From the NCBI GenBank assembly GCA_031261325.1, contig JAISKH010000053.1:29539-93538 (forward strand): a stretch of 64,000 nt of DNA, in the 5' to 3' direction. The position numbers were made by a program, and so were the translations under genes. Below the pieces are notes generated by a model. The model was not told the origin of the DNA, made no database searches, and saw nothing but the letters and a program-made list of their open reading frames with translations. Positions 1 through 64,000 of the stretch are shown in pieces; within the stretch, counting starts at the first letter, position 1; every line of letters starts with the position of its first letter. The stretch is from Oscillospiraceae bacterium (GTDB taxonomy: Bacteria; Bacillota; Clostridia; Oscillospirales; Oscillospiraceae).

Positions 1-5
1 ACGCG

Positions 6-1538
6 GTGCATGTGCAAAAGTTCCTGCAGCACCTGTCGGCAATTGTCCTGCTTGACGCGTCCGCACGCAAGTGTGGTTCTGTGGTAGCCACATTTACATA
101 CCCCGCGTCGCTTTCCAGCGTGGACGATTACAAGAATACCGCAAGTAACAGCTTCATCGCGGCGGAGTCGCTGTATATTGACGACGCCGTGACTACCAGA
201 GCACAGGTTAATCGGCAACCGAATTACATGACGGAGAGCGAGGCGGCGGCGCGGTTTTTCAAAAACCTCTACGGCGGCATAAACCGCATGTGCGTCATTG
301 ACATCGGCGGCGGCAGCTCGGACTTGTTCTATTGGGAGCTTGCGAACGCGCCCGCGGACGGGTTGCCGTATTATCGCGCGATAGACAGCTCGCTGAAGCT
401 CGGCGCGCAGGATATTGTTGTCGGCGCTCTTTATCGCAACGCTAAAAACATAATTAACAGTAATAAAAATCATAAGGATACGCAGATTTACAGATTGCTT
501 AGCGAAGCGAAGCTACTTAGAGACGACGGGATAGCCAACCCCGACGCGATTATAACAGGCGACCAGGTACGGAAGATTGTAGACCAAGCAAGGAAAGTGT
601 CACGGAACGACTTTAACGCGGACTGGGAAAGCCAACTGCTCCGCAAAACCCAAAACGGCGACACAGTAGGAAACCAACTGTTGAAGACAATAACCGGTCC
701 GACGTTTGTTATTGGAAAATCGGACGCCATGATGCTCACGGCTATAGCGTTTAACATCGCCGCGATTATGTACGCGGCGGGAATGTTGATGCGCAACGGT
801 AAAGGCGCGGCAAAAGCGCAGCTCGACGTCCAATTCTCCGGTAACGGTTCCAATATGGTTAAGTGGCTCGGCAGCAGTATGGCAATAACGGCATTTGTGC
901 GCGAAATACTTGTGAGGTCGAGCGGCACGGCTTTGAGCGGAAATATTAACGTTGGGTTTTCACCCAAGCTCAAGCATGAGGCGGCGGAGGGAATGCTGTG
1001 CGGTCCGATACAGTTCGGTGGCGCAGTCTTGAACCCCGTGCAGTTTACGGCGGCGGGAGAAAGCTATGTCGGACCGAAAGCAAGGGATATTGACGAGCAT
1101 GAATTGTGGTACAAGACCGTTATCGTACCCGGACATACGCTGGTTGTGCAGCAATCACTTGATAATTACCCCGCGTCGGCGACAAACTCATCAATGTCAG
1201 CCTTTGACAGGAGCACGCTGTTTGCGCTGGGAGACGTACAAACAGGCATTTCACCTAACACAATCGGGAGAACGGAGTTCGACGGGTTGCTGAACGCGTA
1301 TAATGCGGCGGTCATGAACCTGAACGCAACCAAGAATACAGCTAACCGAATAGTGTTAACGAACGCCGTAGCCAATCCGCTCGCCGGAGAGGTAAGATTA
1401 AGCGAGACGAAATGGGAAAGCAATCGAACGGCACTCATTTCAAACGCGCTTCAAAGTCCCAACGATAACCCGGGGTCGAAATCATTTTTCCTGTTAGAAG
1501 TGGAAGCTCTGCGCGAACTGCTGTACGCAGAACTATAG
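6..1538 (+). CDS. Actin-fold (ASKHA superfamily) ATPase; 5' end lies outside the window. Divergent, MreB/ParM/FtsA-like.
   Basis: Open from the window edge, so the N-terminal ~100-150 aa with the phosphate-1 motif are not visible. Contains 'MCVIDIGGGSSDLFYWE', which matches the phosphate-2 motif of actin-like ATPases (compare DnaK '[10 protein letters not shown]' in this same window; MreB/FtsA 'DIGGGTTD'). Strong SD (AAGGGGGA) and the ATG of the next gene follow 12 nt after its stop, indicating operon linkage. No other family signature recognised. Confidence 0.5.
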   Translation: MHVQKFLQHLSAIVLLDASARKCGSVVATFTYPASLSSVDDYKNTASNSFIAAESLYIDDAVTTRAQVNRQPNYMTESEAAARFFKNLYGGINRMCVIDIGGGSSDLFYWELANAPADGLPYYRAIDSSLKLGAQDIVVGALYRNAKNIINSNKNHKDTQIYRLLSEAKLLRDDGIANPDAIITGDQVRKIVDQARKVSRNDFNADWESQLLRKTQNGDTVGNQLLKTITGPTFVIGKSDAMMLTAIAFNIAAIMYAAGMLMRNGKGAAKAQLDVQFSGNGSNMVKWLGSSMAITAFVREILVRSSGTALSGNINVGFSPKLKHEAAEGMLCGPIQFGGAVLNPVQFTAAGESYVGPKARDIDEHELWYKTVIVPGHTLVVQQSLDNYPASATNSSMSAFDRSTLFALGDVQTGISPNTIGRTEFDGLLNAYNAAVMNLNATKNTANRIVLTNAVANPLAGEVRLSETKWESNRTALISNALQSPNDNPGSKSFFLLEVEALRELLYAEL

Positions 1539-1550
1539 GGTAAGGGGGAT

Positions 1551-3068
1551 ATGATGCATACATTCAAAAAGATGAAGCTGCTGCGCACCCTGACGGTTGC
1601 CGTGCTGCTTTGCATGGCGCTCGTGCTTGCGCTGCCCGGCGAGTTCTACGCAAACGCGGCATTGTCCGACGAAGCGAAAGCGGCGGAGCTGGAGAGCATA
1701 ATCGAGACAGACATTAGGGACTATATGCTGACGCTCGACACGGCGAAATTTACAAGCAACAAATTATCACTTGATAACGGCGAAAACAAATATACGATTA
1801 TGCGAAATGTAAAGGCTGATTTCAAGATGTATACGACTGAAGCGTCTTTTGAGAAAGGCAAAGAAAAACCGGAAGAGCCATGTGATGAGATAGTAGTTGT
1901 TTTGCCATGGACAAATGACAATGGTGTGTTCACAACTGATGACGGCTCGTATTTTGTGCGTGTTTATTCGTATTCTGTAAACATATTCTATGAAGATGAC
2001 CTGAAAACGCTGAAAAATACAGCGGTTCTGCTTCAAGATGGAAAACTGGAATATGATGGCACCATAAATAAAGAGTTTGTCGAATATGTAAAATCTGGCG
2101 ATGTGATTAGTTTGTGGGAACAAGTATTGCATGACCTTGCAGCCGACGCGGTTGTACCGCAGGAACCATCTGCTGTTGCGCAACCGTCGGAAACGCCTAC
2201 TCCTTCTGAGGCAGTTAAAACGGAAACAAACGCTCCCCCTGCGGACAACACCGCGAGCAATACCCCCGCTCCAAAGAGCGTCGCAATCAAAGGCGGGCAG
2301 TTTGTCGTTCTCATAATTCTCATAGTGCTTACAATAGCCTGCGGTGTCTTTGTTTTAGTGCAGATTGACAAAGTGTATAAGCACGTATCCACCACCAGTA
2401 AAAAAGTACTGGAAGCGATAGACAGGCTCGAGAAGAAAATAGATAAAGAGATTGAGGAGAACGAGATACACGTAATATCGGAAAATTTAGAGGAAATACT
2501 GAACAATCAGTCCAAGGGCGGCAAATCGACGCAGACAAAAGCAAGTAATGATTCATATTATACCGACTGGTATCCCGAAGAACGCAGTAAATCAGAGTTC
2601 GACTATAAAGCGTATTATGACGATTCCGCAAAACAAACACCCATCACCCCGCAATACAAAGACCCGCTGGCTGATTTACCGTTTCTGCTCGACGAATTGT
2701 CGGCGGTCACAGAGAACAACGGCGCGGGTTGGACGGAACGACCGGCGGTCGGGAAGCTCGAAAACAAGTACACAATCGGCAGGGACAGCACAGGAGTCGG
2801 CTATTCTGTTTCAAACACCGAAGTGTCGGAAAAGTCGTACATCGTCGGGTTCTCGCTCGGAAACAAACAGTATGCCATTCCAACGCTGAAAAGCGGCGAA
2901 TTGACTTCGCAACCGTGGCTGAAGGAATGGTTCGACATTCGAGGAGACATCAGAACGAAGCTAGGATTTACCATCATAAACCCTGCGGAGGTTGAGGGAA
3001 GCGCCGGTCAGGTGAACGGCACGGTCAGGTGCGCCAAAAAGGGCACAATAGAGGCGAAGAAATCTTGA
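1551..3068 (+). CDS. Secreted/bitopic membrane protein: signal peptide, ~190-aa extracellular domain, Pro/Thr/Ser-rich linker, one TM helix, cytoplasmic coiled coil and a conserved ~100-aa C-terminal domain
   Basis: N-terminus 'MKLLRTLTVAVLLCMALVLALPGEFYANA' is a signal peptide. Low-complexity 'PSETPTPSEAVKTETNAPPADNTASNTPAPKS' precedes the hydrophobic stretch 'FVVLIILIVLTIACGVFVLV'. The charged heptad-like stretch 'KKVLEAIDRLEKKIDKEIEENEI' follows. The C-terminal ~100 aa are paralogous to the C-terminus of the next gene. No family recognised. Confidence 0.55.
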   Translation: MMHTFKKMKLLRTLTVAVLLCMALVLALPGEFYANAALSDEAKAAELESIIETDIRDYMLTLDTAKFTSNKLSLDNGENKYTIMRNVKADFKMYTTEASFEKGKEKPEEPCDEIVVVLPWTNDNGVFTTDDGSYFVRVYSYSVNIFYEDDLKTLKNTAVLLQDGKLEYDGTINKEFVEYVKSGDVISLWEQVLHDLAADAVVPQEPSAVAQPSETPTPSEAVKTETNAPPADNTASNTPAPKSVAIKGGQFVVLIILIVLTIACGVFVLVQIDKVYKHVSTTSKKVLEAIDRLEKKIDKEIEENEIHVISENLEEILNNQSKGGKSTQTKASNDSYYTDWYPEERSKSEFDYKAYYDDSAKQTPITPQYKDPLADLPFLLDELSAVTENNGAGWTERPAVGKLENKYTIGRDSTGVGYSVSNTEVSEKSYIVGFSLGNKQYAIPTLKSGELTSQPWLKEWFDIRGDIRTKLGFTIINPAEVEGSAGQVNGTVRCAKKGTIEAKKS

Positions 3069-3076
3069 CAAACGAA

Positions 3077-4429
3077 ATGATTGTGATATTAAGCTGTGCA
3101 TCGCCGATAGTCCTGTTTGCGGTGTTTGCGATTGTTGTCTATCACAAGCTGCGGAAGCTGAAGCAAGCGGCGGTTGCGGCGGAGCTGAATATTGATTCAA
3201 ACACGCCGTTTGAGGTCGCCGAAGCGGAAGCGCACACAGCGACGATAAGCAACCTGCACAGCGCGTCGGACAACGCCTCGGACGCGTATGGCGCGATTGT
3301 CGCGCTTCAAATCGCGCTGGTGTCCATTAAGAAGTACTTACTGGACGCGTCAGGCGGTCTGTCGGAGAGCGTGAACGCGTTTGAGCGCGGCACCGATAAG
3401 CTCACCGTTCTTTCCCAAACGACGGGAGACGCGATAAAAAGCTTCTCGTCGGACGTCGCCGCGGCAATTGCGAACGGCGTTTCGGAGAGCGTCGGCACCG
3501 CAAACGAAAACGAGCAAGCTCTGCGCGAGAAATATTCTGACGCGGTAAACGGTTACATCGCCGCGTCGCAGAGCATGTTGACGGGGTTCGACCGCACGTC
3601 GGGCGGGTTCCGCACGGAGCACGACGTGTTCATTCAAACGTCGCAAGCGTTGCATAAGTCGATTAACGCTTCGGCGCAGTCGGCAAACGAACTGAAAAAC
3701 ATCGCGGTTGCGCTGAACTCGGACGGCGTGAAGTACCTCGACAAGTTGCAAACCACAACGGATAATCTTGAGAATAAGCGGCGAGAGTACGAAGCGCAGT
3801 TTGCCGCGCGCACAAATCCCGACATTGAGGGCGCGTTCAGGAAGCTTGAGGACGAGAAACGCCGCGCGAAGTCGCCCGAAGCGAACGCCATGGCACCGCG
3901 GCAATCGACCGACGAATTTTGGAAACGACTTGTGCGGGCAGTTCAAAACGGAGCGGAAAAAGCCGCGCAGACGGACGTGACCGCGTTGCTCCGCGACTTG
4001 TCCGAGAGCACCAAGCTTAACGGCGTAGGTCTGACGAACTCGGAAACTGTCAAGAATCTCGAAAACAAGTTTGAAATCGGCAAAACCGCAAGCGGAACGG
4101 GCTATACGATTGCAAATACTGAAGTGTTGTACGAATCGTATCTCGTCGGCTTCAGTCTCGGGGGCAAAATTTACGCCATACCGACGCTGAAAGGCAGCGC
4201 CTTAAGCTCGCAGAAGTGGCTGTCGGACTGGTTCGACATCAGCGGGGCAATCGACCCGCTGCGCGGCTTCACGATTAAGAAGCTGGCGGAGGTTAACATC
4301 TCGGAATCGGGCGCGGTCAAGTGCACCGCGAAAGGCGTGATTCAAGCGAATTGGGCGCAACCCGCGAATCAAAGCAATCCAAATCAAACAGTAAAGGGGA
4401 GAGCAAAGGGTGACGTTAGGAAAAAGTGA
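3077..4429 (+). CDS. Bitopic membrane protein: N-terminal TM anchor, long alpha-helical region, and a C-terminal ~100-aa domain paralogous to that of the upstream gene
   Basis: ATG at 3077 is in frame with the 3029 ORF and gives 'MIVILSCASPIVLFAVFAIVVYHKLRKLK' (TM followed by basic residues, so the C-terminus is predicted inside). The middle is Ala/Ser/Gln-rich and helical. The C-terminus 'LENKFEIGKTASGTGYTIANTEVLYESYLVGFSLGGKIYAIPTLKGSALSSQKWLSDWFDISG' aligns with 'LENKYTIGRDSTGVGYSVSNTEVSEKSYIVGFSLGNKQYAIPTLKSGELTSQPWLKEWFDIRG' of the 1551 gene. Confidence 0.55.
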   Translation: MIVILSCASPIVLFAVFAIVVYHKLRKLKQAAVAAELNIDSNTPFEVAEAEAHTATISNLHSASDNASDAYGAIVALQIALVSIKKYLLDASGGLSESVNAFERGTDKLTVLSQTTGDAIKSFSSDVAAAIANGVSESVGTANENEQALREKYSDAVNGYIAASQSMLTGFDRTSGGFRTEHDVFIQTSQALHKSINASAQSANELKNIAVALNSDGVKYLDKLQTTTDNLENKRREYEAQFAARTNPDIEGAFRKLEDEKRRAKSPEANAMAPRQSTDEFWKRLVRAVQNGAEKAAQTDVTALLRDLSESTKLNGVGLTNSETVKNLENKFEIGKTASGTGYTIANTEVLYESYLVGFSLGGKIYAIPTLKGSALSSQKWLSDWFDISGAIDPLRGFTIKKLAEVNISESGAVKCTAKGVIQANWAQPANQSNPNQTVKGRAKGDVRKK

Positions 4430-5399
4430 CATCGGGTACCTGCATTTCATCGCGCTTGCTGTGCTGTACATAGTGTCATTCGCGGTCACGGTGCTGTACG
4501 GCGTTCTGTGGTTCGCCCCTGCGGCGACATTTGCGGCGGCTTTCGCGCTGTTTGTCGCGGTTCAGATTCGCACCGCGCTCGGCACCGCGACGCTTGCCGA
4601 AATCAGAACCTTCACGCTCGCGGTCGGCGAAATATCAATACTCGGCGTTGTGTCATGGCTCGTGCTTCCGCTGATTGCGCGAACGCTGACGCAGACGGTG
4701 CAAATTGTCGCGGTTGCCGAATTTGTCCTCGGCGCGGGAATGCTGTGCGTGCTGTACGCGAGCTTTAACGCGTACCAAAAGCGTATGCAGACCGATAAGG
4801 CGGTGACGGAGAACACAGGCAGACTCGGGCTGCTCACGCTTGACGTCGCGAACGTCCTGCAAGACATTCAACTGGACGCGAGTGAGAACGAGCTGATTGT
4901 CACGAACTGCGTTGATAACATCGAACGAGCAATCGACAACATGGACGGATACCTGACGTGGCAGGAAGTTGTGTCCGGCGAAATGCGTCAAATATTTGAC
5001 AGCACATTAAAAAGCATATACAAAAACGCGGCGAAAGAGTTTGAAAAGCTCTCGGAATCGGGGCTTGCCATTATTGATTCTTACGCGCGCGATATAACCG
5101 AAAAAATGACCGAGAACGCGCGACTTTCCGAATCGGCCGCGGAAAGGTTCCTGCAAGAAGTCGCAAAATACAAGGCGTTTAGCGCCGACTCCGCAAAGGC
5201 GGCGGACAGCCTGAATTACGCGACCGAAAACCTGACGAAAATGCTCACTCCGCACGTCAAGCTGTTTCAACAGGCGGACGCGCTTATCGCGCGCGCTTCA
5301 AATGAATTTCAGATATTCACGTCGCAATGCGCGCACTCGTTTAATGACGAGATGAAAAAGCAGATGGAAATAGCTCTGGCGCAAATCAAAAAAGTGTAG
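4410..5399 (+). CDS. Polytopic (~4 TM) membrane protein with a ~200-aa cytoplasmic alpha-helical domain
   Basis: GTG start preceded by AAGGGGAG. It overlaps the stop of the previous gene by 20 nt. The N-terminal 120 aa hold about four hydrophobic helices (e.g. 'YLHFIALAVLYIVSFAVTVLYGVLWFAPAATFAAAFALFVAV'). The remainder is charged and helical ('EFEKLSESGLAIIDSYARDITEKMTENARLSE'). No family recognised. Confidence 0.5.
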   Translation: MTLGKSDIGYLHFIALAVLYIVSFAVTVLYGVLWFAPAATFAAAFALFVAVQIRTALGTATLAEIRTFTLAVGEISILGVVSWLVLPLIARTLTQTVQIVAVAEFVLGAGMLCVLYASFNAYQKRMQTDKAVTENTGRLGLLTLDVANVLQDIQLDASENELIVTNCVDNIERAIDNMDGYLTWQEVVSGEMRQIFDSTLKSIYKNAAKEFEKLSESGLAIIDSYARDITEKMTENARLSESAAERFLQEVAKYKAFSADSAKAADSLNYATENLTKMLTPHVKLFQQADALIARASNEFQIFTSQCAHSFNDEMKKQMEIALAQIKKV

Positions 5400-5404
5400 T
5401 TATT

Positions 5405-6790
5405 ATGAAAAAAGCTGTACTTACAATAGCAATTATTTTGTCGGCGGTTATCGCGCTTTTCGGTTGCGGCTCACCCCGCAATAAGAGCGTGCCAATCGAC
5501 GCGTATTTGCTGCGCGAATTGTCCAATCTTGCGACGACAATCGACGTTTCGGACTACAACATCTCGGCGGAAGAGTTCGACAAGGTGATAAACGACTTTC
5601 TCGAGAACAACACAGACATTTTCTATATCGGAAACGCGTATGAATATACGCAAATTGACGACGCGGTAGACGTCGTAACACTACAATATACTGACACGCC
5701 CGAGAACATAAAGGTGCGCTATCGCCAGATTCGCGAGGGAATTGAGCTTTCGGTGTACGAGCTGCTGTACAGCGAGTTGTCCGCGTATGCCGACGAAATT
5801 GACCTGTCGGCATACAAGATACCCCCGTCCGACATGGAACTGCTGTTTAAGGGCTTCCTAAGCGTTCACACGAAGCTGTATTACGTTGACAGCGAGCTTG
5901 AATTTGTATATTCAAACGGCATTGTCGGCGTAATATACCCGCATTACATCAGCGACAAGGTACCGCCGCCGCAACCGACGGACAGCCCGACTCCGCCGCC
6001 AAGCGAGCAGCCGCAGTCAAGCGAAGCCCCGCCGCCGACGCAGAAGCCGCCCGCACCTGAAACGCTCACGCTTGAGGAATTGCTTGTCCGCGAGATTGAG
6101 AGCTACGCCAAGTCGATTGACATTTCGTCGTATGCGATATACGAAAGCGAATTGAGCGATGTTTACTTCGGCTTTATGGACGAGCACCCTGAATTGTTTT
6201 ACGCGCAGGGGCGCGTCAGCTATTCCGAGGATTCGTCGGGCAAAATTACAATCGTCTACCCGTTCTACAGCGCGGAGCCTGACGTTATAACCGTGCAGCG
6301 GCGGGAGTTCGAGGCGGCGGTGGACGCGGCAGTCGCCGCGATACCCGTCGGCTTAACCGACGCGGAAAAGGTCGTTGCCGTCAGCGACTACTTATGCGTG
6401 AACGCGACGTATGACCTCACATATGAGCACAGGTTCGCTTACGACATACTCGTTCTCGGAATCGGCGTTTGCAACGGGTATGCCGACGCGTATAACGTGA
6501 TACTGTCGCGTCTCGGCATCGAGAGCTTCAAGCTGATAAGTATAGGCATGAACCACGCGTGGACTATGGTCAAAATCAACGGCGAATGGTACCATTGCGA
6601 CGCGACATGGAACGACCCAACGCCCGATGTCGGCAACGTATACCACAGTTACATTCTCCTGCCCGACGACGTAATGTCCGACAACAGGCATAACCACTAC
6701 GGCTGGGTGGAAACCGCCCCACCGGCCGACGACTATACATATGTTGATGCATACTGGATAACGGAAAGCAGCCCCATAAACTTCGGTTGA
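5405..6790 (+). CDS. Lipoprotein with two internally repeated N-terminal domains, a Pro-rich linker and a C-terminal transglutaminase-like (papain-fold Cys-His-Asp) domain
   Basis: The signal peptide carries a lipobox, 'ALFGC'. Two similar segments are present ('DVSDYNISAEEFDKVINDFLENNTDIFYIGNAYEY' and 'DISSYAIYESELSDVYFGFMDEHPELFYAQGRVSY'). The linker is 'PPPQPTDSPTPPPSEQPQSSEAPPPTQKPPAPE'. The C-terminal 'GIGVCNGYADAY ... NHAWTMVKINGEWYHCDATWND' matches the transglutaminase-like core (G-x-C-x-x-Y-A, H-A-W, D-x-T). The start lies 5 nt after the previous stop. Confidence 0.6.
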   Translation: MKKAVLTIAIILSAVIALFGCGSPRNKSVPIDAYLLRELSNLATTIDVSDYNISAEEFDKVINDFLENNTDIFYIGNAYEYTQIDDAVDVVTLQYTDTPENIKVRYRQIREGIELSVYELLYSELSAYADEIDLSAYKIPPSDMELLFKGFLSVHTKLYYVDSELEFVYSNGIVGVIYPHYISDKVPPPQPTDSPTPPPSEQPQSSEAPPPTQKPPAPETLTLEELLVREIESYAKSIDISSYAIYESELSDVYFGFMDEHPELFYAQGRVSYSEDSSGKITIVYPFYSAEPDVITVQRREFEAAVDAAVAAIPVGLTDAEKVVAVSDYLCVNATYDLTYEHRFAYDILVLGIGVCNGYADAYNVILSRLGIESFKLISIGMNHAWTMVKINGEWYHCDATWNDPTPDVGNVYHSYILLPDDVMSDNRHNHYGWVETAPPADDYTYVDAYWITESSPINFG

Positions 6791-6814
6791 GATTTGTAAC
6801 CGCAGGTTACAAAC

Positions 6815-6858
6815 GAGCGGGAGACTTCAGGCAATATGCTTGAAGTCTCCCGTTTTCG
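6815..6858 (+). terminator. Rho-independent terminator closing the five-gene operon
   Basis: GGGAGACTTCA-ggcaatatgc-TTGAAGTCTCCC forms an 11-bp GC-rich stem. It is followed by GTTTTCG and lies immediately after the stop at 6790. Confidence 0.7.
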
Positions 6859-7037
6859 TTAATAAAGTTACAATTCATACGTTAAAGTGTATATATAATC
6901 ATGTTGAAAATTACGCCAATATGTGATAAACTACAATCAGCACAATAGCTTGTGCCGTAGAGTATATCAGTTCTTGCCGAATAAAGTCATACCGCGTAAA
7001 AACGGCATGAACGGCGGATTGTGATGGGTAGAAAATT

Positions 7038-8501
7038 ATGTTACTTAAAAAAAGAACCGTAATCCTCATTGCGGTTATTGTCTTAGTGGTTGACGCCGCG
7101 CTCGCCCTTGGCGGATTTTACATAGCTCGCATAGACGAAACAGCGGTTTACGCGTTGCCGATTGCGGCGATATTGGCGGCGGCAGTCACGCTGCTGCCGA
7201 TTCTTTCGCTTCTGCGACTGCTGAAAAACGGCGCGGACAACATCGACAAGTTTCTAAAGCTCGCGTCGGCGGGTCATCTTGAAAAACGCTTTGAGGAAAA
7301 CAGCGCGGAAGCCTTCCCGGAAATCGCGACAAATCTGAATATCATGATGGCAAATCTGGAGAAAATGAGCCACGCCAAGAGCGATTTTCTCTCCAGCATG
7401 AGTCATGAAATTCGCACGCCCATGAGCGCGATTATAGGCATGGCGCAAATCGCGCGCAACGCCACGGATAAGGCGAGAATCGACGACTGTCTGCAAAAAA
7501 TCGAGGACAACTCCAAGCACCTGATTGGCGTTATCAACGACATTCTCGACTTCTCAAAGGTCGAATCCGGCAAGCTCCAGCTTGACGAGCAGCTCTTCTC
7601 GCTGAGGGAAAATCTGGCGTTTGTCGAATCCATGTTCCAAGGCAAGATGGAGGAAAAGCACCTCGACTTCAGCCTTGTCGTCAAGGACATCAAGAACGAC
7701 GGCATAGTCACGGATTCGCTGCGCCTTAACCAAGTGCTGATAAACCTGCTGTCCAACGCCGTGAAGTTCACGAACGCGGGCGGTAAAGTCACCCTCACGG
7801 CGGAGGAGCTTATGCACATGGGCAACGACAGCGTTTACGCTTTCGCCGTCACCGACACGGGCATAGGCATTGAACCCGAGCAGGCGAAAAAGCTGTTCAC
7901 GCCGTTCGTACAGGCGAGCGCGGGTACGGCGAAGCTATACGGCGGAACGGGGCTTGGGCTTGTGATTTCCAAGAACATCGTCGAAAAAATGGGCGGCGAC
8001 ATTGAGCTTGACAGCGTGCCCGGAGAGGGGAGCACGTTCAGCTTCACAATCCGCGTCGTCTCACAGGAAGCCGCCGAGCCCGCCGCGCAGGAGGAAGAGG
8101 AGCAAGGCGCGCCCGACTTCCACGGCAAGCGGCTCCTTATAGTGGACGACATTGAGATTAACCGCGAGATTGCGGTTGAGATACTGCGCGAAACCTGCGT
8201 CGAAATGGAATGCGCGGAGAACGGCAAGGTCGCGCTCGACATGTTCCTGAACGCGCCAGAGGGCTATTACGACATGATTCTCATGGATATGCAAATGCCT
8301 GTAATGGACGGCTGCGAGTCAACCGAAATGATACGCAAGAGCGGCAAGCGCGACGCGGCGACAATCAAAATCGTCGCCGTGACGGCGAACGTCATGCGTG
8401 ACGACGTGGCGCGCGCCTATGCCGCAGGTATGAACGGACACATCGGCAAGCCCATCGACTTCGGTGAAGCTTACAAGATAATGGCGACAATGCTGAAATA
8501 G
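7038..8501 (+). CDS. Hybrid sensor histidine kinase with a C-terminal receiver domain
   Basis: Two N-terminal TM segments. H-box 'SHEIRTPMSAIIGMAQI'. N-box 'LLSNAVKFT'. G-boxes 'DTGIGI' and 'GGTGLGLVISKNIVEKMGG'. The receiver shows 'LLIVDDIEINREIA ... ILMDMQMPVMDG ... KIVAVTA'. Confidence 0.85.
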   Translation: MLLKKRTVILIAVIVLVVDAALALGGFYIARIDETAVYALPIAAILAAAVTLLPILSLLRLLKNGADNIDKFLKLASAGHLEKRFEENSAEAFPEIATNLNIMMANLEKMSHAKSDFLSSMSHEIRTPMSAIIGMAQIARNATDKARIDDCLQKIEDNSKHLIGVINDILDFSKVESGKLQLDEQLFSLRENLAFVESMFQGKMEEKHLDFSLVVKDIKNDGIVTDSLRLNQVLINLLSNAVKFTNAGGKVTLTAEELMHMGNDSVYAFAVTDTGIGIEPEQAKKLFTPFVQASAGTAKLYGGTGLGLVISKNIVEKMGGDIELDSVPGEGSTFSFTIRVVSQEAAEPAAQEEEEQGAPDFHGKRLLIVDDIEINREIAVEILRETCVEMECAENGKVALDMFLNAPEGYYDMILMDMQMPVMDGCESTEMIRKSGKRDAATIKIVAVTANVMRDDVARAYAAGMNGHIGKPIDFGEAYKIMATMLK

Positions 8502-8648
8502 GCGATATACTGTAAAACAACCATAAGGTCAAGGACGCAACGCGGCGTAATTTCTCCAATGAGTTCCGGCGCAAATTGTTCACAACCCGCGTCGGCGGTT
8601 ATTTATACGCGAAACGGCAAGTAAAAAAAGTTGGGGTGTGTTGTAGTT

Positions 8649-9734
8649 TTGAAGAAGCTTTGGGATAAACGAGTTTATATGGTGATTGCCGTGAGTATAA
8701 TCCTGTTCCTGACCGTGAGTATCCTGTCATTCGTCTCCATAAAGCAGCTGCAAGGCAACGCGCGCGTCGTCAATTACGACGGCATAGTGCGCGGCGCGAC
8801 GCAGAAGCTGATGAAAATGGAGCTACAAAGCGCGTACTCGGGCGGCGTTGACGTCGGAGCGCGCGACGCGCTGCGGGAGCGGCTTGACGCGATTCTCCAC
8901 GCGCTTGACACGGGCGAGGGCTTGACGGAGGAAACCCAAAACATCATTGCGCTGCAAGATGAAACGCACAGCGGAATGATTAAGGCGCTCCTTGAAAAAT
9001 GGGCGGCGCTAAAAGACGAGATTCAGCGCGTGCGCGGCGGCGCGAACCCCGAAACGCTCTACACAATGAGCGAGGAATACTTCAAGCTCGCAAATGACAC
9101 GGTTTTCGCGGCGGAGGACTTCTCGGAAAGTCAGGTTGACAACACGACGACGATTCTGCTCGGCGTAAACGCGGTGTTTATCCTGTTCATCTTGGTCGCC
9201 GTAATCTTCATCGTCCGCAGCATGGCGGTCAGGCGGCGCGCGGACATGCTCGGCAAAATAGCGTACATCGACCCGCTGACTCAGCTCGAAAACCGCGCGA
9301 GCTGCGAGCGGCTGATTGCGCGCTACAAGGCAAGCCCGCCGCAGGGCAGCGTCGCCGTATTGATGTTCGACATGAACAACCTCAAGCTGGCGAACGACTT
9401 CCTCGGTCATCAGGGCGGCGACCAGATTATCTTCAATTTCGCAAAAATAATCGGCAACGAAGCGAAAGACTTCGGTTTCGTCGGGCGTTACGGCGGCGAC
9501 GAGTTCCTCGCCGTACTGGAGCGCGCGGACGAATCGCGGGCGGAGGAATACCTGCAACGCGTGAACAGTCAGATTGCGGCTTACAACTCCCTGCGCGTGA
9601 ACGACATTGAGAAAATCAGCTTCGCCGCGGGAATCGCGTCGGGCACGTTGGCGGATAATGAAATCGACGACTTGATTTACGCGGCGGACAGAAACATGTA
9701 CGCCAACAAACGCGAGATGAAAAAGTCGCTCTAA
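8649..9734 (+). CDS. Membrane-anchored diguanylate cyclase (GGDEF domain) with a periplasmic/extracytoplasmic sensor region
   Basis: 'GGDEF' is present in 'RYGGDEFLAVLERAD'. An upstream 'DPLTQLENR' stretch is also present. There are two TM segments. The start is uncertain: TTG at 8649 after GGGGTG, while the ORF track opens at 8631. Confidence 0.8.
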   Translation: MKKLWDKRVYMVIAVSIILFLTVSILSFVSIKQLQGNARVVNYDGIVRGATQKLMKMELQSAYSGGVDVGARDALRERLDAILHALDTGEGLTEETQNIIALQDETHSGMIKALLEKWAALKDEIQRVRGGANPETLYTMSEEYFKLANDTVFAAEDFSESQVDNTTTILLGVNAVFILFILVAVIFIVRSMAVRRRADMLGKIAYIDPLTQLENRASCERLIARYKASPPQGSVAVLMFDMNNLKLANDFLGHQGGDQIIFNFAKIIGNEAKDFGFVGRYGGDEFLAVLERADESRAEEYLQRVNSQIAAYNSLRVNDIEKISFAAGIASGTLADNEIDDLIYAADRNMYANKREMKKSL

Positions 9735-9799
9735 TCGCGCGGAACGTCTAAAGCGAAAGCACCGAATTACGATAAGAATTGCTGCAATTATATTCCACA

Positions 9800-9841
9800 A
9801 ATCGCCAATACGTGACAACGCACACGCATTGGCGATTTGCT
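9800..9841 (+). terminator. Stem-loop downstream of the GGDEF gene, a possible terminator
   Basis: CAAATCGCCAAT-(18 nt)-ATTGGCGATTTG forms a 12-bp stem. An A/T-rich tract follows. The loop is long, so confidence is low. Confidence 0.35.
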
Positions 9842-9936
9842 TATAAAGCCAAAAAAAGGTTGCAATTAGGGCACAATTATGAGGTTACAGAAACAAAAAT
9901 TTTTCTCCGATATGTAAAAATTATGTAAATATGCTA

Positions 9937-9965
9937 TTGACAAACTAACGATAGTTAGTTACAAT
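9937..9965 (+). promoter_or_regulatory. Consensus sigma-A promoter whose 17-bp spacer is a perfect palindrome, a likely TetR operator
   Basis: TTGACA-aactaacgatagttagt-TACAAT. The spacer contains AACTAAC..GTTAGTT, a 7-bp inverted repeat. It lies ~30 nt upstream of the 9993 ORF/TetR operon. Confidence 0.5.
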
Positions 9966-9992
9966 ATCCCCGAAAGGAAGGCGTAATGTATT

Positions 9993-10343
9993 ATGGAAAC
10001 ACATTTATTCACAAGGGGCTACGTTCATGTGGACGACGAACCCGGTTACACACTTGAATATTATCTGGAGTCAGGCAGCGGCAATGTCTACGGCATACGC
10101 GTCGCCGCGTATCAGCAGGGCGTGCTGTTGGACGAAAGCCGTGAAATGCTCTCGACTGATTACAATTACGTTCAAAACACAATAAAATACTTATCGGAAA
10201 ACTTTGTGTTTCCCTCTCATCTGGCGGATATTTTGGAGGACGTCGAGCTTGTAACATTAAAGACAGGGGGTAACAATGGATATAGACATATCAGAGCTTT
10301 CGGTGTTCCGCATCTTGGGCAAAGACTACAACATTCCGTTTGA
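9993..10343 (+). CDS. Small hypothetical protein (116 aa), first gene of the TetR operon
   Basis: ORF with AGGAAGG SD. No recognised motifs. Its 3' end overlaps the TetR start by 68 nt in another frame, so the true C-terminus is uncertain. Confidence 0.4.
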   Translation: METHLFTRGYVHVDDEPGYTLEYYLESGSGNVYGIRVAAYQQGVLLDESREMLSTDYNYVQNTIKYLSENFVFPSHLADILEDVELVTLKTGGNNGYRHIRAFGVPHLGQRLQHSV

Positions 10344-10953
10344 GTCCGAGAAAGGCGGGACAAAGGAGAAAATCCTCGTATATTCGACGATGCTCTTCGC
10401 AATGCGCGGTTACACAGCCGTTTCAATGAAAGACATTGCGGCGGAAGCGGGAATCCAATCCGCCTCGCTGTACTATCACTTCCCGAGCAAGGGCGCGCTC
10501 TGGCGCGAAGTGGTCGGGCACACGGAAGAGCTGTATCGGCTGTATCACGATATTTTGCGGGAAAAGCTCCTGTCGGCGGAGAGCATTGAGGAACTGCTTG
10601 AAATCCTCTTTCATGAGCCGGAAAAGATGGATAACATCTTCACATGCTTTGCCTTCAGCCTGATTCAAAGCGAGCAATTTCGCGACGAACAGACGTGGCG
10701 GGTGTACAATGAAACGTTCATGCGGTATTCAATCGACGTAATATCCGCGAGCTTTGACCGCGCCATTCGGCTTGGCTTCGCGCCGCAATTTGACACGGTA
10801 GCTACGGCGGCGGCGATTTTATATTTCGTGCTTCAGCAGACGAATATCACCACGCAGAAGCTCATGGGCAGAGTCGTCCCGCATGACCCGCCCGAGTTCG
10901 TAAAGCAATACCACGCGCATCTGCTTAATTTGTTACACGCGTCCGCGCGCTAA
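10276..10953 (+). CDS. TetR/AcrR-family transcriptional regulator
   Basis: The N-terminal HTH 'TKEKILVYSTMLFAMRGYTAVSMKDIAAEAGIQSASLYYHFPSKGALW' is the TetR signature. SD GGGGG lies 7 nt upstream of the ATG. Confidence 0.8.
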   Translation: MDIDISELSVFRILGKDYNIPFESEKGGTKEKILVYSTMLFAMRGYTAVSMKDIAAEAGIQSASLYYHFPSKGALWREVVGHTEELYRLYHDILREKLLSAESIEELLEILFHEPEKMDNIFTCFAFSLIQSEQFRDEQTWRVYNETFMRYSIDVISASFDRAIRLGFAPQFDTVATAAAILYFVLQQTNITTQKLMGRVVPHDPPEFVKQYHAHLLNLLHASAR

Positions 10954-11038
10954 ACGCGGGGAAGTACCCCGCCCAACAACAAACAAAAGCCCTCCGCAAC
11001 CGACAAATGTCGGCGCGGAGGGCTTTGCCATTCGGCGC

Positions 11039-13084
11039 CTACGGCACGAGCACACCCTCGGGCACAATCGTCGTTGCCTGCTCGCTCTTAAAATAGCTGT
11101 CCATCACGACGCGGCTAATCTCCATAACCGCCGCGCCGGAGCCGCCCTTTTCAACCACGACCGAAATCGCGAGCTGCGGATTATCGGACGGCGCGTAGCA
11201 CACGAACACGCCGTTGTTGATAACCGACGTGTCCGACTGCACGGTGCCCGTCTTTGCCGAAACGCGCACGGGATAGTTGCCGAACACGGAGGACGCGGTG
11301 CCGGTTGACGCGGAGGAGCGCATACCCTCCCGCAAGTAAGAGAGATATTCGGTATCCTCAATCACGTTGCGAACCTCCGGCTCATGCGCGTATGTAACGC
11401 CCGAAAAGTCCGCCGTGCGCACGTTTCGCAGCAGCGTCAGCGCGTAATGCGTGCCGCCGTTGGCAAGCGTCGCGACGTAATTGGCGAGCTGCACGGGCGT
11501 GAACATGTTGTGCCCCTGACCGATTGACGCGAGCAGCGTGTCCCCGCCGTACCAGGACTCACCCGTGACCTTCTTCTTGTAATCGGGCGTGGACAGCGTG
11601 CCCGTAATCTCCGAAACCTCAAGCCCCGTCTTTTCGCCCAAGCCGAACTCCATAGCCGTTTGCCACAGCCTGTCCGCGCCCGTGTCGTCGCCCACGCGGT
11701 AAAAGAAATAGTTACAGGAGTCGCGCAGCGCGGTGACAATATCTTCATACCCGTGAGTGCCGGGGAAAATCCAGCATTTCGGCTGATAGTCCTTATACTT
11801 CGTGTAACGCCCGAGGTCGTCAATCTGCGTCCACCGCGTGATAACGCCCGCGCGCAAGCCCGCAAGCCCCGTCACCATCTTAAAGGTCGAGCCGGGGTTA
11901 TACATGCCCTGCATCGCGCGGTTGACAAGCGGAGTCGCGAGGTCTTGACTTAAGGCGTTAATGTCCTGCGCCAGCGTCGCGGGGTTGAACGACGGATAAC
12001 TTGCCGCCGCGAGCAATTCGCCCGTTTCGGGGTCCGTAACCGCGACGGCGCCGCCCATTGCGCGCTCGTCCTCCCCGCGTTCAGGCTCTTGGTTCAGCAG
12101 GTCGATGAACTCCGCGAGGGCGTTCTCCGCCGTCTCCTGCAGCGCGATGTCGATAGTGAGGTACACATTGCCGCCGGGTATCGGCTCCTTTGTAACCACC
12201 ACGTCAACAACGGAGCCGTCCGCACCCGTCGTAACGATTTGCTCGCCGTCCACACCGTGCAGATACTCCTCAAAAGCGCGCTCCGCGCCCGTCTTGCCGA
12301 CGAAAGCGTCCATCGGGTACCCGAGCGGACCGAAAATCTCATAGTCCGCCGCGTCCATGCGCCGCAGGTACCCGAGCAGGTGCGCCGCGTATTGCGTGTG
12401 ATACTCGCGCGCAACGCCTGTCGAAACGGTAACGCCCGGCCAAGAGCTTTCCTTAATCTCGGAGACGAACGCCACGTCCACGTCGTCGGCGAATACGAAC
12501 GTGGGAATGCTCGGAATAATCACGCGAATCTCCATCTCGTAGCGCAGCCCGATAATCAGCCGCGCGTCCGCAATGCCCGTCGTGTAATCAATGCCGTAGT
12601 GCGACTTCAGCCACACAATGAGGTCGGAGGCGGAAATGTCAGGCTCAAGGTTAAAGTACTCGAAATACTTGTTCAGCCTGTCACGTTGCGTGTCAGACAT
12701 GTTGTAAGCGTAAGTAAACGGCGCGCCGATTGTAATCGGAAACGTGTCGCGATAGGCGACGCCGCGCTCGGTCGCGTAGTGCGCCAAACCGAGTAGTATC
12801 TCGTTCGTGTCGCTCGCCATGAGCAGCGCGGCGCGGTTCAGCGAAACGCTGTAGGACGGGCGGCTCGAAACGAGCAAAACGCCGTTGCGGTCAAGTATAT
12901 CGCCGCGGTCGGCGACGAGAATTTCCGTGCGCGTCGTCTTGGAGAGCGGCATCAAATCCTCAACAAGCGTCTCGGGTGCGGAATAAACCTGCATACGGTA
13001 CAACACGGCGGAATAGAACGACAGAACAATCGCCATAAAAACAAACAGCGTGATAATCCTAGCCGGCTTATAGAAATTCTGCAT
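11039..13084 (-). CDS. mrdA: Penicillin-binding protein 2 (class B transpeptidase, elongation-specific)
   Basis: N-terminal TM. SxxK ('STFKMVTG'), SxN ('DSCNYFF') and KTG ('KTGTVQ') motifs are present. It sits immediately downstream of mreD. Confidence 0.85.
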   Translation of the reverse strand: MQNFYKPARIITLFVFMAIVLSFYSAVLYRMQVYSAPETLVEDLMPLSKTTRTEILVADRGDILDRNGVLLVSSRPSYSVSLNRAALLMASDTNEILLGLAHYATERGVAYRDTFPITIGAPFTYAYNMSDTQRDRLNKYFEYFNLEPDISASDLIVWLKSHYGIDYTTGIADARLIIGLRYEMEIRVIIPSIPTFVFADDVDVAFVSEIKESSWPGVTVSTGVAREYHTQYAAHLLGYLRRMDAADYEIFGPLGYPMDAFVGKTGAERAFEEYLHGVDGEQIVTTGADGSVVDVVVTKEPIPGGNVYLTIDIALQETAENALAEFIDLLNQEPERGEDERAMGGAVAVTDPETGELLAAASYPSFNPATLAQDINALSQDLATPLVNRAMQGMYNPGSTFKMVTGLAGLRAGVITRWTQIDDLGRYTKYKDYQPKCWIFPGTHGYEDIVTALRDSCNYFFYRVGDDTGADRLWQTAMEFGLGEKTGLEVSEITGTLSTPDYKKKVTGESWYGGDTLLASIGQGHNMFTPVQLANYVATLANGGTHYALTLLRNVRTADFSGVTYAHEPEVRNVIEDTEYLSYLREGMRSSASTGTASSVFGNYPVRVSAKTGTVQSDTSVINNGVFVCYAPSDNPQLAISVVVEKGGSGAAVMEISRVVMDSYFKSEQATTIVPEGVLVP

Positions 13085-13116
13085 AAAACACCTTTCGCTT
13101 TATAAGCGTCCGAAAA

Positions 13117-13623
13117 CTAACTTCTGACCTCGCGTCTCGTAACCGCACGCGCCGCGAAATACACGGGTATCGTGAATATCAGCGAGGTATACGTCTGCAA
13201 AAACGCGGTTTGCAGCAGCGGGCGCAGTTCCACGCCGTCAAAAAACAGCAGCGGGAACATCTGCACAAACGCCATCACGACAAGCGTCAGCGCGCAGCAC
13301 ACGAAATACGTCGGGAATCCGCGCGCCATAACGGTGTCGGACAAAAACCCGATAACCAGCCCGACGACCGCAAGCACAAGCGTCGCTGAAGCGACAGGTT
13401 GGTGAAACGACACGTCGCACAGCATACCCGCCGCGATGCCGACAATGCCGCCGCGCACGCTCCCGCCGAACACGCCCGCGCCCACAACCGCGAGCGGCAG
13501 CAGCAGCGGAATCGCCGCAAGCCGAGGAATGTACGGCAGCAGCAGCCCCTGAAACATGTACAGCACGAGCAGCAGCAGCGTGTTCGGCAGGATTGAGTAC
13601 AGAGCCTTACGTCGTTTAATCAT
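13117..13623 (-). CDS. mreD: Rod shape-determining protein MreD
   Basis: 168-aa polytopic membrane protein between mreC and PBP2. Size and position are typical of MreD. No catalytic motif is expected. Confidence 0.65.
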   Translation of the reverse strand: MIKRRKALYSILPNTLLLLVLYMFQGLLLPYIPRLAAIPLLLPLAVVGAGVFGGSVRGGIVGIAAGMLCDVSFHQPVASATLVLAVVGLVIGFLSDTVMARGFPTYFVCCALTLVVMAFVQMFPLLFFDGVELRPLLQTAFLQTYTSLIFTIPVYFAARAVTRREVRS

Positions 13624-13633
13624 AAACCCCCGC

Positions 13634-14482
13634 CTAACCCGTCACGGTAAATTCCGTGATGATGTACACATAGCTCACGCCCGCGTTGCGAACCTCCGCC
13701 GCGGGACGAACCTCCGCGTACATGCCCAATCCCGTCGGGTTGCGCAGCACGCGCGCGACCTCACCGATAACAAGCCCCTCGGGCAGCACGCCGCTCTTGC
13801 CGGAGGTGACAACCGAGTCGCCCGCGAGCACCGCCGTGTCGTCCGACAAATAGTCAAGCTTCAGCAAACCCTCCCGCATCAGCGCGAAGTCGCCCGTAAT
13901 CACGCCGTTCGCGCCCAGCTCGCCAATCAGTGCGCCCGCCGAAAACGTCGTGTCAATAACGGAAACCGCCGTTGAGGTCGTAAGGTCAACCTTTGATATG
14001 CGCCCGACAATAACACCCGTCTCGGTAATAACCGCGTCGCCGACCGACACCTCCGAGTTTGTCGAGCCTTTACTGAGTGTGAACGACGACTGCCAGTTCG
14101 ACGCGCTCCATGACAGAATAGTCGCCGTGTCGTACTTGCGGTCGGAGTGCCGCGCCGTCAGCCCAAGCAAGTCGCGCAGACGCGCGTTCTCCTCCGAAAC
14201 CTCGGTATACTCGCGGTAATCCTGCTTGAACCCCGCAATCTGCTCTTTCAGCATGTTGTTCTCCGCAACCACCTTGTCGTACTCGTACATATAACCGTAA
14301 ATGCTCTCAAACGTGCGCGCCATGGCGGCGACGGCGTTCTTAAGCGGCTTTACAATCACGTCCGCGGCGGTTGACACCGCGCCGGGAGTACCCGTCGTGT
14401 TAACCGCGACAATCGCGACGGTGGCGATAAGCACCGCGACGATTAAGATGATAACATTCCGTTTCGTAACAAAAACTCTCAT
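13634..14482 (-). CDS. mreC: Rod shape-determining protein MreC
   Basis: N-terminal TM, a coiled coil ('ENNMLKEQIAGFKQDYREYTEVSEENARLRDLL') and a beta-rich C-terminal domain ('GDAVITETGVIVGRISKV'). These are characteristic of MreC. Confidence 0.8.
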   Translation of the reverse strand: MRVFVTKRNVIILIVAVLIATVAIVAVNTTGTPGAVSTAADVIVKPLKNAVAAMARTFESIYGYMYEYDKVVAENNMLKEQIAGFKQDYREYTEVSEENARLRDLLGLTARHSDRKYDTATILSWSASNWQSSFTLSKGSTNSEVSVGDAVITETGVIVGRISKVDLTTSTAVSVIDTTFSAGALIGELGANGVITGDFALMREGLLKLDYLSDDTAVLAGDSVVTSGKSGVLPEGLVIGEVARVLRNPTGLGMYAEVRPAAEVRNAGVSYVYIITEFTVTG

Positions 14483-15114
14483 TGAAATCCCTTTAAGCTT
14501 TCAGTCAATACATTAAAGTTAAATTCGTCCCGCAGTACTGCCGCGAGTGCGCAGAGCGGCAAACCCATGACGTTGAAGAAATCGCCGTCCAAACGCTCGA
14601 TAAACAGCGCGCCCAAGCCCTGCGCACCGTATGCGCCCGCCTTGTCCAGCGGCTCGCCCGTCGCGACGTAAGCCGCAATCTCGTCGTCGCGCAGTTCGCG
14701 GAACCGCACAACCGTCCGCTCATAGCGAGCAACCTCGCGCGTTTCACGACCGCTCTTGCCGAGCACGGCGAAGCCCGTGTAAACCTCATGCTCGCGCCCC
14801 GACAGCCGCGCCAGCATGTCCGCCGCATCAAGCGCGTCACGCGGCTTACCTAGTGCGCCGCCCTCCGAAAACACAAGCGTGTCGGCGGCAATCACAAGCA
14901 CGTCGGCTTGCGAATTTGCCTGATTTTCGCGCGCCCAAACTTCACGCGCCCAAACTTCACGCGCTTTGCCGAGCGCGATAGACTTAACCGTTTCGGCGGG
15001 AGAGCCTTGCGCCGCAACCTCGTCGCCCCGCGCCGGAATAACCTCAAAAGCAAGCCCCAACATCGCGAGCAGCTCACGGCGGCGCGGCGAAGCGGAGGCA
15101 AGAATGAGACGCAT
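14479..15114 (-). CDS. maf: Maf-like nucleoside triphosphate pyrophosphatase / septum formation protein
   Basis: 'MRLILASASPRRRELLAMLGLAFEVIPARGDE' is the Maf N-terminal signature. The ATG overlaps the stop of the upstream U32 gene (ATGA). It contains a perfect 15-bp tandem duplication (see findings). Confidence 0.85.
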   Translation of the reverse strand: MRLILASASPRRRELLAMLGLAFEVIPARGDEVAAQGSPAETVKSIALGKAREVWAREVWARENQANSQADVLVIAADTLVFSEGGALGKPRDALDAADMLARLSGREHEVYTGFAVLGKSGRETREVARYERTVVRFRELRDDEIAAYVATGEPLDKAGAYGAQGLGALFIERLDGDFFNVMGLPLCALAAVLRDEFNFNVLTESLKGFQ

Positions 15115-17234
15115 CACTCCACCCCCTTGTAGTACAGTCCGCGCGTAATCCCGCCCGGCTCGTAGCCCGACAGCCCGAGGTAACGCCGAAAGACGGACAC
15201 GCACTCAACCGCGTTCTCCGTCGTAAAGCTCAAACGCCCCGCCCACAGCCCGATTTTCGCCCAATCCTCAAGCCTGTCCGCCATGAACAGCTTGCGTGAA
15301 TTGAGCACGACCGTGCGGCACTTATAGTCGGCGCGCTGCGCACCCTCACGCACGACGGGGAACACAACGCCGCGCCTGTCCGAAAGCCCCGCAAAGTTGT
15401 CGCATGAGCAAACGCCCGTCGCGTTGCGTATCACGCAGTTTTCCGTCAGCATGAGGGGCAGCCGCCCGTAAACAATCAATTCCGTGTCAATCGGCTTTGC
15501 GATGTCGCGAATCTGCGCAAGCATAAGCTCAAACGACAGCGTCGTCGAGACAAGCCCCAAGTCGCGCACGGTTTTCAGCGTCTGCGCGTTGAACACGTTC
15601 AGCCCGAAGTCGCCCCGCGCGTTCAGCCCAAGCTCGCGCACGGTCAGCACCTGCCCGAGATTATGCACGAGCGCGTCCTGTATCCCGAGCTTTTTCGCCG
15701 CGTCCAGCAGGGCGCGCACGCGCTCATACTCCTCGTCAAATATGACGCGCGGCAGGGAAGCCGCAATCGGAATGCCCGCCTCAAGCAGCGGCTCAAGCTG
15801 TTTTTTGTGGCGCAGCTCCTCAAGCGGAATGTACACAAGGTTCGGCTTCAGCGCGGCAAGCTCCGGCGAGAGCTGCGCAGCTTTCAGCACAGATATGTTC
15901 AGCACGGGTTGAGTCTCGCGCGTCTCGTTCTCCTTACGCACCTGCGACGGCTCGTCCGCGATATACGCGTGCTCCTGCGGCGGCGTAAACGGTCTGCGCT
16001 TTTCCATAAGCTCCGCGAGAATGTCTCGCCGAAGCTCATTGACCGCCGAGACGGGCAGCGACAGCCCCGAATCGACGTTTATCTTCGTGCCGACGCACAG
16101 GAAAGGCGTGCCGCCCGTCTTATGCAGCTGCGTTTTAAGCGTCGCGGCGGTCAGCTCGCGGTGAAACGCAAGCTCCGGCAGAGCTCCCGTCGCGACGGCG
16201 GTGTTGCCCCTGTCGTCGATTGCCGCGAGCTTCATCGGCTCGCCCGCCAACACGGACGCGACGAACCGCACGGGCACGCGGCGAAACTCACCGCTCAAAT
16301 AATTGCGCCGCGCGGTGGAGAACATCACGTTTTCGGGCTTTGCGTCCTCGTCGCGCACGCCGAACATGCCGCCGTCGCGCTTGCCGGTATAGTACCCGTC
16401 GGTAAACCCCGAGCGGGAAAACGCGGATTCCAACGCCTTAAGGTCGTCCTCGGAAGGTTCCTTGTTCTCGCGCGCCGCGCGGCTGTAAATACCCGTAACA
16501 ATCGCGGCGTATTCCGGACGCTTCATGCGCCCCTCAATCTTCACGCACGTAACGCCGAGCTTTTCCAGCTCTTCAAGGTGCCCGACGAGACAGTTGTCCT
16601 TCAAGCTCAAGGGATACTCAACGGCGCGGTTGCCCGCCGAATACGGCAAACGACACGGCTGTGCGCACAGACCGCGATTACCGCTCCTGCGCCCGATTAC
16701 AGAGCTGAAGTAGCATTGCCCCGAATAGCTCATGCACAGCGCGCCGTGCACGAATATCTCCGTCTCAATCGGCGCGTTCTTGGTTATGTGCCGTATCTCA
16801 TCACGCGGCAATTCCCGCGCGAGAATAACGCGCGACAGACCCATCGCGGCGGCGAGCTTCGCGCCCTCAAGATTGTGCACGCCCATCTGCGTGCTTGCGT
16901 GCAGCGGCACATCGGGCAATACCTGCCGCAGAGCGCGCATAAGCCCCAAGTCCTGCACGATAAAAGCGTCCGCGCCGAGCTTTGCCGCCGTTTTCGCGAC
17001 GGCGAGCGCGCCGTGAATTTCGCGGTCGGAGACGAGCGTGTTCAGCGTGAGGTAGACCTTCACGCCGCGCACGCGGCAATATTCCGCCGCCGTGGCGAAG
17101 TCGGACTCCGAGAAGTTTTTCGCGTTGCGCCGCGCGTTAAAGTCGCCCATGCCTAAGTAAACCGCGTCCGCGCCGTTCTGCACAGCCGCCACAACGCCCT
17201 CAGGCGACCCTGCGGGCGATAAGATTTCGAGCAT
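15114..17234 (-). CDS. Peptidase U32 family protein (collagenase-like), long form
   Basis: 'MLEILSPAGSPEGVVAAVQNGADAVYLGMGDFNARRNAKNFSE' is the U32 N-terminal signature. 706 aa. Confidence 0.8.
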   Translation of the reverse strand: MLEILSPAGSPEGVVAAVQNGADAVYLGMGDFNARRNAKNFSESDFATAAEYCRVRGVKVYLTLNTLVSDREIHGALAVAKTAAKLGADAFIVQDLGLMRALRQVLPDVPLHASTQMGVHNLEGAKLAAAMGLSRVILARELPRDEIRHITKNAPIETEIFVHGALCMSYSGQCYFSSVIGRRSGNRGLCAQPCRLPYSAGNRAVEYPLSLKDNCLVGHLEELEKLGVTCVKIEGRMKRPEYAAIVTGIYSRAARENKEPSEDDLKALESAFSRSGFTDGYYTGKRDGGMFGVRDEDAKPENVMFSTARRNYLSGEFRRVPVRFVASVLAGEPMKLAAIDDRGNTAVATGALPELAFHRELTAATLKTQLHKTGGTPFLCVGTKINVDSGLSLPVSAVNELRRDILAELMEKRRPFTPPQEHAYIADEPSQVRKENETRETQPVLNISVLKAAQLSPELAALKPNLVYIPLEELRHKKQLEPLLEAGIPIAASLPRVIFDEEYERVRALLDAAKKLGIQDALVHNLGQVLTVRELGLNARGDFGLNVFNAQTLKTVRDLGLVSTTLSFELMLAQIRDIAKPIDTELIVYGRLPLMLTENCVIRNATGVCSCDNFAGLSDRRGVVFPVVREGAQRADYKCRTVVLNSRKLFMADRLEDWAKIGLWAGRLSFTTENAVECVSVFRRYLGLSGYEPGGITRGLYYKGVE

Positions 17235-17410
17235 ATGACCTCACCACCTTATACTTTATATTATAGGTTGAACCAAGCCGCCCGCGGCACGTTACACTTG
17301 CCGTTACATTGGGCAACTTACATAATACCATATCGGAACAGTCATTATATCAGAGAAATATTAACTTTTCTATAATTTTGACGAAAAACAAAAACTTTAA
17401 CCCGCTTTTG

Positions 17411-17439
17411 TTGCTCACGGCGCATTTTGCTGATATAAT
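17411..17439 (+). promoter_or_regulatory. Putative sigma-A promoter for the dnaD-like/dnaI-like operon
   Basis: TTGCTC-17 nt-TATAAT lies ~45 nt upstream of the GTG start. Confidence 0.35.
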
Positions 17440-17485
17440 TAGACACCGCCACAAACGAGCGGGGAAAAAACAGGAGGGGTATGCC

Positions 17486-18454
17486 GTGGATACGCAAGAC
17501 AAGGCGCGGACTGACGCGCGCTCGGACAAGCAGTTTTCCCTGCCCGCGCCGGAGCTTATTACGCTCTCGGGGCAATGCGTGAATCTGCTTATACAATTGG
17601 GCGACGGGGACGCCGCGCTCCTGTACCTGTACATACTGCAAACACGCGGCATGACGCAGCTGGAGGACGCGGCGCGCGCCCTCGGGCGGGAGCGGGACGA
17701 GATAGCCGCGACAATGGCGCAGCTCGCAAAGCTCGGGCTTGTCAACTTTGAGGACATGCTCCCCGAAGCCCCGGGCTATGAAGCGACGCCGCGCGCCTCG
17801 GTTGAGGATATACGCCGCGAAATGGCGCACGGCACGGAGTTCCCTGAGCTTGTTCTCGCAATAGAGGGTATGCTCGGCAAAATACTCGGCGAGCGCGACC
17901 TGCAAAAGCTGTTCTGCATATATAACGACCTGAAGCTCCCGCCGGAGGTTATACTCCATCTCGCGGCAAACTGCGTCGCGGAAGCGACAATGCGCGGCAA
18001 ACCCGCGACCGTGCGCCAGATTGAAAAAGAAGCGTTCGTCTGGGCGCGAGAGGGCGTATTCACGCTCGAACAAGCGGAGACGCACTTGCGTGAGCGCGAC
18101 GCGCGGCTCGGCGCGGAGGGCGACATTTGCCGCGTGCTGAACATTCGCGGGCGCGCCCTGTCGCCGACGGAGAGAAAATTTATCGAAGCTTGGATTACTC
18201 TCGGGCTCGGCGCGGAGATAATCGAGCTTGCTTATGACAAAACCGTCACGCAGACGGGGAAATTAACGTGGAAATACATGGACACAATACTAAACAGCTG
18301 GCACGGCAAGGGCGTTACAAAGCCGGAGGATATAGCCGAAAAAGACGCTATGCCGAAAAACGCCCGCTCGCCGCAGTCCGCGCCGCCCGCCGCACCCGAC
18401 GCGCGCGAGCTTGAGCGCATGAGCCGCCTGCTCGACAGTATAAAAACCAACTAG
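17486..18454 (+). CDS. DnaD-domain replication initiation/membrane attachment protein (DnaB/DnaD-like)
   Basis: GTG start 8 nt after GGAGGGG. The C-terminal region ('KFIEAWITLGLGAEIIELAYDKTVTQTGKLTWKYMDTILNSWHGKG') resembles the DnaD/DnaB C-terminal DDBH2 domain. It sits upstream of a DnaI/DnaC-like loader. Confidence 0.65.
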   Translation: MDTQDKARTDARSDKQFSLPAPELITLSGQCVNLLIQLGDGDAALLYLYILQTRGMTQLEDAARALGRERDEIAATMAQLAKLGLVNFEDMLPEAPGYEATPRASVEDIRREMAHGTEFPELVLAIEGMLGKILGERDLQKLFCIYNDLKLPPEVILHLAANCVAEATMRGKPATVRQIEKEAFVWAREGVFTLEQAETHLRERDARLGAEGDICRVLNIRGRALSPTERKFIEAWITLGLGAEIIELAYDKTVTQTGKLTWKYMDTILNSWHGKGVTKPEDIAEKDAMPKNARSPQSAPPAAPDARELERMSRLLDSIKTN

Positions 18455-18463
18455 GAGGAAGCC

Positions 18464-19477
18464 ATGTCCATTGACGCGAAGCTTCTCGAACTCGCCATGT
18501 CGGCGCATGACCGCGCGAAAATCCGTCACGCAAGCGAGCTTGCGCGGCGACGTGAGCGCGCCTACGCGGCGAACCCGCGTCTGCAAGTGCTTGACGCGCG
18601 CCTTGCGGACTCAATGCTCCAAATCGTAAAGCTCGTACTGCGCACGGACACGAACATCTCGTCCGAGGTCGCGCGAATACGAGACGACAACCTTGACCTG
18701 CAAGAAGAGCGCGAGTTTGAGCTTACCCGCGCGGGCTATCCGCACGGCTATATTGACGACGTGCCCATGTGCGACAAGTGCGACGACGCTGGCTACATCG
18801 GCGCGGAAATGTGCTCATGCCTAATGGAATACTACAAGGCGGAGTTGCGCAAGTCACTAAGTAGCCTGTTAAAGCTCGGGGACGAGACGTTTGACAGCTT
18901 CAACCTGAACTATTACGACGACGCGGCGGATTTACGCACGGGCTTTTCGCCGCGCCGCAGCATGGAGATTGTATACGAGACGTGCGTGCAATACGCGCGC
19001 CGATTCGGGGCGCGGTCGTACAACCTGTTCCTCTGCGGCGCAACGGGCTTGGGCAAGACGTTCCTGTCCGCGTGTATAGCCCGCGTCGTGTCGGAAGGCG
19101 GGCACTCTGTCGTGTACGACACAACGCCCGCAATATTCGCGCGGTTGGAGGAGGAGAAGTTCTCCAAGGCGGAGGACGCGCTCGCCCTGCGGGAAGAGAC
19201 TCGCCGTTTCCGCGACTGCGACCTGCTGATTATGGACGACCTCGGCACGGAGATGCAAACCTCGTTCACAAACGCCGCGCTGTACGACCTCGTTAATTCG
19301 CGGCTGATAACGGGCAAAAAGACAATCATCAGCTCAAATCTCACGACCGAGGACCTGCGCCGCCGCTATTCGCCGCAGATTGTCTCGCGTCTGCTCGGCG
19401 AATATCAAGTGCTGATGTTTTATGGGCGCGACATTCGCCTGATTAAAAACGGTCTTGCCCCGCCGCCGCCCATTTGA
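18464..19477 (+). CDS. DnaI/DnaC-like helicase loader AAA+ ATPase with an N-terminal Cys-rich Zn-binding domain
   Basis: Walker A 'LCGATGLGKTFLSACIA'. Walker B 'DLLIMDDLGTE'. An upstream 'CDKCDDAGY ... CSC' cysteine cluster is present. This is the IstB/DnaC family architecture. Confidence 0.75.
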   Translation: MSIDAKLLELAMSAHDRAKIRHASELARRRERAYAANPRLQVLDARLADSMLQIVKLVLRTDTNISSEVARIRDDNLDLQEEREFELTRAGYPHGYIDDVPMCDKCDDAGYIGAEMCSCLMEYYKAELRKSLSSLLKLGDETFDSFNLNYYDDAADLRTGFSPRRSMEIVYETCVQYARRFGARSYNLFLCGATGLGKTFLSACIARVVSEGGHSVVYDTTPAIFARLEEEKFSKAEDALALREETRRFRDCDLLIMDDLGTEMQTSFTNAALYDLVNSRLITGKKTIISSNLTTEDLRRRYSPQIVSRLLGEYQVLMFYGRDIRLIKNGLAPPPPI

Positions 19478-19545
19478 CGCGAAACGGAGTTTCACAGACG
19501 GGCTTAGTCGGTGGAATATTCACGTAATGTGAAAACAAAAATCAC

Positions 19546-19595
19546 TCACAAGCTATATTTCCTCGGGAAATATAGCTTGTGAAACGGGAGTTTTT
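19546..19595 (+). terminator. Hairpin terminator after the dnaI-like gene
   Basis: CACAAGCTATATTTCC-tcg-GGAAATATAGCTTGTG forms a 16-bp stem. GTTTTTG lies ~10 nt downstream. Confidence 0.5.
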
Positions 19596-19780
19596 GCACA
19601 TTGTCCACAGAGTTTTCCACAGAAAAGTCGGGCGAATAGCGGCAGAAATATTCATTTAGAGGCTTCAAGGTACCTTAATGTTTCACATTGTACAGGCTTT
19701 TTGCGACGCGTCGGGTGTAATTTCACTCTGAAGCGCATATATTCTTTTAATAACCATTTTGACAATAAGGGTGTGACTTT

Positions 19781-21385
19781 TTGGCTCACGTTAAGAAACA
19801 AAGCTATATGCGCGGGGCGGCGATTCTCGCTTCAACCGCAATACTTGCAAAGCTAATCGGCGCGGTTTTCAAGATACCGCTCTACAATCTGCTCGGCAAT
19901 GAGGGCACCGGATATTTTACCATAACATATTCCATTTACACGCTCTTGCTCACAATTTCGTATTCGGGCATACCCGTCGCGCTGTCGCGGCTAATATCCG
20001 CGTCGGCGGAAAAGGGCGAGACGGGGCAGGTTAAGCGATACTTCTCCGTCGCGCTGCCGGCATTCGCCGTCGTGGGCGCGATATTCTCGCTCGTGATGTT
20101 CATCTTCGCGCCGCAGCTCGCCGAATTTATGGAGAATCCGCCCGTCGTGCCGGGCATACGGCTGCTGTCGCCCGCGGTATTCCTGTGTTGCGTCGTGTCC
20201 GTGTACGAGGGCTTCTCGCAGGGGCACGGCGACATGGTGCCGACGGCGGTGAAGCAAATGCTCGAGGTCACGTGCAAGCTCGTAATCGGCATGTCGCTGA
20301 CGTGGATACTCATAGCGCGCGGCGCGGACGCGCCGACACAGGCGGCGGGCGCGATTACGGGCGTCGTCGTCGGGCTGTTCATCGCCCTGCCCGTCATGGT
20401 AATCTACAAGCGCCGCCGCGCCTACACCGAGGTCACGGAGACGGCAACAGCCCCCAAGTCACGCTCCGAAACGCTGGCGACCATCTTCAAGGTCAGTATA
20501 CCGATAACGCTCGGCGCGTCGTTCATGACGATAATGACGATACTGGACTCCAAGGTCGTGCTAATGCGCCTTGCCGACGGGCTGCAAATCGCGCGCGCGG
20601 AAGCGACCGCGCTGTACGGCGTTTACACGAAGATGCAGACGCTGTTTAACCTGCCGCCGTCGCTCGTCGTACCCGTGACGGTCAGCATCATACCCGCGAT
20701 TTCCGCCGCCCTAACGGCGCGGAGAAACGGCGAGGCGCGCAAGATAATGGAGTCGTCCATGAAGCTCGTCAGTCTCATAGCAATGCCCGCAGGAATCGGC
20801 ATGTGCGTGCTCTCGCCCGCAATCGTAACGTCTCTGTACGGCGGGGACGCGACGGGCGCGAAAATCCTCTCAATCTTCGGCATAGCGTCGTTCTTCACCT
20901 GTATGCAGCTGATGACGACGGCGACGCTGCAAGCCGCGGGACACGAGCGCGTGCCGATGCTCACGTTCCCGATAGGCGGCGCGCTTCAGCTCCTGTGCGA
21001 CTGGCTGCTCGTCGGCAACCCGAATATCGGCATAGTCGGCTCTCCCGTCGGCACGCTCGTGTGTTACGCGTCCATAACGGTGATGAACCTGTTCGTCATT
21101 ATCAGAAAGCTGCCCGAGCCGCCGAGACTTATGCGCGTGTTCGTCCGCCCGCTGCTGATTTCGCTCGTCATGGGCGCGGCGGCGTGGGCGGTTTACGGTG
21201 TGATTGCGCGGCTTCACCCGTTCGGGGACGGACGGCTCGCCGTCACGCTGTACCTCGCGGGGACGATAGTCGTCGCAGTAATCGTCTACGCGGTGCTCGT
21301 AATTATCTCCGGCACGGTGACGCGTGAGGACCTCGCTTCAATACCAAAGGGTGATAAAATTGCTCGAAGGTTGCATCTTAAATGA
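19781..21385 (+). CDS. MOP-superfamily flippase (MurJ/SpoVB/YabM-like polysaccharide or lipid II flippase)
   Basis: 534 aa with ~14 TM segments. The N-terminus 'RGAAILASTAILAKLIGAVFKIPLYNLLGNEGTGYF' is typical of MurJ/SpoVB. It sits in a yabM-mazG(yabN)-hup-yabO-like context. The start (TTG 19781 vs ATG 19808) is uncertain. Confidence 0.75.
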   Translation: MAHVKKQSYMRGAAILASTAILAKLIGAVFKIPLYNLLGNEGTGYFTITYSIYTLLLTISYSGIPVALSRLISASAEKGETGQVKRYFSVALPAFAVVGAIFSLVMFIFAPQLAEFMENPPVVPGIRLLSPAVFLCCVVSVYEGFSQGHGDMVPTAVKQMLEVTCKLVIGMSLTWILIARGADAPTQAAGAITGVVVGLFIALPVMVIYKRRRAYTEVTETATAPKSRSETLATIFKVSIPITLGASFMTIMTILDSKVVLMRLADGLQIARAEATALYGVYTKMQTLFNLPPSLVVPVTVSIIPAISAALTARRNGEARKIMESSMKLVSLIAMPAGIGMCVLSPAIVTSLYGGDATGAKILSIFGIASFFTCMQLMTTATLQAAGHERVPMLTFPIGGALQLLCDWLLVGNPNIGIVGSPVGTLVCYASITVMNLFVIIRKLPEPPRLMRVFVRPLLISLVMGAAAWAVYGVIARLHPFGDGRLAVTLYLAGTIVVAVIVYAVLVIISGTVTREDLASIPKGDKIARRLHLK

Positions 21386-21473
21386 TTCATAGCAAACACA
21401 AATTGCATTACGTTACGAAAACGGGTTACATTTCAAAGTTTTTTTTCAAAAATAGCGGAATAAGTCTTGCGAA

Positions 21474-22295
21474 ATGGGTGAAAGTATGGTAGATTTTGAA
21501 AACCGAGAAAAATTCACGGTTTACGACCTGCGGCGTCTCGTTAAAATCCTCCGCTCGGAGGAGGGGTGCCCGTGGGACCGCGAGCAGACGCACGAGAGCA
21601 TAAGGCGGAGTTTTCTCGAGGAAGCTTACGAAGTCGCGGAAGCGATTGACGAGCGCAATCCCGCGCATTTGCGAGAGGAATTGGGCGACGTGCTGTTGCA
21701 GGTAATCTTTCACGCGCAGATTGAGGACGAGCAATCCGTGTTCGACCTTGACGACGTGGCTGACGCGGAGGTGCGAAAGATGCTCTTCCGCCACCCGCAC
21801 GTATTCGGCGACGAGACAGCCGCAACGTCGGGCGAGGTGCTTGAGAACTGGGACAAGCTCAAGCGCGTCGAAAAGGGGCAGGCGACCGTCACCGATTCGC
21901 TCCGCGCCGTCGCGACAAGCTTGCCGGGATTGTGGCGCGCGGAAAAGCTGAAGAAGAAAGCGGCAAAGGTCGGGTTCGACTTCGCGGATGTGCACGCCGC
22001 GCTGGGCAAGCTGCGCGAAGAGCTTGGCGAACTGGAACAGGCGATAAACGCGGGCGACGGCGGCAATGCCGAGAAAGAGCTTGGGGACGTGCTGTTCTCC
22101 GCCGCGAACGTCGCGAGCTTCTTGGAAGTTGACCCCGAGGACGCGCTGTCGGGCACGTGCGAGCGGTTTATCGAGCGGTTCGAGCTGATGGAGCGCGCGG
22201 CAACCGAATCGGGACGCGCACTCGCAGACCTCACGCCCGAGGAGCAGGATAAGCTCTACCGCAAGGCGAAAGCCGAAATAGAAGCGGGGAAGTAA
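21474..22295 (+). CDS. mazG: Nucleoside triphosphate pyrophosphohydrolase MazG
   Basis: 'EEGCPWDREQTHESIRRSFLEEAYEVAEAI' and a second EExxD/E MazG repeat ('ELGDVLFSAANVA') are present. Confidence 0.85.
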   Translation: MGESMVDFENREKFTVYDLRRLVKILRSEEGCPWDREQTHESIRRSFLEEAYEVAEAIDERNPAHLREELGDVLLQVIFHAQIEDEQSVFDLDDVADAEVRKMLFRHPHVFGDETAATSGEVLENWDKLKRVEKGQATVTDSLRAVATSLPGLWRAEKLKKKAAKVGFDFADVHAALGKLREELGELEQAINAGDGGNAEKELGDVLFSAANVASFLEVDPEDALSGTCERFIERFELMERAATESGRALADLTPEEQDKLYRKAKAEIEAGK

Positions 22296-22401
22296 CTCAA
22301 GTTCAGTTGAAATTAGAGGATAGCGGACACATGCGACGCCCGCTGACCTTTAATCATATAGAATGCCATAGTTTGGTATTTATTTTTGGAGGTATGAACA
22401 A

Positions 22402-22677
22402 ATGAATAAAACAGATCTCATCAACAAAATTGCGGCTAACTCCGGACTGTCAAAGAAAGACAGCGAGAAAGCCCTCGTCGCGACGATTGACGCAATCACA
22501 GACGCTCTCGCAGAGGGCGACAAGGTTCAAATCGTCGGCTTCGGCATCTTCGACGTTAAGTCGCGCGCCGCCCGCATCGGTCGCAACCCCAAGACGAAGG
22601 AAGCGATTAACATTCCGCCCACGAAGGTTCCGCAGTTCAAGGCGGGCAAGCAGCTTAAGGATACAATCGCGAAATAG
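22402..22677 (+). CDS. hup: DNA-binding protein HU
   Basis: 91 aa. 'MNKTDLINKIA ... GFGIFDVKSRAARIGRNPKTKEAINIPPTKVPQFKAGKQLKD' is the canonical HU/IHF signature. Confidence 0.9.
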   Translation: MNKTDLINKIAANSGLSKKDSEKALVATIDAITDALAEGDKVQIVGFGIFDVKSRAARIGRNPKTKEAINIPPTKVPQFKAGKQLKDTIAK

Positions 22678-22705
22678 CCGAATATCTTCACATGAAGCCG
22701 GAAGG

Positions 22706-22737
22706 GTTTCGAGAGTACATTCTCGAAACCCTTATTG
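22706..22737 (+). terminator. Stem-loop after hup
   Basis: AAGGGTTTCGAGA-gtacat-TCTCGAAACCCTT forms a 13-bp stem. The downstream T tract is weak. Confidence 0.4.
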
Positions 22738-22783
22738 CCATAGCCGCAGTTAATCGCTGTGGCGCGCGCAAAGGAGCGTAACA

Positions 22784-23035
22784 ATGCGTTTGGATAAATA
22801 CCTGAAAGTTTCGCGGCTTATTAAGCGGCGCACCGTCGCGAACGAAGCGTGCGACGGCGGACGCGTAACCGTCAACGGGCGAGACGCGAAAGCGTCCTAT
22901 GACGTAAAGGTAGGAGACGCGATTGCCGTGCGCTTCGGCGCGAGAACGGTGTGCGTTGAGGTGCTGTCGGTCGCCGAAAACGTCAAGGCGGCGGACGCGG
23001 GCGCGATGTACAGGGAGGTCATTCAGAACAGTTGA
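22784..23035 (+). CDS. S4-domain RNA-binding protein (YabO/Hsp15-like)
   Basis: 'MRLDKYLKVSRLIKRRTVANEACDGGRVTVNG' is the S4 domain signature. Confidence 0.75.
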   Translation: MRLDKYLKVSRLIKRRTVANEACDGGRVTVNGRDAKASYDVKVGDAIAVRFGARTVCVEVLSVAENVKAADAGAMYREVIQNS

Positions 23036-24249
23036 AATGGTTCCGTTGGGACAAGCGGTACCTCTACTGGGGCGTAACCGCTTTTATCGTCATCATTGCG
23101 AGTATAACTTTCTTCCTCTCGTTCAGCCATTGGCGAACGGGGGTAGATTTTGTTGCGCGTATGCTGTCCGTGCTCGCGCCCGTGCTGTACGGGCTTGTGT
23201 TCGCGTACATGCTGAACAAACTGCTGACGTTGTTCGAGAACCTGTTTGTCCGCAAACTGGCGACGCGTCTCTGCCGCCGCAAGCCACAGCGCGCGCAGCG
23301 GTTAACGCGCGTAATCAGCGTTATAATAACGGAGCTAATCGCGCTCGTCGCCGTCGGCGGCATACTCGCAATCATGCTGCCGAGCATTTATACGAGCATT
23401 GAGAGCATCGTAATACATCTGCCCGCGTACTATACCAGCACGGTCAACTGGGTGCAGCAATTACTCGAGGACAATCCGCAGCTTGAGACTACCGTAATCG
23501 CGCTAATCGGCACCGCGCGCGACAATCTCGCCTCATGGATTCAGTCGCAGGTGCTCGCGCAGGTGGACTTCATCATCGCAAACCTGACAAGCGGCGTTAT
23601 CGGCATAGCGCGCGAGGTTATTAACATATCGGTCGGCGTAGTAATCTCCGTTTACGTTCTGTACCACAAAGAAAAGTTCTCGCTGCAAAGCGTAAAGCTC
23701 ATTCGCGCGGTGCTGCGCGAAAAGGTGGCGGCGACGCTTATGCGCGGCATTAAATTCGTGGATAAGACATGCGGCAGCTTCATAACAAGCAAGCTGCTCG
23801 ACACGTTTATTGTCGGCGTTGTGTGCTATCTGTTCATGGTAATCTTTCGTATGCCGTATGCCGCGCTCATTTCGGTGCTCGTCGGCATTACGAACATAAT
23901 ACCGTTTTTCGGACCGTTCATCGGCGGCGTACCGTCCGCCCTGCTTATCCTGCTTGAAAGTCCGTCCAAAAGCGTTGTGTTCATCATCTTTATCGTCATA
24001 TTGCAGCAGCTTGACGGGAATATCCTGTTCCCGCTGTTGCAGGGCAATAAAATCGGGCTGTCGGGCTTCTGGATTCTGTTCGCGATTTTGCTGTTCGGCG
24101 GACTGTTCGGCTTCTGGGGCTTAATGCTCGGCGTGCCGGTGTTCGCGGTGATTTACGAGGCGGTTCGCGTGTTCCTGCGCGGCAGACTGCGCGCGCGCGA
24201 AACGGTTGCTGAAACGGGTGAAGCTCATGATACAAATGATTCGGAATAA
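23032..24249 (+). CDS. AI-2E family transporter (PerM/UPF0118)
   Basis: Polytopic. 'GITNIIPFFGPFIGGVPSALLILL' is the AI-2E family signature. The TTG start overlaps the S4 gene stop. Confidence 0.75.
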   Translation: MKWFRWDKRYLYWGVTAFIVIIASITFFLSFSHWRTGVDFVARMLSVLAPVLYGLVFAYMLNKLLTLFENLFVRKLATRLCRRKPQRAQRLTRVISVIITELIALVAVGGILAIMLPSIYTSIESIVIHLPAYYTSTVNWVQQLLEDNPQLETTVIALIGTARDNLASWIQSQVLAQVDFIIANLTSGVIGIAREVINISVGVVISVYVLYHKEKFSLQSVKLIRAVLREKVAATLMRGIKFVDKTCGSFITSKLLDTFIVGVVCYLFMVIFRMPYAALISVLVGITNIIPFFGPFIGGVPSALLILLESPSKSVVFIIFIVILQQLDGNILFPLLQGNKIGLSGFWILFAILLFGGLFGFWGLMLGVPVFAVIYEAVRVFLRGRLRARETVAETGEAHDTNDSE

Positions 24250-24688
24250 AATACGTGTTCTCTACAATAAAATCGGCGCCGAAGCGATTAGATACATCAT
24301 CTTCGGCGTATTAACAACGCTCGTAAACCTCGGGCTGAACGCCCTGCTTATCCGCGTATTCGGTGAGGAGCGTTACTGGCTGTGGAACATCATCTCGATT
24401 GCCGCGTCAATCCTGTTCGCCTACGTCACGAATCGGAAGTTCGTGTTCAACAGCCGCGTCAGCGGCGCGGCGGCGATAATGTTGGAGTTTGCGAAGTTCG
24501 TCGGCGGGCGGCTCGTAACTTTCGCGATTGAAGCGGGCGGCGTGCCCCTGCTCGTCGAAGTGTTCGGCGTGCGCATGGATTTGGCAAAATACGCGATGCA
24601 GGTCATAGTTATCGTCGTCAACTATGTAATCAGCAAACTGCTCGTGTTCCGCAAAAAACCGACGGACAGCGCAAACACGGAGGAATAA
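24227..24688 (+). CDS. GtrA-family membrane protein
   Basis: ~150 aa, 4 TM. 'IRYIIFGVLTTLVNLGLNALLIRVFG' and the basic C-terminus 'LLVFRKKP' are GtrA-like. Start uncertain (ORF opens at 24206). Confidence 0.65.
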   Translation: MIQMIRNKIRVLYNKIGAEAIRYIIFGVLTTLVNLGLNALLIRVFGEERYWLWNIISIAASILFAYVTNRKFVFNSRVSGAAAIMLEFAKFVGGRLVTFAIEAGGVPLLVEVFGVRMDLAKYAMQVIVIVVNYVISKLLVFRKKPTDSANTEE

Positions 24689-24736
24689 TAATGCCTGCTG
24701 CTAGGTTGTGCGTGTAATGATATAAAGGAGACAATA

Positions 24737-26707
<1,971 letters not shown>

Positions 26708-26763
26708 CCCCGCGCACGTACAGCCGGTTGCAAAGCCCCTTTTTTAATGGAGGATTATTAAGT

Positions 26764-27228
26764 ATGTCGCCTTTTAAGAGCGTAATAATCACATTTCTGA
26801 TATCAATGGTGCCCGTGGTGGAGCTTCGCGGCGCGATACCGTTCGGCGTCGCAAACGGCTTGCCGCACCTTGTCGCGGCGGCGGTCGCCTTTGTCGGCAA
26901 CTGCGTGCCCGTGCCATTCATCATACTGTTCGTGCGCCGTGTGTTCAACTGGATGAAGCGCAAAAGCAAAAAGCTCGGCGCGCTTGCCGAGCGGCTAGAA
27001 AGCCGCGCCGTCAGCAAGGGAGGCAGTATGCAGCGCGGCATAGTCATCGGACTGCTGATTTTCGTCGCGATACCGCTGCCCGGCACCGGTGCGTGGACAG
27101 GCGCGCTGATTGCCGCGGTGCTGGACATCAGACTGAAAACGGCGTTCCCCGCGATAGCCGCTGGCGTGGCGATTGCGGCGGTGCTCGTGACGGGCATAAT
27201 GTTCGGCTTCACAACCATATTCGCGTAA
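26764..27228 (+). CDS. Small membrane protein of the COG2426 'small multidrug export protein' family
   Basis: GGAGG SD 8 nt upstream of the ATG. ~155 aa, 4 TM. 'VVELRGAIPFG' and 'IPLPGTGAWTGALIA' are typical of this family. Confidence 0.55.
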   Translation: MSPFKSVIITFLISMVPVVELRGAIPFGVANGLPHLVAAAVAFVGNCVPVPFIILFVRRVFNWMKRKSKKLGALAERLESRAVSKGGSMQRGIVIGLLIFVAIPLPGTGAWTGALIAAVLDIRLKTAFPAIAAGVAIAAVLVTGIMFGFTTIFA

Positions 27229-27243
27229 ACCGGCTAACAAAAA

Positions 27244-27278
27244 CAAGGCGAGTATTCACAATACTCGCCTTGTTTTTC
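27244..27278. terminator. Bidirectional rho-independent terminator
   Basis: CAAGGCGAGTAT-tcaca-ATACTCGCCTTG followed by TTTTTCG, with an A-run upstream. It lies between convergent genes ending at 27228 (+) and 27286 (-). Confidence 0.7.
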
Positions 27279-27285
27279 GCGTCCG

Positions 27286-27561
27286 TCAAACCTTTGCCAG
27301 AATGTTCCGCAGCGCGTTGCCGCTGCCGCAATGCGACTGCACGAGCGCGATTTTGCCCTGCGCCGCCTTACTGCGCGCCGCTTTCGCCATCGTGTGCGAC
27401 ACGGGGTTCGTGAACAGCACGATTAGGTCGGGGCTGCCGATTTGGTCGTAAAGCCGCCCCGCAACCTTAGTAAAAACCTTTGCGTCGCAGCCGTATTCGC
27501 GGCATATGCTCTTGTACTTGCACTCCATGCGCTCGTTCCCGCCGATTATAACAACACTCAT
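27286..27561 (-). CDS. Small conserved hypothetical protein (91 aa, Cys-containing)
   Basis: ORF divergent from the XRE regulator. 'HCGSGNALRNILAKV' C-terminus. No family recognised with certainty. Confidence 0.45.
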   Translation of the reverse strand: MSVVIIGGNERMECKYKSICREYGCDAKVFTKVAGRLYDQIGSPDLIVLFTNPVSHTMAKAARSKAAQGKIALVQSHCGSGNALRNILAKV

Positions 27562-27564
27562 CTT

Positions 27565-27660
27565 ATCCTCCTATGTATGAGTTAGCCGAAACTAACCCAA
27601 CTATTAGCGTATTGGTTAGCCGAAACTAACCAATACGCTAATACTACACGACAAATAGGC
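27565..27660. promoter_or_regulatory. Divergent promoter/operator region with two direct copies of an internally palindromic 16-mer plus a second inverted-repeat pair
   Basis: GTTAGCCGAAACTAAC occurs twice (27571-27586 and 27618-27633). It is itself GTTAG-ccgaaa-CTAAC. ATTAGCGTATTGG / CCAATACGCTAAT inverted repeats flank the second copy. Confidence 0.45.
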
Positions 27661-27770
27661 GTTTGTCAAGCGTTTTCGGGAAACTTATCACAATTAGTAT
27701 CACAATTATAGAACAAAATAATCTAAAAGGCAATAGATTATTTTGTTCTATTTATAATACCCGTGAGGTG

Positions 27771-27998
27771 ATGAGCATGTTGCTCAGGCGTATGCGCGAC
27801 TTGCGCGAGGACGGAGATTTGACGCAGACCCAAGTCGGCGCGGCAATCAATGTGCCGCAACGGACGTATTCCTATTACGAGACGGGGCGGCGCGGAGTTC
27901 CGCCGGAGGTGCTAATTGCGCTCGCGGAGTTTTACGGCACGAGTGTTGACTATCTTCTGAACCTGACGGACGAGAAAACGCCGTACCCGAGGAAATAA
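27771..27998 (+). CDS. XRE-family helix-turn-helix transcriptional regulator
   Basis: GAGGTG SD, then ATG. 'LREDGDLTQTQVGAAINVPQRTYSYYETGRRGVPPEVLIALAEFYGTSVDYLLNL' is an HTH_XRE domain. The ORF-track N-terminal extension (27663) is probably not translated. Confidence 0.7.
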   Translation: MSMLLRRMRDLREDGDLTQTQVGAAINVPQRTYSYYETGRRGVPPEVLIALAEFYGTSVDYLLNLTDEKTPYPRK

Positions 27999-27999
27999 C

Positions 28000-28027
28000 A
28001 AAAAGTCCGCTACTGCGGACTTTTTCG
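28000..28027. terminator. Bidirectional terminator between XRE and dnaJ
   Basis: AAAAAGTCCGC-tact-GCGGACTTTTT is a perfect hairpin flanked by A/T runs on both sides. Confidence 0.65.
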
Positions 28028-28028
28028 C

Positions 28029-29141
28029 TCACTTCCGCTTCTTCTTCCGCCCCTTATCGGGCGGCGCGCTCTCGCCGCTCGCGGCGGCGAACTGCCGCAG
28101 CAGCTCCTTCTGCTCATTGGACAACCCTGTCGGCACAGCGACCTTAACCGTCACATATTGGTCGCCGCGACCGCCGCCGCGCAGGTTCGGGATACCGCTG
28201 CCGCGCAGGCGGAACGTCGTGTCCGGCTGTGTGCCCTCCGGCATCTTGTAGCGCACCTTACCGTCGAGCGTCGGAACCTCAAGCTCGTCGCCGAGCGCGG
28301 CTTGCGTAATCGAAACGGGCATGTCGAGCAGGACGCTCGTGCCGCGCCGCGTGAATCGCTCGTGCGGCTTGATTGACACCACGACGTACAAATCGCCCGC
28401 GCCACCGCCGTTCGTGCCGACGCTGCCCTGTCCGCGCATAGTCACAGCCTGCCCCTCGTCAATACCCGCCGGAATACTGACCGTGAACTTCTTGGACTTG
28501 CGCACGCGCCCCTGCCCGCGGCACTTCTCGCACGGTTGCTTGATAATCTTGCCCGTACCGCCGCACTTGGGGCAGTCGGACGAGGTTTGCATCGTGCCGA
28601 ACACCGTGCGCTGCTGGCTTGTAACCGTGCCGGAGCCGTTGCAGTTGCCGCACCGCTCGGCAGAGGTGCCCGCTTTCGCGCCAGAGCCGCTGCACGTCGG
28701 GCAATGCTCAATGCGCGAAACCTCAATCTCTTTGTCAACGCCGAACGCCGCTTCCGCGAACGTCAAATCGACCTCCGCCTGAACGTCTCCGCCGCGCCGA
28801 GGACCGTTGCGTGAGCGCGACGAAGAGCCGCCGCCGAAGATAGAGCCGAATATGTCGCCCAAATCCACGTCAAAGCCGCCGCCGTAACCGCCGCCGCCCG
28901 CGCCGAAGTTCGGGTCAACGCCCGCGTGCCCGTATTGGTCGTACCGCGCCTTTTTGTCGGGGTCGGACAGCACCTCATAAGCCTCACCGACCTCCTTGAA
29001 GCGCGCTTCCGCCTCCGCGTTACCCGGGTTAACGTCGGGGTGATACTTCTTCGCCATCTGCCTGTAGGCGCGCTTTATCTCATCGTCGCTCGCGCCCTTT
29101 GAAATGCCGAGCGACTCGTAATAATCCCTCTTATCCGCCAT
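28029..29141 (-). CDS. dnaJ: Chaperone DnaJ
   Basis: J-domain '[36 protein letters not shown]'. G/F-rich region. Four CxxCxGxG repeats ([32 protein letters not shown]). Confidence 0.95.
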
Positions 29142-29230
29142 TCTCAACGTCCCATCTCATTGCTTTTTGCGCGGAGGAACGGCGAACAAAAACGTCCCCC
29201 GTTCCCCTCGTCCTAACTGTCAATTGTTAT

Positions 29231-31075
29231 TTATTCGTTGGGCGTGTCGTCATCGACGACCTCATAGTCCGCGTCATAGTAATCGCCGCCGGGGGCGTCA
29301 CCGCCGCCCGTACCGCCCGCGCCGGGTTCGGAGCCGTCTCCGCCCGTCTGCGCGTAAAGCTTCTCGCTCACGGCGTAGAACGCCTTTTGCAGCTCCTCGC
29401 TCGCCGCCTTGATAGCTTCAACGTCAGTACCCGTGAGCGCGGTGCGAACCTTTGCCAACTCGTCCTCAATCGTCTTTTTGTCGGCGGCGTCAATCTTGTC
29501 GCCCGCGTCGGCAAGTGCTTTCTCGCTCTGATAGACAATCTGGTCCGCTTGATTGCGCGTGTCCGCGTCCTCACGGCGCTTTGCGTCCTCCGCCGCGTAC
29601 TGCTCCGCCTCATGCACCGCCTTGGCAATGTCGTCCTTGGAGAGATTCGTGGAGCTTGTAATCGTGATGTGCTGCTCGCGTCCCGTGCCGAGGTCCTTTG
29701 CCGAAACGTTGACGATACCGTTCGCGTCAAGGTCGAACGTGACCTCAATCTGCGGCACGCCGCGCCGCGCGGGAGCGATGCCGTCCAAATGGAACTTGCC
29801 GAGCGACTTGTTGTACTGCGCCATCTCGCGCTCGCCCTGCAACACGTTGACCTCAACCGAGGTCTGATTGTCGGCGGCTGTGGAGAACGTCTGCGACTTC
29901 TTCGTCGGAATCGTGGTGTTGCGCTCAATCAACCGCGTGAACACGCCGCCCATCGTCTCAATGCCGAGCGACAGGGGAGTCACGTCCAGCAGCAGTATAC
30001 CCTCAACGTCGCCGCCGAGAACGCCGCCCTGAATCGCCGCGCCGACCGCGACGCACTCGTCGGGGTTAATGCCGCGGAAAGGCTCCTTGCCCGTAATCTT
30101 CTTAACCGCGTCCTGCACGGCGGGGATACGCGTCGAGCCGCCGACGAGCAGAACCTTTGAGAGCTGACTCGCGTTCAGCCCCGAGTCGGACAACGCCTGA
30201 TTCACGGGACCCATCGTCTTTTCGACGAGCTGCGCCGTAAGCTCATTAAACTTCGCGCGCGTCAGCGTCAGGTCAAGGTGCTTCGGACCCGTCGCATCAG
30301 CGGTGATGTAGGGCAGATTGATGTTCGTCGTCGTAACGCCGGACAAGTCGGTTTTCGCCTTTTCGGAAGCCTCCCGCAGACGCTGCAACGCAATCTTGTC
30401 GGCGGAGAGGTCGATGCCCGAATCCTTCTTAAATTCCGCCAGCAGGTAGTTCATAACGCACTCGTCAAAGTCGTCGCCGCCGAGACGGTTGTTGCCCGCC
30501 GTCGCGAGAACCTCAATAACGCCGTCGCCAATCTCAAGCACCGACACGTCGAACGTTCCGCCGCCGAGGTCGTAAACCATGATTTTCTGCTCGCCCTCTT
30601 TGTCAAGCCCGTAGGCGAGAGCCGCCGCCGTCGGCTCGTTAATGATACGCTTGACCTCAAGCCCAGCAATGCGTCCCGCGTCCTTCGTCGCCTGCCGCTG
30701 ACTGTCCGTAAAGTACGCGGGAACGGTGATAACCGCTTCCGTCACCTTTGTGCCGAGGTAAGCCTCCGCGTCGCTCTTCAGCTTTTGCAGAATCATCGCC
30801 GAAATCTCTTGCGGCGTGTACTGCTTGCTGTCAATCGACACCTTGTAAGAGCTGCCCATTTCGCGCTTAATGGACGAAATCGTCCTTTCGGGGTTCGTGA
30901 TAGACTGCCGCTTTGCGACGTGTCCAATCATGCGCTCGCCGTCCTTAGAGAACGCGACGACAGACGGCGTTGTGCGGTTGCCCTCCGCGTTCGCGATAAC
31001 GACAGGCTCGCCGCCCTCGATAACCGCGACGCATGAGTTCGTTGTGCCCAAGTCAATTCCGATAATTTTACCCAT
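29231..31075 (-). CDS. dnaK: Chaperone DnaK (Hsp70)
   Basis: '[18 protein letters not shown]', '[15 protein letters not shown]', '[13 protein letters not shown]' and the acidic C-terminus are present. Confidence 0.97.
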
Positions 31076-31098
31076 AATATATTACTCCTTTGCTTTTC

Positions 31099-31677
31099 TT
31101 AATTTGCCACTTGCACCTTTGAGTGCCGTATTACCTTGTCTCCGATTGTGAAGCCCTTTTCAAACTCCTGCGTAATAACCTGTTCGCCAAGCTCGGGGTC
31201 CTCAATTCTGTGAACAGCCTCATGCTTTTCGGGGTCAAACTTCACGTCCCGCGCGGCAATTTCCTCAACCCCCATGCCGGAAAGCAGCTCGCGGAATTTC
31301 GTCATCGTCATGTCGATGCCCTTGAAAAACCCCTCGTCCGTGCATTGCTGCGCAAGCGCGCGCGCCAAATTGTCATACACGGGCAGCAACCTTTTAACCG
31401 TCTCCGCGCGCGCGTCGGCGTACAACGCTTCGCGCTCCTTTTGACTGCGCTTGCGGTAATTGTCATACTCCGCCGCCAGCCGCAGGTACTTGTCGTGCTC
31501 CGCCGCAAGCGCGGTTTCAAGCTGAATCTCATACGACGGCTCCGCGGGCGGCACGGAGTCCGTAACCTCCGATTCGGCTTGCGCTTCTTCCTTAATCGGC
31601 TCCGCCTGCGCCTCCTCAATCGGCTTGTCGTCGGATTTACCGTCCGATTTTTTGTGTTGTCTAGCCACTATCGTCAC
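31099..31677 (-). CDS. grpE: Nucleotide exchange factor GrpE
   Basis: Position between hrcA and dnaK. 'DKYLRLAAEYDNYRKRSQKERE' is the GrpE signature. Confidence 0.9.
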   Translation of the reverse strand: MTIVARQHKKSDGKSDDKPIEEAQAEPIKEEAQAESEVTDSVPPAEPSYEIQLETALAAEHDKYLRLAAEYDNYRKRSQKEREALYADARAETVKRLLPVYDNLARALAQQCTDEGFFKGIDMTMTKFRELLSGMGVEEIAARDVKFDPEKHEAVHRIEDPELGEQVITQEFEKGFTIGDKVIRHSKVQVAN

Positions 31678-32794
31678 TCCTTTGTCCTTTGTCGTCTTTA
31701 TCCTGACCCGTATTTATTGTGTGCGGCGGGATTCCCGCGTGTGTCGCGCCCGGCGGCAAGCCCGAGGTCTGCTCGCCCGAGAGCAAGGTCGCGATTCCGC
31801 GCGCGATGTACTCCAACCGCGTTATCACCTTTGAATAATCCATGCGCGTCGGTCCGACGACGCCGAGCAGCAGCTGCGCGTCTCCGCCCATGTCATACCG
31901 CGCGACGACGACGCTTGAGTCGCGCAGCTCCTCCGCCAAGTTCTCGGGACCGATTGTAATCTTCGCCAAATCCCCGCCCTTCGGCGTCGGTAATCGCAGC
32001 AGCTCGCTCTCGTCCGACAGGTATTCAATCAGCCGCTGCGCCTTGTTAACGTCGCGATACTCCGGATAGCCGAACAAATTCAGCTCGCCCGTAAAGTGCG
32101 CGTCCCCGTGCGGCGGAGCTTGCAAAAGCTCGATTAAAAACTCCGCGACGACGGCGGTCAGTCCCTGCGTATCGCCCGCCGCGCGCGCCGTTGAATCGAG
32201 CAGCGCGGACGTAATCCCAGCGTCGGGCACACCCGTAAAATTCGCGTTAAGCAGCGCGCCGAGCCGCGTAAGCGTCTCCTGATTGACAACCGTAGGCAAA
32301 TGCACAAGCTTGTTCTTAACCGTGTCGCCCGTCAGCATAACGACGACGATAAACGTGTTCGCGTCCACAAGTATCAGGTCAAACCGCATCGCCGTAACGT
32401 CGGGCGGCGCAACCGACAGCGCGTAAGCCGGCAGAGCCGTAACGCGAGACGCGAGCTTCCCCGCGTAAGAAATCAACCTGTCCAGCTCCGCGACGCGCCT
32501 TGTCAGCGCGCGGTTAATGTCCTCCGCTTCCTCAATTGACATGCGGTGCCGCCGCATCAGCTCGTTAACATATATCCGATAACCGAGAGCCGTCGGTATG
32601 CGCCCCGCGCTCGTGTGCGGCTGCTCAAGCAGTCCCAGCGACTCAAGCTCCGCCATCTCATTGCGAATCGTCGCGGGTGAGACGGAGCGCGGCAGAGCCG
32701 ACGCGATAGCCTTGGAACCGACAGGCTCCGCCGTGTCCACGTATCGGTCAATCACGGCGCGCAATATTTCCTTTTTGCGTTCTCCCAAATTCAT
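31661..32794 (-). CDS. hrcA: Heat-inducible transcription repressor HrcA
   Basis: 'ERKKEILRAVIDRYVDTAEPVGSKAIA' winged-helix N-terminus. The CIRCE operator lies immediately upstream. It overlaps the grpE start by 17 nt. Confidence 0.9.
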   Translation of the reverse strand: MNLGERKKEILRAVIDRYVDTAEPVGSKAIASALPRSVSPATIRNEMAELESLGLLEQPHTSAGRIPTALGYRIYVNELMRRHRMSIEEAEDINRALTRRVAELDRLISYAGKLASRVTALPAYALSVAPPDVTAMRFDLILVDANTFIVVVMLTGDTVKNKLVHLPTVVNQETLTRLGALLNANFTGVPDAGITSALLDSTARAAGDTQGLTAVVAEFLIELLQAPPHGDAHFTGELNLFGYPEYRDVNKAQRLIEYLSDESELLRLPTPKGGDLAKITIGPENLAEELRDSSVVVARYDMGGDAQLLLGVVGPTRMDYSKVITRLEYIARGIATLLSGEQTSGLPPGATHAGIPPHTINTGQDKDDKGQRSDDSG

Positions 32795-32808
32795 TATGCT
32801 TACCTCGT

Positions 32809-32835
32809 TAGCACTCGCACGCTTCGAGTGCTAAA
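32809..32835. promoter_or_regulatory. CIRCE operator (HrcA binding site)
   Basis: TTAGCACTC-gcacgcttc-GAGTGCTAA is a perfect match to the CIRCE consensus TTAGCACTC-N9-GAGTGCTAA. It lies 15 nt upstream of the hrcA start. An extra TTAGCACTC half-site is at 32843-32851. Confidence 0.9.
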
Positions 32836-33064
32836 CATAATTTAGCACTCTCGGGAGACTATGTCAAGGGGCTTACCGATTGTTTTTATATTTGTAACAA
32901 TTTCGAGAAAGTGACAGTTTGTAAACCTTTGTAGTTGAGTTGCGCGCCGCGAAAGCGTACCATATATACAGCGCGAGACGCGGGGGCTATCGCGCGAAAT
33001 AATAATGTCTGCGCGGCGCGGGGTATTTTACCCGCCGTCTGCGCGTGTAAATGGGGTGAGATTT

Positions 33065-33763
33065 TTGAAAAAGGCTGCAACGCATGTGCTAATGCTTGTT
33101 CTCGGACTTGTCCTGGGCGTGATTATCTTAATATCGGGGGTTGCCGCGTCTCGGGGCAGCTTGTTTCAAGAAACGCTCGGGTTAAGCTTTGGGAATAAGG
33201 CGGGGAGCATACCCGCCACGGCAACACCGGCGGAACTTGTAAGCGAAGCGTATCGAATAGTTGAATTGATAAAAGAGGAGGACTACAAAGACCTTGCAAA
33301 CGTAGTCCACCCTGATAACGGAGTCGTAATCTCGCCATACGCGACGATTACGCTCGCCACGAACAAACGCTTCACGCCCAAGCAGGTCGCCGCCTTCGCG
33401 GACGACGCGCAGGAGTACGTATGGGGCGTTTACAACGGCACGGGAGAGCCGATTGAACTTACTCCCAAGGAGTTTTTCAGCGCGTTCGTATTCAACAAGG
33501 ACTACACCTACGCGCGCGAGCTGGGCGTGGATTACGTCGTCAAGTCGGGCAATTCGCTTGAGAACCTGACCGAAGTGTTCCCCGGTATCCGATTCGTGGA
33601 CTTCCACATACCGACCGACGCGAAGAGCGTCAAGGGTATACGCGGCGTTGACGGCGAGACAGCCGCGACGGACGTAGATTGGAACAGCCTGCGTCTCGGC
33701 TTTGAGGAATACGAGGGAACCCTCCGCCTGACGGTCATCATGCACAGCGAATGGACGGCGTAA
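33065..33763 (+). CDS. Hypothetical membrane-anchored extracytoplasmic protein
   Basis: TTG start after GGGGTGAG. N-terminal TM 'HVLMLVLGLVLGVIILISGVAA', then a ~200-aa soluble domain. No family recognised. Confidence 0.45.
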   Translation: MKKAATHVLMLVLGLVLGVIILISGVAASRGSLFQETLGLSFGNKAGSIPATATPAELVSEAYRIVELIKEEDYKDLANVVHPDNGVVISPYATITLATNKRFTPKQVAAFADDAQEYVWGVYNGTGEPIELTPKEFFSAFVFNKDYTYARELGVDYVVKSGNSLENLTEVFPGIRFVDFHIPTDAKSVKGIRGVDGETAATDVDWNSLRLGFEEYEGTLRLTVIMHSEWTA

Positions 33764-33869
33764 ACGGTCAAAAAACGTCGAAAAATGTGCGCTTGTGCAC
33801 TTCAACCAAGTTACAAAAAGTTATTCTGTAACTATTTGGTTACTATTTATCACAAATGTTTACAAAAAA

Positions 33870-33906
33870 TCAAGCCCACCTTTTGGTGGGCTTTCCAATT
33901 TTAAGC
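33870..33906. terminator. Bidirectional terminator between the 33065 gene (+) and flotillin (-)
   Basis: AAGCCCACC-tttt-GGTGGGCTT hairpin with T-runs on both strands. Confidence 0.55.
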
Positions 33907-33914
33907 GGAAAATG

Positions 33915-35339
33915 TTACTCCGCGTCGTCACCCGTTCCGTTACCCAACAGCTCATCGGGTACCGCGTCCAAAACCGCGTCCGACGGCTTGCCGAGAAATT
34001 CGGGAAGCTGCATACCCGCCATGCCGAAAAGCTCGTTCAGCGGCGGCAGAGACTTCATCATGCCCGACAGGAAATTCGCCGTGCTCGACTGTCCGTTCGC
34101 GTTGCCGGAGCCGCTGTCCCACACAGTCACCTTGTCGAACTTGATGTTCTTTATCGCCTCAACCTGAATACGAATCAAATCCTCCATCTTGTCGGCGAGC
34201 ATCAGGCGCAGAGCGGCAGCGGGGTCGCCGCCCGCGGCGGATACGATTTTCGCAAGACCGTCCGCCTGACGCGTAAGCAACTCCTGCGTGCCGCGCGCCT
34301 CGGCTTCCATTCGCGCGTAGATTGCGTCGGCTTCACCGCGAGCGCGGCGGCGCGACTGCTCCGCGTCGGCTTCGGCTTCAAGCTCCATGCGACGCTTCTT
34401 AATCTCGGTTTCAACGATAACGTCGGCTTCCAACGTCGCCTTATCGCGCAGGGCGCGCGCCGTTTCCGCGATTTGCTGCGCGGCATAGGACGCTTCCTGC
34501 GCCTGCGCTTCCTGAATCTTTTCGGCGGACACCGCCAGCTTGTTCGCCTCCGCCTGACGCTCACGCAGCAGCGCGTTCGAGCTTGCAATCTTCATCTTAG
34601 CGTCGTTCTCGCCCTCGATTGCGGTCGAATCCGCGTCCGCGACGCTGACGCGCTGGTCACGGTGCGCGTTCGCCTCACCGATTGAACCCTCGCGCTCGCG
34701 CTCCGCGACGGACTTTTTCGCGTCATTGATAGCTTTCGCGGCGGCTTCACGACCGAGCGCGACAATGTAGCCGCTCTCGTCGTTGATGTCCGTGACGTTC
34801 ACGTTGATGAGCCGCAGACCGATTTTGCGCAGCTCCGTCTCAACGTTGCGCGACACGCTCTCTAGAAACTTGTCGCGGTCGGTGTTAATCTCCTCAATGT
34901 CCATCGTCGCGACGACGAGACGCAGCTGACCGAAAATAATGTCCCGCGCAAGCTCCTGAACCTCCGAAAGCTTCAGCCCAAGCAGACGCTCCGCCGCGTT
35001 CTGCATAACGCCCTGCTCCGTCGATATGCCGACCGTGAAGCGCGACGGCACGTCGATGCGTATATTCTGCTTGGAAAGCGCGTTTTTCAGGTCGGTGTTG
35101 ATTGACAGCGGCGTGAGGTCAAGGAACTGATACGCCTGCACGACAGGCCAGATGAACGCCGCGCCGCCGTGCACGCACCGCGCGGAGCGAGCCGTTCCGT
35201 CCGCGAGGTTGCCGACGTTACCGTAGATAACCATAATCTTGTCGGACGGGCACTTTTTGTAGCGGCTGAGAATGAGAATCAGCAAAGAGAATACGAGAAC
35301 CGCCGCCACGCAGATAAGAATGAGAGTGTACAGTTGCAT
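33915..35339 (-). CDS. Flotillin-like protein (SPFH/band-7 domain, FloA/YqiK-like)
   Basis: GGAGG SD + ATG at 35339. N-terminal TM 'LYTLILICVAAVLVFSLLILIL'. SPFH domain. Long Ala/Glu-rich coiled coil 'EAQAQEASYAAQQIAETARALRDKATLEADVIVETEIKKRRMELEAEADAEQSRRRARGEADAI'. The ORF-track extension to 35846 is untranslated leader. Confidence 0.8.
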   Translation of the reverse strand: MQLYTLILICVAAVLVFSLLILILSRYKKCPSDKIMVIYGNVGNLADGTARSARCVHGGAAFIWPVVQAYQFLDLTPLSINTDLKNALSKQNIRIDVPSRFTVGISTEQGVMQNAAERLLGLKLSEVQELARDIIFGQLRLVVATMDIEEINTDRDKFLESVSRNVETELRKIGLRLINVNVTDINDESGYIVALGREAAAKAINDAKKSVAEREREGSIGEANAHRDQRVSVADADSTAIEGENDAKMKIASSNALLRERQAEANKLAVSAEKIQEAQAQEASYAAQQIAETARALRDKATLEADVIVETEIKKRRMELEAEADAEQSRRRARGEADAIYARMEAEARGTQELLTRQADGLAKIVSAAGGDPAAALRLMLADKMEDLIRIQVEAIKNIKFDKVTVWDSGSGNANGQSSTANFLSGMMKSLPPLNELFGMAGMQLPEFLGKPSDAVLDAVPDELLGNGTGDDAE

Positions 35340-35560
35340 GAATATAACCTCCAAATATTTATTTTTCGCGCGTATGGCAAAAGCTCGGTCTATTCCTTCG
35401 GGTTCCCCGGCTCCCACGGAGCAGGGGGCAGCGCGTTTGAGTACGGCACGGAAAGAGCCGTGTGCACAATCGGCGCGGCACCTCCGTTTCAAATAACAGC
35501 ACTCGGCTGTTGCTATTGCTGTTTTGCAGCTCGGCTCCGCATCACGCCGACATTTAACAT

Positions 35561-35794
35561 CTACCGCCAAATGTCCTTGTGTGTTGGTGTGTCGCTCTCT
35601 TCGCGGCGTTTCCGCGATACATGCGTCGCGGCTAGCGCGGCAGCGGCTTTTTCGGCTTTCTCCAAATCCTCTTTCTTGTGTCTGCGCCTCGTCCTGATTG
35701 AAACCACCGTGAAAAATATTGCGAATGCGATGAGTATGACGGCAAAAATGATTAAAAACATCCTCCCGATACCGCCGGATACCTGACCAAACAT
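35561..35794 (-). CDS. Small membrane protein (77 aa) between the NfeD and flotillin genes
   Basis: 'MFGQVSGGIGRMFLIIFAVILIAFAIFFTVVSIRTRRRHKKEDLEKAEKAAAAL' has one TM plus a basic/charged tail. Its position is analogous to the small third gene of Firmicute nfeD-floA operons. Low confidence. Confidence 0.4.
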   Translation of the reverse strand: MFGQVSGGIGRMFLIIFAVILIAFAIFFTVVSIRTRRRHKKEDLEKAEKAAAALAATHVSRKRREESDTPTHKDIWR

Positions 35795-35826
35795 AGCGCT
35801 CTCTCCTTTCTTTATATACCCAATTC

Positions 35827-36522
35827 CTATTTCTTCCCGACCACAAGCAGCGTGTTCGGACTTGTCAAACCGACGACGACGACCTCCCCGCCGGGCAGCA
35901 AGTCTCCCGTCTCGTCCGTAACCGCGTCCGCCTCAATCAGCCGCTCCTGAACCGTGAGGTTAACCTTGCCGGAAGCCTTGCGCGAAGCGGGCACGCGTAT
36001 GTACACGGAACCCGAATGCCCCACCGCGTTCGCGAGGTCAACCGCGCCGTTGCGCTGCAATTTCGTCGCCGCGCGAATGACAAACGCGATGAGTGCCATG
36101 GACGCAATCCCCGCGACAAGCGCGATAGCGATTACGGGCAATGCGCTCATGTCGCCCTGTAACAGCGCAAGCCCCATCCAGCCGAAGATTGCGAAAAACG
36201 CGACTATTCCGCGAACCGTGAACATGCGAAGCCCCGGGTCGTGCGACTCATGCCCGCCGTGGTCGGCGTGCTCCCCGTGGTCATGACTGATGTGCGCGCC
36301 GAACGCGCCGTCATGGTCGTGGTCAAAATCGTGGTCATGGTCAAAGCCGTGGTCATGGTCGTGGTCGAAGTCATGCCCGCCGTCCGCGTCGTGCCCGTGC
36401 CCCAAGCCGAACAGCAGCATTATAGTCTGCAATAACAGCAGCAGCGTCGCGGGTATGGCGACCGCCGCGAATATCTGCTCCAATAAGCTTAGTGCGCCCC
36501 ACCAATCCTGTATTACCTGCAT
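35827..36522 (-). CDS. NfeD-like membrane protein carrying a ~55-aa His/Asp-rich insert, partner of flotillin
   Basis: N-terminal TMs. 'GLGHGHDADGGHDFDHDHDHGFDHDHDFDHDHDGAFGAHISHDHGEHADHGGHESHD' is the insert. More TMs follow, then a C-terminal beta (OB-like) domain 'SGKVNLTVQERLIEADAVTDETGDLLPGGEVVVVGL'. It lies immediately upstream of flotillin. Confidence 0.7.
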   Translation of the reverse strand: MQVIQDWWGALSLLEQIFAAVAIPATLLLLLQTIMLLFGLGHGHDADGGHDFDHDHDHGFDHDHDFDHDHDGAFGAHISHDHGEHADHGGHESHDPGLRMFTVRGIVAFFAIFGWMGLALLQGDMSALPVIAIALVAGIASMALIAFVIRAATKLQRNGAVDLANAVGHSGSVYIRVPASRKASGKVNLTVQERLIEADAVTDETGDLLPGGEVVVVGLTSPNTLLVVGKK

Positions 36523-36567
36523 AACAATTTCCTCCTGTCATAATTTATATCGCCGATTAAGTCGCCG

Positions 36568-37131
36568 TTACTTCAAGTCAAGCTGCGCAAACCGCTCCGC
36601 AGCAAGCTCCATGACGTGCCGCGCCTCGTAAGCCGCGAGCATTACGTCCAGTACCTGCGACAGCCGCTTACCCGCGCTCGGGTTCGGGTTGCTGTAATCC
36701 GCCGTGACGCGCGCGATTACGTCCTGCGTCCCGTCCAGCCGCATCGGCGAAGCCGCGCCAAGGGCGGCGATGCAATCGACGAAGTACCCGTACAGCACGC
36801 TGTCGTCAATCAAGTCGTCCGAATCGTCGGACAGCACCCCGTTGATGTACCCAAGCAGCAGAGCCGCTTGGTCCAGCGTGAAGCAGTCCTTCAGCACGTT
36901 GATGAACAGCAGCCGGCAAAGCTGCCGTCGGCTGTACTTCTTGTGCTGCGGCGGGGCAAGGAACTTGCGCTTCACCCAGTTCTGGACGATGTACCCCTCC
37001 AACCCCGTAATCTGCGAGACTTGCGACAACACAAGCCCGCCGCTGTAAAACATCGGCGTCAGAATCCGTTCCGCCGCCCCCGACGCAAGCTCTGTCTGAA
37101 TGGTTGTGCCGGGGAGATAAGTAATTGCCAT
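36568..37131 (-). CDS. Putative DNA-binding protein (DUF1836-like HTH)
   Basis: AAAGGTGGTGG SD + ATG. 'LSQVSQITGLEGYIVQNWVKRKFLAPP' resembles the MerR-like HTH of the DUF1836 family. The assignment is from memory and uncertain. Confidence 0.45.
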   Translation of the reverse strand: MAITYLPGTTIQTELASGAAERILTPMFYSGGLVLSQVSQITGLEGYIVQNWVKRKFLAPPQHKKYSRRQLCRLLFINVLKDCFTLDQAALLLGYINGVLSDDSDDLIDDSVLYGYFVDCIAALGAASPMRLDGTQDVIARVTADYSNPNPSAGKRLSQVLDVMLAAYEARHVMELAAERFAQLDLK

Positions 37132-37252
37132 CTTGCGACCACCACCTTTGAATGCTGAATTTGTGAATCCCATTTAGAATAATTAGATTATAGCATAAGG
37201 TCAAATGACTGTCAATAGCGCGCAACTAATTTTTCGTGCTAAATTTACGAAA

Positions 37253-37292
37253 AAAAGACAAGCCCGACAAAATTCGTCAGGCTTGCCTATCA
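37253..37292 (-). terminator. Rho-independent terminator of the xylA-GH3-xylB operon
   Basis: On the minus strand, GGCAAGCCTGAC-gaatttt-GTCGGGCTTGTC is followed by TTTTTTTCG. Confidence 0.7.
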
Positions 37293-37303
37293 ATTAAAGT
37301 TCG

Positions 37304-38794
37304 CTACTTGTTCAGCTTAAACACGTCGCGCGCCGCCGCGTACAATGCCGAGAACACGCGCGCGGACTTGGCGTAAACCGCCGCGTTGTCGCGGTTCGGC
37401 ACAATCACGCGGTCGCGACTGATAAGCCGCTCGCCCGCGGACTTCAGGCTCGGCGCAAGTCCCGCGCCGACGAGCGCGAGCATACCCGCGCCGAGAGCCG
37501 CGCCCTCCTCAACGTTCGAGACAATCAGTTCGCGCCCCAGCACATCGGCGAGAATCTGCCGCCAAACCGCGCTCCGCGCCCCGCCGCCCGTGAGATACAG
37601 CTCCCGCACGGGCGCGAACCGTTCCACAAGCGCGAGCATCTCCGCGAAATTCAGCGCAACGCCCTCCAACACCGCACGAGCCATGTCGCCCGCCGAGGTT
37701 GCCGCGCCAAGCCCGAAGAAAACGCCGCGCGCGTCCGCGTCGGGGTGCGGGCACCGCTCCCCGAACAGGTACGGCAAAAACACAAGCCCGTTCGCGCCGC
37801 ACGGCGAAGCCTCCGCCAGCGCGTTCAATTCGTCGTAACCGTATTGCGTCAGGATATTCTCTTTCAGCCAGTTCAGGCATTGCCCCGCGGACAGCATACA
37901 GCCCATGGCGTAATCCGCCTCGGGCGCGCTGTAGCTGAACAGATGCACCTCACCCGTAACGTCGCCCTCAAGCGCGTCGAGGTACGCGACGACGGTTCCG
38001 CTCGTCCCGACGCTCACCATAGCCTGTCCGGGTTCCAGAATCCCGTTCGCGACCGCGCCGCAGCTGTTGTCGGCACCGCCCGCAATCACGCGCACGCCGT
38101 TCGGCAATCCCAATTCCCGCGCAATGTCCGCCGCGACGACGCCCACGACGTCAAGCGACTCCAAAACCGTCGGCAAAAGCGAAGCATCAAGCCCCATCGC
38201 CGCCACCATCTCAAGGCTCCAAGTCCGCGCGCGCGTGTCCCAAAGCAGCGTACCCGCCGCGTCCGAAACCTCCGTCGCAATGCGCCCCGTCAGCCGATAA
38301 TTGATATAGTCCTTAGGCATGACAACCTTGTCAAGCCGCGCGAAATTCTGCGGCTCATGCTTGCGCAACCACAGGATTTTCGGCAGCGTGAACCCCTCAA
38401 GCGCGCGGTTCTGAACAAGCTCCAGCAGCCGCGCTTCACCGCCGCAAAGCTCAATAATCTCGCGCGTCTGCTCCGTCGTGCGAGTGTCGTTCCACAGCAG
38501 AGCCGGACGAATCACGCCGCCGTCCGCGTCCAAAAACACGGAGCTGTGCATCTGCCCCGAAACCGCGAGAGCCGCAATCTCCGCGTCGGGGAAGTCGCGC
38601 GTAAGCTCGCGCAAAACCGCCCGCGTGTGCTCCCACCACACAGACGGCTCTTGCTGAACGCAACCGCCGTCCGCCACGTCGGGCGAGTAAGACGACGCGC
38701 GCACGCCGAGAATCGCAAGCTCGTCGCCGTCGCCGCCGATGAGCACCGCCTTAACCCCGCTCGTTCCGAGGTCTATACCGATAACGCAGGTCAT
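37304..38794 (-). CDS. xylB: Xylulokinase (FGGY family)
   Basis: 'MTCVIGIDLGTSGVKAVLI' FGGY N-terminus. 496 aa. Its start overlaps the GH3 stop. Confidence 0.9.
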   Translation of the reverse strand: MTCVIGIDLGTSGVKAVLIGGDGDELAILGVRASSYSPDVADGGCVQQEPSVWWEHTRAVLRELTRDFPDAEIAALAVSGQMHSSVFLDADGGVIRPALLWNDTRTTEQTREIIELCGGEARLLELVQNRALEGFTLPKILWLRKHEPQNFARLDKVVMPKDYINYRLTGRIATEVSDAAGTLLWDTRARTWSLEMVAAMGLDASLLPTVLESLDVVGVVAADIARELGLPNGVRVIAGGADNSCGAVANGILEPGQAMVSVGTSGTVVAYLDALEGDVTGEVHLFSYSAPEADYAMGCMLSAGQCLNWLKENILTQYGYDELNALAEASPCGANGLVFLPYLFGERCPHPDADARGVFFGLGAATSAGDMARAVLEGVALNFAEMLALVERFAPVRELYLTGGGARSAVWRQILADVLGRELIVSNVEEGAALGAGMLALVGAGLAPSLKSAGERLISRDRVIVPNRDNAAVYAKSARVFSALYAAARDVFKLNK

Positions 38795-40908
38795 ACGTCC
38801 ACCGTGAACTGCGCGGGCAGAGTGCCCGTCAGCGCGAGCGTGCGCGCGTCGGGCTGTCCGCCGCCGACAAATACGCGGTTCGCGCCGCGCATCAGCACGC
38901 TGTCGCCGTTTTCGTCCACAAGGCTGAACGCCTTTTTATCTAGCGTAAAGCTAACCTCCGCGCTCTCGCCCGCCTGCAAATACACGGACTTGAAGCCCTT
39001 TAACTGCCACACGGGGGAATAAGCGAATCGCTCCGCGCATTGCACATAGCACTCAACAATCTCGCGCGCGGCAACCGCGCCCGTGTTCGTAACCGTCACA
39101 GAAACCTCCGCCGCGTCCGCGAGCTTTACACTCACGGGCGAAGCCGCCGCGTAACCGAAGCTCGTGTACGACAGCCCGTAACCAAACGGATACATCGCCT
39201 CATTCTTCATGTAGCGGTAAGTGCGGTTTTGCATAGAGTAATCCAAAAAGTCAGGCAGCTCCTCGCTTGAGCGGTAGAACGTCACGGGCAGTCTGCCCGA
39301 CGGAGAAAACACGCCGAAGATAGCCTCCGCAATCGCGCGTCCGCCCTCGCCGCCCGGGTACCAACCCTGCAAAATCGCCGAAAACCGCTCGGAAGCGAAA
39401 GTCAAATTCATCGCGCTGCCCGTCATGTTGACGAGCACCGTAGGCTTGCCCGTCGCCGCGACGGCTTCAATGAGCCGAAGTTGCGCGTCGGGGAACTCAA
39501 GGTTCGGTTTGTCGCCGCCGTCAAACGGATTGCTCGGGTGCCCCTCCTCGCCCTCAATCGAGTCGTCAAGCCCGACGACGAGCACAACCACGTCCGCGTC
39601 GTCGCACGCGCTGACAGCTTCACTGAGCCGATTGTTCGGGCGCGACAGGAAGTCCGACTTCTCGCGATACAGGTGACTGCCCTCCGCGTAATACACGCGC
39701 ACGTCGTCGCCCGCCAAGTCCTGTATGCCCTCCAGCACAGTAACATGGCGCGGCGGCGTGCCGTTGTAGTTGCCGAGCAGCACGCGGCGCGAATCCGCGT
39801 TCGGACCGACGACCGCGATAGTCTTGACCACCGCGCGGTCGAGCGGCAGCAAACCGTCGTTTTTCAGCAGCACCAAGCTGCGCCGCGCCGTCTCAAGCGC
39901 AAGCTCTGTGTGCTCGCGGCTGGCAATCGCGGAGAACGGCACATCGTCGTACTCCGTCCCGTCGAACAGTCCGAGCTTCAGCCGCGTCGTCATCAGGTGC
40001 ACAACCGCCTTGTCAATGTCCTCCTCCGTAATCAGTCCCGCTTTCAGCGACGAAACCATCGACAGGTAAGTCTTGCCGCAGTTCAGGTCGCAACCGTTTT
40101 TCAGCGCGAGCGCAACCGATTCCTCCGCCGAGTTCGTAATCTTATGGTGCTCGTGGAAGTCCGTTAACGCCCAGCAGTCGGACACGACATGCCCCTCAAA
40201 CTCCCACTTGCCGCGCAGAATGTCCACAAGCAGCGTCTTACTGCCGCAGCAAGGCTCGCCGTTAGTGCGGTTATACGCGCCCATAACAGCCTCAACCTTT
40301 GCTTCCGTCACAAGAGCCTCAAACGCGGGCAAATACGTCTCCCAAAGGTCGTGCGCGTCGGCAATCGCGTCGAACTCATGCCGCAGGTTTTCGGGTCCCG
40401 AGTGCACCGCGAAGTGCTTTGCGCAAGCCGCCGCCTTTAAGTACTCTCCGTCGCCCTGCAACCCGCGCACGAACGCCTTGCCAAGCTCCGCCGTCAGATA
40501 CGGGTCCTCGCCGTAAGTCTCGTGCCCGCGGCCCCAGCGCGGGTCGCGGAAAATGTTAATGTTCGGCGACCAAAAGCTAAGCCCTTTATAAATGTCGCGG
40601 TCGTCCTTAGCGGAAGCGGCGTTGAATTTCGCCCGCCCCTCTGTGGAAATAACGTCCGCGACTTGCCCGACAAGCTCGTCGTCAAACGCCGCCGCCATAG
40701 CAATCGCCTGTGGGAACACCGTCGCCGTACCGGCGCGCGCCACGCCGTGCAGAGCCTCGTTCCACCAGTTGTAGCTCGGTATGCCGAGCCGCCGAATCGC
40801 GGGCGCGTCATAGCTCGTCTGCGAAGCCTTTTCCGCAAGCGTCATGCGCGACACCAAATCAACGGCGCGCTCTTCAAACGACAGCACTCTATCCAAATAC
40901 TTCTCCAC
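38791..40908 (-). CDS. Glycoside hydrolase family 3 beta-xylosidase/beta-glucosidase
   Basis: 705 aa. GH3 N-terminal domain ('GIPSYNWWNEALHGV', 'KHFAVHSGPE') and catalytic region ('VVSDCWAL'). It sits between xylA and xylB. Confidence 0.85.
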   Translation of the reverse strand: MEKYLDRVLSFEERAVDLVSRMTLAEKASQTSYDAPAIRRLGIPSYNWWNEALHGVARAGTATVFPQAIAMAAAFDDELVGQVADVISTEGRAKFNAASAKDDRDIYKGLSFWSPNINIFRDPRWGRGHETYGEDPYLTAELGKAFVRGLQGDGEYLKAAACAKHFAVHSGPENLRHEFDAIADAHDLWETYLPAFEALVTEAKVEAVMGAYNRTNGEPCCGSKTLLVDILRGKWEFEGHVVSDCWALTDFHEHHKITNSAEESVALALKNGCDLNCGKTYLSMVSSLKAGLITEEDIDKAVVHLMTTRLKLGLFDGTEYDDVPFSAIASREHTELALETARRSLVLLKNDGLLPLDRAVVKTIAVVGPNADSRRVLLGNYNGTPPRHVTVLEGIQDLAGDDVRVYYAEGSHLYREKSDFLSRPNNRLSEAVSACDDADVVVLVVGLDDSIEGEEGHPSNPFDGGDKPNLEFPDAQLRLIEAVAATGKPTVLVNMTGSAMNLTFASERFSAILQGWYPGGEGGRAIAEAIFGVFSPSGRLPVTFYRSSEELPDFLDYSMQNRTYRYMKNEAMYPFGYGLSYTSFGYAAASPVSVKLADAAEVSVTVTNTGAVAAREIVECYVQCAERFAYSPVWQLKGFKSVYLQAGESAEVSFTLDKKAFSLVDENGDSVLMRGANRVFVGGGQPDARTLALTGTLPAQFTVDV

Positions 40909-42228
40909 CTATATGCCCCCCAATATTATCTGGTTCAACACGCTCTCCAAATATTCCTGCCGCCCGCTCGTGTTCGTCGTAACCTCGCCGAGCGCGAGCG
41001 CGTACCGCTCCAAGTCAAATATCGTCGCCTTGCCTGACACGATGTCCGCGCCGATGCCGCTCTTGTACCCCGCGTAACGCTCGTCAACAAACGTGTCAAG
41101 CCGCCCGTCCTCAATCAGCCGCAGAGCCGCCTTCAGCCCGAACGCGAACGCGTCCATACCCGCGATGTAACTGAGCAGCGTGTCCTCCCGCGTGAACGAG
41201 CCGCGCCGCGCCTTAGCGTCGAAGTTCAGCCCGCCCTTTGTGAAGCCGCCCGCCTTGATAACCTCATACATGCACAGCGTCGCGTCATAGACATTCGTCG
41301 GGAATTGGTCCGTGTCCCACCCGAGCAGCGCGTCGCCCTGATTCGCGTCAATCGACCCGAACGCGCCCGTCTCGCGCGCGACGCGCAGCTCATGCTGGAA
41401 CGTGTGCCCCGCAAGCGTCGCGTGGTTCGCCTCAATGTTCAGCTTAAAGTCCTTGTCAAGCCCGTACCGCTGCAAAAACGCGATAACCGTCGCCGCGTCG
41501 AAGTCGTACTGGTGCTTTGTCGGCTCCTTGGGTTTCGGCTCAATGTAAAAGTCGCCCGCGAACCCGATACTCCGCGCGTAGTCAACCTCAAGCCGCATCA
41601 GCCGCGCCATGTTGTCCTGCTCCAAGCCGCAGTTCGTGTTCAGCAGCGTCTCATAGCCCTCGCGCCCGCCCCAGAACACATAGCCCTCCCCGCCCAAGCG
41701 GTGCGTGACCTCAATCGCCTTTTTAATCTGCGCGGCGGCAAAAGCGAAAGCGTCCGGATTCGGAGCCGTGCCCGCCCCGTGCATATAGCGCGGGTGCCCG
41801 AAGCAGTTCGCCGTGCCCCACAGCACCTTTTTGCCTGTAGACTTAATCAGCGTCTCAAGCTCGTCGGAAATCGCGTCAAGCCGCGCGTTCGTCTCCGAAA
41901 GCGTCTCCCCCTCGGGAGCCAAATCGCGGTCGTGGAAGCAGAAATAGTCAACGTCCAGCTTCTCCATAAGCTCAAAAGCCGCCGCCGCGCGCCGCCGCGC
42001 AACGTCCATGCCGTCAACCCCGCCGAACGACTTGTCAGCCGTCCCGACGCCGAACATGTCGGTTCCCTCCGCCGGCATCGTGTGCCACCACGACAGCGCG
42101 AACCGCAAATGCTCGCGCATGGGTTTTCCCGCGATAACCGCGTCCGCGTCGTAATGCTTGAACGACAGGGGATTATCGCTCCCCGCGCCCTCGTACTTAA
42201 TCTTGCCCGCGCCGAAAAAATCACTCAT
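40909..42228 (-). CDS. xylA: Xylose isomerase
   Basis: '[42 protein letters not shown]' and '[10 protein letters not shown]' are canonical XylA motifs. Confidence 0.95.
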
Positions 42229-42270
42229 AGAATCAACCTCCGATAAATTTTTAATGGTTAGATTTTATCA

Positions 42271-45200
42271 TCAAATACTGCCGTTTACAATATCAACAGC
42301 CCTGTTAAGCGCGAAAAAGTACAACGCCCCGCGTGACACGGGCTTGCCCGTAATGCGCGTAATCGCGCGGCAATAGGACGAAATCTGCGCTGTGTAATCC
42401 TCCGCTTTCGCCGCGAGCGTCGCGTCAGTCACGCGGTCGGTCTTAAAGTCAACAACCGTAAGCGTTTCGCCGTCGTCCGCAATCAGGTCGATAACGCCCT
42501 GAAACAATATCTCGTCCTCGCCCCCGCCCGCGATAAGCTCCTCCGCACGGACGAGCAACGAAAACTTAAACTCGCGATAAACGCGCTCCGCGCCCAGCAC
42601 CTTTGCGCCAAGCTCGGACGAGACGAACGCCGCGATACTCGCGCAATCCGCCGCGTCCGCCTGCTCGCGCGAGATAATCCCCGCCGCGAGCAATCGCGCA
42701 ACCTCGCCCCGCGCGCCCTCAACCGTCGCGCACGCGCCGAACTCCACATGCTGCATAACCGCGTGCAGAGCCGTGCCGCGCTCCGCGCCTGTCAGCGCGC
42801 GCGCCGCGTCACCCGCGGACAAAAACGCGGGCTTTGCGTAAATATCGGAAAACGCCGCCTTTACAAGCGTGTCCGCGTCCTCCGCAACCTCCCCGTCGCG
42901 GAACCGCCCTTTTAGCTCCGTAGCCGTCAACTTACTCGGCAATTGCGCCGCCGACGGATACGGATACTTGAACGAAAGTCGCTCCGCAACTTCGTCAATT
43001 GACAATTGACTATTGACAGTTGACAATTCAGGCGTTGCGGGAGCAGATATATCGTCCGAAACAGCCGTTTCGCCCGCACCGCTCACGTCAGTAATCACCC
43101 GCAAATCCCACAGCTTGTCCGCGTCCTCAACCGTCAGTTGCGCAAGCAATATCATATCGAGCAGGCAACTCGTGCCGCGCAGCACGCGCGGTTCAACGGG
43201 CGTTGAAGCCGAAGCGCGCAGCTTGTCCAGCGCCGCCGTCGCGTTCGCGTGCGACCCGACAATCACAAGCTTTTCCCGCGCCCGCGTCATCGCGACGTAC
43301 AGAACGCGCAGCTCCTCCGCCCGCAGCTCCTCCGTCAGCTTTGCCGAAATCGCGCGCCGCGCAATCGTCGGGAACGCAATGCGCCGCTCGCGGTTAACGC
43401 GCTTTGCCCCAACCCCGAGCTTCGGGTGAATAAGCAGCGGTGCGGTTAAGTCAAGCCGATTGTACCCCTTGGTCATGTCGGCAAGGAACACAATCGGAAA
43501 CTCCAACCCCTTGGATTTGTGCATCGTCAGCAGCTGCACCGCGCCCGTGCCCTGCGTCTCCGCACCGCCCGTGAGGTCGCGCCCCGCCTCCCGCAGCCGC
43601 CGCACATGCGTGATAAAACCGAACAACCCCTTGTAACCGCCGCCCTCAAAGCGCCGCGCGTGGTCAATCAGCCGCGTCAGGTTGTCGCGCCGCTCCGCAC
43701 CGTGCGTCATCGCGCCGACAATCGCGGGCAGCCCCGTCCTGTTGTATACATGCCACAAAAACTTGTCGGTCGGAAGCTCGGGCGCAAGCGCGCGGAACGC
43801 GTTCAGCTCGTCCAAAAACCGCCGCGCGTCCTCGTCCGTCTCCGCCGCGACGTTTAGAGCCGTGAGGAAGTCCTCACTCGGCGCAAGCAGACGAATCCCC
43901 GCGAGCTTATCCGCCGAAAACGCGTAAATCGGACCGCGCAGCGTCGCAATCAGCGGCACATCCTGCTTCGGGTTGTCGATAACCTCCAGCAGAGACAGCG
44001 CGACAGTAATCTCCGTCGTGTCAAAAAAGCTTTCCCGCTCCGAGAACTCAACAGGTATGGCCCGCGCCGCGAGAGCCGAGCGATAAGCCGCCGCCTTGCC
44101 CTTAAAAGCGCGCAGCAGAATCGCAACGTCGCCGTAGTTCGCGCACCGAACGCCGCCGTCCTTAACGGGAACCTCAAACCCGCCCGAAATTAGCTCGTCA
44201 ATGCGCCGCGCGACAAATGCCGCCGCAAGCTCCACGTTGTCGGGCGAATCCTCGTTCTCGTCCGCGCTGTGTCTGCGTTTCGGCAAGTCAATAACGTCAA
44301 TCTCGACCGAGTGACCCTCCGTGTCGTCGTCGCGCCCGCAGAGCAGCTTCTCGTTCTCGCCGTACTCCATCTCGCCGTACTCAACCGACATGATGTTCTC
44401 AAACACGAAGTTCACCGCGTCCAAAACGTTCTTGCGTGAGCGGAAGTTTTTCGACAGCAATATCCGCTTCCCGCCGCCGTCGGTCTTTGCGAAATCGCGA
44501 TACTTCCCCAAAAATATGTTCGGGTCCGCGAGACGGAACCGATAAATCGACTGCTTCACGTCGCCGACCATGAACACGTTGCGTCCCTCGCGTGAGACCG
44601 CGCTGAATATCCGCTCCTGAACCTCGTTCACGTCCTGATATTCGTCCACCATAACCTCACGGAACCGCTCCCGCACAACGCGTGCGAACGCCGTCGGCTC
44701 ACCGTCCTCGTCAGTCAGCAGCCGCAGAGCCATGTGCTCTTGGTCGGAGAAATCGACAATGCCGCGCCGCCGCTTCGCCTCACCGTAAGCCTTGCCGAAG
44801 TCCTCCACGAGCGCAAACAACCCGCGCAGAGCGGGACGCACCGCAAGCAAATCGTCCAGCACTTTCCGCGAAGGCTCGGCAAACGACACCCGCAGCTTGT
44901 CATAAGCCGTCTTACACGCCAAGCGGCTTTCCCTAACGTCGGCGTAATCCTCGCCCGATAGCGCGACGGCTTTCGGCAGAGAAACCGCCGCGCTCGCGGT
45001 CGCGTCCCAACCAACCTTCAGCGCGTCGCAAAACGCGGTCATCACGTCGAACTGAGCTCCATACGACTTTTCAATCGTCGCGTCCCCGCGCACGCTCTCA
45101 ATCCACTCGCGCCAATAACGCATCTCCGCGAGCGCGTTGTCAAGCAGCAGCCGCCCCCAACGCGTGTCGCCAGCGTCGGCGACAGTCTCAAACGCAAGCT

Positions 45201-45801
45201 CCGCCATGCGGTCGCGTATCCAACCCGCGGGGTCTGCGTTCGCTTGCAGCTTATCGTAGGTGTTCAGCACAATGTCCGCCAGCCGACTGTCGTCGCGCCC
45301 CGCGCTCATCGTATCCACAAGCTCGGCAAAGTCCGCGTCCTCAAGAATCGTTTCATACCGCGCGTCGAGAACCTCATTCAGCGTCTCCGCCTGAATAATC
45401 GCGCACTCGTCCGCGTCCGCAACGCGGAAATCAGGCGCAAGTCCGAGCACATGCGCGTTCTCCCGCAAAAGCTCAAGGCAAAAGCCGTGAATCGTCATAA
45501 TGTGGCTCGCGCTGACGAGCAAAGCCTGCCGCCGCAAACGGCGGTTAGTCGGGTCAGCGGCAAGCCGCTCCGAAATCTCGTCGCCCACGCGCTCGCGCAG
45601 CTCCGCCGCCGCGTTGTTTGTAAAGGTGATAATGAGGAAATCCGTAACGCTCACGTCTGCGTCAGGGTTTTCCAATTGACGCATCAGCCGCTCCACAAGC
45701 ACGCGCGTCTTGCCCGAGCCCGCGCCGGCGGACACGAGAATCGCCTCGCCCATGTGCGTCATCGCCTCGAACTGCTCCGGTGTCGGTTCAATCTTTGCCA
45801 T
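42271..45801 (-). CDS. addA: ATP-dependent helicase/nuclease subunit A (AddA/RexA)
   Basis: 'ILVSAGAGSGKTRVLVERL' UvrD-type Walker A. 1176 aa. C-terminal RecB-type nuclease domain. It overlaps the addB 3' end. Confidence 0.9.
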   Translation of the reverse strand: MAKIEPTPEQFEAMTHMGEAILVSAGAGSGKTRVLVERLMRQLENPDADVSVTDFLIITFTNNAAAELRERVGDEISERLAADPTNRRLRRQALLVSASHIMTIHGFCLELLRENAHVLGLAPDFRVADADECAIIQAETLNEVLDARYETILEDADFAELVDTMSAGRDDSRLADIVLNTYDKLQANADPAGWIRDRMAELAFETVADAGDTRWGRLLLDNALAEMRYWREWIESVRGDATIEKSYGAQFDVMTAFCDALKVGWDATASAAVSLPKAVALSGEDYADVRESRLACKTAYDKLRVSFAEPSRKVLDDLLAVRPALRGLFALVEDFGKAYGEAKRRRGIVDFSDQEHMALRLLTDEDGEPTAFARVVRERFREVMVDEYQDVNEVQERIFSAVSREGRNVFMVGDVKQSIYRFRLADPNIFLGKYRDFAKTDGGGKRILLSKNFRSRKNVLDAVNFVFENIMSVEYGEMEYGENEKLLCGRDDDTEGHSVEIDVIDLPKRRHSADENEDSPDNVELAAAFVARRIDELISGGFEVPVKDGGVRCANYGDVAILLRAFKGKAAAYRSALAARAIPVEFSERESFFDTTEITVALSLLEVIDNPKQDVPLIATLRGPIYAFSADKLAGIRLLAPSEDFLTALNVAAETDEDARRFLDELNAFRALAPELPTDKFLWHVYNRTGLPAIVGAMTHGAERRDNLTRLIDHARRFEGGGYKGLFGFITHVRRLREAGRDLTGGAETQGTGAVQLLTMHKSKGLEFPIVFLADMTKGYNRLDLTAPLLIHPKLGVGAKRVNRERRIAFPTIARRAISAKLTEELRAEELRVLYVAMTRAREKLVIVGSHANATAALDKLRASASTPVEPRVLRGTSCLLDMILLAQLTVEDADKLWDLRVITDVSGAGETAVSDDISAPATPELSTVNSQLSIDEVAERLSFKYPYPSAAQLPSKLTATELKGRFRDGEVAEDADTLVKAAFSDIYAKPAFLSAGDAARALTGAERGTALHAVMQHVEFGACATVEGARGEVARLLAAGIISREQADAADCASIAAFVSSELGAKVLGAERVYREFKFSLLVRAEELIAGGGEDEILFQGVIDLIADDGETLTVVDFKTDRVTDATLAAKAEDYTAQISSYCRAITRITGKPVSRGALYFFALNRAVDIVNGSI
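42996..43030. repeat. 35-bp heptad-repeat element (CAATTGA x5, third and fourth units variant) inside addA
   Basis: CAATTGA CAATTGA CTATTGA CAGTTGA CAATTCA. On the coding (-) strand it is translated in frame as 'ELSTVNSQLSIDE'. Confidence 0.7.
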
Positions 45802-48800
45802 TCCCGCCGCCTACTTTCTCCCAAAATTCCGAATTGCTCACGTTATATATTCGCCGCCGATTGTCGCGCTCCTCGTCAAACAGACACGCCGACTTGTACT
45901 CGCAATATCGGCAGGCGTGGTCGTCATTGGCGCGATAGTAAGGGTCGGCGGAAACGTCGCCCGACAGCAAACCTTTCGGCACGGCGGCGAGCAACCCGTC
46001 CAAATGCCGCGACAACTGCTCAAACTGCTCCGCCGTCGCCCGATTTGACGGCATAAACCGCTTCACGCCGCGCTCCATGGCTTCAACCACCGCGTCGTCG
46101 TCCAACAACAGTCCGCTGCGCTTTAACTTACTCGCAAGCTCTTTGTCAATCTCCACGTCGGACATGTCGTGCTTCGCCGTAAAAATCTCGGCGCAGGCGC
46201 GGGAGTACAGCACGCCCGAGGGCACAACGTCGCTCCTGCCGCGCGTCAAGGCGAACAGGTAAATCAGCATCTGCGCTCCCAATCCGTTCAGCACCTTGGT
46301 CAGCTCAAAAGCCTCGCTCCCCGTCTTATAGTCAACGACACGCAGATAACGCTTCCCGCCGTCGTCCCATTCGTCAATGCGGTCAATCAACCCGTGCAGA
46401 ACGGGAATTTCGCCGATACTCTCGTCAAAGCGCGGCTCGCTCTGAAAGTCCTTCTCAAACTCGGTCGGCGCGAAGTCAGACGCGCGCAGCTCACGCGCCG
46501 TGTCCGCGACGACCGTCCGCGCTTCACCCGCAAGCCGCAGAAACAGGTAACGAAACCGCTCGGGACGCTCGTCCCAATCGGGCATGTTTTTCGCGATGTA
46601 TTCCTCCGTAAACGTATCCGTCAGCGCGGTGAGCGCGTCAGGCTCCACCGCCCCGAACCCGCCCGAGTCGCGCGCGTACTCCGCCGTTTTTTGCAGGACG
46701 AAGTGCATAAACGTTCCCTCCTCCGGCGCGTCAAACGTCACCGCCTTGCGCTCGTATGCCCGCAGCCCGTTCTTCATGAAATACCCGAACTTGCACGAAT
46801 AAAACGCCTTAACCCGCGTCGCGGAATAGGCGCGTCCCGCCCCGTAAAGCCTGAACGCCGCGTCAGCGGAGAGCGACCCGCGCTCCATTGCGGCGGCAAC
46901 CTCAAGCTCGCGCAAACGCGCGCCGCCGAATTGCTCAAAAAACGCGCGCGCCTCGGAATCGGCGGACATGGCCGCAAGCTCATAGCAGGGCAGCTCCGCC
47001 GCCGTCATGTATTCGCGCGGCTCCGGCACGCGCTCCGTAAGCCGTAGCAGCTTCAGCGCGCGCGTAAATAAATACGACGGCTTCGCGCTTTTCGGATACA
47101 GCAAAATCAGCTTGTCCGACGGCTGCGTCAGCGCGGAATAAATAATGTTAAGCTCGTTTGCCAGTCGCGTCTCCATGCCGCCCGACACCGCTACGCCGAG
47201 CGAACCGAGCCGCGTCCGCTCCTCGTCGGACAGCACGCCGCCCGGTTCCGAAGCGTGCGGCAGCGCGCCGTCCGTCGCCCCGAGCACAATCAGGCACTTG
47301 ACGTCTAGTCGCCGCCCGCTTGCCATGTCGCCGACCATCACGCGGTCAAGCGCGACGGGAATCACGCCCACGCTGTACTGCGACAGCACAAGCGGGAGCA
47401 CGCGCGCGAACTCCGCAATCGAGAGCGACGCGTCGCCCATCAGCGCGTGGCATTGGTCAATTGCGCTCACGATAATCTTCCAAAGCTGGCGATATTCGTC
47501 CGCGAGCCGCGCGTTACCAAGCCCGCCCAACAGCTCCGCCTTAGCCGAAATCGCCCGCGGTAACTCCAATCCCTCCAAGAACTCGTACAGCACGCCCAAC
47601 CCGTCGGCGCAAGTCGCCGCGCGTTTAAGTCCGTTCTGCAACCGCACGAGCGGCGCGGCAATCCGCCTCCGAAGCGCGTCCACCCGAGCCGCTTCCGCGA
47701 GCTTAACCTGCTCGCGCTTCCTGTCAACCTCCGTCTCCGCGTCGCGCTTCAGCCCGAAAGCCCAGTCGCCCGCGCGCGTCCAAGTCCCGCCGCGAATGTT
47801 GTAACGTATCACATAGTTCTCAAGCTCATCACATTCTTCCGCCGCAATTCCCGCAAGCCCTGTCTTAAGGTAACGGAACACCGCGTCATAGCTCCACCCG
47901 CGCGTCACAATCTCAAGAGCCGCGACAATCAGCGCGACAGGCGGCTTTTGCAATATGTCGGCGTTGCCCGAAACGAATACGGGTATCCCGTATCGTTCAA
48001 ACACGTTCTCGCACAGCGACGCATACGCGTCCACCCCGCGCGCCGTAATCGCGATGTCGCGGTAACGATACCCCGCCCGCACAAGCTCCAGAACCTTAGC
48101 CGCCGCAATTTCGCACTCCGTAAACGTCGTCGCCGCCGCGAGCGTCTCAACAGAAGCCGCCGCCCCGCCGTAAACCTCGCCCCCGTGCGCGAACAATCGC
48201 CGCTCCAAAAACGCTAGGTCGCCCGCCCGCCGCGCGTCGCCAATCGAAAGCTCTCTCAAGCTCCACTCCGCGCCGTACTTCTCCGCGAGCCGAATCAACT
48301 CCTCCAGAGCCTTACGCGGAGCCGCGAAAATCTCCTCGTCCCCGAACCGCTCGCCGCAAGTCAGGCAAAATGTAAGCTCCGCGCCCGAAGCGATAAGCTC
48401 CTCAATAACGCGCGTCTCCTGCGCCGTGAACTCATTGAACCCGTCGATGTAATAACGCCGCTCCGCAAACGAGCTTATCGCAATCTTATCCGCCGCAAGC
48501 GTCAACCTGTCGCGCGGGTCAATTGCCGCCGCACCGCGCAAAAACGCGTCATAACCCTCCAGAATCAGCGCAAGCTCGCGCAGCTTGTCGCCCAGCGCGC
48601 CGCCCGCGTCCTCCGCCGCCCGCGAAAGCGTCTCGGGAGTCGCTCTGCAAGCCTTCAACTCCTTAACCGTCGCGAGCAACCGCTCCAAAAAGTCGGCTCG
48701 CCGCTCGCCGCCGTATAACTTCAGGGCAGGCTCCGCCACCGCGAGAGCGCGGTACAGCGCGAGAATCTGCCCCCCGCCGTCAAGCACGTTAACCGCCCCC

Positions 48801-49030
48801 GAAACCTCCGCCAGCACGCGCGTGCAAAGCCGCGTAAAGCTCAAAGCCTCGCCGTGCAGCGACAGCGAATCGCCGACGACGCGGCAAAGCTGCCGCTCGC
48901 AAGCGTGCGAATACTGCTCCGGCACGAGCATGATAAGCCCCGTCTCGCCGTCCGCCGCCCGCCGCCGCATGTCCTCCATAACAAGCGCCGTCTTACCGCT
49001 CCCCGAACGTCCCAAAATAAAAGTAATCAA
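45788..49030 (-). CDS. addB: ATP-dependent helicase/nuclease subunit B (AddB/RexB)
   Basis: TTG start 6 nt after GGGGAGG gives 'MITFILGRSGSGKT' (degenerate Walker A typical of AddB). The C-terminal 'CRYCEYKSAC' Fe-S cysteines are present. The ORF-track start at 49063 is probably leader. Confidence 0.85.
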   Translation of the reverse strand: MITFILGRSGSGKTALVMEDMRRRAADGETGLIMLVPEQYSHACERQLCRVVGDSLSLHGEALSFTRLCTRVLAEVSGAVNVLDGGGQILALYRALAVAEPALKLYGGERRADFLERLLATVKELKACRATPETLSRAAEDAGGALGDKLRELALILEGYDAFLRGAAAIDPRDRLTLAADKIAISSFAERRYYIDGFNEFTAQETRVIEELIASGAELTFCLTCGERFGDEEIFAAPRKALEELIRLAEKYGAEWSLRELSIGDARRAGDLAFLERRLFAHGGEVYGGAAASVETLAAATTFTECEIAAAKVLELVRAGYRYRDIAITARGVDAYASLCENVFERYGIPVFVSGNADILQKPPVALIVAALEIVTRGWSYDAVFRYLKTGLAGIAAEECDELENYVIRYNIRGGTWTRAGDWAFGLKRDAETEVDRKREQVKLAEAARVDALRRRIAAPLVRLQNGLKRAATCADGLGVLYEFLEGLELPRAISAKAELLGGLGNARLADEYRQLWKIIVSAIDQCHALMGDASLSIAEFARVLPLVLSQYSVGVIPVALDRVMVGDMASGRRLDVKCLIVLGATDGALPHASEPGGVLSDEERTRLGSLGVAVSGGMETRLANELNIIYSALTQPSDKLILLYPKSAKPSYLFTRALKLLRLTERVPEPREYMTAAELPCYELAAMSADSEARAFFEQFGGARLRELEVAAAMERGSLSADAAFRLYGAGRAYSATRVKAFYSCKFGYFMKNGLRAYERKAVTFDAPEEGTFMHFVLQKTAEYARDSGGFGAVEPDALTALTDTFTEEYIAKNMPDWDERPERFRYLFLRLAGEARTVVADTARELRASDFAPTEFEKDFQSEPRFDESIGEIPVLHGLIDRIDEWDDGGKRYLRVVDYKTGSEAFELTKVLNGLGAQMLIYLFALTRGRSDVVPSGVLYSRACAEIFTAKHDMSDVEIDKELASKLKRSGLLLDDDAVVEAMERGVKRFMPSNRATAEQFEQLSRHLDGLLAAVPKGLLSGDVSADPYYRANDDHACRYCEYKSACLFDEERDNRRRIYNVSNSEFWEKVGGGNGKD

Positions 49031-49063
49031 TAAATCCTCCCCATTTCCAATTGCGATTCGCAA

Positions 49064-50002
49064 TTAGTAAATAATATGACCAGAATATGGTTGTGGCTTA
49101 CCGCAGCTTTTACATTCCGCGAGACTGCTTATCGTCGTTGCGCCGCAATAAACGCAGCGACCACGCAGCCCCGTGCAGCCCACAAAAGCTTTAGACGCAA
49201 TATAGGTAACGCTGTTCGGAATTTTAATATTTGTAAGCACCTTGCAATCGCAAAAAGCCTCCTCCTCGATGCGAGTCACGCTTTTTGGAATTGTGATGCT
49301 AGTAAGCCCTGTGCAACCATAAAAAGCCCCCTCCACAATACTAGTAACGCCGTTCTCAATTGTGATACGGGTAAGCCCTGTGCAATCCGAAAAAGCACTC
49401 TTGCCAATACTTGTAACGCTGTCCGGAATAGTGATTTCGGTAAGCCCTGTGCAGCCAGCAAAAGCCTGCTTCCCAATAATGTTAACGCTGCCCGGAATGG
49501 TGATGCTGGTAAGCCCCGAGCAACTTTGAAAAGCCATTTCTCCAATACTGGTAACACCATCCGGAATTGTGATACCGGTAAGCCCTGTGCAACTATGAAA
49601 AGCAGCATACTCAATACCGGTAACGCCATTCGGAATGGTGATATTGGTAAGACCTGTACAGCCGGAAAAAGCATTCCTCTCAATACCGACAACGCCGTCC
49701 GGGATTGTGACGCTGCGTATATTTTTCATGCCATTAAACACACCCTTGCCTATCGTTAACACACCATCGGGAATCACAACATCAATATCCGCGCCAACGT
49801 ACTCTTTCAGCACCCCCGCAACAATCACAAAATCCGCCGCCTTTGCAGCCCCTTGCGCTTTAGGCGCAACGCCCGTTGCCGCAAGCATACTTTTCAATGC
49901 GCGCAAAGGGTACTCCACCCCGCAGACCTCACAGGTCGCGAACCGCCTGCCGCCGTCCATTACCAGCTTCCCCCCGCAAATGTCACAAACCAATCCCGCC
50001 AT
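49064..50002 (-). CDS. BspA-type leucine-rich-repeat protein flanked by N- and C-terminal zinc-ribbon motifs; no signal peptide
   Basis: 'CDICGG ... CEVCG' at the N-terminus and 'CVYCG ... CKSCG' at the C-terminus. About nine ~23-aa repeats ('ITIPDGVTSIGEMAFQSCSGLTS') in between. Confidence 0.7.
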   Translation of the reverse strand: MAGLVCDICGGKLVMDGGRRFATCEVCGVEYPLRALKSMLAATGVAPKAQGAAKAADFVIVAGVLKEYVGADIDVVIPDGVLTIGKGVFNGMKNIRSVTIPDGVVGIERNAFSGCTGLTNITIPNGVTGIEYAAFHSCTGLTGITIPDGVTSIGEMAFQSCSGLTSITIPGSVNIIGKQAFAGCTGLTEITIPDSVTSIGKSAFSDCTGLTRITIENGVTSIVEGAFYGCTGLTSITIPKSVTRIEEEAFCDCKVLTNIKIPNSVTYIASKAFVGCTGLRGRCVYCGATTISSLAECKSCGKPQPYSGHIIY

Positions 50003-50047
50003 CTAAATAACCTCCCCCAAATAAATGTAAAAAAACCCCTCGTCCAA

Positions 50048-50075
50048 AATTGTCAATTGTCAACTGTCAATTATA
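50048..50075. repeat. Heptad-repeat element (AATTGTC x3-4), intergenic between the LRR gene and iorA
   Basis: AATTGTC AATTGTC AACTGTC AATTATA. Confidence 0.65.
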
Positions 50076-50171
50076 GATTATACCACTATATATTATATTC
50101 ACCGAACTTTCAACCAAATTCCCCACAAGTCGCTTGCCAATCGCATCGTCGCGCGTCGGCAAAAAATAAAC

Positions 50172-50200
50172 TTTACAACCCGCGCGAATATGTGTAAAAT
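50172..50200 (+). promoter_or_regulatory. Putative sigma-A promoter of the iorAB cluster
   Basis: TTTACA-17 nt-TAAAAT lies ~35 nt upstream of the iorA ATG. Confidence 0.4.
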
Positions 50201-50233
50201 ATAAAGATTACAACAGAAAGCGAGACTGAAATC

Positions 50234-52072
50234 ATGTCTATTCGGCTTCTAATGGGCAACGGCGCGATTGCCGAGGGCGCGCTCGCCGCGGGAGTCACCG
50301 TCGCGACGGGCTATCCCGGCACGCCGTCCACAGAAATACTGGAAACCATTGCGAAAATACGCGACAAGAACGTCTACGTCGAGTGGTCGGTCAACGAAAA
50401 GGCCGCGCTCGAGGTCGCGGCGGGCGCGTCCTACGCGGGGCACCGCACGCTCGTAACGATGAAGCAGGTCGGCTTAAACGTCGCGTCCGACCCGCTGATG
50501 AGCCTTGCCTATATCGGCGTAAAAGGCGGCATGGTCGTCGTCGTCGCGGACGACCCGGGACCCATCTCGTCGCAAACGGAACAGGACACGCGCACATTCG
50601 CGCGCTACTCAAAGCTCCCGATATTCGACCCCGCGTCGCCCGAGGAAGCGTACGCCATGATACGCGACGCGTTCGATTACTCCGAAAAGTACTCAACGCC
50701 CGTGCTCTTCCGCCCGACGACGCGCCTTTCCCACGCGAACGCGGCAATCGACGCAACGGACGAGCGCGATGTTCGCCAGCCCGAGGGTTTTGTGAAAGAC
50801 CCCAAATGGGTAATCTTCCCCCGCCTGTCATACGCGGCGCATAAGGCAATCGAGGAGCGCAACCCCGCAATAGGCGAGGACTTCTCGTCCTACCGCTTCA
50901 ACACAATCGAGGGCAACACCTCCGCAAACGGAACAAGACTCGGCATAGCGACAGGCGGCGTGAGCTACGCCTACACGCGCGAAGCCCTGCAAATTCTCGG
51001 CGCGGACTGCCGTATACTCAAAATCGCCACGCCGTACCCGTTCCCCGAGACGCTAGCCGCGCGCTTTCTCAATGAAGTGGATACCGTGCTCGTACTCGAA
51101 GAGCTTGACCCAGTAATCGAGCGCGAACTAATCTACCTCTGCGGCAAGCTCGACAAAAGCGTAAAAATCCTCGGCAAAGGCACCCGCCACACAATAACCT
51201 CAGGCGAAAACTCCGTAGAAACAGTAACGGAGCAATTAGCCTCGTTCCTCAATTGTCAATTGTCAACCGTCAATTGTCAATTGTCACCGCCGTCGCTTCC
51301 GATTCGACCGCCCGTGCTGTGCGCCGGCTGTCCTCACCGCGCGTCGTTTTACGCGGTCAAGAAAGCGATGCACGGCAAAAAGGCAATCTTCTCCGGCGAC
51401 ATCGGCTGTTACACGCTCGGCAACGCGCAGCCGCTCGACATGGTGGATACCTGCCTGTGCATGGGCGCGGGCATCACTCTCGCGCAAGGGCTTTCCCGCG
51501 CGGAACCCGACGCGACCGTGTTCGCCTTCGTCGGCGACTCCACGTTTTTCGCCAGCGGCATGACGGGCGTCGTCAACGCCGTGTACAATAAGCACGACAT
51601 GGTGCTCGTCGTCCTCGATAACCGCATAACCGCCATGACGGGCGGGCAAACGCACCCGGGAATCGGCAAAACGCTGATGAACGAACCCGTCCCGCCGCTG
51701 AATATCCCCGCGATACTCACGGCATTCGGCATAACGCCGCGCGTCGTGAACCCGCTCGACCACAAGGCGGCTGTCGCCGCCGTCAACGAAGCCGCCGCCG
51801 AATCGGGCGTGCGCGCCATCGTGTTTGAATACCCCTGCGTCAACGTCGCGAAGCCGACGGGTTGCGCGTCGGTGGACGCGGATAAGTGTATAGCCTGCGG
51901 GAAGTGCGTGCGCGAGCTTGGTTGCCCCGCTTTGTCAATTGACAACGGACAATTGACAATTGACAATCAAGACGAGAAACGGCGCGTCACCATTGACAAG
52001 TCGCTCTGTACTGGTTGCGGCTTGTGCGCGCAAATGTGCCCCACGGGCGCAATCGCGGAGGTGTCAGAATGA
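50234..52072 (+). CDS. iorA: Indolepyruvate:ferredoxin oxidoreductase alpha subunit
   Basis: N-terminal pyrimidine-binding domain 'GNGAIAEGALAAGV ... YPGTPSTEILE'. TPP motif 'GDIGCYTLG ... GDSTFFASG'. C-terminal 2x[4Fe-4S] 'CIACGKCV ... CTGCGLCAQMCP'. Two in-frame heptad-repeat insertions (see findings). Confidence 0.9.
   Translation: MSIRLLMGNGAIAEGALAAGVTVATGYPGTPSTEILETIAKIRDKNVYVEWSVNEKAALEVAAGASYAGHRTLVTMKQVGLNVASDPLMSLAYIGVKGGMVVVVADDPGPISSQTEQDTRTFARYSKLPIFDPASPEEAYAMIRDAFDYSEKYSTPVLFRPTTRLSHANAAIDATDERDVRQPEGFVKDPKWVIFPRLSYAAHKAIEERNPAIGEDFSSYRFNTIEGNTSANGTRLGIATGGVSYAYTREALQILGADCRILKIATPYPFPETLAARFLNEVDTVLVLEELDPVIERELIYLCGKLDKSVKILGKGTRHTITSGENSVETVTEQLASFLNCQLSTVNCQLSPPSLPIRPPVLCAGCPHRASFYAVKKAMHGKKAIFSGDIGCYTLGNAQPLDMVDTCLCMGAGITLAQGLSRAEPDATVFAFVGDSTFFASGMTGVVNAVYNKHDMVLVVLDNRITAMTGGQTHPGIGKTLMNEPVPPLNIPAILTAFGITPRVVNPLDHKAAVAAVNEAAAESGVRAIVFEYPCVNVAKPTGCASVDADKCIACGKCVRELGCPALSIDNGQLTIDNQDEKRRVTIDKSLCTGCGLCAQMCPTGAIAEVSE
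51251..51285. repeat. 35-bp heptad-repeat element (AATTGTC x5, third unit variant) inside iorA
   Basis: AATTGTC AATTGTC AACCGTC AATTGTC AATTGTC. It is translated in frame as 'NCQLSTVNCQLS' in the linker before the TPP domain. Confidence 0.7.
51946..51980. repeat. 35-bp heptad-repeat element in inverse orientation (CAATTGA x5) inside iorA
   Basis: CAATTGA CAACGGA CAATTGA CAATTGA CAATCAA. It is translated as 'IDNGQLTIDNQ' between the two ferredoxin-type Cys clusters. Confidence 0.7.
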
Positions 52073-52629
52073 ACATTTTACTTGCGGGAGTCGGCGGACA
52101 GGGCACCGTCCTCGCCTCAAAATTGCTCGCGCAATGCGCGCTCGACAAAGGCGAAGCCGTGCACACGGCGGAAACAATCGGCATGGCGCAGCGCGGCGGC
52201 AGCGTCGTCAGTCACGTCCGCATTGGCGCGGGCGCGTTTTCCCCACTGATACCAAAGGCGGCGGCGGACATGCTGATAGGCTTTGAGCCGTCGGAAGCCG
52301 TGCGCTGCCTGCCGTACCTCAAGCCAAACGGAATCGTCATAGTCTCAACGCGCGGCATCATGCCGACGACGGGCGCGTATAACCCCGCGGACATGCTTTC
52401 CTACCTGAAAACCGTAACGGATTCTGCGGTGTTCGTGGACGCGGAGGACGTTTACCGCGTCTGCGGCTCGTACCGACCGCTGAACATCGCCCTGCTCGGC
52501 GCCGCCGCCGCGACTGGCAAACTCGGCTTTACCGTGTCAGACCTCGAGCGGGCAATGCGCGCCCAAATGTCCGCGAAGAACGCGGAAGCGAACCTACCCG
52601 CCCTCGCGCTCGCCGAAGCGCTCAAATGA
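52069..52629 (+). CDS. iorB: Indolepyruvate:ferredoxin oxidoreductase beta subunit
   Basis: 'MNILLAGVGGQGTVLASKLLA' is the gamma-type domain signature. ATG overlaps the iorA stop (ATGA). ~186 aa. Confidence 0.85.
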   Translation: MNILLAGVGGQGTVLASKLLAQCALDKGEAVHTAETIGMAQRGGSVVSHVRIGAGAFSPLIPKAAADMLIGFEPSEAVRCLPYLKPNGIVIVSTRGIMPTTGAYNPADMLSYLKTVTDSAVFVDAEDVYRVCGSYRPLNIALLGAAAATGKLGFTVSDLERAMRAQMSAKNAEANLPALALAEALK

Positions 52630-53692
52630 CGGCGACCGCCGACCGCGACAGGAAGCTCGCGATTAGCATTACGGAGGTCGCGCTCTGCGCCCTCGTCGTG
52701 TTTATCCATATCGCGTCGGATACCGTGTCAAACGGCGAACCGGACAGCCCGTTTACACTCCTCGTCATTCTCGCGCAAAAGCTCGCTGGCTTTGCAATGC
52801 CCGGCTTCATATTCGCGAGCGCGCTGAAAATCACTCTCGGTCGCGGTCGGCGCGGCAAAGGCGCGCGCAATTACGTGCGGTTCATCGTCGGACGAGTTCG
52901 CCGAGTCTACGCGCCGTATATGCTGTGGGTCGTCATATTCTACCTGTTTTTCGTCTGCATTGCGCACTACTTCCCGTTCTCACTCCGCGAGCTGGGCAAC
53001 TATATCCTGCGCGGCAACCTCGTCGCGCACTTCTACTTCATAATCGTCGTCATGCAATTCCACCTCCTCGCGCCCGCAATTGAGCGCGCGGCGGAGAAAT
53101 ACCCGATACCGACAATCGCGCTGTCCGTAATTATCACCTGCGCCGCGCTCACAGCGTCCGGTCGCGGAGTCGGCAACCTGATGTGGGACCGCGTGTTCCC
53201 GTCGTATCTCGTCTACTGGACGCTCGGCACATACGTCGGTCTGAACTACGACAAGCTGCGCCCAAAGCTGACGCAACGCCGCGTGCTGACCGCGTCGCTC
53301 TGCGTCGCAATCGCCGTTCCGCTGCTACTGCTGAGACATACCGCGCGCGCGCAAACGCCGTCAGCGCGTACCTCATGGAAGCCGTGCAGCTCGCCTACCG
53401 AATAGTCGCGCTAACCGCACTATTCACGCTCGCGCTCACCCAAGAACACCGCGTCGGCGCGAAAACCCGCCGCGCAATCGAAGCCGTGCACAACGCGGCG
53501 TTCTATATCTACCTGTCGCACCCGCTCGCGCTGTTCGCGGTAACGCGATTCATTCCGTCGGGCGCGATGATGATAACGCGATTCCTGCTGCGCGCTTTGG
53601 CGGGTTACGTCCCGCCGACCCTGCTCGGCATTGCATATATATCAACAAAGAAAACCGCGCTTAAAAACAGATTGGGGGCAAATAAATTATGA
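52626..53692 (+). pseudogene. Acyltransferase-3 family membrane protein interrupted by a frameshift at a (CG)n tract
   Basis: Frame 1 (52626-53405) carries the N-terminal acyltransferase-3 helices ('FIHIASD ... FIFASALKI'). Frame 3 continues with the C-terminal part ('YIYLSHPLALFAV') to 53692. The switch maps to 'ACCGCGCGCGCGCAAAC' (~53340-53355). Fused, it would be ~355 aa. Confidence 0.55.
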
Positions 53693-54924
53693 AACTGACA
53701 CCTGAACAAACCGAAAAGCTGCGCCGACAACTGGCGCGTCTCGCGAACATCGAGGACGGGTTCTACGCGAAGAAGTTCGGCGGCGCGAACCTCGGCTACG
53801 ACGACCCGCAGGCGGACTTTGAGGCGTTGCCGTTCACGAACAAGGACGAGCTGCGCGACGTGTATCCGCTCGGCATAGCCGCCGCGCCCGAAGAAAAAAT
53901 CGTCCGCATACACTCCTCGTCGGGAACGACGGGCACGCCGATAATCATACCCTACACGCAAAAGGACGTGGACGACTGGGCAATCCAATTCAAGCGCTGC
54001 TACGAAATGGCGGGCATTACGAACACGGACCGCATACAAGTAACGCCCGGCTACGGCTTGTGGACTGCGGGCATAGGCTTCCAGCTCGGCGCGGAGCTGC
54101 TCGGCGCGATGGTCGTGCCCATGGGACCCGGCAACACGGACAAGCAGCTCAAAATGATGGAGGACCTGAAAAGCACCGTCATATGCGCAACGTCGAGCTT
54201 TGCGCTCCTGCTTGCGGAGGAAATTGAAAAGCGCGGCATAAAGGACAAGATACACCTCACCAAAGGCGTAATCGGCAGCGAGCGTTGGGGCGACAAAATG
54301 CGCCGCCGCATAGCGAACGAGCTTGGCGTGAAGCTGTTCGACATTTACGGTCTGACGGAGATTTACGGACCCGGCATCGGCATGAGCTGTGAGCACGAGT
54401 GCGGAATGCATTGCTGGGACGACTACTGCTATTTCGAGATAATCGACCCCAAAACGGGCAAGAACGTCCCCGACGGCGAATTTGGCGAGCTTGTCATTAC
54501 AACGCTGGAAAAAGAGGGCGCGCCGCTTATTCGTTACTGCACGCACGACCTTACGCGTATAATCCCCGGCGAGTGCGAGTGCGGCAGCCCGTACACGCGC
54601 ATCGACACGCTCATTGGGCGCACGGACGACATGGTAAAGGTCAAGGGTGTTAACATCTACCCGGGACAGCTCGAGGACGTTCTGCGCGATATAGAGGGCG
54701 TGTCCAGCGAATATCAGGTCATGATTGACCACCTGAACGGCAAGGACATAATGACGCTGTTCTTTGAGCTTGAGCTGGGTTACAGCAAGCACGACGTGGA
54801 AAACGCCGTCAGAGCCGCAATCAAAAGCCGCATCGGACTCACCGTAGAGCCGAAAAGCGTCTCCATAGGCGAGCTGCCGCGCAGCGAGAAAAAGACCGCC
54901 CGCGTGTTCGATAACCGCTACTAA
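53689..54924 (+). CDS. paaK: Phenylacetate-CoA ligase family protein (PaaK-like; aryl-acetate/indoleacetate-CoA ligase, ADP-forming context)
   Basis: 'IHSSSGTTGTPII' AMP-binding P-loop. 'YGLTE' motif. C-terminal ACT-like domain. It lies downstream of iorAB. Confidence 0.85.
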   Translation: MKLTPEQTEKLRRQLARLANIEDGFYAKKFGGANLGYDDPQADFEALPFTNKDELRDVYPLGIAAAPEEKIVRIHSSSGTTGTPIIIPYTQKDVDDWAIQFKRCYEMAGITNTDRIQVTPGYGLWTAGIGFQLGAELLGAMVVPMGPGNTDKQLKMMEDLKSTVICATSSFALLLAEEIEKRGIKDKIHLTKGVIGSERWGDKMRRRIANELGVKLFDIYGLTEIYGPGIGMSCEHECGMHCWDDYCYFEIIDPKTGKNVPDGEFGELVITTLEKEGAPLIRYCTHDLTRIIPGECECGSPYTRIDTLIGRTDDMVKVKGVNIYPGQLEDVLRDIEGVSSEYQVMIDHLNGKDIMTLFFELELGYSKHDVENAVRAAIKSRIGLTVEPKSVSIGELPRSEKKTARVFDNRY

Positions 54925-55842
54925 ATGAAGCGACTCCTAACCGCGCTTCTGTGCATACTCCTGCTCGCGTCCTGCTCCGCCAATAACGCAAAAAACCCCG
55001 TAACGCGAGAGTTTTTCGCGATGGATACCGTCATGACCCTGACGATTTATTCTGTGCGCGGCGCAGACCGCGCGCAAGCGGCGGACGAAGTGGTTGCCCT
55101 CGTCGAGCAGCTCGCGGAGGACATTCTGGACAAGAACGCAACCACGGCGGACGAAGAGGAAATGATGCGCTGGGCAACCGAAGCTTACAACCTCACGGAC
55201 GGAATGTTTGACGTCACGCTCGCGCCCGTAATTCGCGCGTGGGGCTTCGGCACGGGCGAGTATCGCGTTCCCGCCGCCGACGAGCTGCAAGCCCTGCTCG
55301 CGAGCCGCAACAAGGACGACATTGACTACGGCGGCATAGCCAAGGGCTATGCGTCCGACCTCGCGTCGTCGCGCGTACTCGGTGGGCAGAGCGGCAACTC
55401 GTCAATCGCGGACTTCGGCGGCAACGTCTGCGCCGTAGGCTCACGACCCGACGGTAAGCCGTGGCGCGTCGCCGTCCGCGACCCGCTGAACACAGAAAGC
55501 ACCTGCGGCACGTTGGAGCTGACGAACTGCGCCGCCGTCACCTCGGGCGGCTATCAGCGCAATTTCACGCAAGACGGCGTGACATATCACCACATAATCG
55601 ACCCGCGCACGGGCTACCCCGCGCAGTCGGGGCTTGCGTCCGTTACCGTCGTGTGCGAGACAGGCGCACTTGCCGACGGCTTGTCAACGGGCTTATTCGT
55701 GCTCGGCAAGGAACGCGCGCTCGAAATCTGGCGCGAGAACCGAGACAAGTTCGACCTCGTACTGATTGAGGAAAACGGCGCGCTCACGGTCACGGACGGA
55801 TTATCGTTCACCTCCGACCGCGCCTTTGAGGTAGCGTCATGA
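54925..55842 (+). CDS. apbE: FAD:protein FMN transferase (ApbE family) lipoprotein
   Basis: Lipobox 'LLASCS'. 'FFAMDTVMTL', 'IAKGYASD' and 'GGNVCAVG' are ApbE motifs. Confidence 0.85.
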   Translation: MKRLLTALLCILLLASCSANNAKNPVTREFFAMDTVMTLTIYSVRGADRAQAADEVVALVEQLAEDILDKNATTADEEEMMRWATEAYNLTDGMFDVTLAPVIRAWGFGTGEYRVPAADELQALLASRNKDDIDYGGIAKGYASDLASSRVLGGQSGNSSIADFGGNVCAVGSRPDGKPWRVAVRDPLNTESTCGTLELTNCAAVTSGGYQRNFTQDGVTYHHIIDPRTGYPAQSGLASVTVVCETGALADGLSTGLFVLGKERALEIWRENRDKFDLVLIEENGALTVTDGLSFTSDRAFEVAS

Positions 55843-56234
55843 AAAAACGCAAACACACGCTCGAAATCATAATAGCCGCCGTATTCCTCATCAGCTCCGC
55901 AACGGCGCTAGTCATTCACCTCAACCGCGAGTCGCGCGGCGTAATCGGCGTGTACCGAGACGGCGTGCTGCTGAGCACGTTCACGCTCGACGGCATTGAG
56001 CCGCTCGACTATGAAGTAGTCGGCGAAAACGGCGAAATGAACCTTGTACATATCGACAGCGATGGCGCGCGAATGTTGCTCGCCAACTGCCCCGACAAGC
56101 TCTGCGTGCTGCACGGCAAGCTCGCGGGCAACGAACCGATAATCTGCCTGCCGAACCGCGTCGTCGTCAAGTGGCTCTCCGCCGCCGAATTATCCGCGGA
56201 AACAGCGTCCCGAACGGACGCAACGCTACCATGA
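55839..56234 (+). CDS. NusG domain II-containing membrane-anchored protein
   Basis: N-terminal TM + ~100-aa beta domain. This gene type typically occurs with ApbE and Gx transporters. Assignment is by context and architecture. Confidence 0.5.
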   Translation: MKKRKHTLEIIIAAVFLISSATALVIHLNRESRGVIGVYRDGVLLSTFTLDGIEPLDYEVVGENGEMNLVHIDSDGARMLLANCPDKLCVLHGKLAGNEPIICLPNRVVVKWLSAAELSAETASRTDATLP

Positions 56235-56731
56235 GCCGCACGCGTAAGCTTGCGACGGCGGCGCTTCTCGCGTCCCTCGCGCTCGTGCTGCACATGGCGG
56301 AAGCCGCGCTCCCGCCGCTCGTCGCGATTCCCGGAATAAAACTCGGGCTTGCCAATGTCGTGACCCTGTTCGCGATGGTGACGCTCGGCATACCCTGCGC
56401 CGCGGGAGTTCTCGCCGCGCGCATCTTCGTCGGCGGGTTGCTCGGCGGCGGACTGTCCGCCATGCTCTACGGCGCGGCGGGCGGCTTAGCAAGCTTTGCG
56501 CTGATGTCGTTATTATGCCGAAAATTTCAGCGCAAACGGCTTTGGATTGTCTCCGCGCTCTGCGCCGTCGCGCATAATTACGGACAGCTCGCCGTCGCGA
56601 TTGCCGTAACCGGCAGGGCGGAAATCATCTGGTATGCCCCTGTTTTGACAGCCGTCGGCATAATCGCGGGCGCACTCACCGGCGTGTGCGCGACGCTCGT
56701 CCTAAACAGGCTGGAAAAGGCGCGAAAGTGA
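56231..56731 (+). CDS. Gx transporter family protein (heptaprenyl diphosphate synthase component I-like integral membrane protein)
   Basis: 166 aa, 5 TM. 'GIKLGLANVVTLFAM' and Gly-rich helices are present. It is co-located with apbE/NusG_II. Confidence 0.55.
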   Translation: MSRTRKLATAALLASLALVLHMAEAALPPLVAIPGIKLGLANVVTLFAMVTLGIPCAAGVLAARIFVGGLLGGGLSAMLYGAAGGLASFALMSLLCRKFQRKRLWIVSALCAVAHNYGQLAVAIAVTGRAEIIWYAPVLTAVGIIAGALTGVCATLVLNRLEKARK

Positions 56732-56875
56732 TAAAGCTTCGCAACCGTCAAATTGCCGAACGGCGCTGAATTTTCGTCATAGCAAAAAGCCGCTAAATAT
56801 GCTATAGTTAACCACAAGCCGCACACAACGGCTTGTGGTTGTGTTACGTAGGTTATAAACCGGAAAGGTGAGTAA

Positions 56876-59800
56876 ATGAGCGGAGAAAAATTCTATGAAA
56901 TCTTTAACTGCTGCCGCGAGGATAACGCGCTGCGGGCGGTACTGGAGGAAACGACGGTCAGTTCCGTGCGCGTGGATGAAAAGTACAGCATCATACGCGT
57001 AACGCTGAATCTCCCGCACGCCGTCGCCCCCGTCGAAATTGCGGAGATTGAGCGCGTCATAGCGGCGGAATACGCGCCGATGGACGTTATTATAAAGGCG
57101 GTATACCCGAAAACCGATTCGGTCAAAAATGCTCTGAATCAACGCAAATCAGTAGTCATAATGGGCAAGAAAGCCCCGTCAGGCTCAATAACCCCGCTCG
57201 ACCGCATGGACATCGGACTCGGGCGCGTAACCGTGCGCGGCACCGTGTTCGCCGTCAGCAGCCGCCAAATTCCGAGCACGGGAGCGTGGGTGCTCACCTT
57301 TGACATAACGGATTACACAGGCTCAATCCGCATCTCGAAGTTCCTGAAGCCCGACGACAGCAAACCCGAACGAATAGTCAACGCCATTAAGGTCGGCATG
57401 TGCCTTACCATTGCGGGGCGGCTCGAAATTAACCGCTACGAGCAGAACGACGTAACGCTCGACCCGACGGCAATATCCGTCGAGCGGGTTGAAACCGTTA
57501 CGGACGACGCGCCCGAAAAGCGCGTTGAGCTTCACCTACACACCCAAATGTCAATGATGGACGCGACGACGGACACCGCCGCCGTCGTAAAGCGCGCGAT
57601 TGAGTGGGGGCACCCCGCGATAGCGATAACGGACCACGGCGTTGTGCAGTCGTTCCCCGACGCGATGAAGGCGGCGGGCGACAAGATTAAGGTGCTCTAC
57701 GGCGTGGAGGGTTATTTTCGCAACGACACCGATTCGCGCCGCGCCGTGTTCGGCAATTTCGCCGACCTGAACGAAGTCGCCGTGTTCGACATTGAAACGA
57801 CGGGCTTGTCCGCCCAACGCGACAAAATTACGGAAATCGCCTGCGTCATCGTTAAAAACGGCGAGATTATCGACGAGTTTGAAACGTTCGCAAACCCCGG
57901 CGTGCCGATTCCCCGCAACATCACGGAGCTTACGGGCATAACCGACGCGGACGTGCGCGACGCGCCGAGCCAAGTCGAAGCGGTGCGCGCGTTCCTGAAT
58001 TTCGCGGGAGACCGCCCGTTCGTCGCCCACAACGCAACGTTTGACATCGGCTTCATCTACGAGGTTTGCGCCGAAAACGGCATAGACTTCAACCCGAACT
58101 ATATCGACACGCTCGCGCTCTCCCGCGCGCTCTACCCGGACGCGAGCGGGCACCGCCTGAACGACGTGTCCGCGCGGCTGAACCTCCCCGACTTCAATCA
58201 CCACCGCGCGCTTGACGACACGCGCACGACGGGGCTGATTTACGCCCGCTTCCAGGCGCAGCTCCGCAAGCTCGGCGCGGAAACGCCCGAAGCCGTCAAC
58301 GATTACTGCTACAGCGTAGAGCGGCAGTCCACCTCACGCAGTCGTCCGCGCCTGAACCACATCATCATATTCGCCAAAACCCAAGACGGCGTTAAAAACC
58401 TCTACCGCCTCATTACGGACAGCCACCTCAAGGACTTTAACCGCAACCCGATTATCACGAAGAGTCAGCTCATGAAATACCGTGACGGATTGCTCGTCGG
58501 CTCCGCGTGCGAAGCGGGCGAGGTGTTCCGCGCGATAACCGACGGCGCGAGCCGACTTGAGCTGCGCCGCATAGCGGAGTTTTACGACTACTTGGAGATT
58601 CAGCCGATAGCCAACAACCGCTTCATGCTCCGCGGCGACAGCCCGAAGGCGACGAGCGAGGAGCAGCTCCGCGACTTCAACCGCGCCGTTGTCGCGCTCG
58701 GGCGCGAGCTGGACAAGCCCGTCGTCGCAACGGGCGACGTGCACTTCCTAGACCCGCAGGACGAAGTGTTCCGCCGCGTATTACTGACCGCAAAAGGCTT
58801 TGAGGACGCGACGAGCGAGCTGCCAATCTACTTCCGCACGACGGAGGACATGCTGTCGGAGTTCGCCTATCTCGGCGAGGAAACCGCCTATGAAGTCGTC
58901 GTCAAGAACACAAATCTCGTCGCCGACATGTGCGATAAGGTGCGCCCGCTCCCGCCCGCGAAAACGCTCTTCGCGCCCAAGATTGAAAACAGCGCGGAGG
59001 ACCTGAAGCGTCTCGTCTACACGCGCCTGCGCGAGCTTTACGGCGAAACGCCGCCCGAGCTGATTACAACGCGCGTCGAAACCGAGCTTAAGGACATACT
59101 CGACCGCAACTACGACGTCATCTACATCTCGGCGCAGCGGCTCGTCAAGGATTCGCTCGACCACGGGTATCTCGTCGGCTCGCGCGGCAGCGTCGGCTCG
59201 TCGCTCGTCGCGTATCTCGCGGGCATAACGGAGGTTAACGCGCTCCCCGCGCACTACCGCTGCGCGTCCTGTGGCGACGTGGACTTTGAGAGCGGCAAGG
59301 GCTACGGATGCGGCGCGGACATGCCCGATTTGACCTGCCCCCATTGCGGCGCGTCCTACGAAAAGGAGGGCTTTGATATTCCGTTTGAGACGTTCCTCGG
59401 CTTCGGTGGCGACAAGGTGCCCGATATTGACCTAAACTTCTCCGGCGAATATCAGGCGAACGCCCACCGCTATACAAACGAGCTGTTCGGTGAGGAACAC
59501 GTCTACCGCGCCGGCACAATCGGCACAATCGCGGAAAAAACCGCATTCGGCTATGTGAAGAAATACCTCGAGTTAATCGGCAAAACCGTGTCGCGCGCGG
59601 AGGTAAATCGGCTCGCGCTCGGGCTTGTCGGCGTAAAGCGCACGACGGGGCAGCACCCCGGCGGACTTGTCGTCATTCCGCAGGACATGGACATAACGGA
59701 CTTCTGCCCCGCGCAGCACCCCGCCGACGACAACGACACGAACATCGTCACAACGCACTTTGACTACCATTGCATGGAGGACAACCTCCTGAAGCTCGAC

Positions 59801-60859
59801 GAGTTGGGGCACGACGACCCAACCATGATACGTATGCTCGAGGACATAACGGGGCTGAACGCCCGCCAAATCCCGCTGGACGACCCCGAAACAATGGCGC
59901 TGTTCTCAACCCCCGAAACGCTCGGCTTGGAGCGTGGGGACGAAATAATCGGCAACACAGGCTCCATAGGTATCCCCGAGTTCGGCACGGGCTTCACGCG
60001 CGGAATGCTAAATGACACAAAGCCCGAAAAGTTCGATACGCTCGTCCGCCTGTCCGGCTTCTCGCATGGTACCGACGTGTGGCTCGGCAACGCCAAGGAC
60101 ATTATCATGAGCGGCACAGCGTCAATCGCGGAAACAATCGGTTGCCGCGACGATATTATGCTGTACCTCATATCGCTCGGCATGGACGAGCGGTTCGCGT
60201 TCCAAATCATGGAAGCCGTCCGAAAGGGCAGGGGACTGCCCGACGGCGCGGAGGACAAAATGCTCGCGCTCGGCGTTCCGACGTGGTACATAAACTCCTG
60301 CAAAAAAATCCAATACCTGTTCCCCAAGGCGCACGCCGTCGCCTATGTCATGATGGCGTTCCGCATCGCGTGGTTCAAGGTTCACCGCCCGCTCGCGTTC
60401 TACAGCGCGTATTTCTACCGCCGCAGCCAAAAGGACAGCTTTGACGCATCGTACATGACGCAGGGAATAGACGCGGCGCGCACTAAAATCCGCCAGCTCC
60501 GCGCCGCGATTGACGCGAAATCCGCGACGGCGAAGGACGAGGACACGCTAACAACGCTCGAAGCGTGCTACGAATTTTACAAGCGCGGCTTCACGTTCGC
60601 GAATATCGACCTCACGCGCTCCGACCCGATAAAGTTTGAAATCACGGGCGAGACGGAGCTTACCCCGCCGCTCATTGCCGTCAGCGGACTTGGCGAAACG
60701 GCGGCATACAGCATCGCGCTGAACCGCGGACGCGAATTTGTCTCCATAGAGGAGTTCGAGGCGGCGTGCACCAAAGTCTCGAAGTCGCATATCGAGCAGC
60801 TGAAATCACTCGGCGCGTTCGGCGACCTGCCCGACTCCAGCCAACTGAGCTTTTTCTAA
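56876..60859 (+). CDS. polC: DNA polymerase III PolC-type (Gram-positive replicative polymerase)
   Basis: OB domain. PHP 'ELHLHTQMSMMD'. Inserted DEDD exonuclease 'VFDIETTGL ... HNATFDIGF ... HRALDD'. Pol III alpha core 'GGDKVPDIDLNFS', then fingers/thumb. 1327 aa. Confidence 0.95.
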   Translation: MSGEKFYEIFNCCREDNALRAVLEETTVSSVRVDEKYSIIRVTLNLPHAVAPVEIAEIERVIAAEYAPMDVIIKAVYPKTDSVKNALNQRKSVVIMGKKAPSGSITPLDRMDIGLGRVTVRGTVFAVSSRQIPSTGAWVLTFDITDYTGSIRISKFLKPDDSKPERIVNAIKVGMCLTIAGRLEINRYEQNDVTLDPTAISVERVETVTDDAPEKRVELHLHTQMSMMDATTDTAAVVKRAIEWGHPAIAITDHGVVQSFPDAMKAAGDKIKVLYGVEGYFRNDTDSRRAVFGNFADLNEVAVFDIETTGLSAQRDKITEIACVIVKNGEIIDEFETFANPGVPIPRNITELTGITDADVRDAPSQVEAVRAFLNFAGDRPFVAHNATFDIGFIYEVCAENGIDFNPNYIDTLALSRALYPDASGHRLNDVSARLNLPDFNHHRALDDTRTTGLIYARFQAQLRKLGAETPEAVNDYCYSVERQSTSRSRPRLNHIIIFAKTQDGVKNLYRLITDSHLKDFNRNPIITKSQLMKYRDGLLVGSACEAGEVFRAITDGASRLELRRIAEFYDYLEIQPIANNRFMLRGDSPKATSEEQLRDFNRAVVALGRELDKPVVATGDVHFLDPQDEVFRRVLLTAKGFEDATSELPIYFRTTEDMLSEFAYLGEETAYEVVVKNTNLVADMCDKVRPLPPAKTLFAPKIENSAEDLKRLVYTRLRELYGETPPELITTRVETELKDILDRNYDVIYISAQRLVKDSLDHGYLVGSRGSVGSSLVAYLAGITEVNALPAHYRCASCGDVDFESGKGYGCGADMPDLTCPHCGASYEKEGFDIPFETFLGFGGDKVPDIDLNFSGEYQANAHRYTNELFGEEHVYRAGTIGTIAEKTAFGYVKKYLELIGKTVSRAEVNRLALGLVGVKRTTGQHPGGLVVIPQDMDITDFCPAQHPADDNDTNIVTTHFDYHCMEDNLLKLDELGHDDPTMIRMLEDITGLNARQIPLDDPETMALFSTPETLGLERGDEIIGNTGSIGIPEFGTGFTRGMLNDTKPEKFDTLVRLSGFSHGTDVWLGNAKDIIMSGTASIAETIGCRDDIMLYLISLGMDERFAFQIMEAVRKGRGLPDGAEDKMLALGVPTWYINSCKKIQYLFPKAHAVAYVMMAFRIAWFKVHRPLAFYSAYFYRRSQKDSFDASYMTQGIDAARTKIRQLRAAIDAKSATAKDEDTLTTLEACYEFYKRGFTFANIDLTRSDPIKFEITGETELTPPLIAVSGLGETAAYSIALNRGREFVSIEEFEAACTKVSKSHIEQLKSLGAFGDLPDSSQLSFF

Positions 60860-60973
60860 ATGTAACAGAACACCCCAAGCCATTGGGCTTGTCTCAAGCT
60901 AAATTCTGTGCTATACTGGACAAAATCTGATGTTCGCAACACGAATGTCAAAATATTATTGGAGGTTCAAAAG

Positions 60974-62236
60974 ATGAAAACAGCAAAACGTATTCTCACA
61001 TGGGCACTCGCGGTCGCGCTTGTGCTCTCGCTCACAGGCGTGTTCGCCCTCGCGGTGGAGGACGACGAGCCTGTCAAAGAAACGCGCGACGACGTTACGG
61101 CAATAACCGTCTCTGTCCGCATTGAGGGTCAAACGGAAAACCTGTTCTACAACACGGCGGTCAGGCTCGTTCCCGTCGGTGAGGAACCGCTCACCGTGCT
61201 CGACCTCGCGACGATTCTCAACGAGTCCGAAACCGCGCCCGACTTCACGTTCAAGGACAGCGGCTACGGTCCCTACATCACCGCAATCGGCGACCTCGAA
61301 GAGGGCACGAACGCCGAGTGGGACGGCTGGCAGTTCCGCGTGAACGGAATTTCGCCCGTCGTAGGCATAAGCGCGTATGAGCTTGCCGACGGCGACAGCG
61401 TGGTGTTCTATTACTCCGACGAATTTGGCATGGGCTTTGCCTTCCCCGAAATCGACCTCACCAACATTTATAACGGCAACATCAGCTTCACAACAACCGT
61501 GACGACCTACGACGACGAGGGCACGCCCTCAACCGCTGTCGTACCCGTCGCGGACGCGGTCGTGACGATAGGCGACGATACGCGCACGACCGACGAGAAC
61601 GGCACAATCGCTCTCAACGTATTCGGCGGCTTCCGTACCCTGCAAATCGAGAAAACCGACGCGGAAACAGGTATCCCGCTCGTTCTCCGCCTTGCGCCCG
61701 ATTACGAAATCTTCGTTCCGTTCACCGACACGGAGGAGGGCGCGTGGTATGACGAAGCGATTCAGTACAACGTCAAATCCGGTCTGTTCAAGGGCAATCA
61801 GGACGGCACCTTTAACCCCGACGGAAACATGACGCTCGCGGAGCTTACGCAGGTGCTCTACCGCGTCGCGGACGGAGTTGACGTCGTGGGCGCCGAGTTC
61901 TGGTACACAGGCGCGCTCAACTGGGCGGTCGAATCGGGGCTGTTCCCCGAGGAAAGCTTCAAGCCCGACGTAGTTGTCCAGCGTCAGCAGTTCATATTCT
62001 TGTTCAACAAGACGATTGAAATCGTCGGCGAACGCGATATTGAAGCGCGCGCCGACCTGACCGAAGCGACGGACTACGACGACATCAGCGGCAGCTATCT
62101 CGAAGCCGTAGAGTGGGCAGTCGCCAGCGGCCTCATCAACGGCACAAGCGAGGAAACCCTAACCATCAACCCCAAAGGCACAATCACCCGCGCGGAAGTC
62201 TGCAAAATGCTGCAAAACTATTATACCGCAGTATAA
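60974..62236 (+). CDS. Secreted cell-wall protein with C-terminal SLH (S-layer homology) repeats
   Basis: GGAGG SD + ATG. Signal peptide 'MKTAKRILTWALAVALVLSLTGVFALA'. The C-terminal repeats 'FTDTEEGAWYDEAIQYNVKSGLFKGNQDGTFNPDGNMTLAELTQVLYRV' and 'YDDISGSYLEAVEWAVASGLINGTSEETLTINPKGTITRAEVCKMLQNY' match the SLH pattern. Confidence 0.7.
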   Translation: MKTAKRILTWALAVALVLSLTGVFALAVEDDEPVKETRDDVTAITVSVRIEGQTENLFYNTAVRLVPVGEEPLTVLDLATILNESETAPDFTFKDSGYGPYITAIGDLEEGTNAEWDGWQFRVNGISPVVGISAYELADGDSVVFYYSDEFGMGFAFPEIDLTNIYNGNISFTTTVTTYDDEGTPSTAVVPVADAVVTIGDDTRTTDENGTIALNVFGGFRTLQIEKTDAETGIPLVLRLAPDYEIFVPFTDTEEGAWYDEAIQYNVKSGLFKGNQDGTFNPDGNMTLAELTQVLYRVADGVDVVGAEFWYTGALNWAVESGLFPEESFKPDVVVQRQQFIFLFNKTIEIVGERDIEARADLTEATDYDDISGSYLEAVEWAVASGLINGTSEETLTINPKGTITRAEVCKMLQNYYTAV

Positions 62237-62299
62237 TCACCTTATTCCCGCGTCCCGCCGCGCGGCACTCTGCGTCTCTCGTCCTGCGTCGCGTCTTTC

Positions 62300-62327
62300 C
62301 GTTCCATATCTGTTATCAGTTATCTGT
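62300..62327. repeat. Tandem heptad repeat (CTGTTAT x4) in the intergenic region after the SLH gene
   Basis: CTGTTAT CAGTTAT CTGTTAA CTGTTAC. Confidence 0.5.
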
Positions 62328-62350
62328 TAACTGTTACCTATCCTTGCGCT

Positions 62351-62714
62351 CCCCGCGCGGGGCCCCCTTTCTTATGCGAGAAAGGGGGGAAAGCGCACTA
62401 AAGAGGGGCTGCCGCCCCTCTTTAGAATTACCCTGCTTCTCAAAGCACTATAGTCTCCAGTCGCTATCGCAAATGAAAGGTTCTACAGCGCGGAACAGGT
62501 TCAAATATAAGCGCAAGCTCGCTCCGCGAAGCTGACAATGTTGCAACGCAGTTAATCTTGCCAAGTGGCAGCTTGCAACACCAGTTCACACCTTTAGTCC
62601 GTAACGCTGCAATTGGTTTGCGCCTAGCTGTGGGGGTGATTTTTAAGAGGGGGTTTACCCCCTCTTAAATGCGCTTCCCCCCCTTTCTCGCATAAGAAAG
62701 GGGGTCCCCGCCGG
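62351..62714. repeat. ~70-bp highly structured inverted repeats flanking a ~215-bp core (MITE-like element or structured ncRNA)
   Basis: Left arm 62351-62425: CCCCGCGCGGGG, hairpin CCCCCTTTCT-tatgcg-AGAAAGGGGGG, hairpin AAAGAGGGGC-tgcc-GCCCCTCTTT. Right arm 62642-62714 is its near-perfect reverse complement: TTAAGAGGGGG-ttta-CCCCCTCTTAA, CCCCCCCTTTCT-cgcata-AGAAAGGGGG, CCCCGCCGG. Confidence 0.5.
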
Positions 62715-62758
62715 ACAGGCGAAGCAAATCTTCTTTGAGAATTAAAAAACAATCAAAT

Positions 62759-63010
62759 TCATAAACGAGCGGCTTCCCAATATGCCCATTCATAACGGAT
62801 ACGGTACACTTTGAGTTTGGGGTTTGGTTTCAGAAAATCAATGCTAATATTTTCTTTGACACAAGGATTTCGTTCACATATAAACACCGCACCAAATGAA
62901 GGCGCGGTAATGCGATTTATATGTTCAGGTGGAATCCTTTTTACATATCCAACAATTATGTCCTTTTTTGTTGTTGTTAAAAAGTAAATTTTTGTATGCG
63001 TTAAGCGCAA
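62759..63010 (-). CDS. Hypothetical small ORF in the AT-rich island (possible gene fragment)
   Basis: ORF only. Low GC relative to the rest of the window. No motif recognised. Confidence 0.25.
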   Translation of the reverse strand: MRLTHTKIYFLTTTKKDIIVGYVKRIPPEHINRITAPSFGAVFICERNPCVKENISIDFLKPNPKLKVYRIRYEWAYWEAARL

Positions 63011-63114
63011 ACATTTTGTTTAGTTCTTTTATCTGACTTCCGAATCTAATTGATATGACCTTGTGCCGTGTCGCTTTATAAGCAATAATATCATAGAGAC
63101 ACAAACAAATACTC

Positions 63115-63790
63115 GTGCGCCAGCAACAGAAAGTTGTACTTCACGCTGTTAGTTTTCCAATATCCCGTTGCTGTGCAGTTGCGCCGCTCCTTGATGATGA
63201 TTTTCTTCAGTCGGAATCCGGCGCCCTCAAAAATCCGCATCACCTCGAAGCGCATCGGCACGACGTGACCCTTTGCGCGTATTCCCCATTAAAATCGTGC
63301 AAAACTTGTCCCTTTTCAGCACGCGGTAGCTCTCGGCGGCGACGAGTTTCATCTGCTACAAAAAGTCCTTCACGTCCAGATAGTCATCTGCGATGTCCTC
63401 GCTGTACTGAATGATGTTCGCGTAAGGCGGGTAAGTGCCTATTAAATAGACGCTGCTGTTCGGCGCGAAGTCCAAGTGCCGCGGTCGCCCTTGTAGACTT
63501 TGACTTCGCCCGCATTTTCGTACTCGAAATCGCACTTTTCTTTGCATCGCGCCAGCGCGGAGATGTTCACATCACCGCCGATGATATTGCGACGCAGCAG
63601 CTTCGCCTCGACAAGCGTCGTGCCGCTGCCGACGAATAGGTCGAGCACCAAGTCGCCCTCCTGCGATTAGCGCAACAAAATATTGCGCGGGATATACGGC
63701 GACCAGTTGTCGCACTTGGGGAAGCTTCGGACGGTGTTCATTTCGAGTTCAAAATCGTCGGGAGCGAATTTTTGATTTGTTTCATTAAGT
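63115..63790 (-). pseudogene. Decayed DNA amino-methyltransferase gene fragment(s) (beta-class N6A/N4C MTase motifs split over several frames)
   Basis: Minus-strand frames give 'DLVLDLFVGSGTTLVEAKLLRRNIIGGDVNISALARCKEK' (motif I, FxGxG + C-terminal tail). A different frame gives 'SSVYLIGTYPPYANIIQY' (motif IV, SPPY-like), then 'KFCTILMGNTRKGHVVPMRFEVMRIFEGAGFRLKK'. Stops and frameshifts separate them. Confidence 0.5.
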
Positions 63791-64000
63791 CATCACCTAA
63801 AGAGCGTGATTTATTCCGAGAATGCTATTCCACAGCATTTCTCTTCCGGAATAATTCCAATATCTGATATCTTGCTCAATGAAGAGCCACTTCAACACAG
63901 CGAGTATTAAGTCGCACGGAAAGCCGCTTTTGAAATTAATATTATCCAAAGGCGCATCTTTAAGTTCCAATTCACAAGTAAAAATGCCGCGCATAAACTG

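Follow-up and report, generated by a model that had tools for sequence, protein, structure and literature searches.

Positions 1-6866 of the 64,000-nucleotide stretch of Oscillospiraceae DNA analysed here (the window) are the distal half of a longer gene cassette of uncultured gut anaerobes. In its relatives, this cassette joins a giant ATPase of the ASKHA (actin/Hsp70/sugar-kinase) fold to a divergent tubulin-like GTPase and a set of membrane and surface proteins. For the present genome, the upstream genes A, B and the tubulin-like C are predicted from the relatives only. We tentatively favour a reading of the cassette as a membrane-anchored two-NTPase envelope machine, a variant of the FtsZl1 operons for which a role in membrane remodelling has been predicted.

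Operon layout and composition

The five genes in the window are co-directional on the forward strand and tightly packed, as a preliminary description of this DNA had stated. Gene 1 (1-1538, read from position 6, with the frame open from base 3) is cut at its 5' end by the window edge and is followed after a 12-nt gap by the open reading frame of gene 2 (1551-3068, with 1554 as the start in the Logan gene call). Gene 3 (3065-4429, in a reading frame open from 3029) starts either with TTG at 3065, as in the Logan call of 454 aa, or with ATG at 3077, and accordingly overlaps gene 2 by 4 nt or lies 8 nt behind it. The open reading frame of gene 4 (4410-5399) overlaps gene 3 by 20 nt, and that of gene 5 (5405-6790) begins after a further gap of 5 nt. 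GGAGG-like ribosome-binding sequences precede genes 2, 3 (for the TTG start) and 4. The earlier assignment of one Shine-Dalgarno sequence to each gene thus holds for these three but not for gene 5, where the upstream sequence atcaaaaaagtgtagttattATG contains no obvious ribosome-binding site. The operon ends in an intrinsic terminator (6812-6866, forward strand), a long G+C-rich hairpin with a U-rich tail. Its hairpin at 6812-6860 has a folding energy of -35 kcal/mol (z = -8.7 against shuffled sequences) and is followed by UUUUCGUU, in agreement with the single strong terminator proposed before. A simple terminator scan made no call at this hairpin.

The region is AT-richer than its surroundings, as had been noted, with a GC content of 52.1% in 1-6858 versus 58.1% in the remaining window, a modest dip that extends to about 11 kb. 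GC3 values range from 0.54 to 0.70 in the operon genes versus 0.75-0.78 in PolC, AddAB, UvrB, PBP2 and MreC. The locus is surrounded by core genes, namely mreC, PBP2, uvrB, addAB and polC.

Gene 1 encodes part of a giant ASKHA ATPase

An exhaustive HMMER search identified the full-length product of gene 1 as P0001 (locus tag LBN30_04975), a protein of 1,224 aa that is 100% identical over residues 715-1224. The window hence holds the C-terminal 510-512 residues, the last 42% of the protein, comprising the second half of the ASKHA ATPase domain and a C-terminal extension of about 170 aa. An ATPase of actin size is not what this gene encodes. Beside P0001, the search found 64 further cluster representatives, mostly of 1,050-1,430 aa, and with 65 representatives among 1.84 billion the family is rare. 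All 20 entries looked up either had no name or were called 'hypothetical', and their clusters had one to three members. The architecture of the family consists of an N-terminal region of about 590 aa with an unrecognised fold, the ASKHA ATPase domain and the C-terminal extension.

The giant protein has the ASKHA fold with an intact set of nucleotide-binding motifs. In P0001, two RNase-H-like subdomains form the nucleotide cleft, as is characteristic of ASKHA proteins, and the fold, for which the preliminary description had asked for a structure prediction, was confirmed (AF2 model with pLDDT 79.7 and pTM 0.87). The phosphate-1 motif DFGTSST (P0001 597-603) lies outside the window. Within it, the 'connect' motif TESEAAA (P0001 790-796; 231-251, forward strand) was located from invariant columns and by hhalign to the DnaK nucleotide-binding domain (NBD), which gave 89.9% probability over a stretch covering this motif. 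TESEAAA is the counterpart of NEPTAAA in Hsp70, and its E791 is invariant across the giant family. The phosphate-2 motif VIDIGGGSSD, already recognised in the preliminary description, occupies gene-1 residues 97-106 (P0001 811-820; 294-323, forward strand) with D813, G815, G816 and D820 invariant. It is followed by the adenosine-pocket-like motif FSGNGS (P0001 991-996; 834-851, forward strand), in which G993 and G995 are invariant. Over 40-50 family members, DFGTSST, IDIGGG(T/S)SD and FAGNGS (FSGNGS in P0001) are invariant or nearly so, in keeping with the ASKHA patterns DxGxxxT for phosphate-1, DxGGGxxD for phosphate-2 and GxG for adenosine.

At family level, the protein stands apart from the known members of this fold. 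P0001 and seven relatives matched no Pfam family at E<=0.01 except for a sub-threshold Ppx-GppA match. Among 40 family members, all Pfam matches were below threshold (Ppx-GppA in 17, MreB_Mbl in 5, SrfB in 3, Alp7A_C, FtsA and HSP70 in 2 each). Searched against PDB sequences, the family profile had only MreB, FtsA, actin-like proteins and Hsp70 as top matches. The earlier placement of gene 1 outside the MreB, FtsA, ParM and DnaK families is supported, since MreB, FtsA, ParM and HSP70 all remained sub-threshold in Pfam. As the ASKHA domain scores equally against Hsp70-type chaperones and filament formers, the label 'cytoskeletal' is not established for it.

Gene order in relatives

The cassette was compared in ten independent loci with upstream DNA (L002, L004, L005, L007, L008, L009, L011, L012, L017 and L019) from Firmicutes MAGs, Bacteroidales MAGs and unassigned metagenome contigs. 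What had been described as an operon of five genes is part of a longer unit in these relatives, in which the giant gene is the fourth and the genes before it correspond to DNA beyond the window edge. In all ten loci, the genes run in the order A-B-C-D up to the giant gene, in the same orientation and with short gaps. Gene A encodes a signal-peptide protein or lipoprotein of about 460-680 aa, which in L004 carries an OmpA peptidoglycan-binding domain (E 2.4e-8). Gene B encodes a four-helix membrane protein of about 150-205 aa, and gene C, directly upstream of the giant gene, a divergent Tubulin_2/FtsZl1-type GTPase of about 500-560 aa. Gene D, the counterpart of gene 1, encodes the giant of 1,050-1,430 aa. 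One or two proteins with a shared C-terminal domain (CTD) follow in slot E (genes 2 and 3 here), the first usually with the architecture signal peptide, ectodomain, transmembrane helix (TM) and CTD. In slot F (gene 4 here) lies a membrane protein whose cytoplasmic part is a long helical domain, and in the last slot, taken by gene 5 here, a lineage-specific gene. Genes 2-4 recur downstream of the giant gene in the loci searched for them.

The tubulin-like nature of gene C is seen in its Pfam Tubulin_2 matches in L004 (E 3.8e-7, 30.1 bits versus a cutoff of 27) and L007 (E 7e-6, 25.9 bits), and in the tubulin signature motifs (G-box and GGGTG[ST]G-like T4 loop), represented by GVGGTGAKV and GSIFGGTGASGIP and conserved in four aligned proteins from relatives. 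A homologue search yielded 80 proteins, many with PF13809 and one named by NCBI as 'tubulin-like domain-containing protein'; none of these 80 was a Tubulin_2 match from the present MAG. In at least eight cases, gene-C homologues and giant-family proteins came from contigs of equal size.

Membrane proteins and the variable last gene

Membrane topologies of the cassette proteins were derived from hydrophobicity and charge, and TM and signal predictions were obtained for A, B, E and F. Gene 2 encodes an N-terminal signal-like helix or signal peptide, an ectodomain of about 170 aa, a P/T/S/A-rich linker (residues 203-245), a TM (252-270), a cytoplasmic stretch and the CTD (2646-3065, forward strand), in line with the signal peptide, extracellular domain and PT-rich linker described before. 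This architecture recurs in L009_12605, L007_10394, L004_11749, L005_11045 and L012_9877. Gene 3 has a single N-terminal TM anchor, an Ala/Ser/Asn-rich helical region and a CTD at about 3947-4350. Both products are thus single-pass proteins with paralogous C-termini, as had been proposed: the C-terminal 128 aa or so share 52% identity (E 1e-35). We place the CTD in the cytoplasm because it lies C-terminal to the TM and after positive charges. With a local HMM, it was found again downstream of the giant gene in L002, L004, L005, L007, L009, L011 and L012, and the copies L004_12849, L007_12230 and L011_13193 lack any TM. No CTD proteins were detectable in the Bacteroidales loci, and genes 2-4 may therefore be lineage-specific add-ons.

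The four-TM topology with a cytoplasmic helical domain predicted for gene 4 was reproduced, with four hydrophobic helices within residues 11-115 and a helical domain of about 210 aa. Its only Pfam match, to BAR_3, was sub-threshold. It shows weak homology (E 1e-4) to L007_13326, itself a match to L005_12088 (E 3e-14) and also to L002_15289 and L011_14230.

The gene 5 product, again as first described, is a lipoprotein of the cell surface that contains a Cys-His-Asp transglutaminase-like core. It consists of a lipobox (LFGC, Cys21), three repeats of about 75 aa (z 12-16), a P-rich linker and the core at about 6356-6604. The Pfam Transglut_core match (E 8e-9, 36.2 bits versus a cutoff of 23) includes Cys356 (GVCNGYA), His384 (NHAW) and Asp399 (HCDATW), and PDB entry 9crn was matched with E 2.4e-6. 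A role as the effector of the system finds no echo in the relatives: the far-end genes vary by locus, the two with Pfam matches being Lipase_3 (L002) and WG_beta_rep (L005), and neither a gene 5 counterpart nor any transglutaminase was present among them in the other loci examined.

Discussion

In the reading that we tentatively favour, the two NTPases, the tubulin-like GTPase and the giant, would act jointly at the cytoplasmic face of the membrane. Genes 2 and 3, through their CTDs, and gene 4, through its helical domain, could dock both of them there. Nucleotide-driven assembly or conformational change might then be coupled across the membrane to the gene 2 ectodomain, secreted protein A and gene 5, the latter as a putative thiol peptidase or transamidase, and the outcome would be a local remodelling of membrane or cell wall. 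The cassette could thus be a small accessory envelope machine in the style of FtsZ/FtsA plus bitopic proteins. The preliminary description had already read the operon as an envelope-spanning machine driven by an ATPase, a view that is supported in part and corrected as to the size of gene 1, the extent of the unit and the role of gene 5. Its original form, a self-contained five-gene machine with an actin-sized ATPase and gene 5 as dedicated effector, we consider very improbable. Tight spacing and the single terminator do tie the five genes together, and both the ASKHA fold and the paralogous cytoplasmic domains were confirmed; against it stand the 1,224 aa of the gene 1 product, the three further genes, including that of the tubulin-like GTPase, which precede the giant in 10 of 10 relatives, and a gene 5 without counterpart in other loci.

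The main rival to a remodelling machine is an accessory conflict system, i.e., anti-phage defence or inter-bacterial antagonism, in which the two NTPases would be a membrane sensor or switch and the variable end genes effectors. Although we regard such a system as unlikely on the whole, it fits the rarity, patchiness, mobile neighbours, lower GC and variable last gene at least as well. The giant family is spread very sparsely over Firmicutes and Bacteroidota in clusters of one to three members; transposases adjoin L007 and L011, and a resolvase and ParB adjoin L004. GC and GC3 lie below those of the flanking housekeeping genes, the last gene changes from Transglut_core here to Lipase_3 in L002 and WG_beta_rep in L005, and the giant, as a large NTPase of several domains whose N-terminal region is unrecognisable, could be a sensor. 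However, PADLOC-DB v2, queried with the window proteins, full-length P0001, the tubulin-like proteins and proteins A and B of L005, returned noise-level matches only (E >= 0.0018, over short coiled-coil or partial stretches), and there were no meaningful PHROG matches. This agrees with the earlier statement that the operon is not a known defence system. Moreover, with their signal peptides or lipoboxes the putative effectors would work extracellularly, an uncommon arrangement in abortive infection; the window locus lies amid core genes and in no recognisable defence island, and the L005 cassette directly follows the rplK-rplA operon. Less likely again, we find, is an aid to surface assembly or secretion, with the Hsp70-like giant as chaperone or motor that, jointly with the membrane proteins, delivers or anchors large surface proteins, and gene 5 as a cross-linking or processing enzyme on the cell surface. 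Extracytoplasmic partners in every locus would suit it, as would the repeats in the gene 5 surface lipoprotein, one WG_beta_rep and one SLH protein near L005, and an ORF of more than 9,902 aa directly downstream of the cassette in L012. Yet this large neighbour occurs in one locus only, no recognisable translocon part (Sec/Tat-like channel, ABC transporter, secretin or sortase) and neither an Hsp70 substrate-binding domain nor a J-protein was detected, and this reading does not account for the tubulin-like GTPase.

Turning from these rivals to known systems, the preliminary description had found no match to any described one. This stands for the families it named, and PADLOC, PHROG and NCBIfam gave no system match for the operon. 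As had been argued, the cassette is not PilMNO. PilN and PilO have their homologous domains in the periplasm, and what PilM binds is a short N-terminal peptide on the cytoplasmic side. Genes 2 and 3, in contrast, share a cytoplasmic domain at the C-terminus, and some copies of this domain occur in TM-free proteins. The loci also showed no pilin, PilB/T ATPase or PilC, and there was no Pfam match to PilM, PilN or PilO. Likewise, a MoxR-vWA-TgpA system is discounted by the lack of AAA+ or vWA matches in genes 1-4 and the downstream genes. MreB, ParM, other bacterial actins and Hsp70 NBDs differ in that the giant has no family-level Pfam or NCBIfam match and embeds its domain in 1,224 aa. SrfB (PF07520), a large proteobacterial 'virulence factor' protein that contains an ASKHA-like domain, resembles the giant in size. 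Its weak matches in 3 of 40 family members (best E 5.6e-3) were all sub-threshold, none came from P0001, and the partners SrfA and SrfC were not seen. Gene 5 shares the Cys-His-Asp core and lipobox with Transglut_core surface lipoproteins such as MAG6410, although its NCBIfam match to this family is partial, covering the core region only (56.8 bits versus a cutoff of 450), and its three N-terminal repeats match no family. Compared with the FtsZ-FtsA divisome, the giant is not FtsA by sequence (Pfam FtsA in 2 of 40 members, all sub-threshold), is three to four times larger and has an unrecognised N-terminal half. As the loci examined lie outside division and cell-wall gene clusters, the cassette looks like an accessory system and not an essential one.

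The closest described kind, not named in the preliminary description, are the FtsZl1-centred operons of Makarova and Koonin (2010, PMC2875224), predicted to encode membrane-associated remodelling complexes. In that work, FtsZl1 proteins of about 760-1,180 aa are accompanied by vWA proteins, a novel P-loop GTPase, Ser/Thr kinases and families B1-B9 and B12; as late as 2023, the FtsZl1/Tubulin_2 family had yet to be characterised (PMC9871819). Like these operons, the cassette as seen in its relatives combines a divergent tubulin-superfamily GTPase with proteins that are secreted or associated with the membrane, in some cases one with an OmpA domain, and both share a patchy spread over phyla and a predicted membrane-associated multi-protein complex. 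The cassette differs in its short tubulin-like protein (about 500-560 aa, seen in the relatives only) and in its constant partner, the giant ASKHA ATPase, which is not among the partners found listed in the PMC2875224 text and supplements. Furthermore, the window genes and the called genes of L002, L004, L005, L007, L011 and L012 had no vWA, GTPase or kinase Pfam match. A bolder and more doubtful proposal than the remodelling machine itself is that the giant ATPase and its tubulin-like GTPase partner are an obligate pair, docked to the membrane by the CTD as a new adaptor of about 130 aa, with hydrolysis coupled to extracellular events and with horizontal spread in gut anaerobes of two phyla. 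If so, the cassette would add a third kind to the dual tubulin-like/actin-like modules of bacteria, beside FtsZ/FtsA and the magnetosomal FtsZm/MamK.

Genes and signals of the window operon

The window opens with five open reading frames on the + strand: gene 1 (6–1538), which is cut by the window edge and whose frame is open from base 3, gene 2 (1551–3068), gene 3 (alternative starts at 3029, 3065 and 3077, end at 4429), gene 4 (4410–5399) and gene 5 (5405–6790). Junctions are tight, with a 12-nt gap between genes 1 and 2, a 20-nt overlap between genes 3 and 4 and a 5-nt gap between genes 4 and 5; depending on the start chosen for gene 3, genes 2 and 3 overlap by 4 nt or lie 8 nt apart. A terminator hairpin at 6812–6860 (−35 kcal mol−1, z = −8.7 compared with shuffles) is followed by a U-rich tail. 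With these features and a reduced GC content, the five-gene operon seen in the preliminary description is real. Its assignment of one Shine–Dalgarno sequence to each gene holds for genes 2, 3 and 4, which have GGAGG-like sites at their 5′ side, but not for gene 5, where no ribosome-binding site was obvious.

The GC content amounts to 52.1% across the operon region versus 58.1% elsewhere in the window, and GC3 is 0.54–0.70 in the operon genes versus 0.75–0.78 in PolC, AddAB, UvrB, PBP2 and MreC. The reported GC decrease is thus correct, although the dip is modest and reaches beyond the operon through the next three genes. Other low-GC patches lie at 49001–50000 (0.495) and 62001–64000 (about 0.48), and the remainder of the window otherwise has about 58–60% GC. 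The hybrid histidine kinase, GGDEF, TetR, PBP2, MreC, UvrB, AddAB and PolC genes flanking the operon mark a Firmicute chromosome.

Gene 1 belongs to a family of giant ASKHA proteins

The 510-residue fragment encoded by gene 1 gave no matches in Pfam, NCBIfam, PHROGs, PADLOC, PDB sequences or a word-indexed homology search. The latter also missed the full-length protein of gene 1, which is present in the collection, so that its misses do not indicate absence; the same leaky prefilter applies to the C-terminal domain (CTD) common to genes 2 and 3, for which an alignment query likewise found nothing. A first scan with gene 1 across GTDB genomes was negative, and a metagenome scan with the over-general pattern [IV]DIGGG[TS][STV]D yielded at least three distant loci. 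Exhaustive HMMER scanning of 1.84 billion representatives gave a family of 65 proteins. Its best match to gene 1 was P0001 (MDR0862108.1, ‘hypothetical protein LBN30_04975’ of an Oscillospiraceae MAG), a protein of 1,224 aa that is 100% identical to gene 1 over residues 715–1224. Relatives of this giant protein mostly have 1,050–1,430 aa, and the 20 clusters looked up contain one to three members each, unnamed or ‘hypothetical’.

The VIDIGGGSSD sequence previously noticed in gene 1 is present. In the family alignment, the P0001 motifs DFGTSST (597–603, outside the window), IDIGGG(T/S)SD (812–820) and FAGNGS (991–996) are invariant or nearly so, and hhalign aligned a TESxAAA motif of the family to NEPTAAA of DnaK. 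None of 40 giant-family members reached the Pfam threshold of an ASKHA family. These results support an actin/Hsp70-type (ASKHA) fold but not membership in MreB, FtsA, ParM, Hsp70, PilM or SrfB, in line with the initial placement of gene 1 inside this fold and apart from MreB, FtsA, ParM and Hsp70. A hydrophobic stretch of gene 1 (P0001 residues 957–975) was ruled out as a transmembrane helix, as the ASKHA model folds it into a helix predicted with high confidence. We also rejected as weak-match noise PDC-M64C on gene 1, PDC-M61B on the cluster representative P0014 and an adenylate-kinase-like PDB hit (E 0.4). The N-terminal region of the giant protein had no meaningful BFVD match; this region of 590 residues may be a new domain, as may the CTD.

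A tubulin-like GTPase gene precedes the giant gene in related loci

Ten independent related loci include DNA upstream of the giant gene (L002, L004, L005, L007, L008, L009, L011, L012, L017 and L019). L002 stems from a Defluviitaleaceae MAG, L005 from another Oscillospiraceae MAG and L017 and L019 from Porphyromonadaceae/Bacteroidales MAGs, and L008 is marine; all giant-family members come from MAGs or metagenomes. Complete sequences are available from L002 and L005. The proposed five-gene unit is probably incomplete, since in all ten loci three more genes, co-oriented and closely spaced, precede the giant gene. Gene A encodes a protein of about 460–680 aa with an N-terminal signal or lipobox and, in L004, an OmpA peptidoglycan-binding domain. 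Gene B encodes a four-helix membrane protein of about 150–205 aa. The gene C product (about 500–560 aa) is a divergent Tubulin_2 (FtsZl1) family protein, scoring 30.1 bits in L004 (cutoff 27) and 25.9 bits in L007; it contains GVGGTGAKV together with the tubulin signature GSIFGGTGASGIP. We detected 80 gene C homologs, often with PF13809, one of which is named ‘tubulin-like domain-containing protein’ by NCBI. In at least eight cases, such homologs and giant-family proteins can be paired by the length of their contigs.

In locus L013, which belongs to the very abundant short Tubulin_2 cluster P0132 (1,578 member sequences), giant-like gene remnants lie downstream. No long gene was called at the giant-gene position (5766–9220), and tblastn matched the ASKHA part of the family at 7473–9220; gene fragmentation, a frameshift or a non-standard genetic code may be the cause. 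The four-gene core also occurs in Bacteroidota, in L017 and L019 (7831–15688), with proteins of 544, 158, 557 and 1,326–1,330 aa. Their giant proteins (hmmsearch E 1e-62 to 1e-65) contain a long low-complexity insertion ahead of phosphate-2, and no CTD proteins were detected downstream of these two cores. The only other copy of the window locus, L001, is identical to window positions 1–6824 and adds 1,557 nt upstream. As this additional DNA lies entirely within gene 1, we can only infer from the relatives that genes A, B and C precede gene 1 in the window’s own genome.

Genes 2 to 4 are cassette members and gene 5 occupies a variable end position

The C-termini of genes 2 and 3 are paralogous as previously described, with 52% identity over about 128 residues (E 1e-35). 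The accompanying topologies were also recovered: a signal-like helix, a P/T-rich linker and one transmembrane helix in gene 2, one N-terminal transmembrane helix in gene 3 and four transmembrane helices in gene 4. A local HMM found the CTD, whose alignment comprises only nine to twelve sequences, in the gene or genes directly 3′ of the giant gene in L002, L004, L005, L007, L009, L011 and L012, with E-values of 1.9e-9, 3.8e-9 and 2.7e-6 for sequences outside model building. Two CTD proteins are present in four loci (window, L004, L007 and L011). The first typically follows the gene-2 layout of signal peptide, ectodomain, often P/T-rich or acidic linker, transmembrane helix and CTD, of which L009_12605 is a striking copy. 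The second often lacks any transmembrane helix, confirming a cytoplasmic location of the CTD. In one CTD protein (L007 12230–13153), the membrane anchor is replaced by an N-terminus that is rich in Cys, contains numerous CxxC-like pairs and may be a zinc-binding module. Gene 4 shows a weak but reciprocal relationship to L007_13326, which in turn matches L005_12088 (E 3e-14), L002_15289 and L011_14230, all of them TM-plus-helical proteins. Matches of DUF7198 and DUF3139 to the gene-2 transmembrane region, of FAM192A, Rootletin and FliJ to gene-3 helices, of ZorA and GajA to gene 3 and of BAR_3 to gene 4 were rejected as noise from composition, transmembrane segments or coiled coils.

Gene 5 encodes the transglutaminase-like lipoprotein described earlier, with a lipobox and a Cys356–His384–Asp399 core within an above-threshold Transglut_core match. 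Three repeats of about 75 aa precede this core (residues about 26–305, window 5480–6300; pairwise local-alignment z 11.7–15.9) and match no Pfam family. The effector role originally suggested is not a conserved one, since among the loci examined a transglutaminase ends the cassette only in the window and L001. The last gene encodes a Lipase_3 protein in L002 and a WG_beta_rep protein in L005. Directly 3′ of the P0020 cassette in L012 (11579–19803), a reading frame exceeding 9,902 residues runs off the locus and may encode a giant surface protein.

After the window terminator, a hybrid histidine kinase (HisKA, HATPase_c and receiver; 7038–8501) and a GGDEF diguanylate cyclase (8631–9734) follow in the same orientation and the same lower-GC stretch. 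A regulatory link to the operon is possible; a functional link of the cassette to this pair is unsupported, as the pairing was not seen in other loci. A separate response-regulator/kinase pair lies just upstream of the L002 cassette.

Proposed function of the cassette

Two cytoplasmic NTPases are predicted from sequence, one of the tubulin type and one of the ASKHA type with an intact motif set. The conserved parts of the membrane proteins, the CTD and the helical domains, face the cytoplasm, and protein A, the gene-2 ectodomain and the gene-5 lipoprotein are the extracytoplasmic partners. We tentatively favor a membrane-docked two-NTPase machine for envelope remodeling, in extension of the ‘membrane remodelling complex’ that FtsZl1 operons were proposed to encode (PMC2875224). 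The CTDs and the gene-4 helical domain might dock both NTPases to the membrane, and nucleotide-driven assembly or conformational change would pass across to the outside, where peptidoglycan-binding or -modifying proteins could work on the envelope.

The main rival, an accessory conflict or defense system, appears rather unlikely. The giant family is very rare and patchy, transposases or a resolvase with ParB adjoin some loci, the window locus has a lower GC content, and the last gene changes like an effector slot; however, the candidate effectors are exported, no PADLOC model matched, and core genes surround the window and L005 loci. Near-equal similarity to Hsp70 nucleotide-binding domains and the neighboring large surface proteins would fit a role in surface assembly or as a chaperone, yet we consider this improbable for a cassette that lacks a recognizable translocon.

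Among the branches of the tubulin superfamily that have no known function, Tubulin_2/FtsZl1 is, to our knowledge, the largest. The cassette provides these proteins with a constant, structurally recognizable partner, the giant ASKHA ATPase, and with a defined membrane-anchor set. The vague prediction of ‘membrane remodelling’ thereby becomes one that can be tested through pairwise interactions and phenotypes. Cooperation of both NTPases, if it occurs, would add a new case of bacterial machinery that combines tubulin-like and actin-like components. Were it a defense or antagonism system instead, it would represent a new class with cytoskeleton-type NTPases at its core.

Comparison with known systems

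PilMNO, MreBCD, FtsA, ParM, Hsp70, SrfB and MoxR-vWA-TgpA each miss at least one tested defining feature. The divisome core of FtsZ, FtsA and bitopic proteins resembles the cassette in logic, not in sequence. A full-text search, with incomplete coverage and hence no proof of absence, found no description of a cassette of tubulin-like and giant ASKHA proteins or of such a defense system. A study of 2023 still placed Tubulin_2 as an uncharacterised outgroup (PMC9871819).

Of the systems described so far, the FtsZl1/Tubulin_2-centered operon comes closest; like the cassette in the relatives, it combines a tubulin-family member with membrane and OmpA-type partners and has a patchy distribution. 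In Deinococcus, the FtsZl1 gene adjoins MotA/TolQ/ExbB-like and OmpA-family genes (DR_0535–0540; PMC2875224, Supplement 5), a pairing reminiscent of stator-type modules. In contrast to the cassette, the published operons have vWA proteins, kinases and a novel P-loop GTPase as partners of long FtsZl1 proteins, and the giant ASKHA protein, constant here, was not found among the partners listed (PMC2875224). We classify the cassette as an already known kind of predicted, uncharacterised FtsZl1/Tubulin_2 operon, of which the version paired with a giant ASKHA protein is new.

Follow-up and report, generated by a model that had tools for sequence, protein, structure and literature searches.

A C-terminal domain duplicated between two adjacent membrane proteins, a candidate coupling module next to a putative Hsp70-like ATPase in an uncultured Oscillospiraceae lineage

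Several J-domain proteins share one Hsp70, and RodZ and PilN tether MreB and PilM, respectively. To our knowledge, no experimental model exists for the vWA/FtsZl1 operon class, for which a role in membrane remodelling or in conflict has been predicted since 2010. Besides their vWA and FtsZl1 ('Tubulin_2') genes, these operons contain lineage-specific genes that have no known domains and often encode TM segments (Makarova & Koonin 2010, PMC2875224). The effector-associated domains (EADs, EAD1-10) are small domains of MoxR-vWA and DO-GTPase conflict systems for which coupling by homotypic interaction has been proposed; vWA, tubulin-like and HSP70-like components are employed in these systems too (Kaur, Burroughs, Iyer, Aravind 2020, PMC7159879). 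The locus described here contains three genes, g2 to g4, that fit the description of the lineage-specific genes in vWA/FtsZl1 operons, together with a feature that has no prior description for this class, namely a partner domain duplicated between g2 and g3.

The window analysed is a 64-kb stretch of DNA from an Oscillospiraceae MAG, in which the following features were delineated:

1..1538, + strand: g1, 3' part (last 510 codons of a 1224-aa cytoplasmic protein, P0006, LBN30_04975; the ORF runs off the window start)
1551..3068, + strand: g2, 505-aa type I membrane protein (ORF list, hydropathy and flanking charges)
2673..3056, + strand: shared domain, copy 1 (g2 aa 375-502; BLASTP E 9e-36, shuffle z = 50)
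3065..4429, + strand: g3, membrane protein of 454 aa (TTG at 3065) or 450 aa (ATG at 3077)
3974..4348, + strand: shared domain, copy 2 (g3 aa 300-424 in the 450-aa numbering; alignment A1, BLASTP and shuffles)
4410..5399, + strand: g4, 329 aa, about four TM helices at the N-terminus, helical towards the C-terminus (ORF list and hydropathy)
5405..6790, + strand: g5, 461-aa lipoprotein with an LFGC lipobox, last gene of the operon

The genes of this operon are tightly packed, with start/stop overlaps at both the g2/g3 and the g3/g4 junctions. The TTG of g3, preceded 10 nt upstream by AGAGG, overlaps the g2 stop codon (TTGA), and the g4 start overlaps the 3' end of g3 by 20 nt. The g3 product is 454 aa long in the NCBI and Logan gene calls, and three independent gene callers start it at 3065 or 3077. 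No family match was found for g4 in the libraries scanned (Pfam and NCBIfam included), and none above threshold for g2 in libraries that also comprised PADLOC. The g5 product contains three internal repeats of ca. 75 aa (z = 11-15) followed by a C-terminal transglutaminase-like core, which matches Pfam Transglut_core (E 8e-9) and an NCBIfam transglutaminase-related lipoprotein model (E 1.4e-15, below that model's cut-off). Just downstream are genes for a hybrid histidine kinase and for a GGDEF cyclase. The 64-kb window contains no tRNA gene, and a mobile-element origin was rejected after blastn of positions 1-7000 gave no match in phage and plasmid collections.

Comparison of g2 (505 aa) with the 450-aa version of g3 (ATG 3077) gave one significant BLASTP alignment, between aa 375-502 of g2 and aa 300-424 of g3 (E = 9e-36; 66/128 identities, or 52%, with 3 gap positions). 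The corresponding Smith-Waterman score was 310, far above the 40.4 +/- 5.4 obtained with 500 shuffles (maximum 68; z = 50). The N-terminal parts scored 42 versus 37.2 +/- 5.3 for shuffles (z = 0.9); they are unrelated, and the similarity is confined to the C-termini. The initial annotation, made from the letters of the window, had proposed such a paralogous C-terminal domain on unrelated N-terminal parts, and both points hold, as does the motif string that it quoted, which is found as written in the two-sequence alignment of the copies (A1). The identity that it gave, ca. 45-50%, was slightly too low, and its domain start at 2745 lies in the right region but misses an additional conserved helix, D..LL..LS..T..NG, with which the module opens ca. 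70 nt upstream, at 2673. So delimited, the domain comprises ca. 125 residues, and tblastn detected no further copy of it in the window.

At the DNA level the two copies share 62% of their nucleotides and 52% of third positions, with a dN of 0.43, a dS of about 0.95 and a dN/dS of about 0.45. These values rule out a recent duplicate, gene conversion and a decaying copy. The duplication is old and both copies have been retained under purifying selection.

The domain matched no entry of Pfam, NCBIfam, PHROG, PADLOC or the PDB. A HMMER profile search of 1.84 billion protein representatives recovered only g2 and g3, both from one Oscillospiraceae MAG, and no other homologue was found by a word-indexed search of 5.8 billion sequences, by two genome contig searches or by a viral contig search. 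A standalone family in metagenomes, for which the initial annotation had suggested a search, was not encountered in the protein and contig collections searched. As judged from these sequence comparisons, the domain is an orphan, limited to a single uncultured lineage. In an AF2 model built from the two-sequence alignment, of low confidence (pLDDT 40), the domain appears to be mixed alpha/beta and strand-rich; Foldseek of this model against the PDB gave no usable match (best E 3.9, uninformative).

The full-length g1 protein was recovered, together with an identical Logan contig; contig L001 starts inside g1, as the window does. The C-terminal half of g1 is an ASKHA/Hsp70-like nucleotide-binding domain, with phosphate-1 (GVDFGTSSTT) and phosphate-2 (DIGGGSSD) motifs in the order proper to ASKHA proteins, and the patterns [VI]G[VI]DFG[TS] and D[IV]GG[GE][ST][ST]D are conserved, about 215 residues apart, in eight g1 homologues. 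No Pfam, NCBIfam or PADLOC family matched g1, the Pfam HSP70, MreB and actin models gave no match even at E <= 10, and no Hsp70 substrate-binding domain was recognised in it. Among PDB sequences, a g1 profile picked up MreB, FtsA, Ppx and actin, each in the phosphate-2 region (best E 0.006). The AF2 model of g1 is of low confidence (pLDDT 48, pTM 0.56), and Foldseek of this weak model returned almost exclusively Hsp70/DnaK nucleotide-binding domains (E down to 1.5e-4, probability 1.0, TM 0.28-0.45). Motifs and modelling together show g1 as a putative ATPase of ASKHA/Hsp70-like nature. It had previously been called an actin-like ATPase, a designation that stands as regards the superfamily motifs but not as regards the closest structural relatives, the model resembling Hsp70/DnaK, almost without exception, instead of actin, FtsA or PilM.

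All related loci recovered have a Tubulin_2/FtsZl1 gene as the immediate upstream neighbour of the g1 homologue; its Pfam signature scores 31.8 bits in L003 (GA 27) and is faint or absent in L006 and L014. By extrapolation from these homologues, an FtsZl1 gene is presumed to lie upstream of g1 in the present MAG. The related loci have a conserved core of vWA, small TM protein, FtsZl1 and big ATPase, followed by a gene for a single-pass membrane protein that is specific to the lineage and has its C-terminal globular part in the cytoplasm, indicating that a membrane partner for the ATPase is a conserved theme. The position and architecture of g2 match those of this membrane protein in L008 and L009, without sequence similarity. 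A metagenome scan with the g1 alignment yielded three distant loci only, and among g1-family loci no pair of partners sharing one domain was found besides a TerD pair in L014. No copy of the g2/g3 domain was found inside g1 or its homologues.

Distant homology between the domain and the C-terminal parts of the 'd' proteins, the membrane proteins encoded next after g1 homologues elsewhere (L002-L004, about 375 aa; L006 d807; L008 d523; L009 d524), was unsupported in every test and was rejected. The hhalign probability was 0.1, Smith-Waterman scores with shuffles gave z < 1, and no match was obtained with a d-family HMM against the window ORFs or when the six-frame ORFs of seven loci were scanned with an A1 HMM. 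By eye, the patterns YA[IV].P ... [WV]F[DE] ... I.PA ... KG.[IL]E had seemed common to the domain and the 'd' proteins.

Both copies of the domain are predicted to lie on the cytoplasmic side, as had been proposed initially, the prediction being based on hydropathy and positive-inside charge rules only. In g2, a signal peptide (aa 1-37, or aa 10-28 in the charge analysis; ANA|A) is followed by an ectodomain (about 38-205), a linker rich in P/S/T (about 206-250), a TM helix (252-274, or 252-270 in the charge analysis) with 4 K/R after it, a K/E-rich cytoplasmic tail (275-374) and the shared domain. In g3, an N-terminal TM anchor (aa 6-24) precedes a helical, coiled-coil-like region of ca. 270 aa that has weak coiled-coil-type family matches only, the shared domain and a basic tail of 26 aa. 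An extracytoplasmic cell-wall or surface-binding module, with the topology reversed, would gain from an alternative g3 start (GTG at 3029) that places some positive charge before the TM helix. We nevertheless regard it as very unlikely, since the clear signal peptide and second TM helix of g2 put its C-terminus inside, the g3 helix, with the starts chosen by the gene callers, is preceded by 0 K/R and followed by 4, and the long K/E-rich helical regions ahead of both domains are typical of cytoplasmic stalks.

A protein-protein coupling role, whether by pairing of the copies or by docking on g1, is probable for this domain. The coupling reading draws on the paralogy confined to the C-termini, the old and retained duplication, the tight gene packing and the predicted cytoplasmic location, while the absence of any enzymatic or ligand-binding family match points to a non-enzymatic function. 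That the domain binds protein at all, and that each copy has the other as its partner, is our inference. Our preferred reading, held tentatively, is that of a lineage-specific, non-enzymatic, cytoplasmic coupling domain whose copies in g2 and g3 pair with each other. The domain would have arisen by duplication and come to sit on two single-pass membrane proteins that otherwise differ, the copies forming a pseudo-symmetric heterodimer descended from a homodimer. Such pairing would unite g2 and g3, whose translational coupling through the overlapping TTGA makes production in equal measure probable, in one membrane complex beneath the Hsp70-like ATPase g1. With its extracellular domain of ca. 200 aa, g2 would be the probable sensing or anchoring subunit and g3 would contribute a cytoplasmic helical stalk of ca. 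270 aa, while g4 and the extracellular transglutaminase-like lipoprotein g5 may also belong to the complex. What counts against pairing is that the two-partner arrangement is a single case, from one MAG. Both copies could instead bind the same surface of g1, or of the presumed FtsZl1, and not each other, so that two different membrane proteins would be recruited to, or remodelled by, one ATPase, much as in the J-domain and RodZ/PilN arrangements mentioned at the outset. This is the adaptor model of the initial annotation. The location of g1 immediately upstream, with its ASKHA/Hsp70-like domain, speaks for such common docking, and the presence in related loci of just one membrane protein after the g1 homologue, with its C-terminal domain in the cytoplasm, favours binding to the core over pairing. 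Common docking is nonetheless the less plausible of the two, and somewhat doubtful, because the domain is not a J domain, g1 has no copy of it, and no similarity to it was detectable in the partner proteins of related loci, so that nothing points to a conserved docking site on g1. Docking and pairing are compatible with each other.

Two further readings appear improbable. In one, each copy would act independently as a sensor or effector, for example by binding a nucleotide, a second messenger or a lipid, or as a cryptic enzyme, and the duplication would reflect a shared input or output and not assembly. The nearby histidine kinase and GGDEF cyclase would fit a second-messenger link, by proximity only; neither Pfam, NCBIfam, PADLOC nor the PDB, however, yielded a ligand-binding or enzymatic family match, and alignment A1 has a single invariant Cys and no evident catalytic-looking His/Asp/Cys constellation. 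In the other, to which we give similarly little credence, the domain would be the first recognisable example of a new fold, a membrane-to-core coupling module of vWA/FtsZl1 systems, and the sequence-dissimilar C-terminal domains of the 'd' proteins in other phyla would be folded alike and would bind the giant ATPase. If so, the g2/g3 duplication would show how such systems add membrane subunits. Should pairing or docking be correct, the domain would offer a handle on uncharacterised operons composed of vWA, an FtsZ-like tubulin, a giant Hsp70-like ATPase and variable membrane proteins; taken alone, a domain of one uncultured lineage offers little general biology.

Among known systems, PilN/PilO resembles the g2/g3 pair in that adjacent genes encode two bitopic membrane proteins whose globular domains are paralogous, with the gene of an ASKHA-fold ATPase-like protein (PilM) beside them. 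The PilN/PilO domain heterodimerises, whereas pairing of the g2/g3 copies is a proposal; it is periplasmic, in an N-in/C-out arrangement, whereas the g2/g3 domain is predicted to be cytoplasmic, with the opposite topology. Moreover, it is a short N-terminal peptide of PilN, and not the paralogous domain, that binds PilM. The low-confidence model of g1 is closer to Hsp70 than to PilM or FtsA, and the PilN and PilO families (PF05137 / PF04350) gave no Pfam match to g2 or g3 at E <= 1. In membrane-bound J-domain co-chaperones, such as DjlA of E. coli, and Sec63, a single-pass membrane protein displays a C-terminal cytoplasmic domain, common to several carriers, that recruits Hsp70. The J domain is a four-helix bundle with an HPD motif, whereas the g2/g3 domain is strand-rich in its low-confidence model; DnaJ (PF00226) gave no Pfam match, and the HPD motif is absent from the two copies.

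The EADs are likewise small domains without enzymatic features, found as two copies in the products of adjacent genes and fused to otherwise unrelated modules. Adjacent EAD copies are each other's closest relatives, and the g2 and g3 copies, which are each other's only relatives among 1.84 billion representatives, fit this adjacent-gene coupling pattern. EADs are mostly alpha-helical, whereas the present domain, of about 125 aa, is mixed alpha/beta in appearance and occurs in one lineage. Of the two EAD copies, one is joined to a defined core component (VMAP, iSTAND or GAP1), whereas here both carriers are membrane proteins, and no effector domain was recognised in g3 by Pfam and PADLOC scans. 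By analogy, the best reading of the g2/g3 pair would be a coupling logic like that of PilN/PilO or of the EADs, without apparent membership in either.

At the left end of the window, five genes (g1 to g5) form a compact set, all on the same strand:

1-1538, plus strand, g1, giant ATPase, truncated by the window start
1551-3068, plus strand, g2, 505 aa
3065/3077-4429, plus strand, g3, 454 or 450 aa depending on the start
4410-5399, plus strand, g4, 329 aa
5405-6790, plus strand, g5, 461 aa

This set looks like a single translationally coupled operon. The TTG at 3065, which is the g3 start in the NCBI and Logan gene calls and has an AGAGG 10 nt upstream, shares bases with the stop codon of g2 (TGA, 3066-3068); the 3' end of g3 and the start of g4 have 20 nt in common, and no internal promoter or terminator convincing against shuffled controls was found in g1-g5. 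Directly 3' of the operon and on the same strand lie a hybrid histidine kinase (HisKA, HATPase_c and receiver; 7038-8501) and then a membrane GGDEF diguanylate cyclase (8631-9734). The GC content of the first 10 kb, comprising g1-g5 and these two signalling genes, is 0.51-0.53 versus 0.55-0.63 over most of the window, and this low-GC region (1-10000) may be a horizontally acquired island. The rest of the window is composed of chromosomal housekeeping genes (PolC, AddAB, UvrB, PBP2, U32 peptidase). No tRNA gene was found in the window, nor any match to the operon region in phage and plasmid collections.

The initial annotation proposed that g2 and g3 share a paralogous C-terminal domain and have unrelated N-terminal parts, and both statements were confirmed. 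The sole significant BLASTP alignment links residues 375-502 of g2 to residues 300-424 of g3 (52% identity, E 9e-36), and in Smith-Waterman alignment the pair scores 310, against 40 +/- 5 (maximum 68) for 500 shuffles (z = 50). Upstream of the shared domain, g2 and g3 align no better than shuffled sequences (z = 0.9), and their cytoplasmic tails alone give a z of -0.85. The similarity itself is as first described but the module begins at ca. nt 2673 instead of 2745, and its identity is above the 45-50% then estimated. Only two copies occur within the 64-kb window. Their DNA is 62% identical (52% at third codon positions), with a dN of 0.43, a dS of about 0.95 and a dN/dS of about 0.45, indicating that the duplication is old, that no homogenising gene conversion has taken place and that both copies are under purifying selection.

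Database searches returned no family match over the shared domain in Pfam, NCBIfam, PHROGs or PADLOC, no match of its profile to PDB sequences and no relative in a word-indexed search of 5.8 billion proteins. A search for a standalone family in metagenomes, as suggested in the initial annotation, was equally negative: HMMER, run in full with the domain profile on 1.84 billion cluster representatives, retrieved exactly two proteins, g2 and g3 themselves, whose domains are thus each other's only relatives in this set. The clusters of both have no members other than start-site variants; these come from a single MAG ("Oscillospiraceae bacterium", LBN30_04980 / MDR0862110.1) and a single Logan assembly identical to it in DNA. 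No relative was found in 185,579 species-representative genomes or in IMG/VR and no copy within g1; among loci of the g1 family, no other was found in which two partners have a common domain, apart from a TerD pair in L014. An AF2 model built from the two-sequence alignment (pLDDT 40) tentatively shows a pair of helices and, after them, a part rich in strands, and Foldseek found no match to it. Insofar as nothing resembles it, the domain is a new family; what it appears to be, a duplicated adaptor in adjacent genes, is of a known kind. Confinement to one uncultured lineage limits both co-variation testing and generality.

Hydropathy and charge rules predict that the shared domain is cytoplasmic in both proteins, as initially proposed, since g2 has a signal-peptide-like segment (aa 10-28, three K/R before and ANA|A after) and a second hydrophobic helix (aa 252-270) with four K/R within the following 15 residues, and g3 has a single hydrophobic helix (aa 6-24) with no K/R before and four after. 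With these arrangements, an extracytoplasmic location is less likely.

The full-length g1 product (P0006, LBN30_04975) has 1224 aa and received no family assignment in Pfam, NCBIfam or PADLOC. Seven distant homologues (18-24% identity) were found, with invariant [VI]G[VI]DFG[TS] and D[IV]GG[GE][ST][ST]D motifs, which in the ASKHA superfamily (actin/Hsp70/sugar-kinase fold) are known as phosphate-1 and phosphate-2. Against PDB sequences, the g1-family profile matched MreB, FtsA, exopolyphosphatase and actin in their phosphate-2 region (best E 0.006). An AF2 model of P0006 570-1224 is weak overall (pLDDT 48, pTM 0.56; core elements 60-86), and nearly all Foldseek matches to it are nucleotide-binding domains of Hsp70/DnaK (E 1.5e-4, probability 1.0, TM 0.28-0.45). 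Because of these matches, the earlier designation of g1 as an actin-like ATPase, supported by the motifs, is right only at the superfamily level, the closest fold in the model being Hsp70-like and not that of FtsA or PilM. The protein has no signal peptide. A single conserved, moderately hydrophobic helix (P0006 residues 958-976, window about 730-790; KD 1.8-1.95), LxLISLGVAGLLYYxGLLL in relatives, occurs in the g1 family and sits within the modelled ATPase core.

In related loci of other genomes (L002-L014), g1 alone has counterparts and no homologue of g2-g5 was found. Their conserved core comprises, in order:

gene 1, lipoprotein of ca. 430-490 aa with a vWA-like DxSxS motif, by eye
gene 2, TM protein of ca. 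135-160 aa
gene 3, tubulin-like protein of ca. 480-536 aa (Pfam Tubulin_2 = FtsZl1; 31.8 bits in L003 vs a GA of 27)
gene 4, g1-like giant protein

Operons with this core are the vWA/FtsZl1 operons described by Makarova and Koonin, in which the other genes are lineage-specific, without known domains and often encode membrane proteins (PMC2875224). In every related locus a membrane protein ("d") is encoded immediately after the giant ATPase, and in L008 and L009 this protein is built like g2, with a signal peptide, an ectodomain, an S/T/P linker, a TM helix and a cytoplasmic tail. Homology of the "d" C-termini to the g2/g3 domain, raised by a pattern seen by eye, was rejected as unsupported (hhalign probability 0.1, negative reciprocal HMM searches, z < 1 in shuffle-calibrated pairwise alignment).

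Genes downstream of the core vary between loci: a MotA/ExbB-like protein with a long coiled coil, OmpA and a transglutaminase-like protein in L002-L005, a TerD pair and OmpA in L014, Sel1, Zn-ribbon and phosphatase proteins in L010, and a Zn-ribbon P-loop protein in L009. In Gram-negative-type relatives, a stator-like gene pair reminiscent of ZorA/ZorB follows "d" (L002:14619-17736, L003:8282-11228, L004:8918-11840), encoding a MotA/ExbB-like protein whose coiled-coil tail is ca. 450 aa long (Pfam MotA_ExbB 20.9 bits, slightly below the GA of 22.9) and a protein with TM and OmpA domain. A weak PADLOC ZorA match of the g3 helical region (E 0.007) probably reflects coiled-coil composition only. 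The L009 protein (13460-14662, after "d"; 400 aa) begins with a Cys-rich segment like a zinc ribbon, contains the P-loop GVSASGKTT and resembles, by eye only, the DO-GTPases that Kaur et al. linked to tubulin, vWA and HSP70 components (PMC7159879). Several loci (L014:13771-14977; L010:2021-3286; L006:172-735, 16019-16933) adjoin TerD/TerB stress genes, a TraG/VirD4-type coupling protein, a PIN toxin and an IS1595 transposase, which hints that the g1-type system is carried by, or situated close to, mobile or defence-type regions.

The g5 product (5405-6790) is a lipoprotein with a C-terminal transglutaminase-like core, its N-terminal half containing three internal repeats of ca. 75 aa (aa ~31-105, 106-185 and 216-300; pairwise z = 11-15 vs shuffles) that matched no Pfam family. 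A transglutaminase-like membrane protein is likewise last in the operons of L002-L004.

For the shared domain, a role in protein-protein coupling is favoured because the same signature is found in the effector-associated domains (EADs) of Kaur et al. and the same logic in PilN/PilO. This signature is that of an old, selectively kept duplicate, non-enzymatic in appearance and predicted to be cytoplasmic, carried by two translationally coupled but otherwise unrelated single-pass membrane proteins directly downstream of the cytoplasmic, Hsp70-like g1, with each copy the sole relative of the other. Most likely, the g2 and g3 domains would pair as a pseudo-homodimer that ties an extracellular-domain subunit (g2) to a coiled-coil subunit (g3), in a complex located beneath g1. 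In a close rival put forward in the initial annotation, each copy would dock on g1, which is compatible with g2-g3 pairing; an independent ligand-binding or effector role is less likely.

Among known systems, PilN/PilO follows the same coupling logic as g2/g3, but membership was rejected, with no family match and an opposite predicted topology, as was membership of the J-domains, with no family match and no HPD. The surrounding, putatively tubulin-like/Hsp70-like system is a more interesting object than the domain itself. EADs, which occur in systems also using vWA, tubulin and HSP70 components, are found as two copies in adjacent genes, and homotypic interaction between the copies has been proposed to bring their carrier proteins together (PMC7159879); the shared domain resembles them in this architecture, which is the level that the comparison covers.

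Follow-up and report, generated by a model that had tools for sequence, protein, structure and literature searches.

The window, as we call the whole stretch of 64,000 nucleotides analysed here, comes from the chromosome of an uncultured Oscillospiraceae bacterium of gut type. In the space where two genes converge it carries a non-coding element of some 370 bp (about 350-420 bp), in which two mirror-image arms of serial hairpins face each other across a short core. What kind of element is this, how did it reach its position, and what might it do there? The initial annotation had proposed a MITE (miniature inverted-repeat transposable element) or, alternatively, one large structured RNA. We find that the arm module is an undescribed family of dispersed intergenic hairpin repeats in Oscillospiraceae, represented in the window and in several other genera. 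As to the element itself, we lean on balance towards a non-coding repeat of the hairpin module from this undescribed family, of the MITE/REP/BIME/SPRITE kind, present as a single copy or as two copies placed head to head.

Anatomy of the element and its genomic context

The element and its neighbourhood comprise the following features (window coordinates; H1, H2 and H3 are the hairpins of each arm).

56876-60859: polC, assigned by reading the translation
60974-62236, plus strand: gene with DUF4430 and SLH domains (Pfam), upstream of the element and converging on it
62306-62341, plus strand: diverged heptamer array (TATCTGT TATCAGT TATCTGT TAACTGT TACCTAT), adjoining the left arm on its outer side
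62345-62441, plus strand: left arm, in the order TGCGCT/AGCGCA stem, H1, H2, GAAAGCGCA linker, H3, AATTACCC tail
62349-62433: covariance-model match of the left arm, 88.6 bits
62351-62362: left H1, 4-bp GC stem, CCCC-GCGC-GGGG or GCGC-TCCCC-GCGC
62363-62388: left H2, CCCCCTTTCT-TATGCG-AGAAAGGGGG
62398-62425: left H3, perfect 12-bp stem, CTAAAGAGGGGC-TGCC-GCCCCTCTTTAG
62434-62633, no strand: core, 200 nt, non-coding, without detectable structure
62626-62724, minus strand: right arm, in the order H1, H2, GGAAGCGCA linker, H3, AATCACCC tail
62634-62718: covariance-model match of the right arm, 86.9 bits
62642-62669: right H3, perfect 12-bp stem, read on the plus strand as TTTAAGAGGGGG-TTTA-CCCCCTCTTAAA
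62679-62704: right H2, same stem and loop as left H2
62709-62721: right H1, 4-bp GC stem, CGCC-GGACA-GGCG
62759-63720, minus strand: decayed gene fragments (ORF list), converging on the right arm, among them N6_N4 DNA-methylase parts that lie in different reading frames, with weak methylase blastn matches
63442-63651: N6_N4_Mtase (Pfam)

The pair of mirror-image arms first annotated, with three GC-rich hairpins apiece, was recovered in place by a repeat search, which delimits the arms at 62359-62433 and 62634-62708 (75 nt each, 84% complementary) with a spacer of 200 nt; the core had been given as 215 bp and is corrected to this length. An identical stretch of 27 nt lies within the inverted repeats that flank the 200-bp segment. 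In a global alignment a weaker similarity from arm to arm reaches further, to about 62345-62441 and 62626-62724. H2 is the same in both arms, loop included, a coincidence for which no chance matches are expected (there was no match in any shuffle). The left arm has an additional 6-bp stem, in which TGCGCT at 62345-62350 pairs with AGCGCA at 62392-62397 and encloses H1 and H2. The arms are the sole long inverted repeat of their type in the 64 kb, the other four pairs being heptamer arrays or weak, and even a covariance model run with filters off finds only this one element in the window.

To the left, housekeeping genes continue beyond polC (addAB, indolepyruvate/pyruvate ferredoxin oxidoreductase, apbE and others). 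Neither reading of the sequence nor a terminator scan reveals a classical terminator between the stop codon of the SLH gene and the left arm. To the right of the element the GC content drops from about 0.60 to 0.48. The position first described, at the border of the SLH gene and an AT-rich island, holds, the "island" being a region of decayed genes with DNA-methylase fragments. As the SLH gene lies on the plus strand and the fragments to the right on the minus strand, the element sits between converging genes. A pseudogene of an N6_N4 DNA methyltransferase can be recognised on the minus strand at 63100-63720, where a YPPY motif and motif I (FVGSGTT) are visible; the exact protein of the open reading frame at 62762-63010 is not on record. 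No recombinase or transposase is seen in the genes around the element within the window. An origin from a phage or plasmid was considered and rejected, with blastn of the element and a scan of viral contigs both empty and only methylase motifs in the right flank. A tRNA integration site was likewise rejected, there being no tRNA genes in the 64-kb window.

The SLH protein has an exact match recorded from an Oscillospiraceae MAG (metagenome-assembled genome). Only one other contig carries the exact SLH protein, the Logan contig L040 from run SRR14710919. It ends at window position 62305, the boundary between GC-rich and AT-rich sequence just ahead of the heptamer array and the element. This end could be a polymorphic junction or a loss of coverage at the hairpins.

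Elsewhere in the window, perfect palindromes occur at 27560-27780 (a 17-bp stem at 27602-27643 and an AT-rich 18-bp stem at 27708-27751), where divergent promoters are located, upstream of a gene of small size whose translation reads as a predicted regulator of the XRE-type HTH class. These two palindromes are probably operators.

Folding and the unit of conservation

As RNA, the whole element folds far more stably than its dinucleotide shuffles (z = -10.4 on the plus and -13.8 on the minus strand). Single arms folded as DNA likewise exceed their shuffles (z = -4.3 to -6.3, with -6.3 for the left and -4.5 for the right arm). The core shows no such excess over shuffles (z = +0.34 on the plus and -0.37 on the minus strand). 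It contains no credible open reading frame, only a GTG frame of 41 codons' worth of amino acids (41 aa), and the sole frames in the whole element are of 41-42 aa and have no support. There is no sigma-70-like promoter in the core, nor does the core match other members of the family, phages or plasmids.

The substitution pattern in H3 is informative as to what is being maintained. Between the left and the right H3 three stem positions differ (C/T, A/T and C/G), and all three are compensated at the partner position. These changes keep both hairpins perfect, while the complementarity from arm to arm drops. Since the differences between the arms are compensated inside local hairpins, we interpret the hairpins, and not one giant fold, as the conserved unit. 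The proposal that the entire stretch of about 360 bp forms one large structured RNA is not supported: the core is unstructured, and the differences between the arms spare the local hairpins at the cost of long-range pairing. The perfect local palindromes may be kept by selection for the hairpins, or alternatively by templated intra-strand correction, a process known for quasi-palindromes.

Relatives of the arm module

The stems of H2 with a free loop (CCCCCTTTCT-N6-AGAAAGGGGG) were scanned in one genome per species for 185,579 species, which yielded 39 loci where about one is expected by chance. Eleven of these are different contigs of a single Angelakisella metagenome-assembled genome (MAG), nearly all with the match at a contig end; four are contigs of a Flavonifractor MAG and two belong to "Clostridiales" MAGs (L002, L032), the remainder being ordinary terminators in unrelated phyla. 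The family-level pattern occurs at nine further loci in metagenomes, of which seven are Angelakisella-like and derive from fermentation metagenomes. A search of the JGI metagenomes for the exact H2 26-mer was empty, and the TATGCG loop is found in no GTDB species representative.

The related loci share the order H1, GGGG, H2 (CCCCCTTTCT-N6-AGAAAGGGGG), GRAAG, a few bases, and H3. Identity of H2 across loci is uninformative because H2 was the search pattern. The sequence beside it is not subject to this ascertainment: in fixed register, the 18+18 nt adjoining H2 agree with the window arms at 17-24 of 36 positions in the Angelakisella, Flavonifractor and "Clostridiales" loci, compared with 5-14 of 36 in unrelated loci that contain H2. 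A covariance model of the arm (R1) gives 53-54 bits to Flavonifractor copies outside its training set and 45 bits to L002, against 20-31 bits for loci with H2 only, and a profile made solely of Angelakisella copies matches both window arms (E = 2e-6 and 5e-5).

Structure is likewise retained across lineages. H3 occupies the same position in every lineage with a different, perfectly paired stem, and 9 of the 21 consensus pairs carry double compensated changes. The right arm of L013, a Flavonifractor locus, has a compensated variant of H2 (CTACTTTCTCC...GGAGAAAGTAG). Beyond H1-H2-GRAAG, a shuffle test shows no significant sequence similarity to the rest of the family; for H3, homology is indicated only by where it lies and how it folds. 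A longer homology of the arm interior or the core to the Angelakisella element was suggestive by eye and was discarded, being not significant against shuffles. As the TATGCG loop occurs in no other family member, the two arms of the window are each other's closest relatives. The recurrence of the module in other Oscillospiraceae implies that the element is a member of an undescribed family of hairpin repeats, MITE-like or REP/BIME-like.

Arrangement and dispersal within the family

The genes flanking the copies differ and are of the housekeeping kind (mutS, dnaE, purB, ribonucleotide reductase, cmk), and copies lie in both orientations relative to their neighbours. No transposase or RAYT-like gene was seen beside the copies among the few flanking open reading frames inspected, and none of the 39 genome and 9 metagenome loci has two modules bracketing a gene-sized gap.

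Several layouts occur. The module is found solo at L043/L032 and at L059, and tandem outer units are found at L024 and L059. L013 is a two-armed copy around a different core of 450 nt, parts of which recur in mosaic fashion in other Flavonifractor copies. A two-armed Angelakisella element was considered and dropped: in L059, which alone among the contigs runs right across an Angelakisella copy, one module is succeeded by a long hairpin in the centre. An open frame through the interior of L059, which ends at H3, was judged non-coding; its translation is of low complexity and it overlaps a long hairpin.

In Angelakisella the sequence outside H2 contains a conserved unit of about 136 nt, with a terminator-like hairpin, TTTTAGCCAAAGTTATC...TTTACTCT, and a covarying TGGGN...NCCCA hairpin. 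This unit is repeated in tandem two to three times before the H2 module (L024 125-419; L059 1700-1940). The Flavonifractor MAG has a multi-copy non-coding element of about 600 nt with ends of the H1-H2-H3 type (L013 1290-1960, which equals L050 and L051, and the starts of L005, L009 and L021). Its mosaic core is rich in hairpins with GNRA-like tetraloops (fold z = -7.0 and -4.7) and has no Rfam match; at L009 the element adjoins the region of the mutS start codon.

Short-read contigs almost always end inside elements of this family. In a search for empty sites with a Flavonifractor flank protein, the element was present or the contig broke inside it in all nine contigs listed. For the Angelakisella purB copy no empty site was found, the nearest PurB relatives being only 79% identical.

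Transposon or dispersed palindromic repeat

MITEs are defined as non-coding elements of less than 500 bp with terminal inverted repeats (TIRs) and a stable folded transcript; their TIRs measure about 4-30 bp and they are usually AT-rich (PMC10969869). The MITE reading of the initial annotation stands in so far as the element is non-coding, shorter than 500 bp and bounded by long TIRs, with a module that is multi-copy beside unrelated genes in other Oscillospiraceae. It falls short in that there is no target-site duplication (TSD) and no nearby transposase, arms of 75 nt rich in GC are atypical, and the module also occurs solo. In particular, the flanking direct repeats that might betray a target-site duplication reach at best 7 nt (TCCCCGC), which lie inside H1, and repeats of at least 7 nt turned up in 28% of 300 control scans. 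Target-site duplications decay with age, and their absence is not decisive against a MITE.

In its strict form this reading would make the element one non-autonomous transposon of the DDE type, with the 75-nt arms as its TIRs, mobilised in trans by an insertion sequence whose ends match its own. We regard this as unlikely, even though the element agrees with the published definition (PMC10969869), its arms resemble a family that is multi-copy in related genomes, and L013 shows the two-armed layout with a different core. Apart from the lack of a target-site duplication above chance, the arms are GC-rich and 2-3 times longer than typical TIRs, and a gap of transposase size between two modules is seen at none of the 48 loci. 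Solo modules (L043, L059) are not predicted by ordinary transposition of TIR elements, and the differences between the arms spare the local hairpins rather than the identity of one arm to the other. Because the module occurs solo, what looks like TIRs plus a core may be two inverted modules and not one transposon. Arms of 75-100 nt made of serial GC-rich hairpins, together with the solo modules, lead us to place the element among hairpin-forming dispersed repeats and not among proven MITEs.

Prokaryotic MITEs such as the Correia elements of Neisseria, RUP of Streptococcus pneumoniae and QMITE of Coxiella (PMC10969869) resemble the element in being short, non-coding and intergenic, with TIRs and a stable stem-loop transcript, and the relatives of the element are likewise multi-copy in related genomes. 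They differ from it in that its arms are 75-100 nt long, GC-rich and composed of serial perfect hairpins, that no TSD was found, and that its modules occur solo or in mosaics.

A second likeness is to repeats whose unit is the palindrome itself. The REP/BIME/REPIN repeats of Proteobacteria are GC-rich extragenic palindromes of 20-40 nt which may stand alone, pair up in inverted orientation or form mosaics. They often lie between convergent genes, where stabilisation of 3' ends or attenuation of transcription is attributed to them, and their stems evolve by compensated changes. The family described here likewise consists of GC-rich extragenic palindromes in solo, two-armed (inverted-pair) and tandem-mosaic layouts across loci, and at the window it has compensated stems and a site between convergent genes. 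Unlike REP repeats, its module is about 85 nt long with three different hairpins, no 5' motif of the GTAG type was seen, and the host is a Firmicute; the copy number also appears low here (one in 64 kb; 11 contig ends in one MAG). The SPRITE and BOX repeats of Streptococcus pneumoniae (mentioned in PMC10969869) are intergenic repeats of a Gram-positive host, modular and terminator-like, which form hairpins, cluster and can insert into one another. The likeness is one of description, no relationship of sequence having been seen, and lies in the modular or mosaic layout, while H2 and H3 of the element, unlike those repeats, have no rho-independent U-tract.

If the element is such a dispersed hairpin-module repeat, it would have come into the gap that separates the converging genes, on the margin of an AT-rich region in decay, either by insertion or through an inverted duplication of the module on the spot. 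Its two arms may represent the ends of a single element or the outcome of such a duplication. The element would make no trans-acting product.

Orthologous loci and a possible role at the 3' end

The same position behind orthologs of the SLH gene was compared at three loci. The closest ortholog (L060, 64% identity) is followed about 25 nt past its stop codon by a plain intrinsic terminator, AAAAGCCCGCC-TTTC-GGCGGGCTTTTT. Behind a 48%-identical ortholog, L061, which also lies ahead of a converging gene, there is a different two-armed element (1489-1714), composed of a (GTTGACA)n array, a hairpin GTCGCGC-GAA-GCGCGAC, a central classical terminator, the mirrored hairpin and a (CTGTCAA)x6 array. 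In a third ortholog, L062, an (AACAATT)n array directly follows the stop codon (2139-2171). These terminators and palindromic repeats suggest that the position is a terminator site which has been colonised, or replaced, by palindromic repeats in this lineage.

With read-through of transcription that enters from the SLH gene, or on the opposite strand, each arm would fold into very stable stem-loops. These may act as a barrier to transcription or protect 3' ends, against RNA polymerase or 3' exonucleases respectively, and the element might in effect substitute for the ordinary terminator of the closest ortholog. Impeding the polymerase or 3' exonucleases is the role usually ascribed to repeats of the REP and SPRITE type. 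The tails that follow the hairpins (TTTAGAAT on the left, plus strand; TTAAAAAT on the right, minus strand) give neither H3 a good U-tract, and an intrinsic-terminator scan picks out neither H2 nor H3; for both reasons we consider a terminator role plausible, not demonstrated.

These observations could also be accommodated by a barrier specific to this locus, acting on transcription from both sides, which arose by local inverted duplication with no mobility at the locus. The flanking genes converge on the element, no other terminator follows the SLH stop codon, the orthologous position is held by a plain terminator in L060 and by a two-armed hairpin element with a central terminator in L061, and the arms share a TATGCG loop that is absent from other family members. 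The hairpins without proper U-tracts, and H2 and H3 escaping the terminator scan, speak against it, and a purely local origin leaves the sharing of the module with distant loci in other genera unexplained. We consider it likewise an unlikely account of the element. A member of the dispersed hairpin-repeat family, which we prefer, may still have come to serve the SLH transcript as outlined above.

Heptamer arrays

The diverged array at 62306-62341 reads TAACAGA/TAACTGA on the minus strand, and it may be part of the left end of the element or a separate repeat. Other heptamers are scattered through the window. Tandem (TTGACAR)n arrays lie at 42994-43028, 50047-50075, 51246-51287 and 51932-51970, and TTGACARTTGACAR has 22 matches at up to two mismatches where 0.6 are expected. 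Three of the arrays are inside coding sequence, one in an addA-like open reading frame and two in an oxidoreductase frame at 50234-52072, the latter two mutually inverted and 646 nt apart. One coding array of six units (42 nt) stays in frame, giving 'NCQLSTVNCQLS'.

None of roughly 60 other loci that were fetched has heptamer arrays, which seem to be a trait of the lineage of the window, L061 and L062. The arrays of the window recall the TAACTGA heptamer repeats that occur in Beggiatoaceae, Cyanobacteria and Bacteroidetes (PMC4679880); no published report of such arrays in Clostridia was found in the literature searched. On the rather improbable reading of the hairpin module as a recognition signal, set out below, the TTGACAR arrays found alongside such elements in this lineage might likewise be a repeat system of an unexplained kind that is linked to them.

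Recognition signal, functional RNA or DNA switch

The arrangement H1-H2-GRAAG-H3 might be a specific recognition signal and not merely passive palindromic DNA, namely the hairpin substrate of a transposase of the HUH/Y1 type, the target of a structure-specific nuclease, or the binding site of an RNA-binding regulator. The idea fits the free variation of loops and H3 stems, set beside the conservation of the H2 stem and the unpaired GRAAG from genus to genus. We hold it to be rather improbable; if true, the signal would define a new class of mobile or regulatory elements in Oscillospiraceae.

That the hairpins are functional RNA, as a structured non-coding RNA gene or a protein-bound element of the 3' UTR, appears quite improbable. 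The very stable folding of the arms, their compensated stems and the unpaired GRAAG linker that is conserved across genera count in its favour. Against it, a search of the window gave no Rfam match at the gathering threshold nor at E <= 10, only chance-level scores (E >= 0.6), and 12 related loci likewise gave no match at the gathering threshold and only chance-level scores (E >= 0.6). A hit to a known RNA family, which the initial annotation had named as grounds for abandoning the MITE reading, is hence absent as well. There is no promoter, the core is unstructured, and both strands fold equally well, as palindromes of DNA would. The balance of G-T versus A-C pairs in the H0 hairpins of Angelakisella shows no strand bias in what is a small sample, and the presence of copies in both orientations relative to their neighbours likewise speaks against such an RNA. 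In all likelihood the element is no new RNA gene but a repeat of an ordinary kind, selfish or terminator-like.

It is highly improbable that the element acts as an invertible switch in the DNA or as a site of recombination marking the end of the AT-rich island: inverted repeats with a 27-nt identical core do flank a 200-bp segment, a composition boundary lies at the element, and the SRR14710919 contig ends at 62305 before the heptamer array, but no recombinase is seen nearby, the core has no promoter to flip, both flanking genes point inward and leave nothing downstream to regulate, and the contig break could equally be a loss of coverage at strong hairpins.

Significance of the repeat family

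The family of hairpin repeats to which we assign the element is unannotated in Oscillospiraceae, a major but poorly characterised clade of gut and fermenter bacteria. It breaks short-read assemblies, with most copies at contig ends, and its members could pass for an RNA gene or a transposon. At the window locus the element, in the model outlined here, probably just ends or stabilises the transcript of the SLH gene. If the module is mobile or recognised by a protein, it would provide a handle on genome plasticity and on 3'-end control in Oscillospiraceae.
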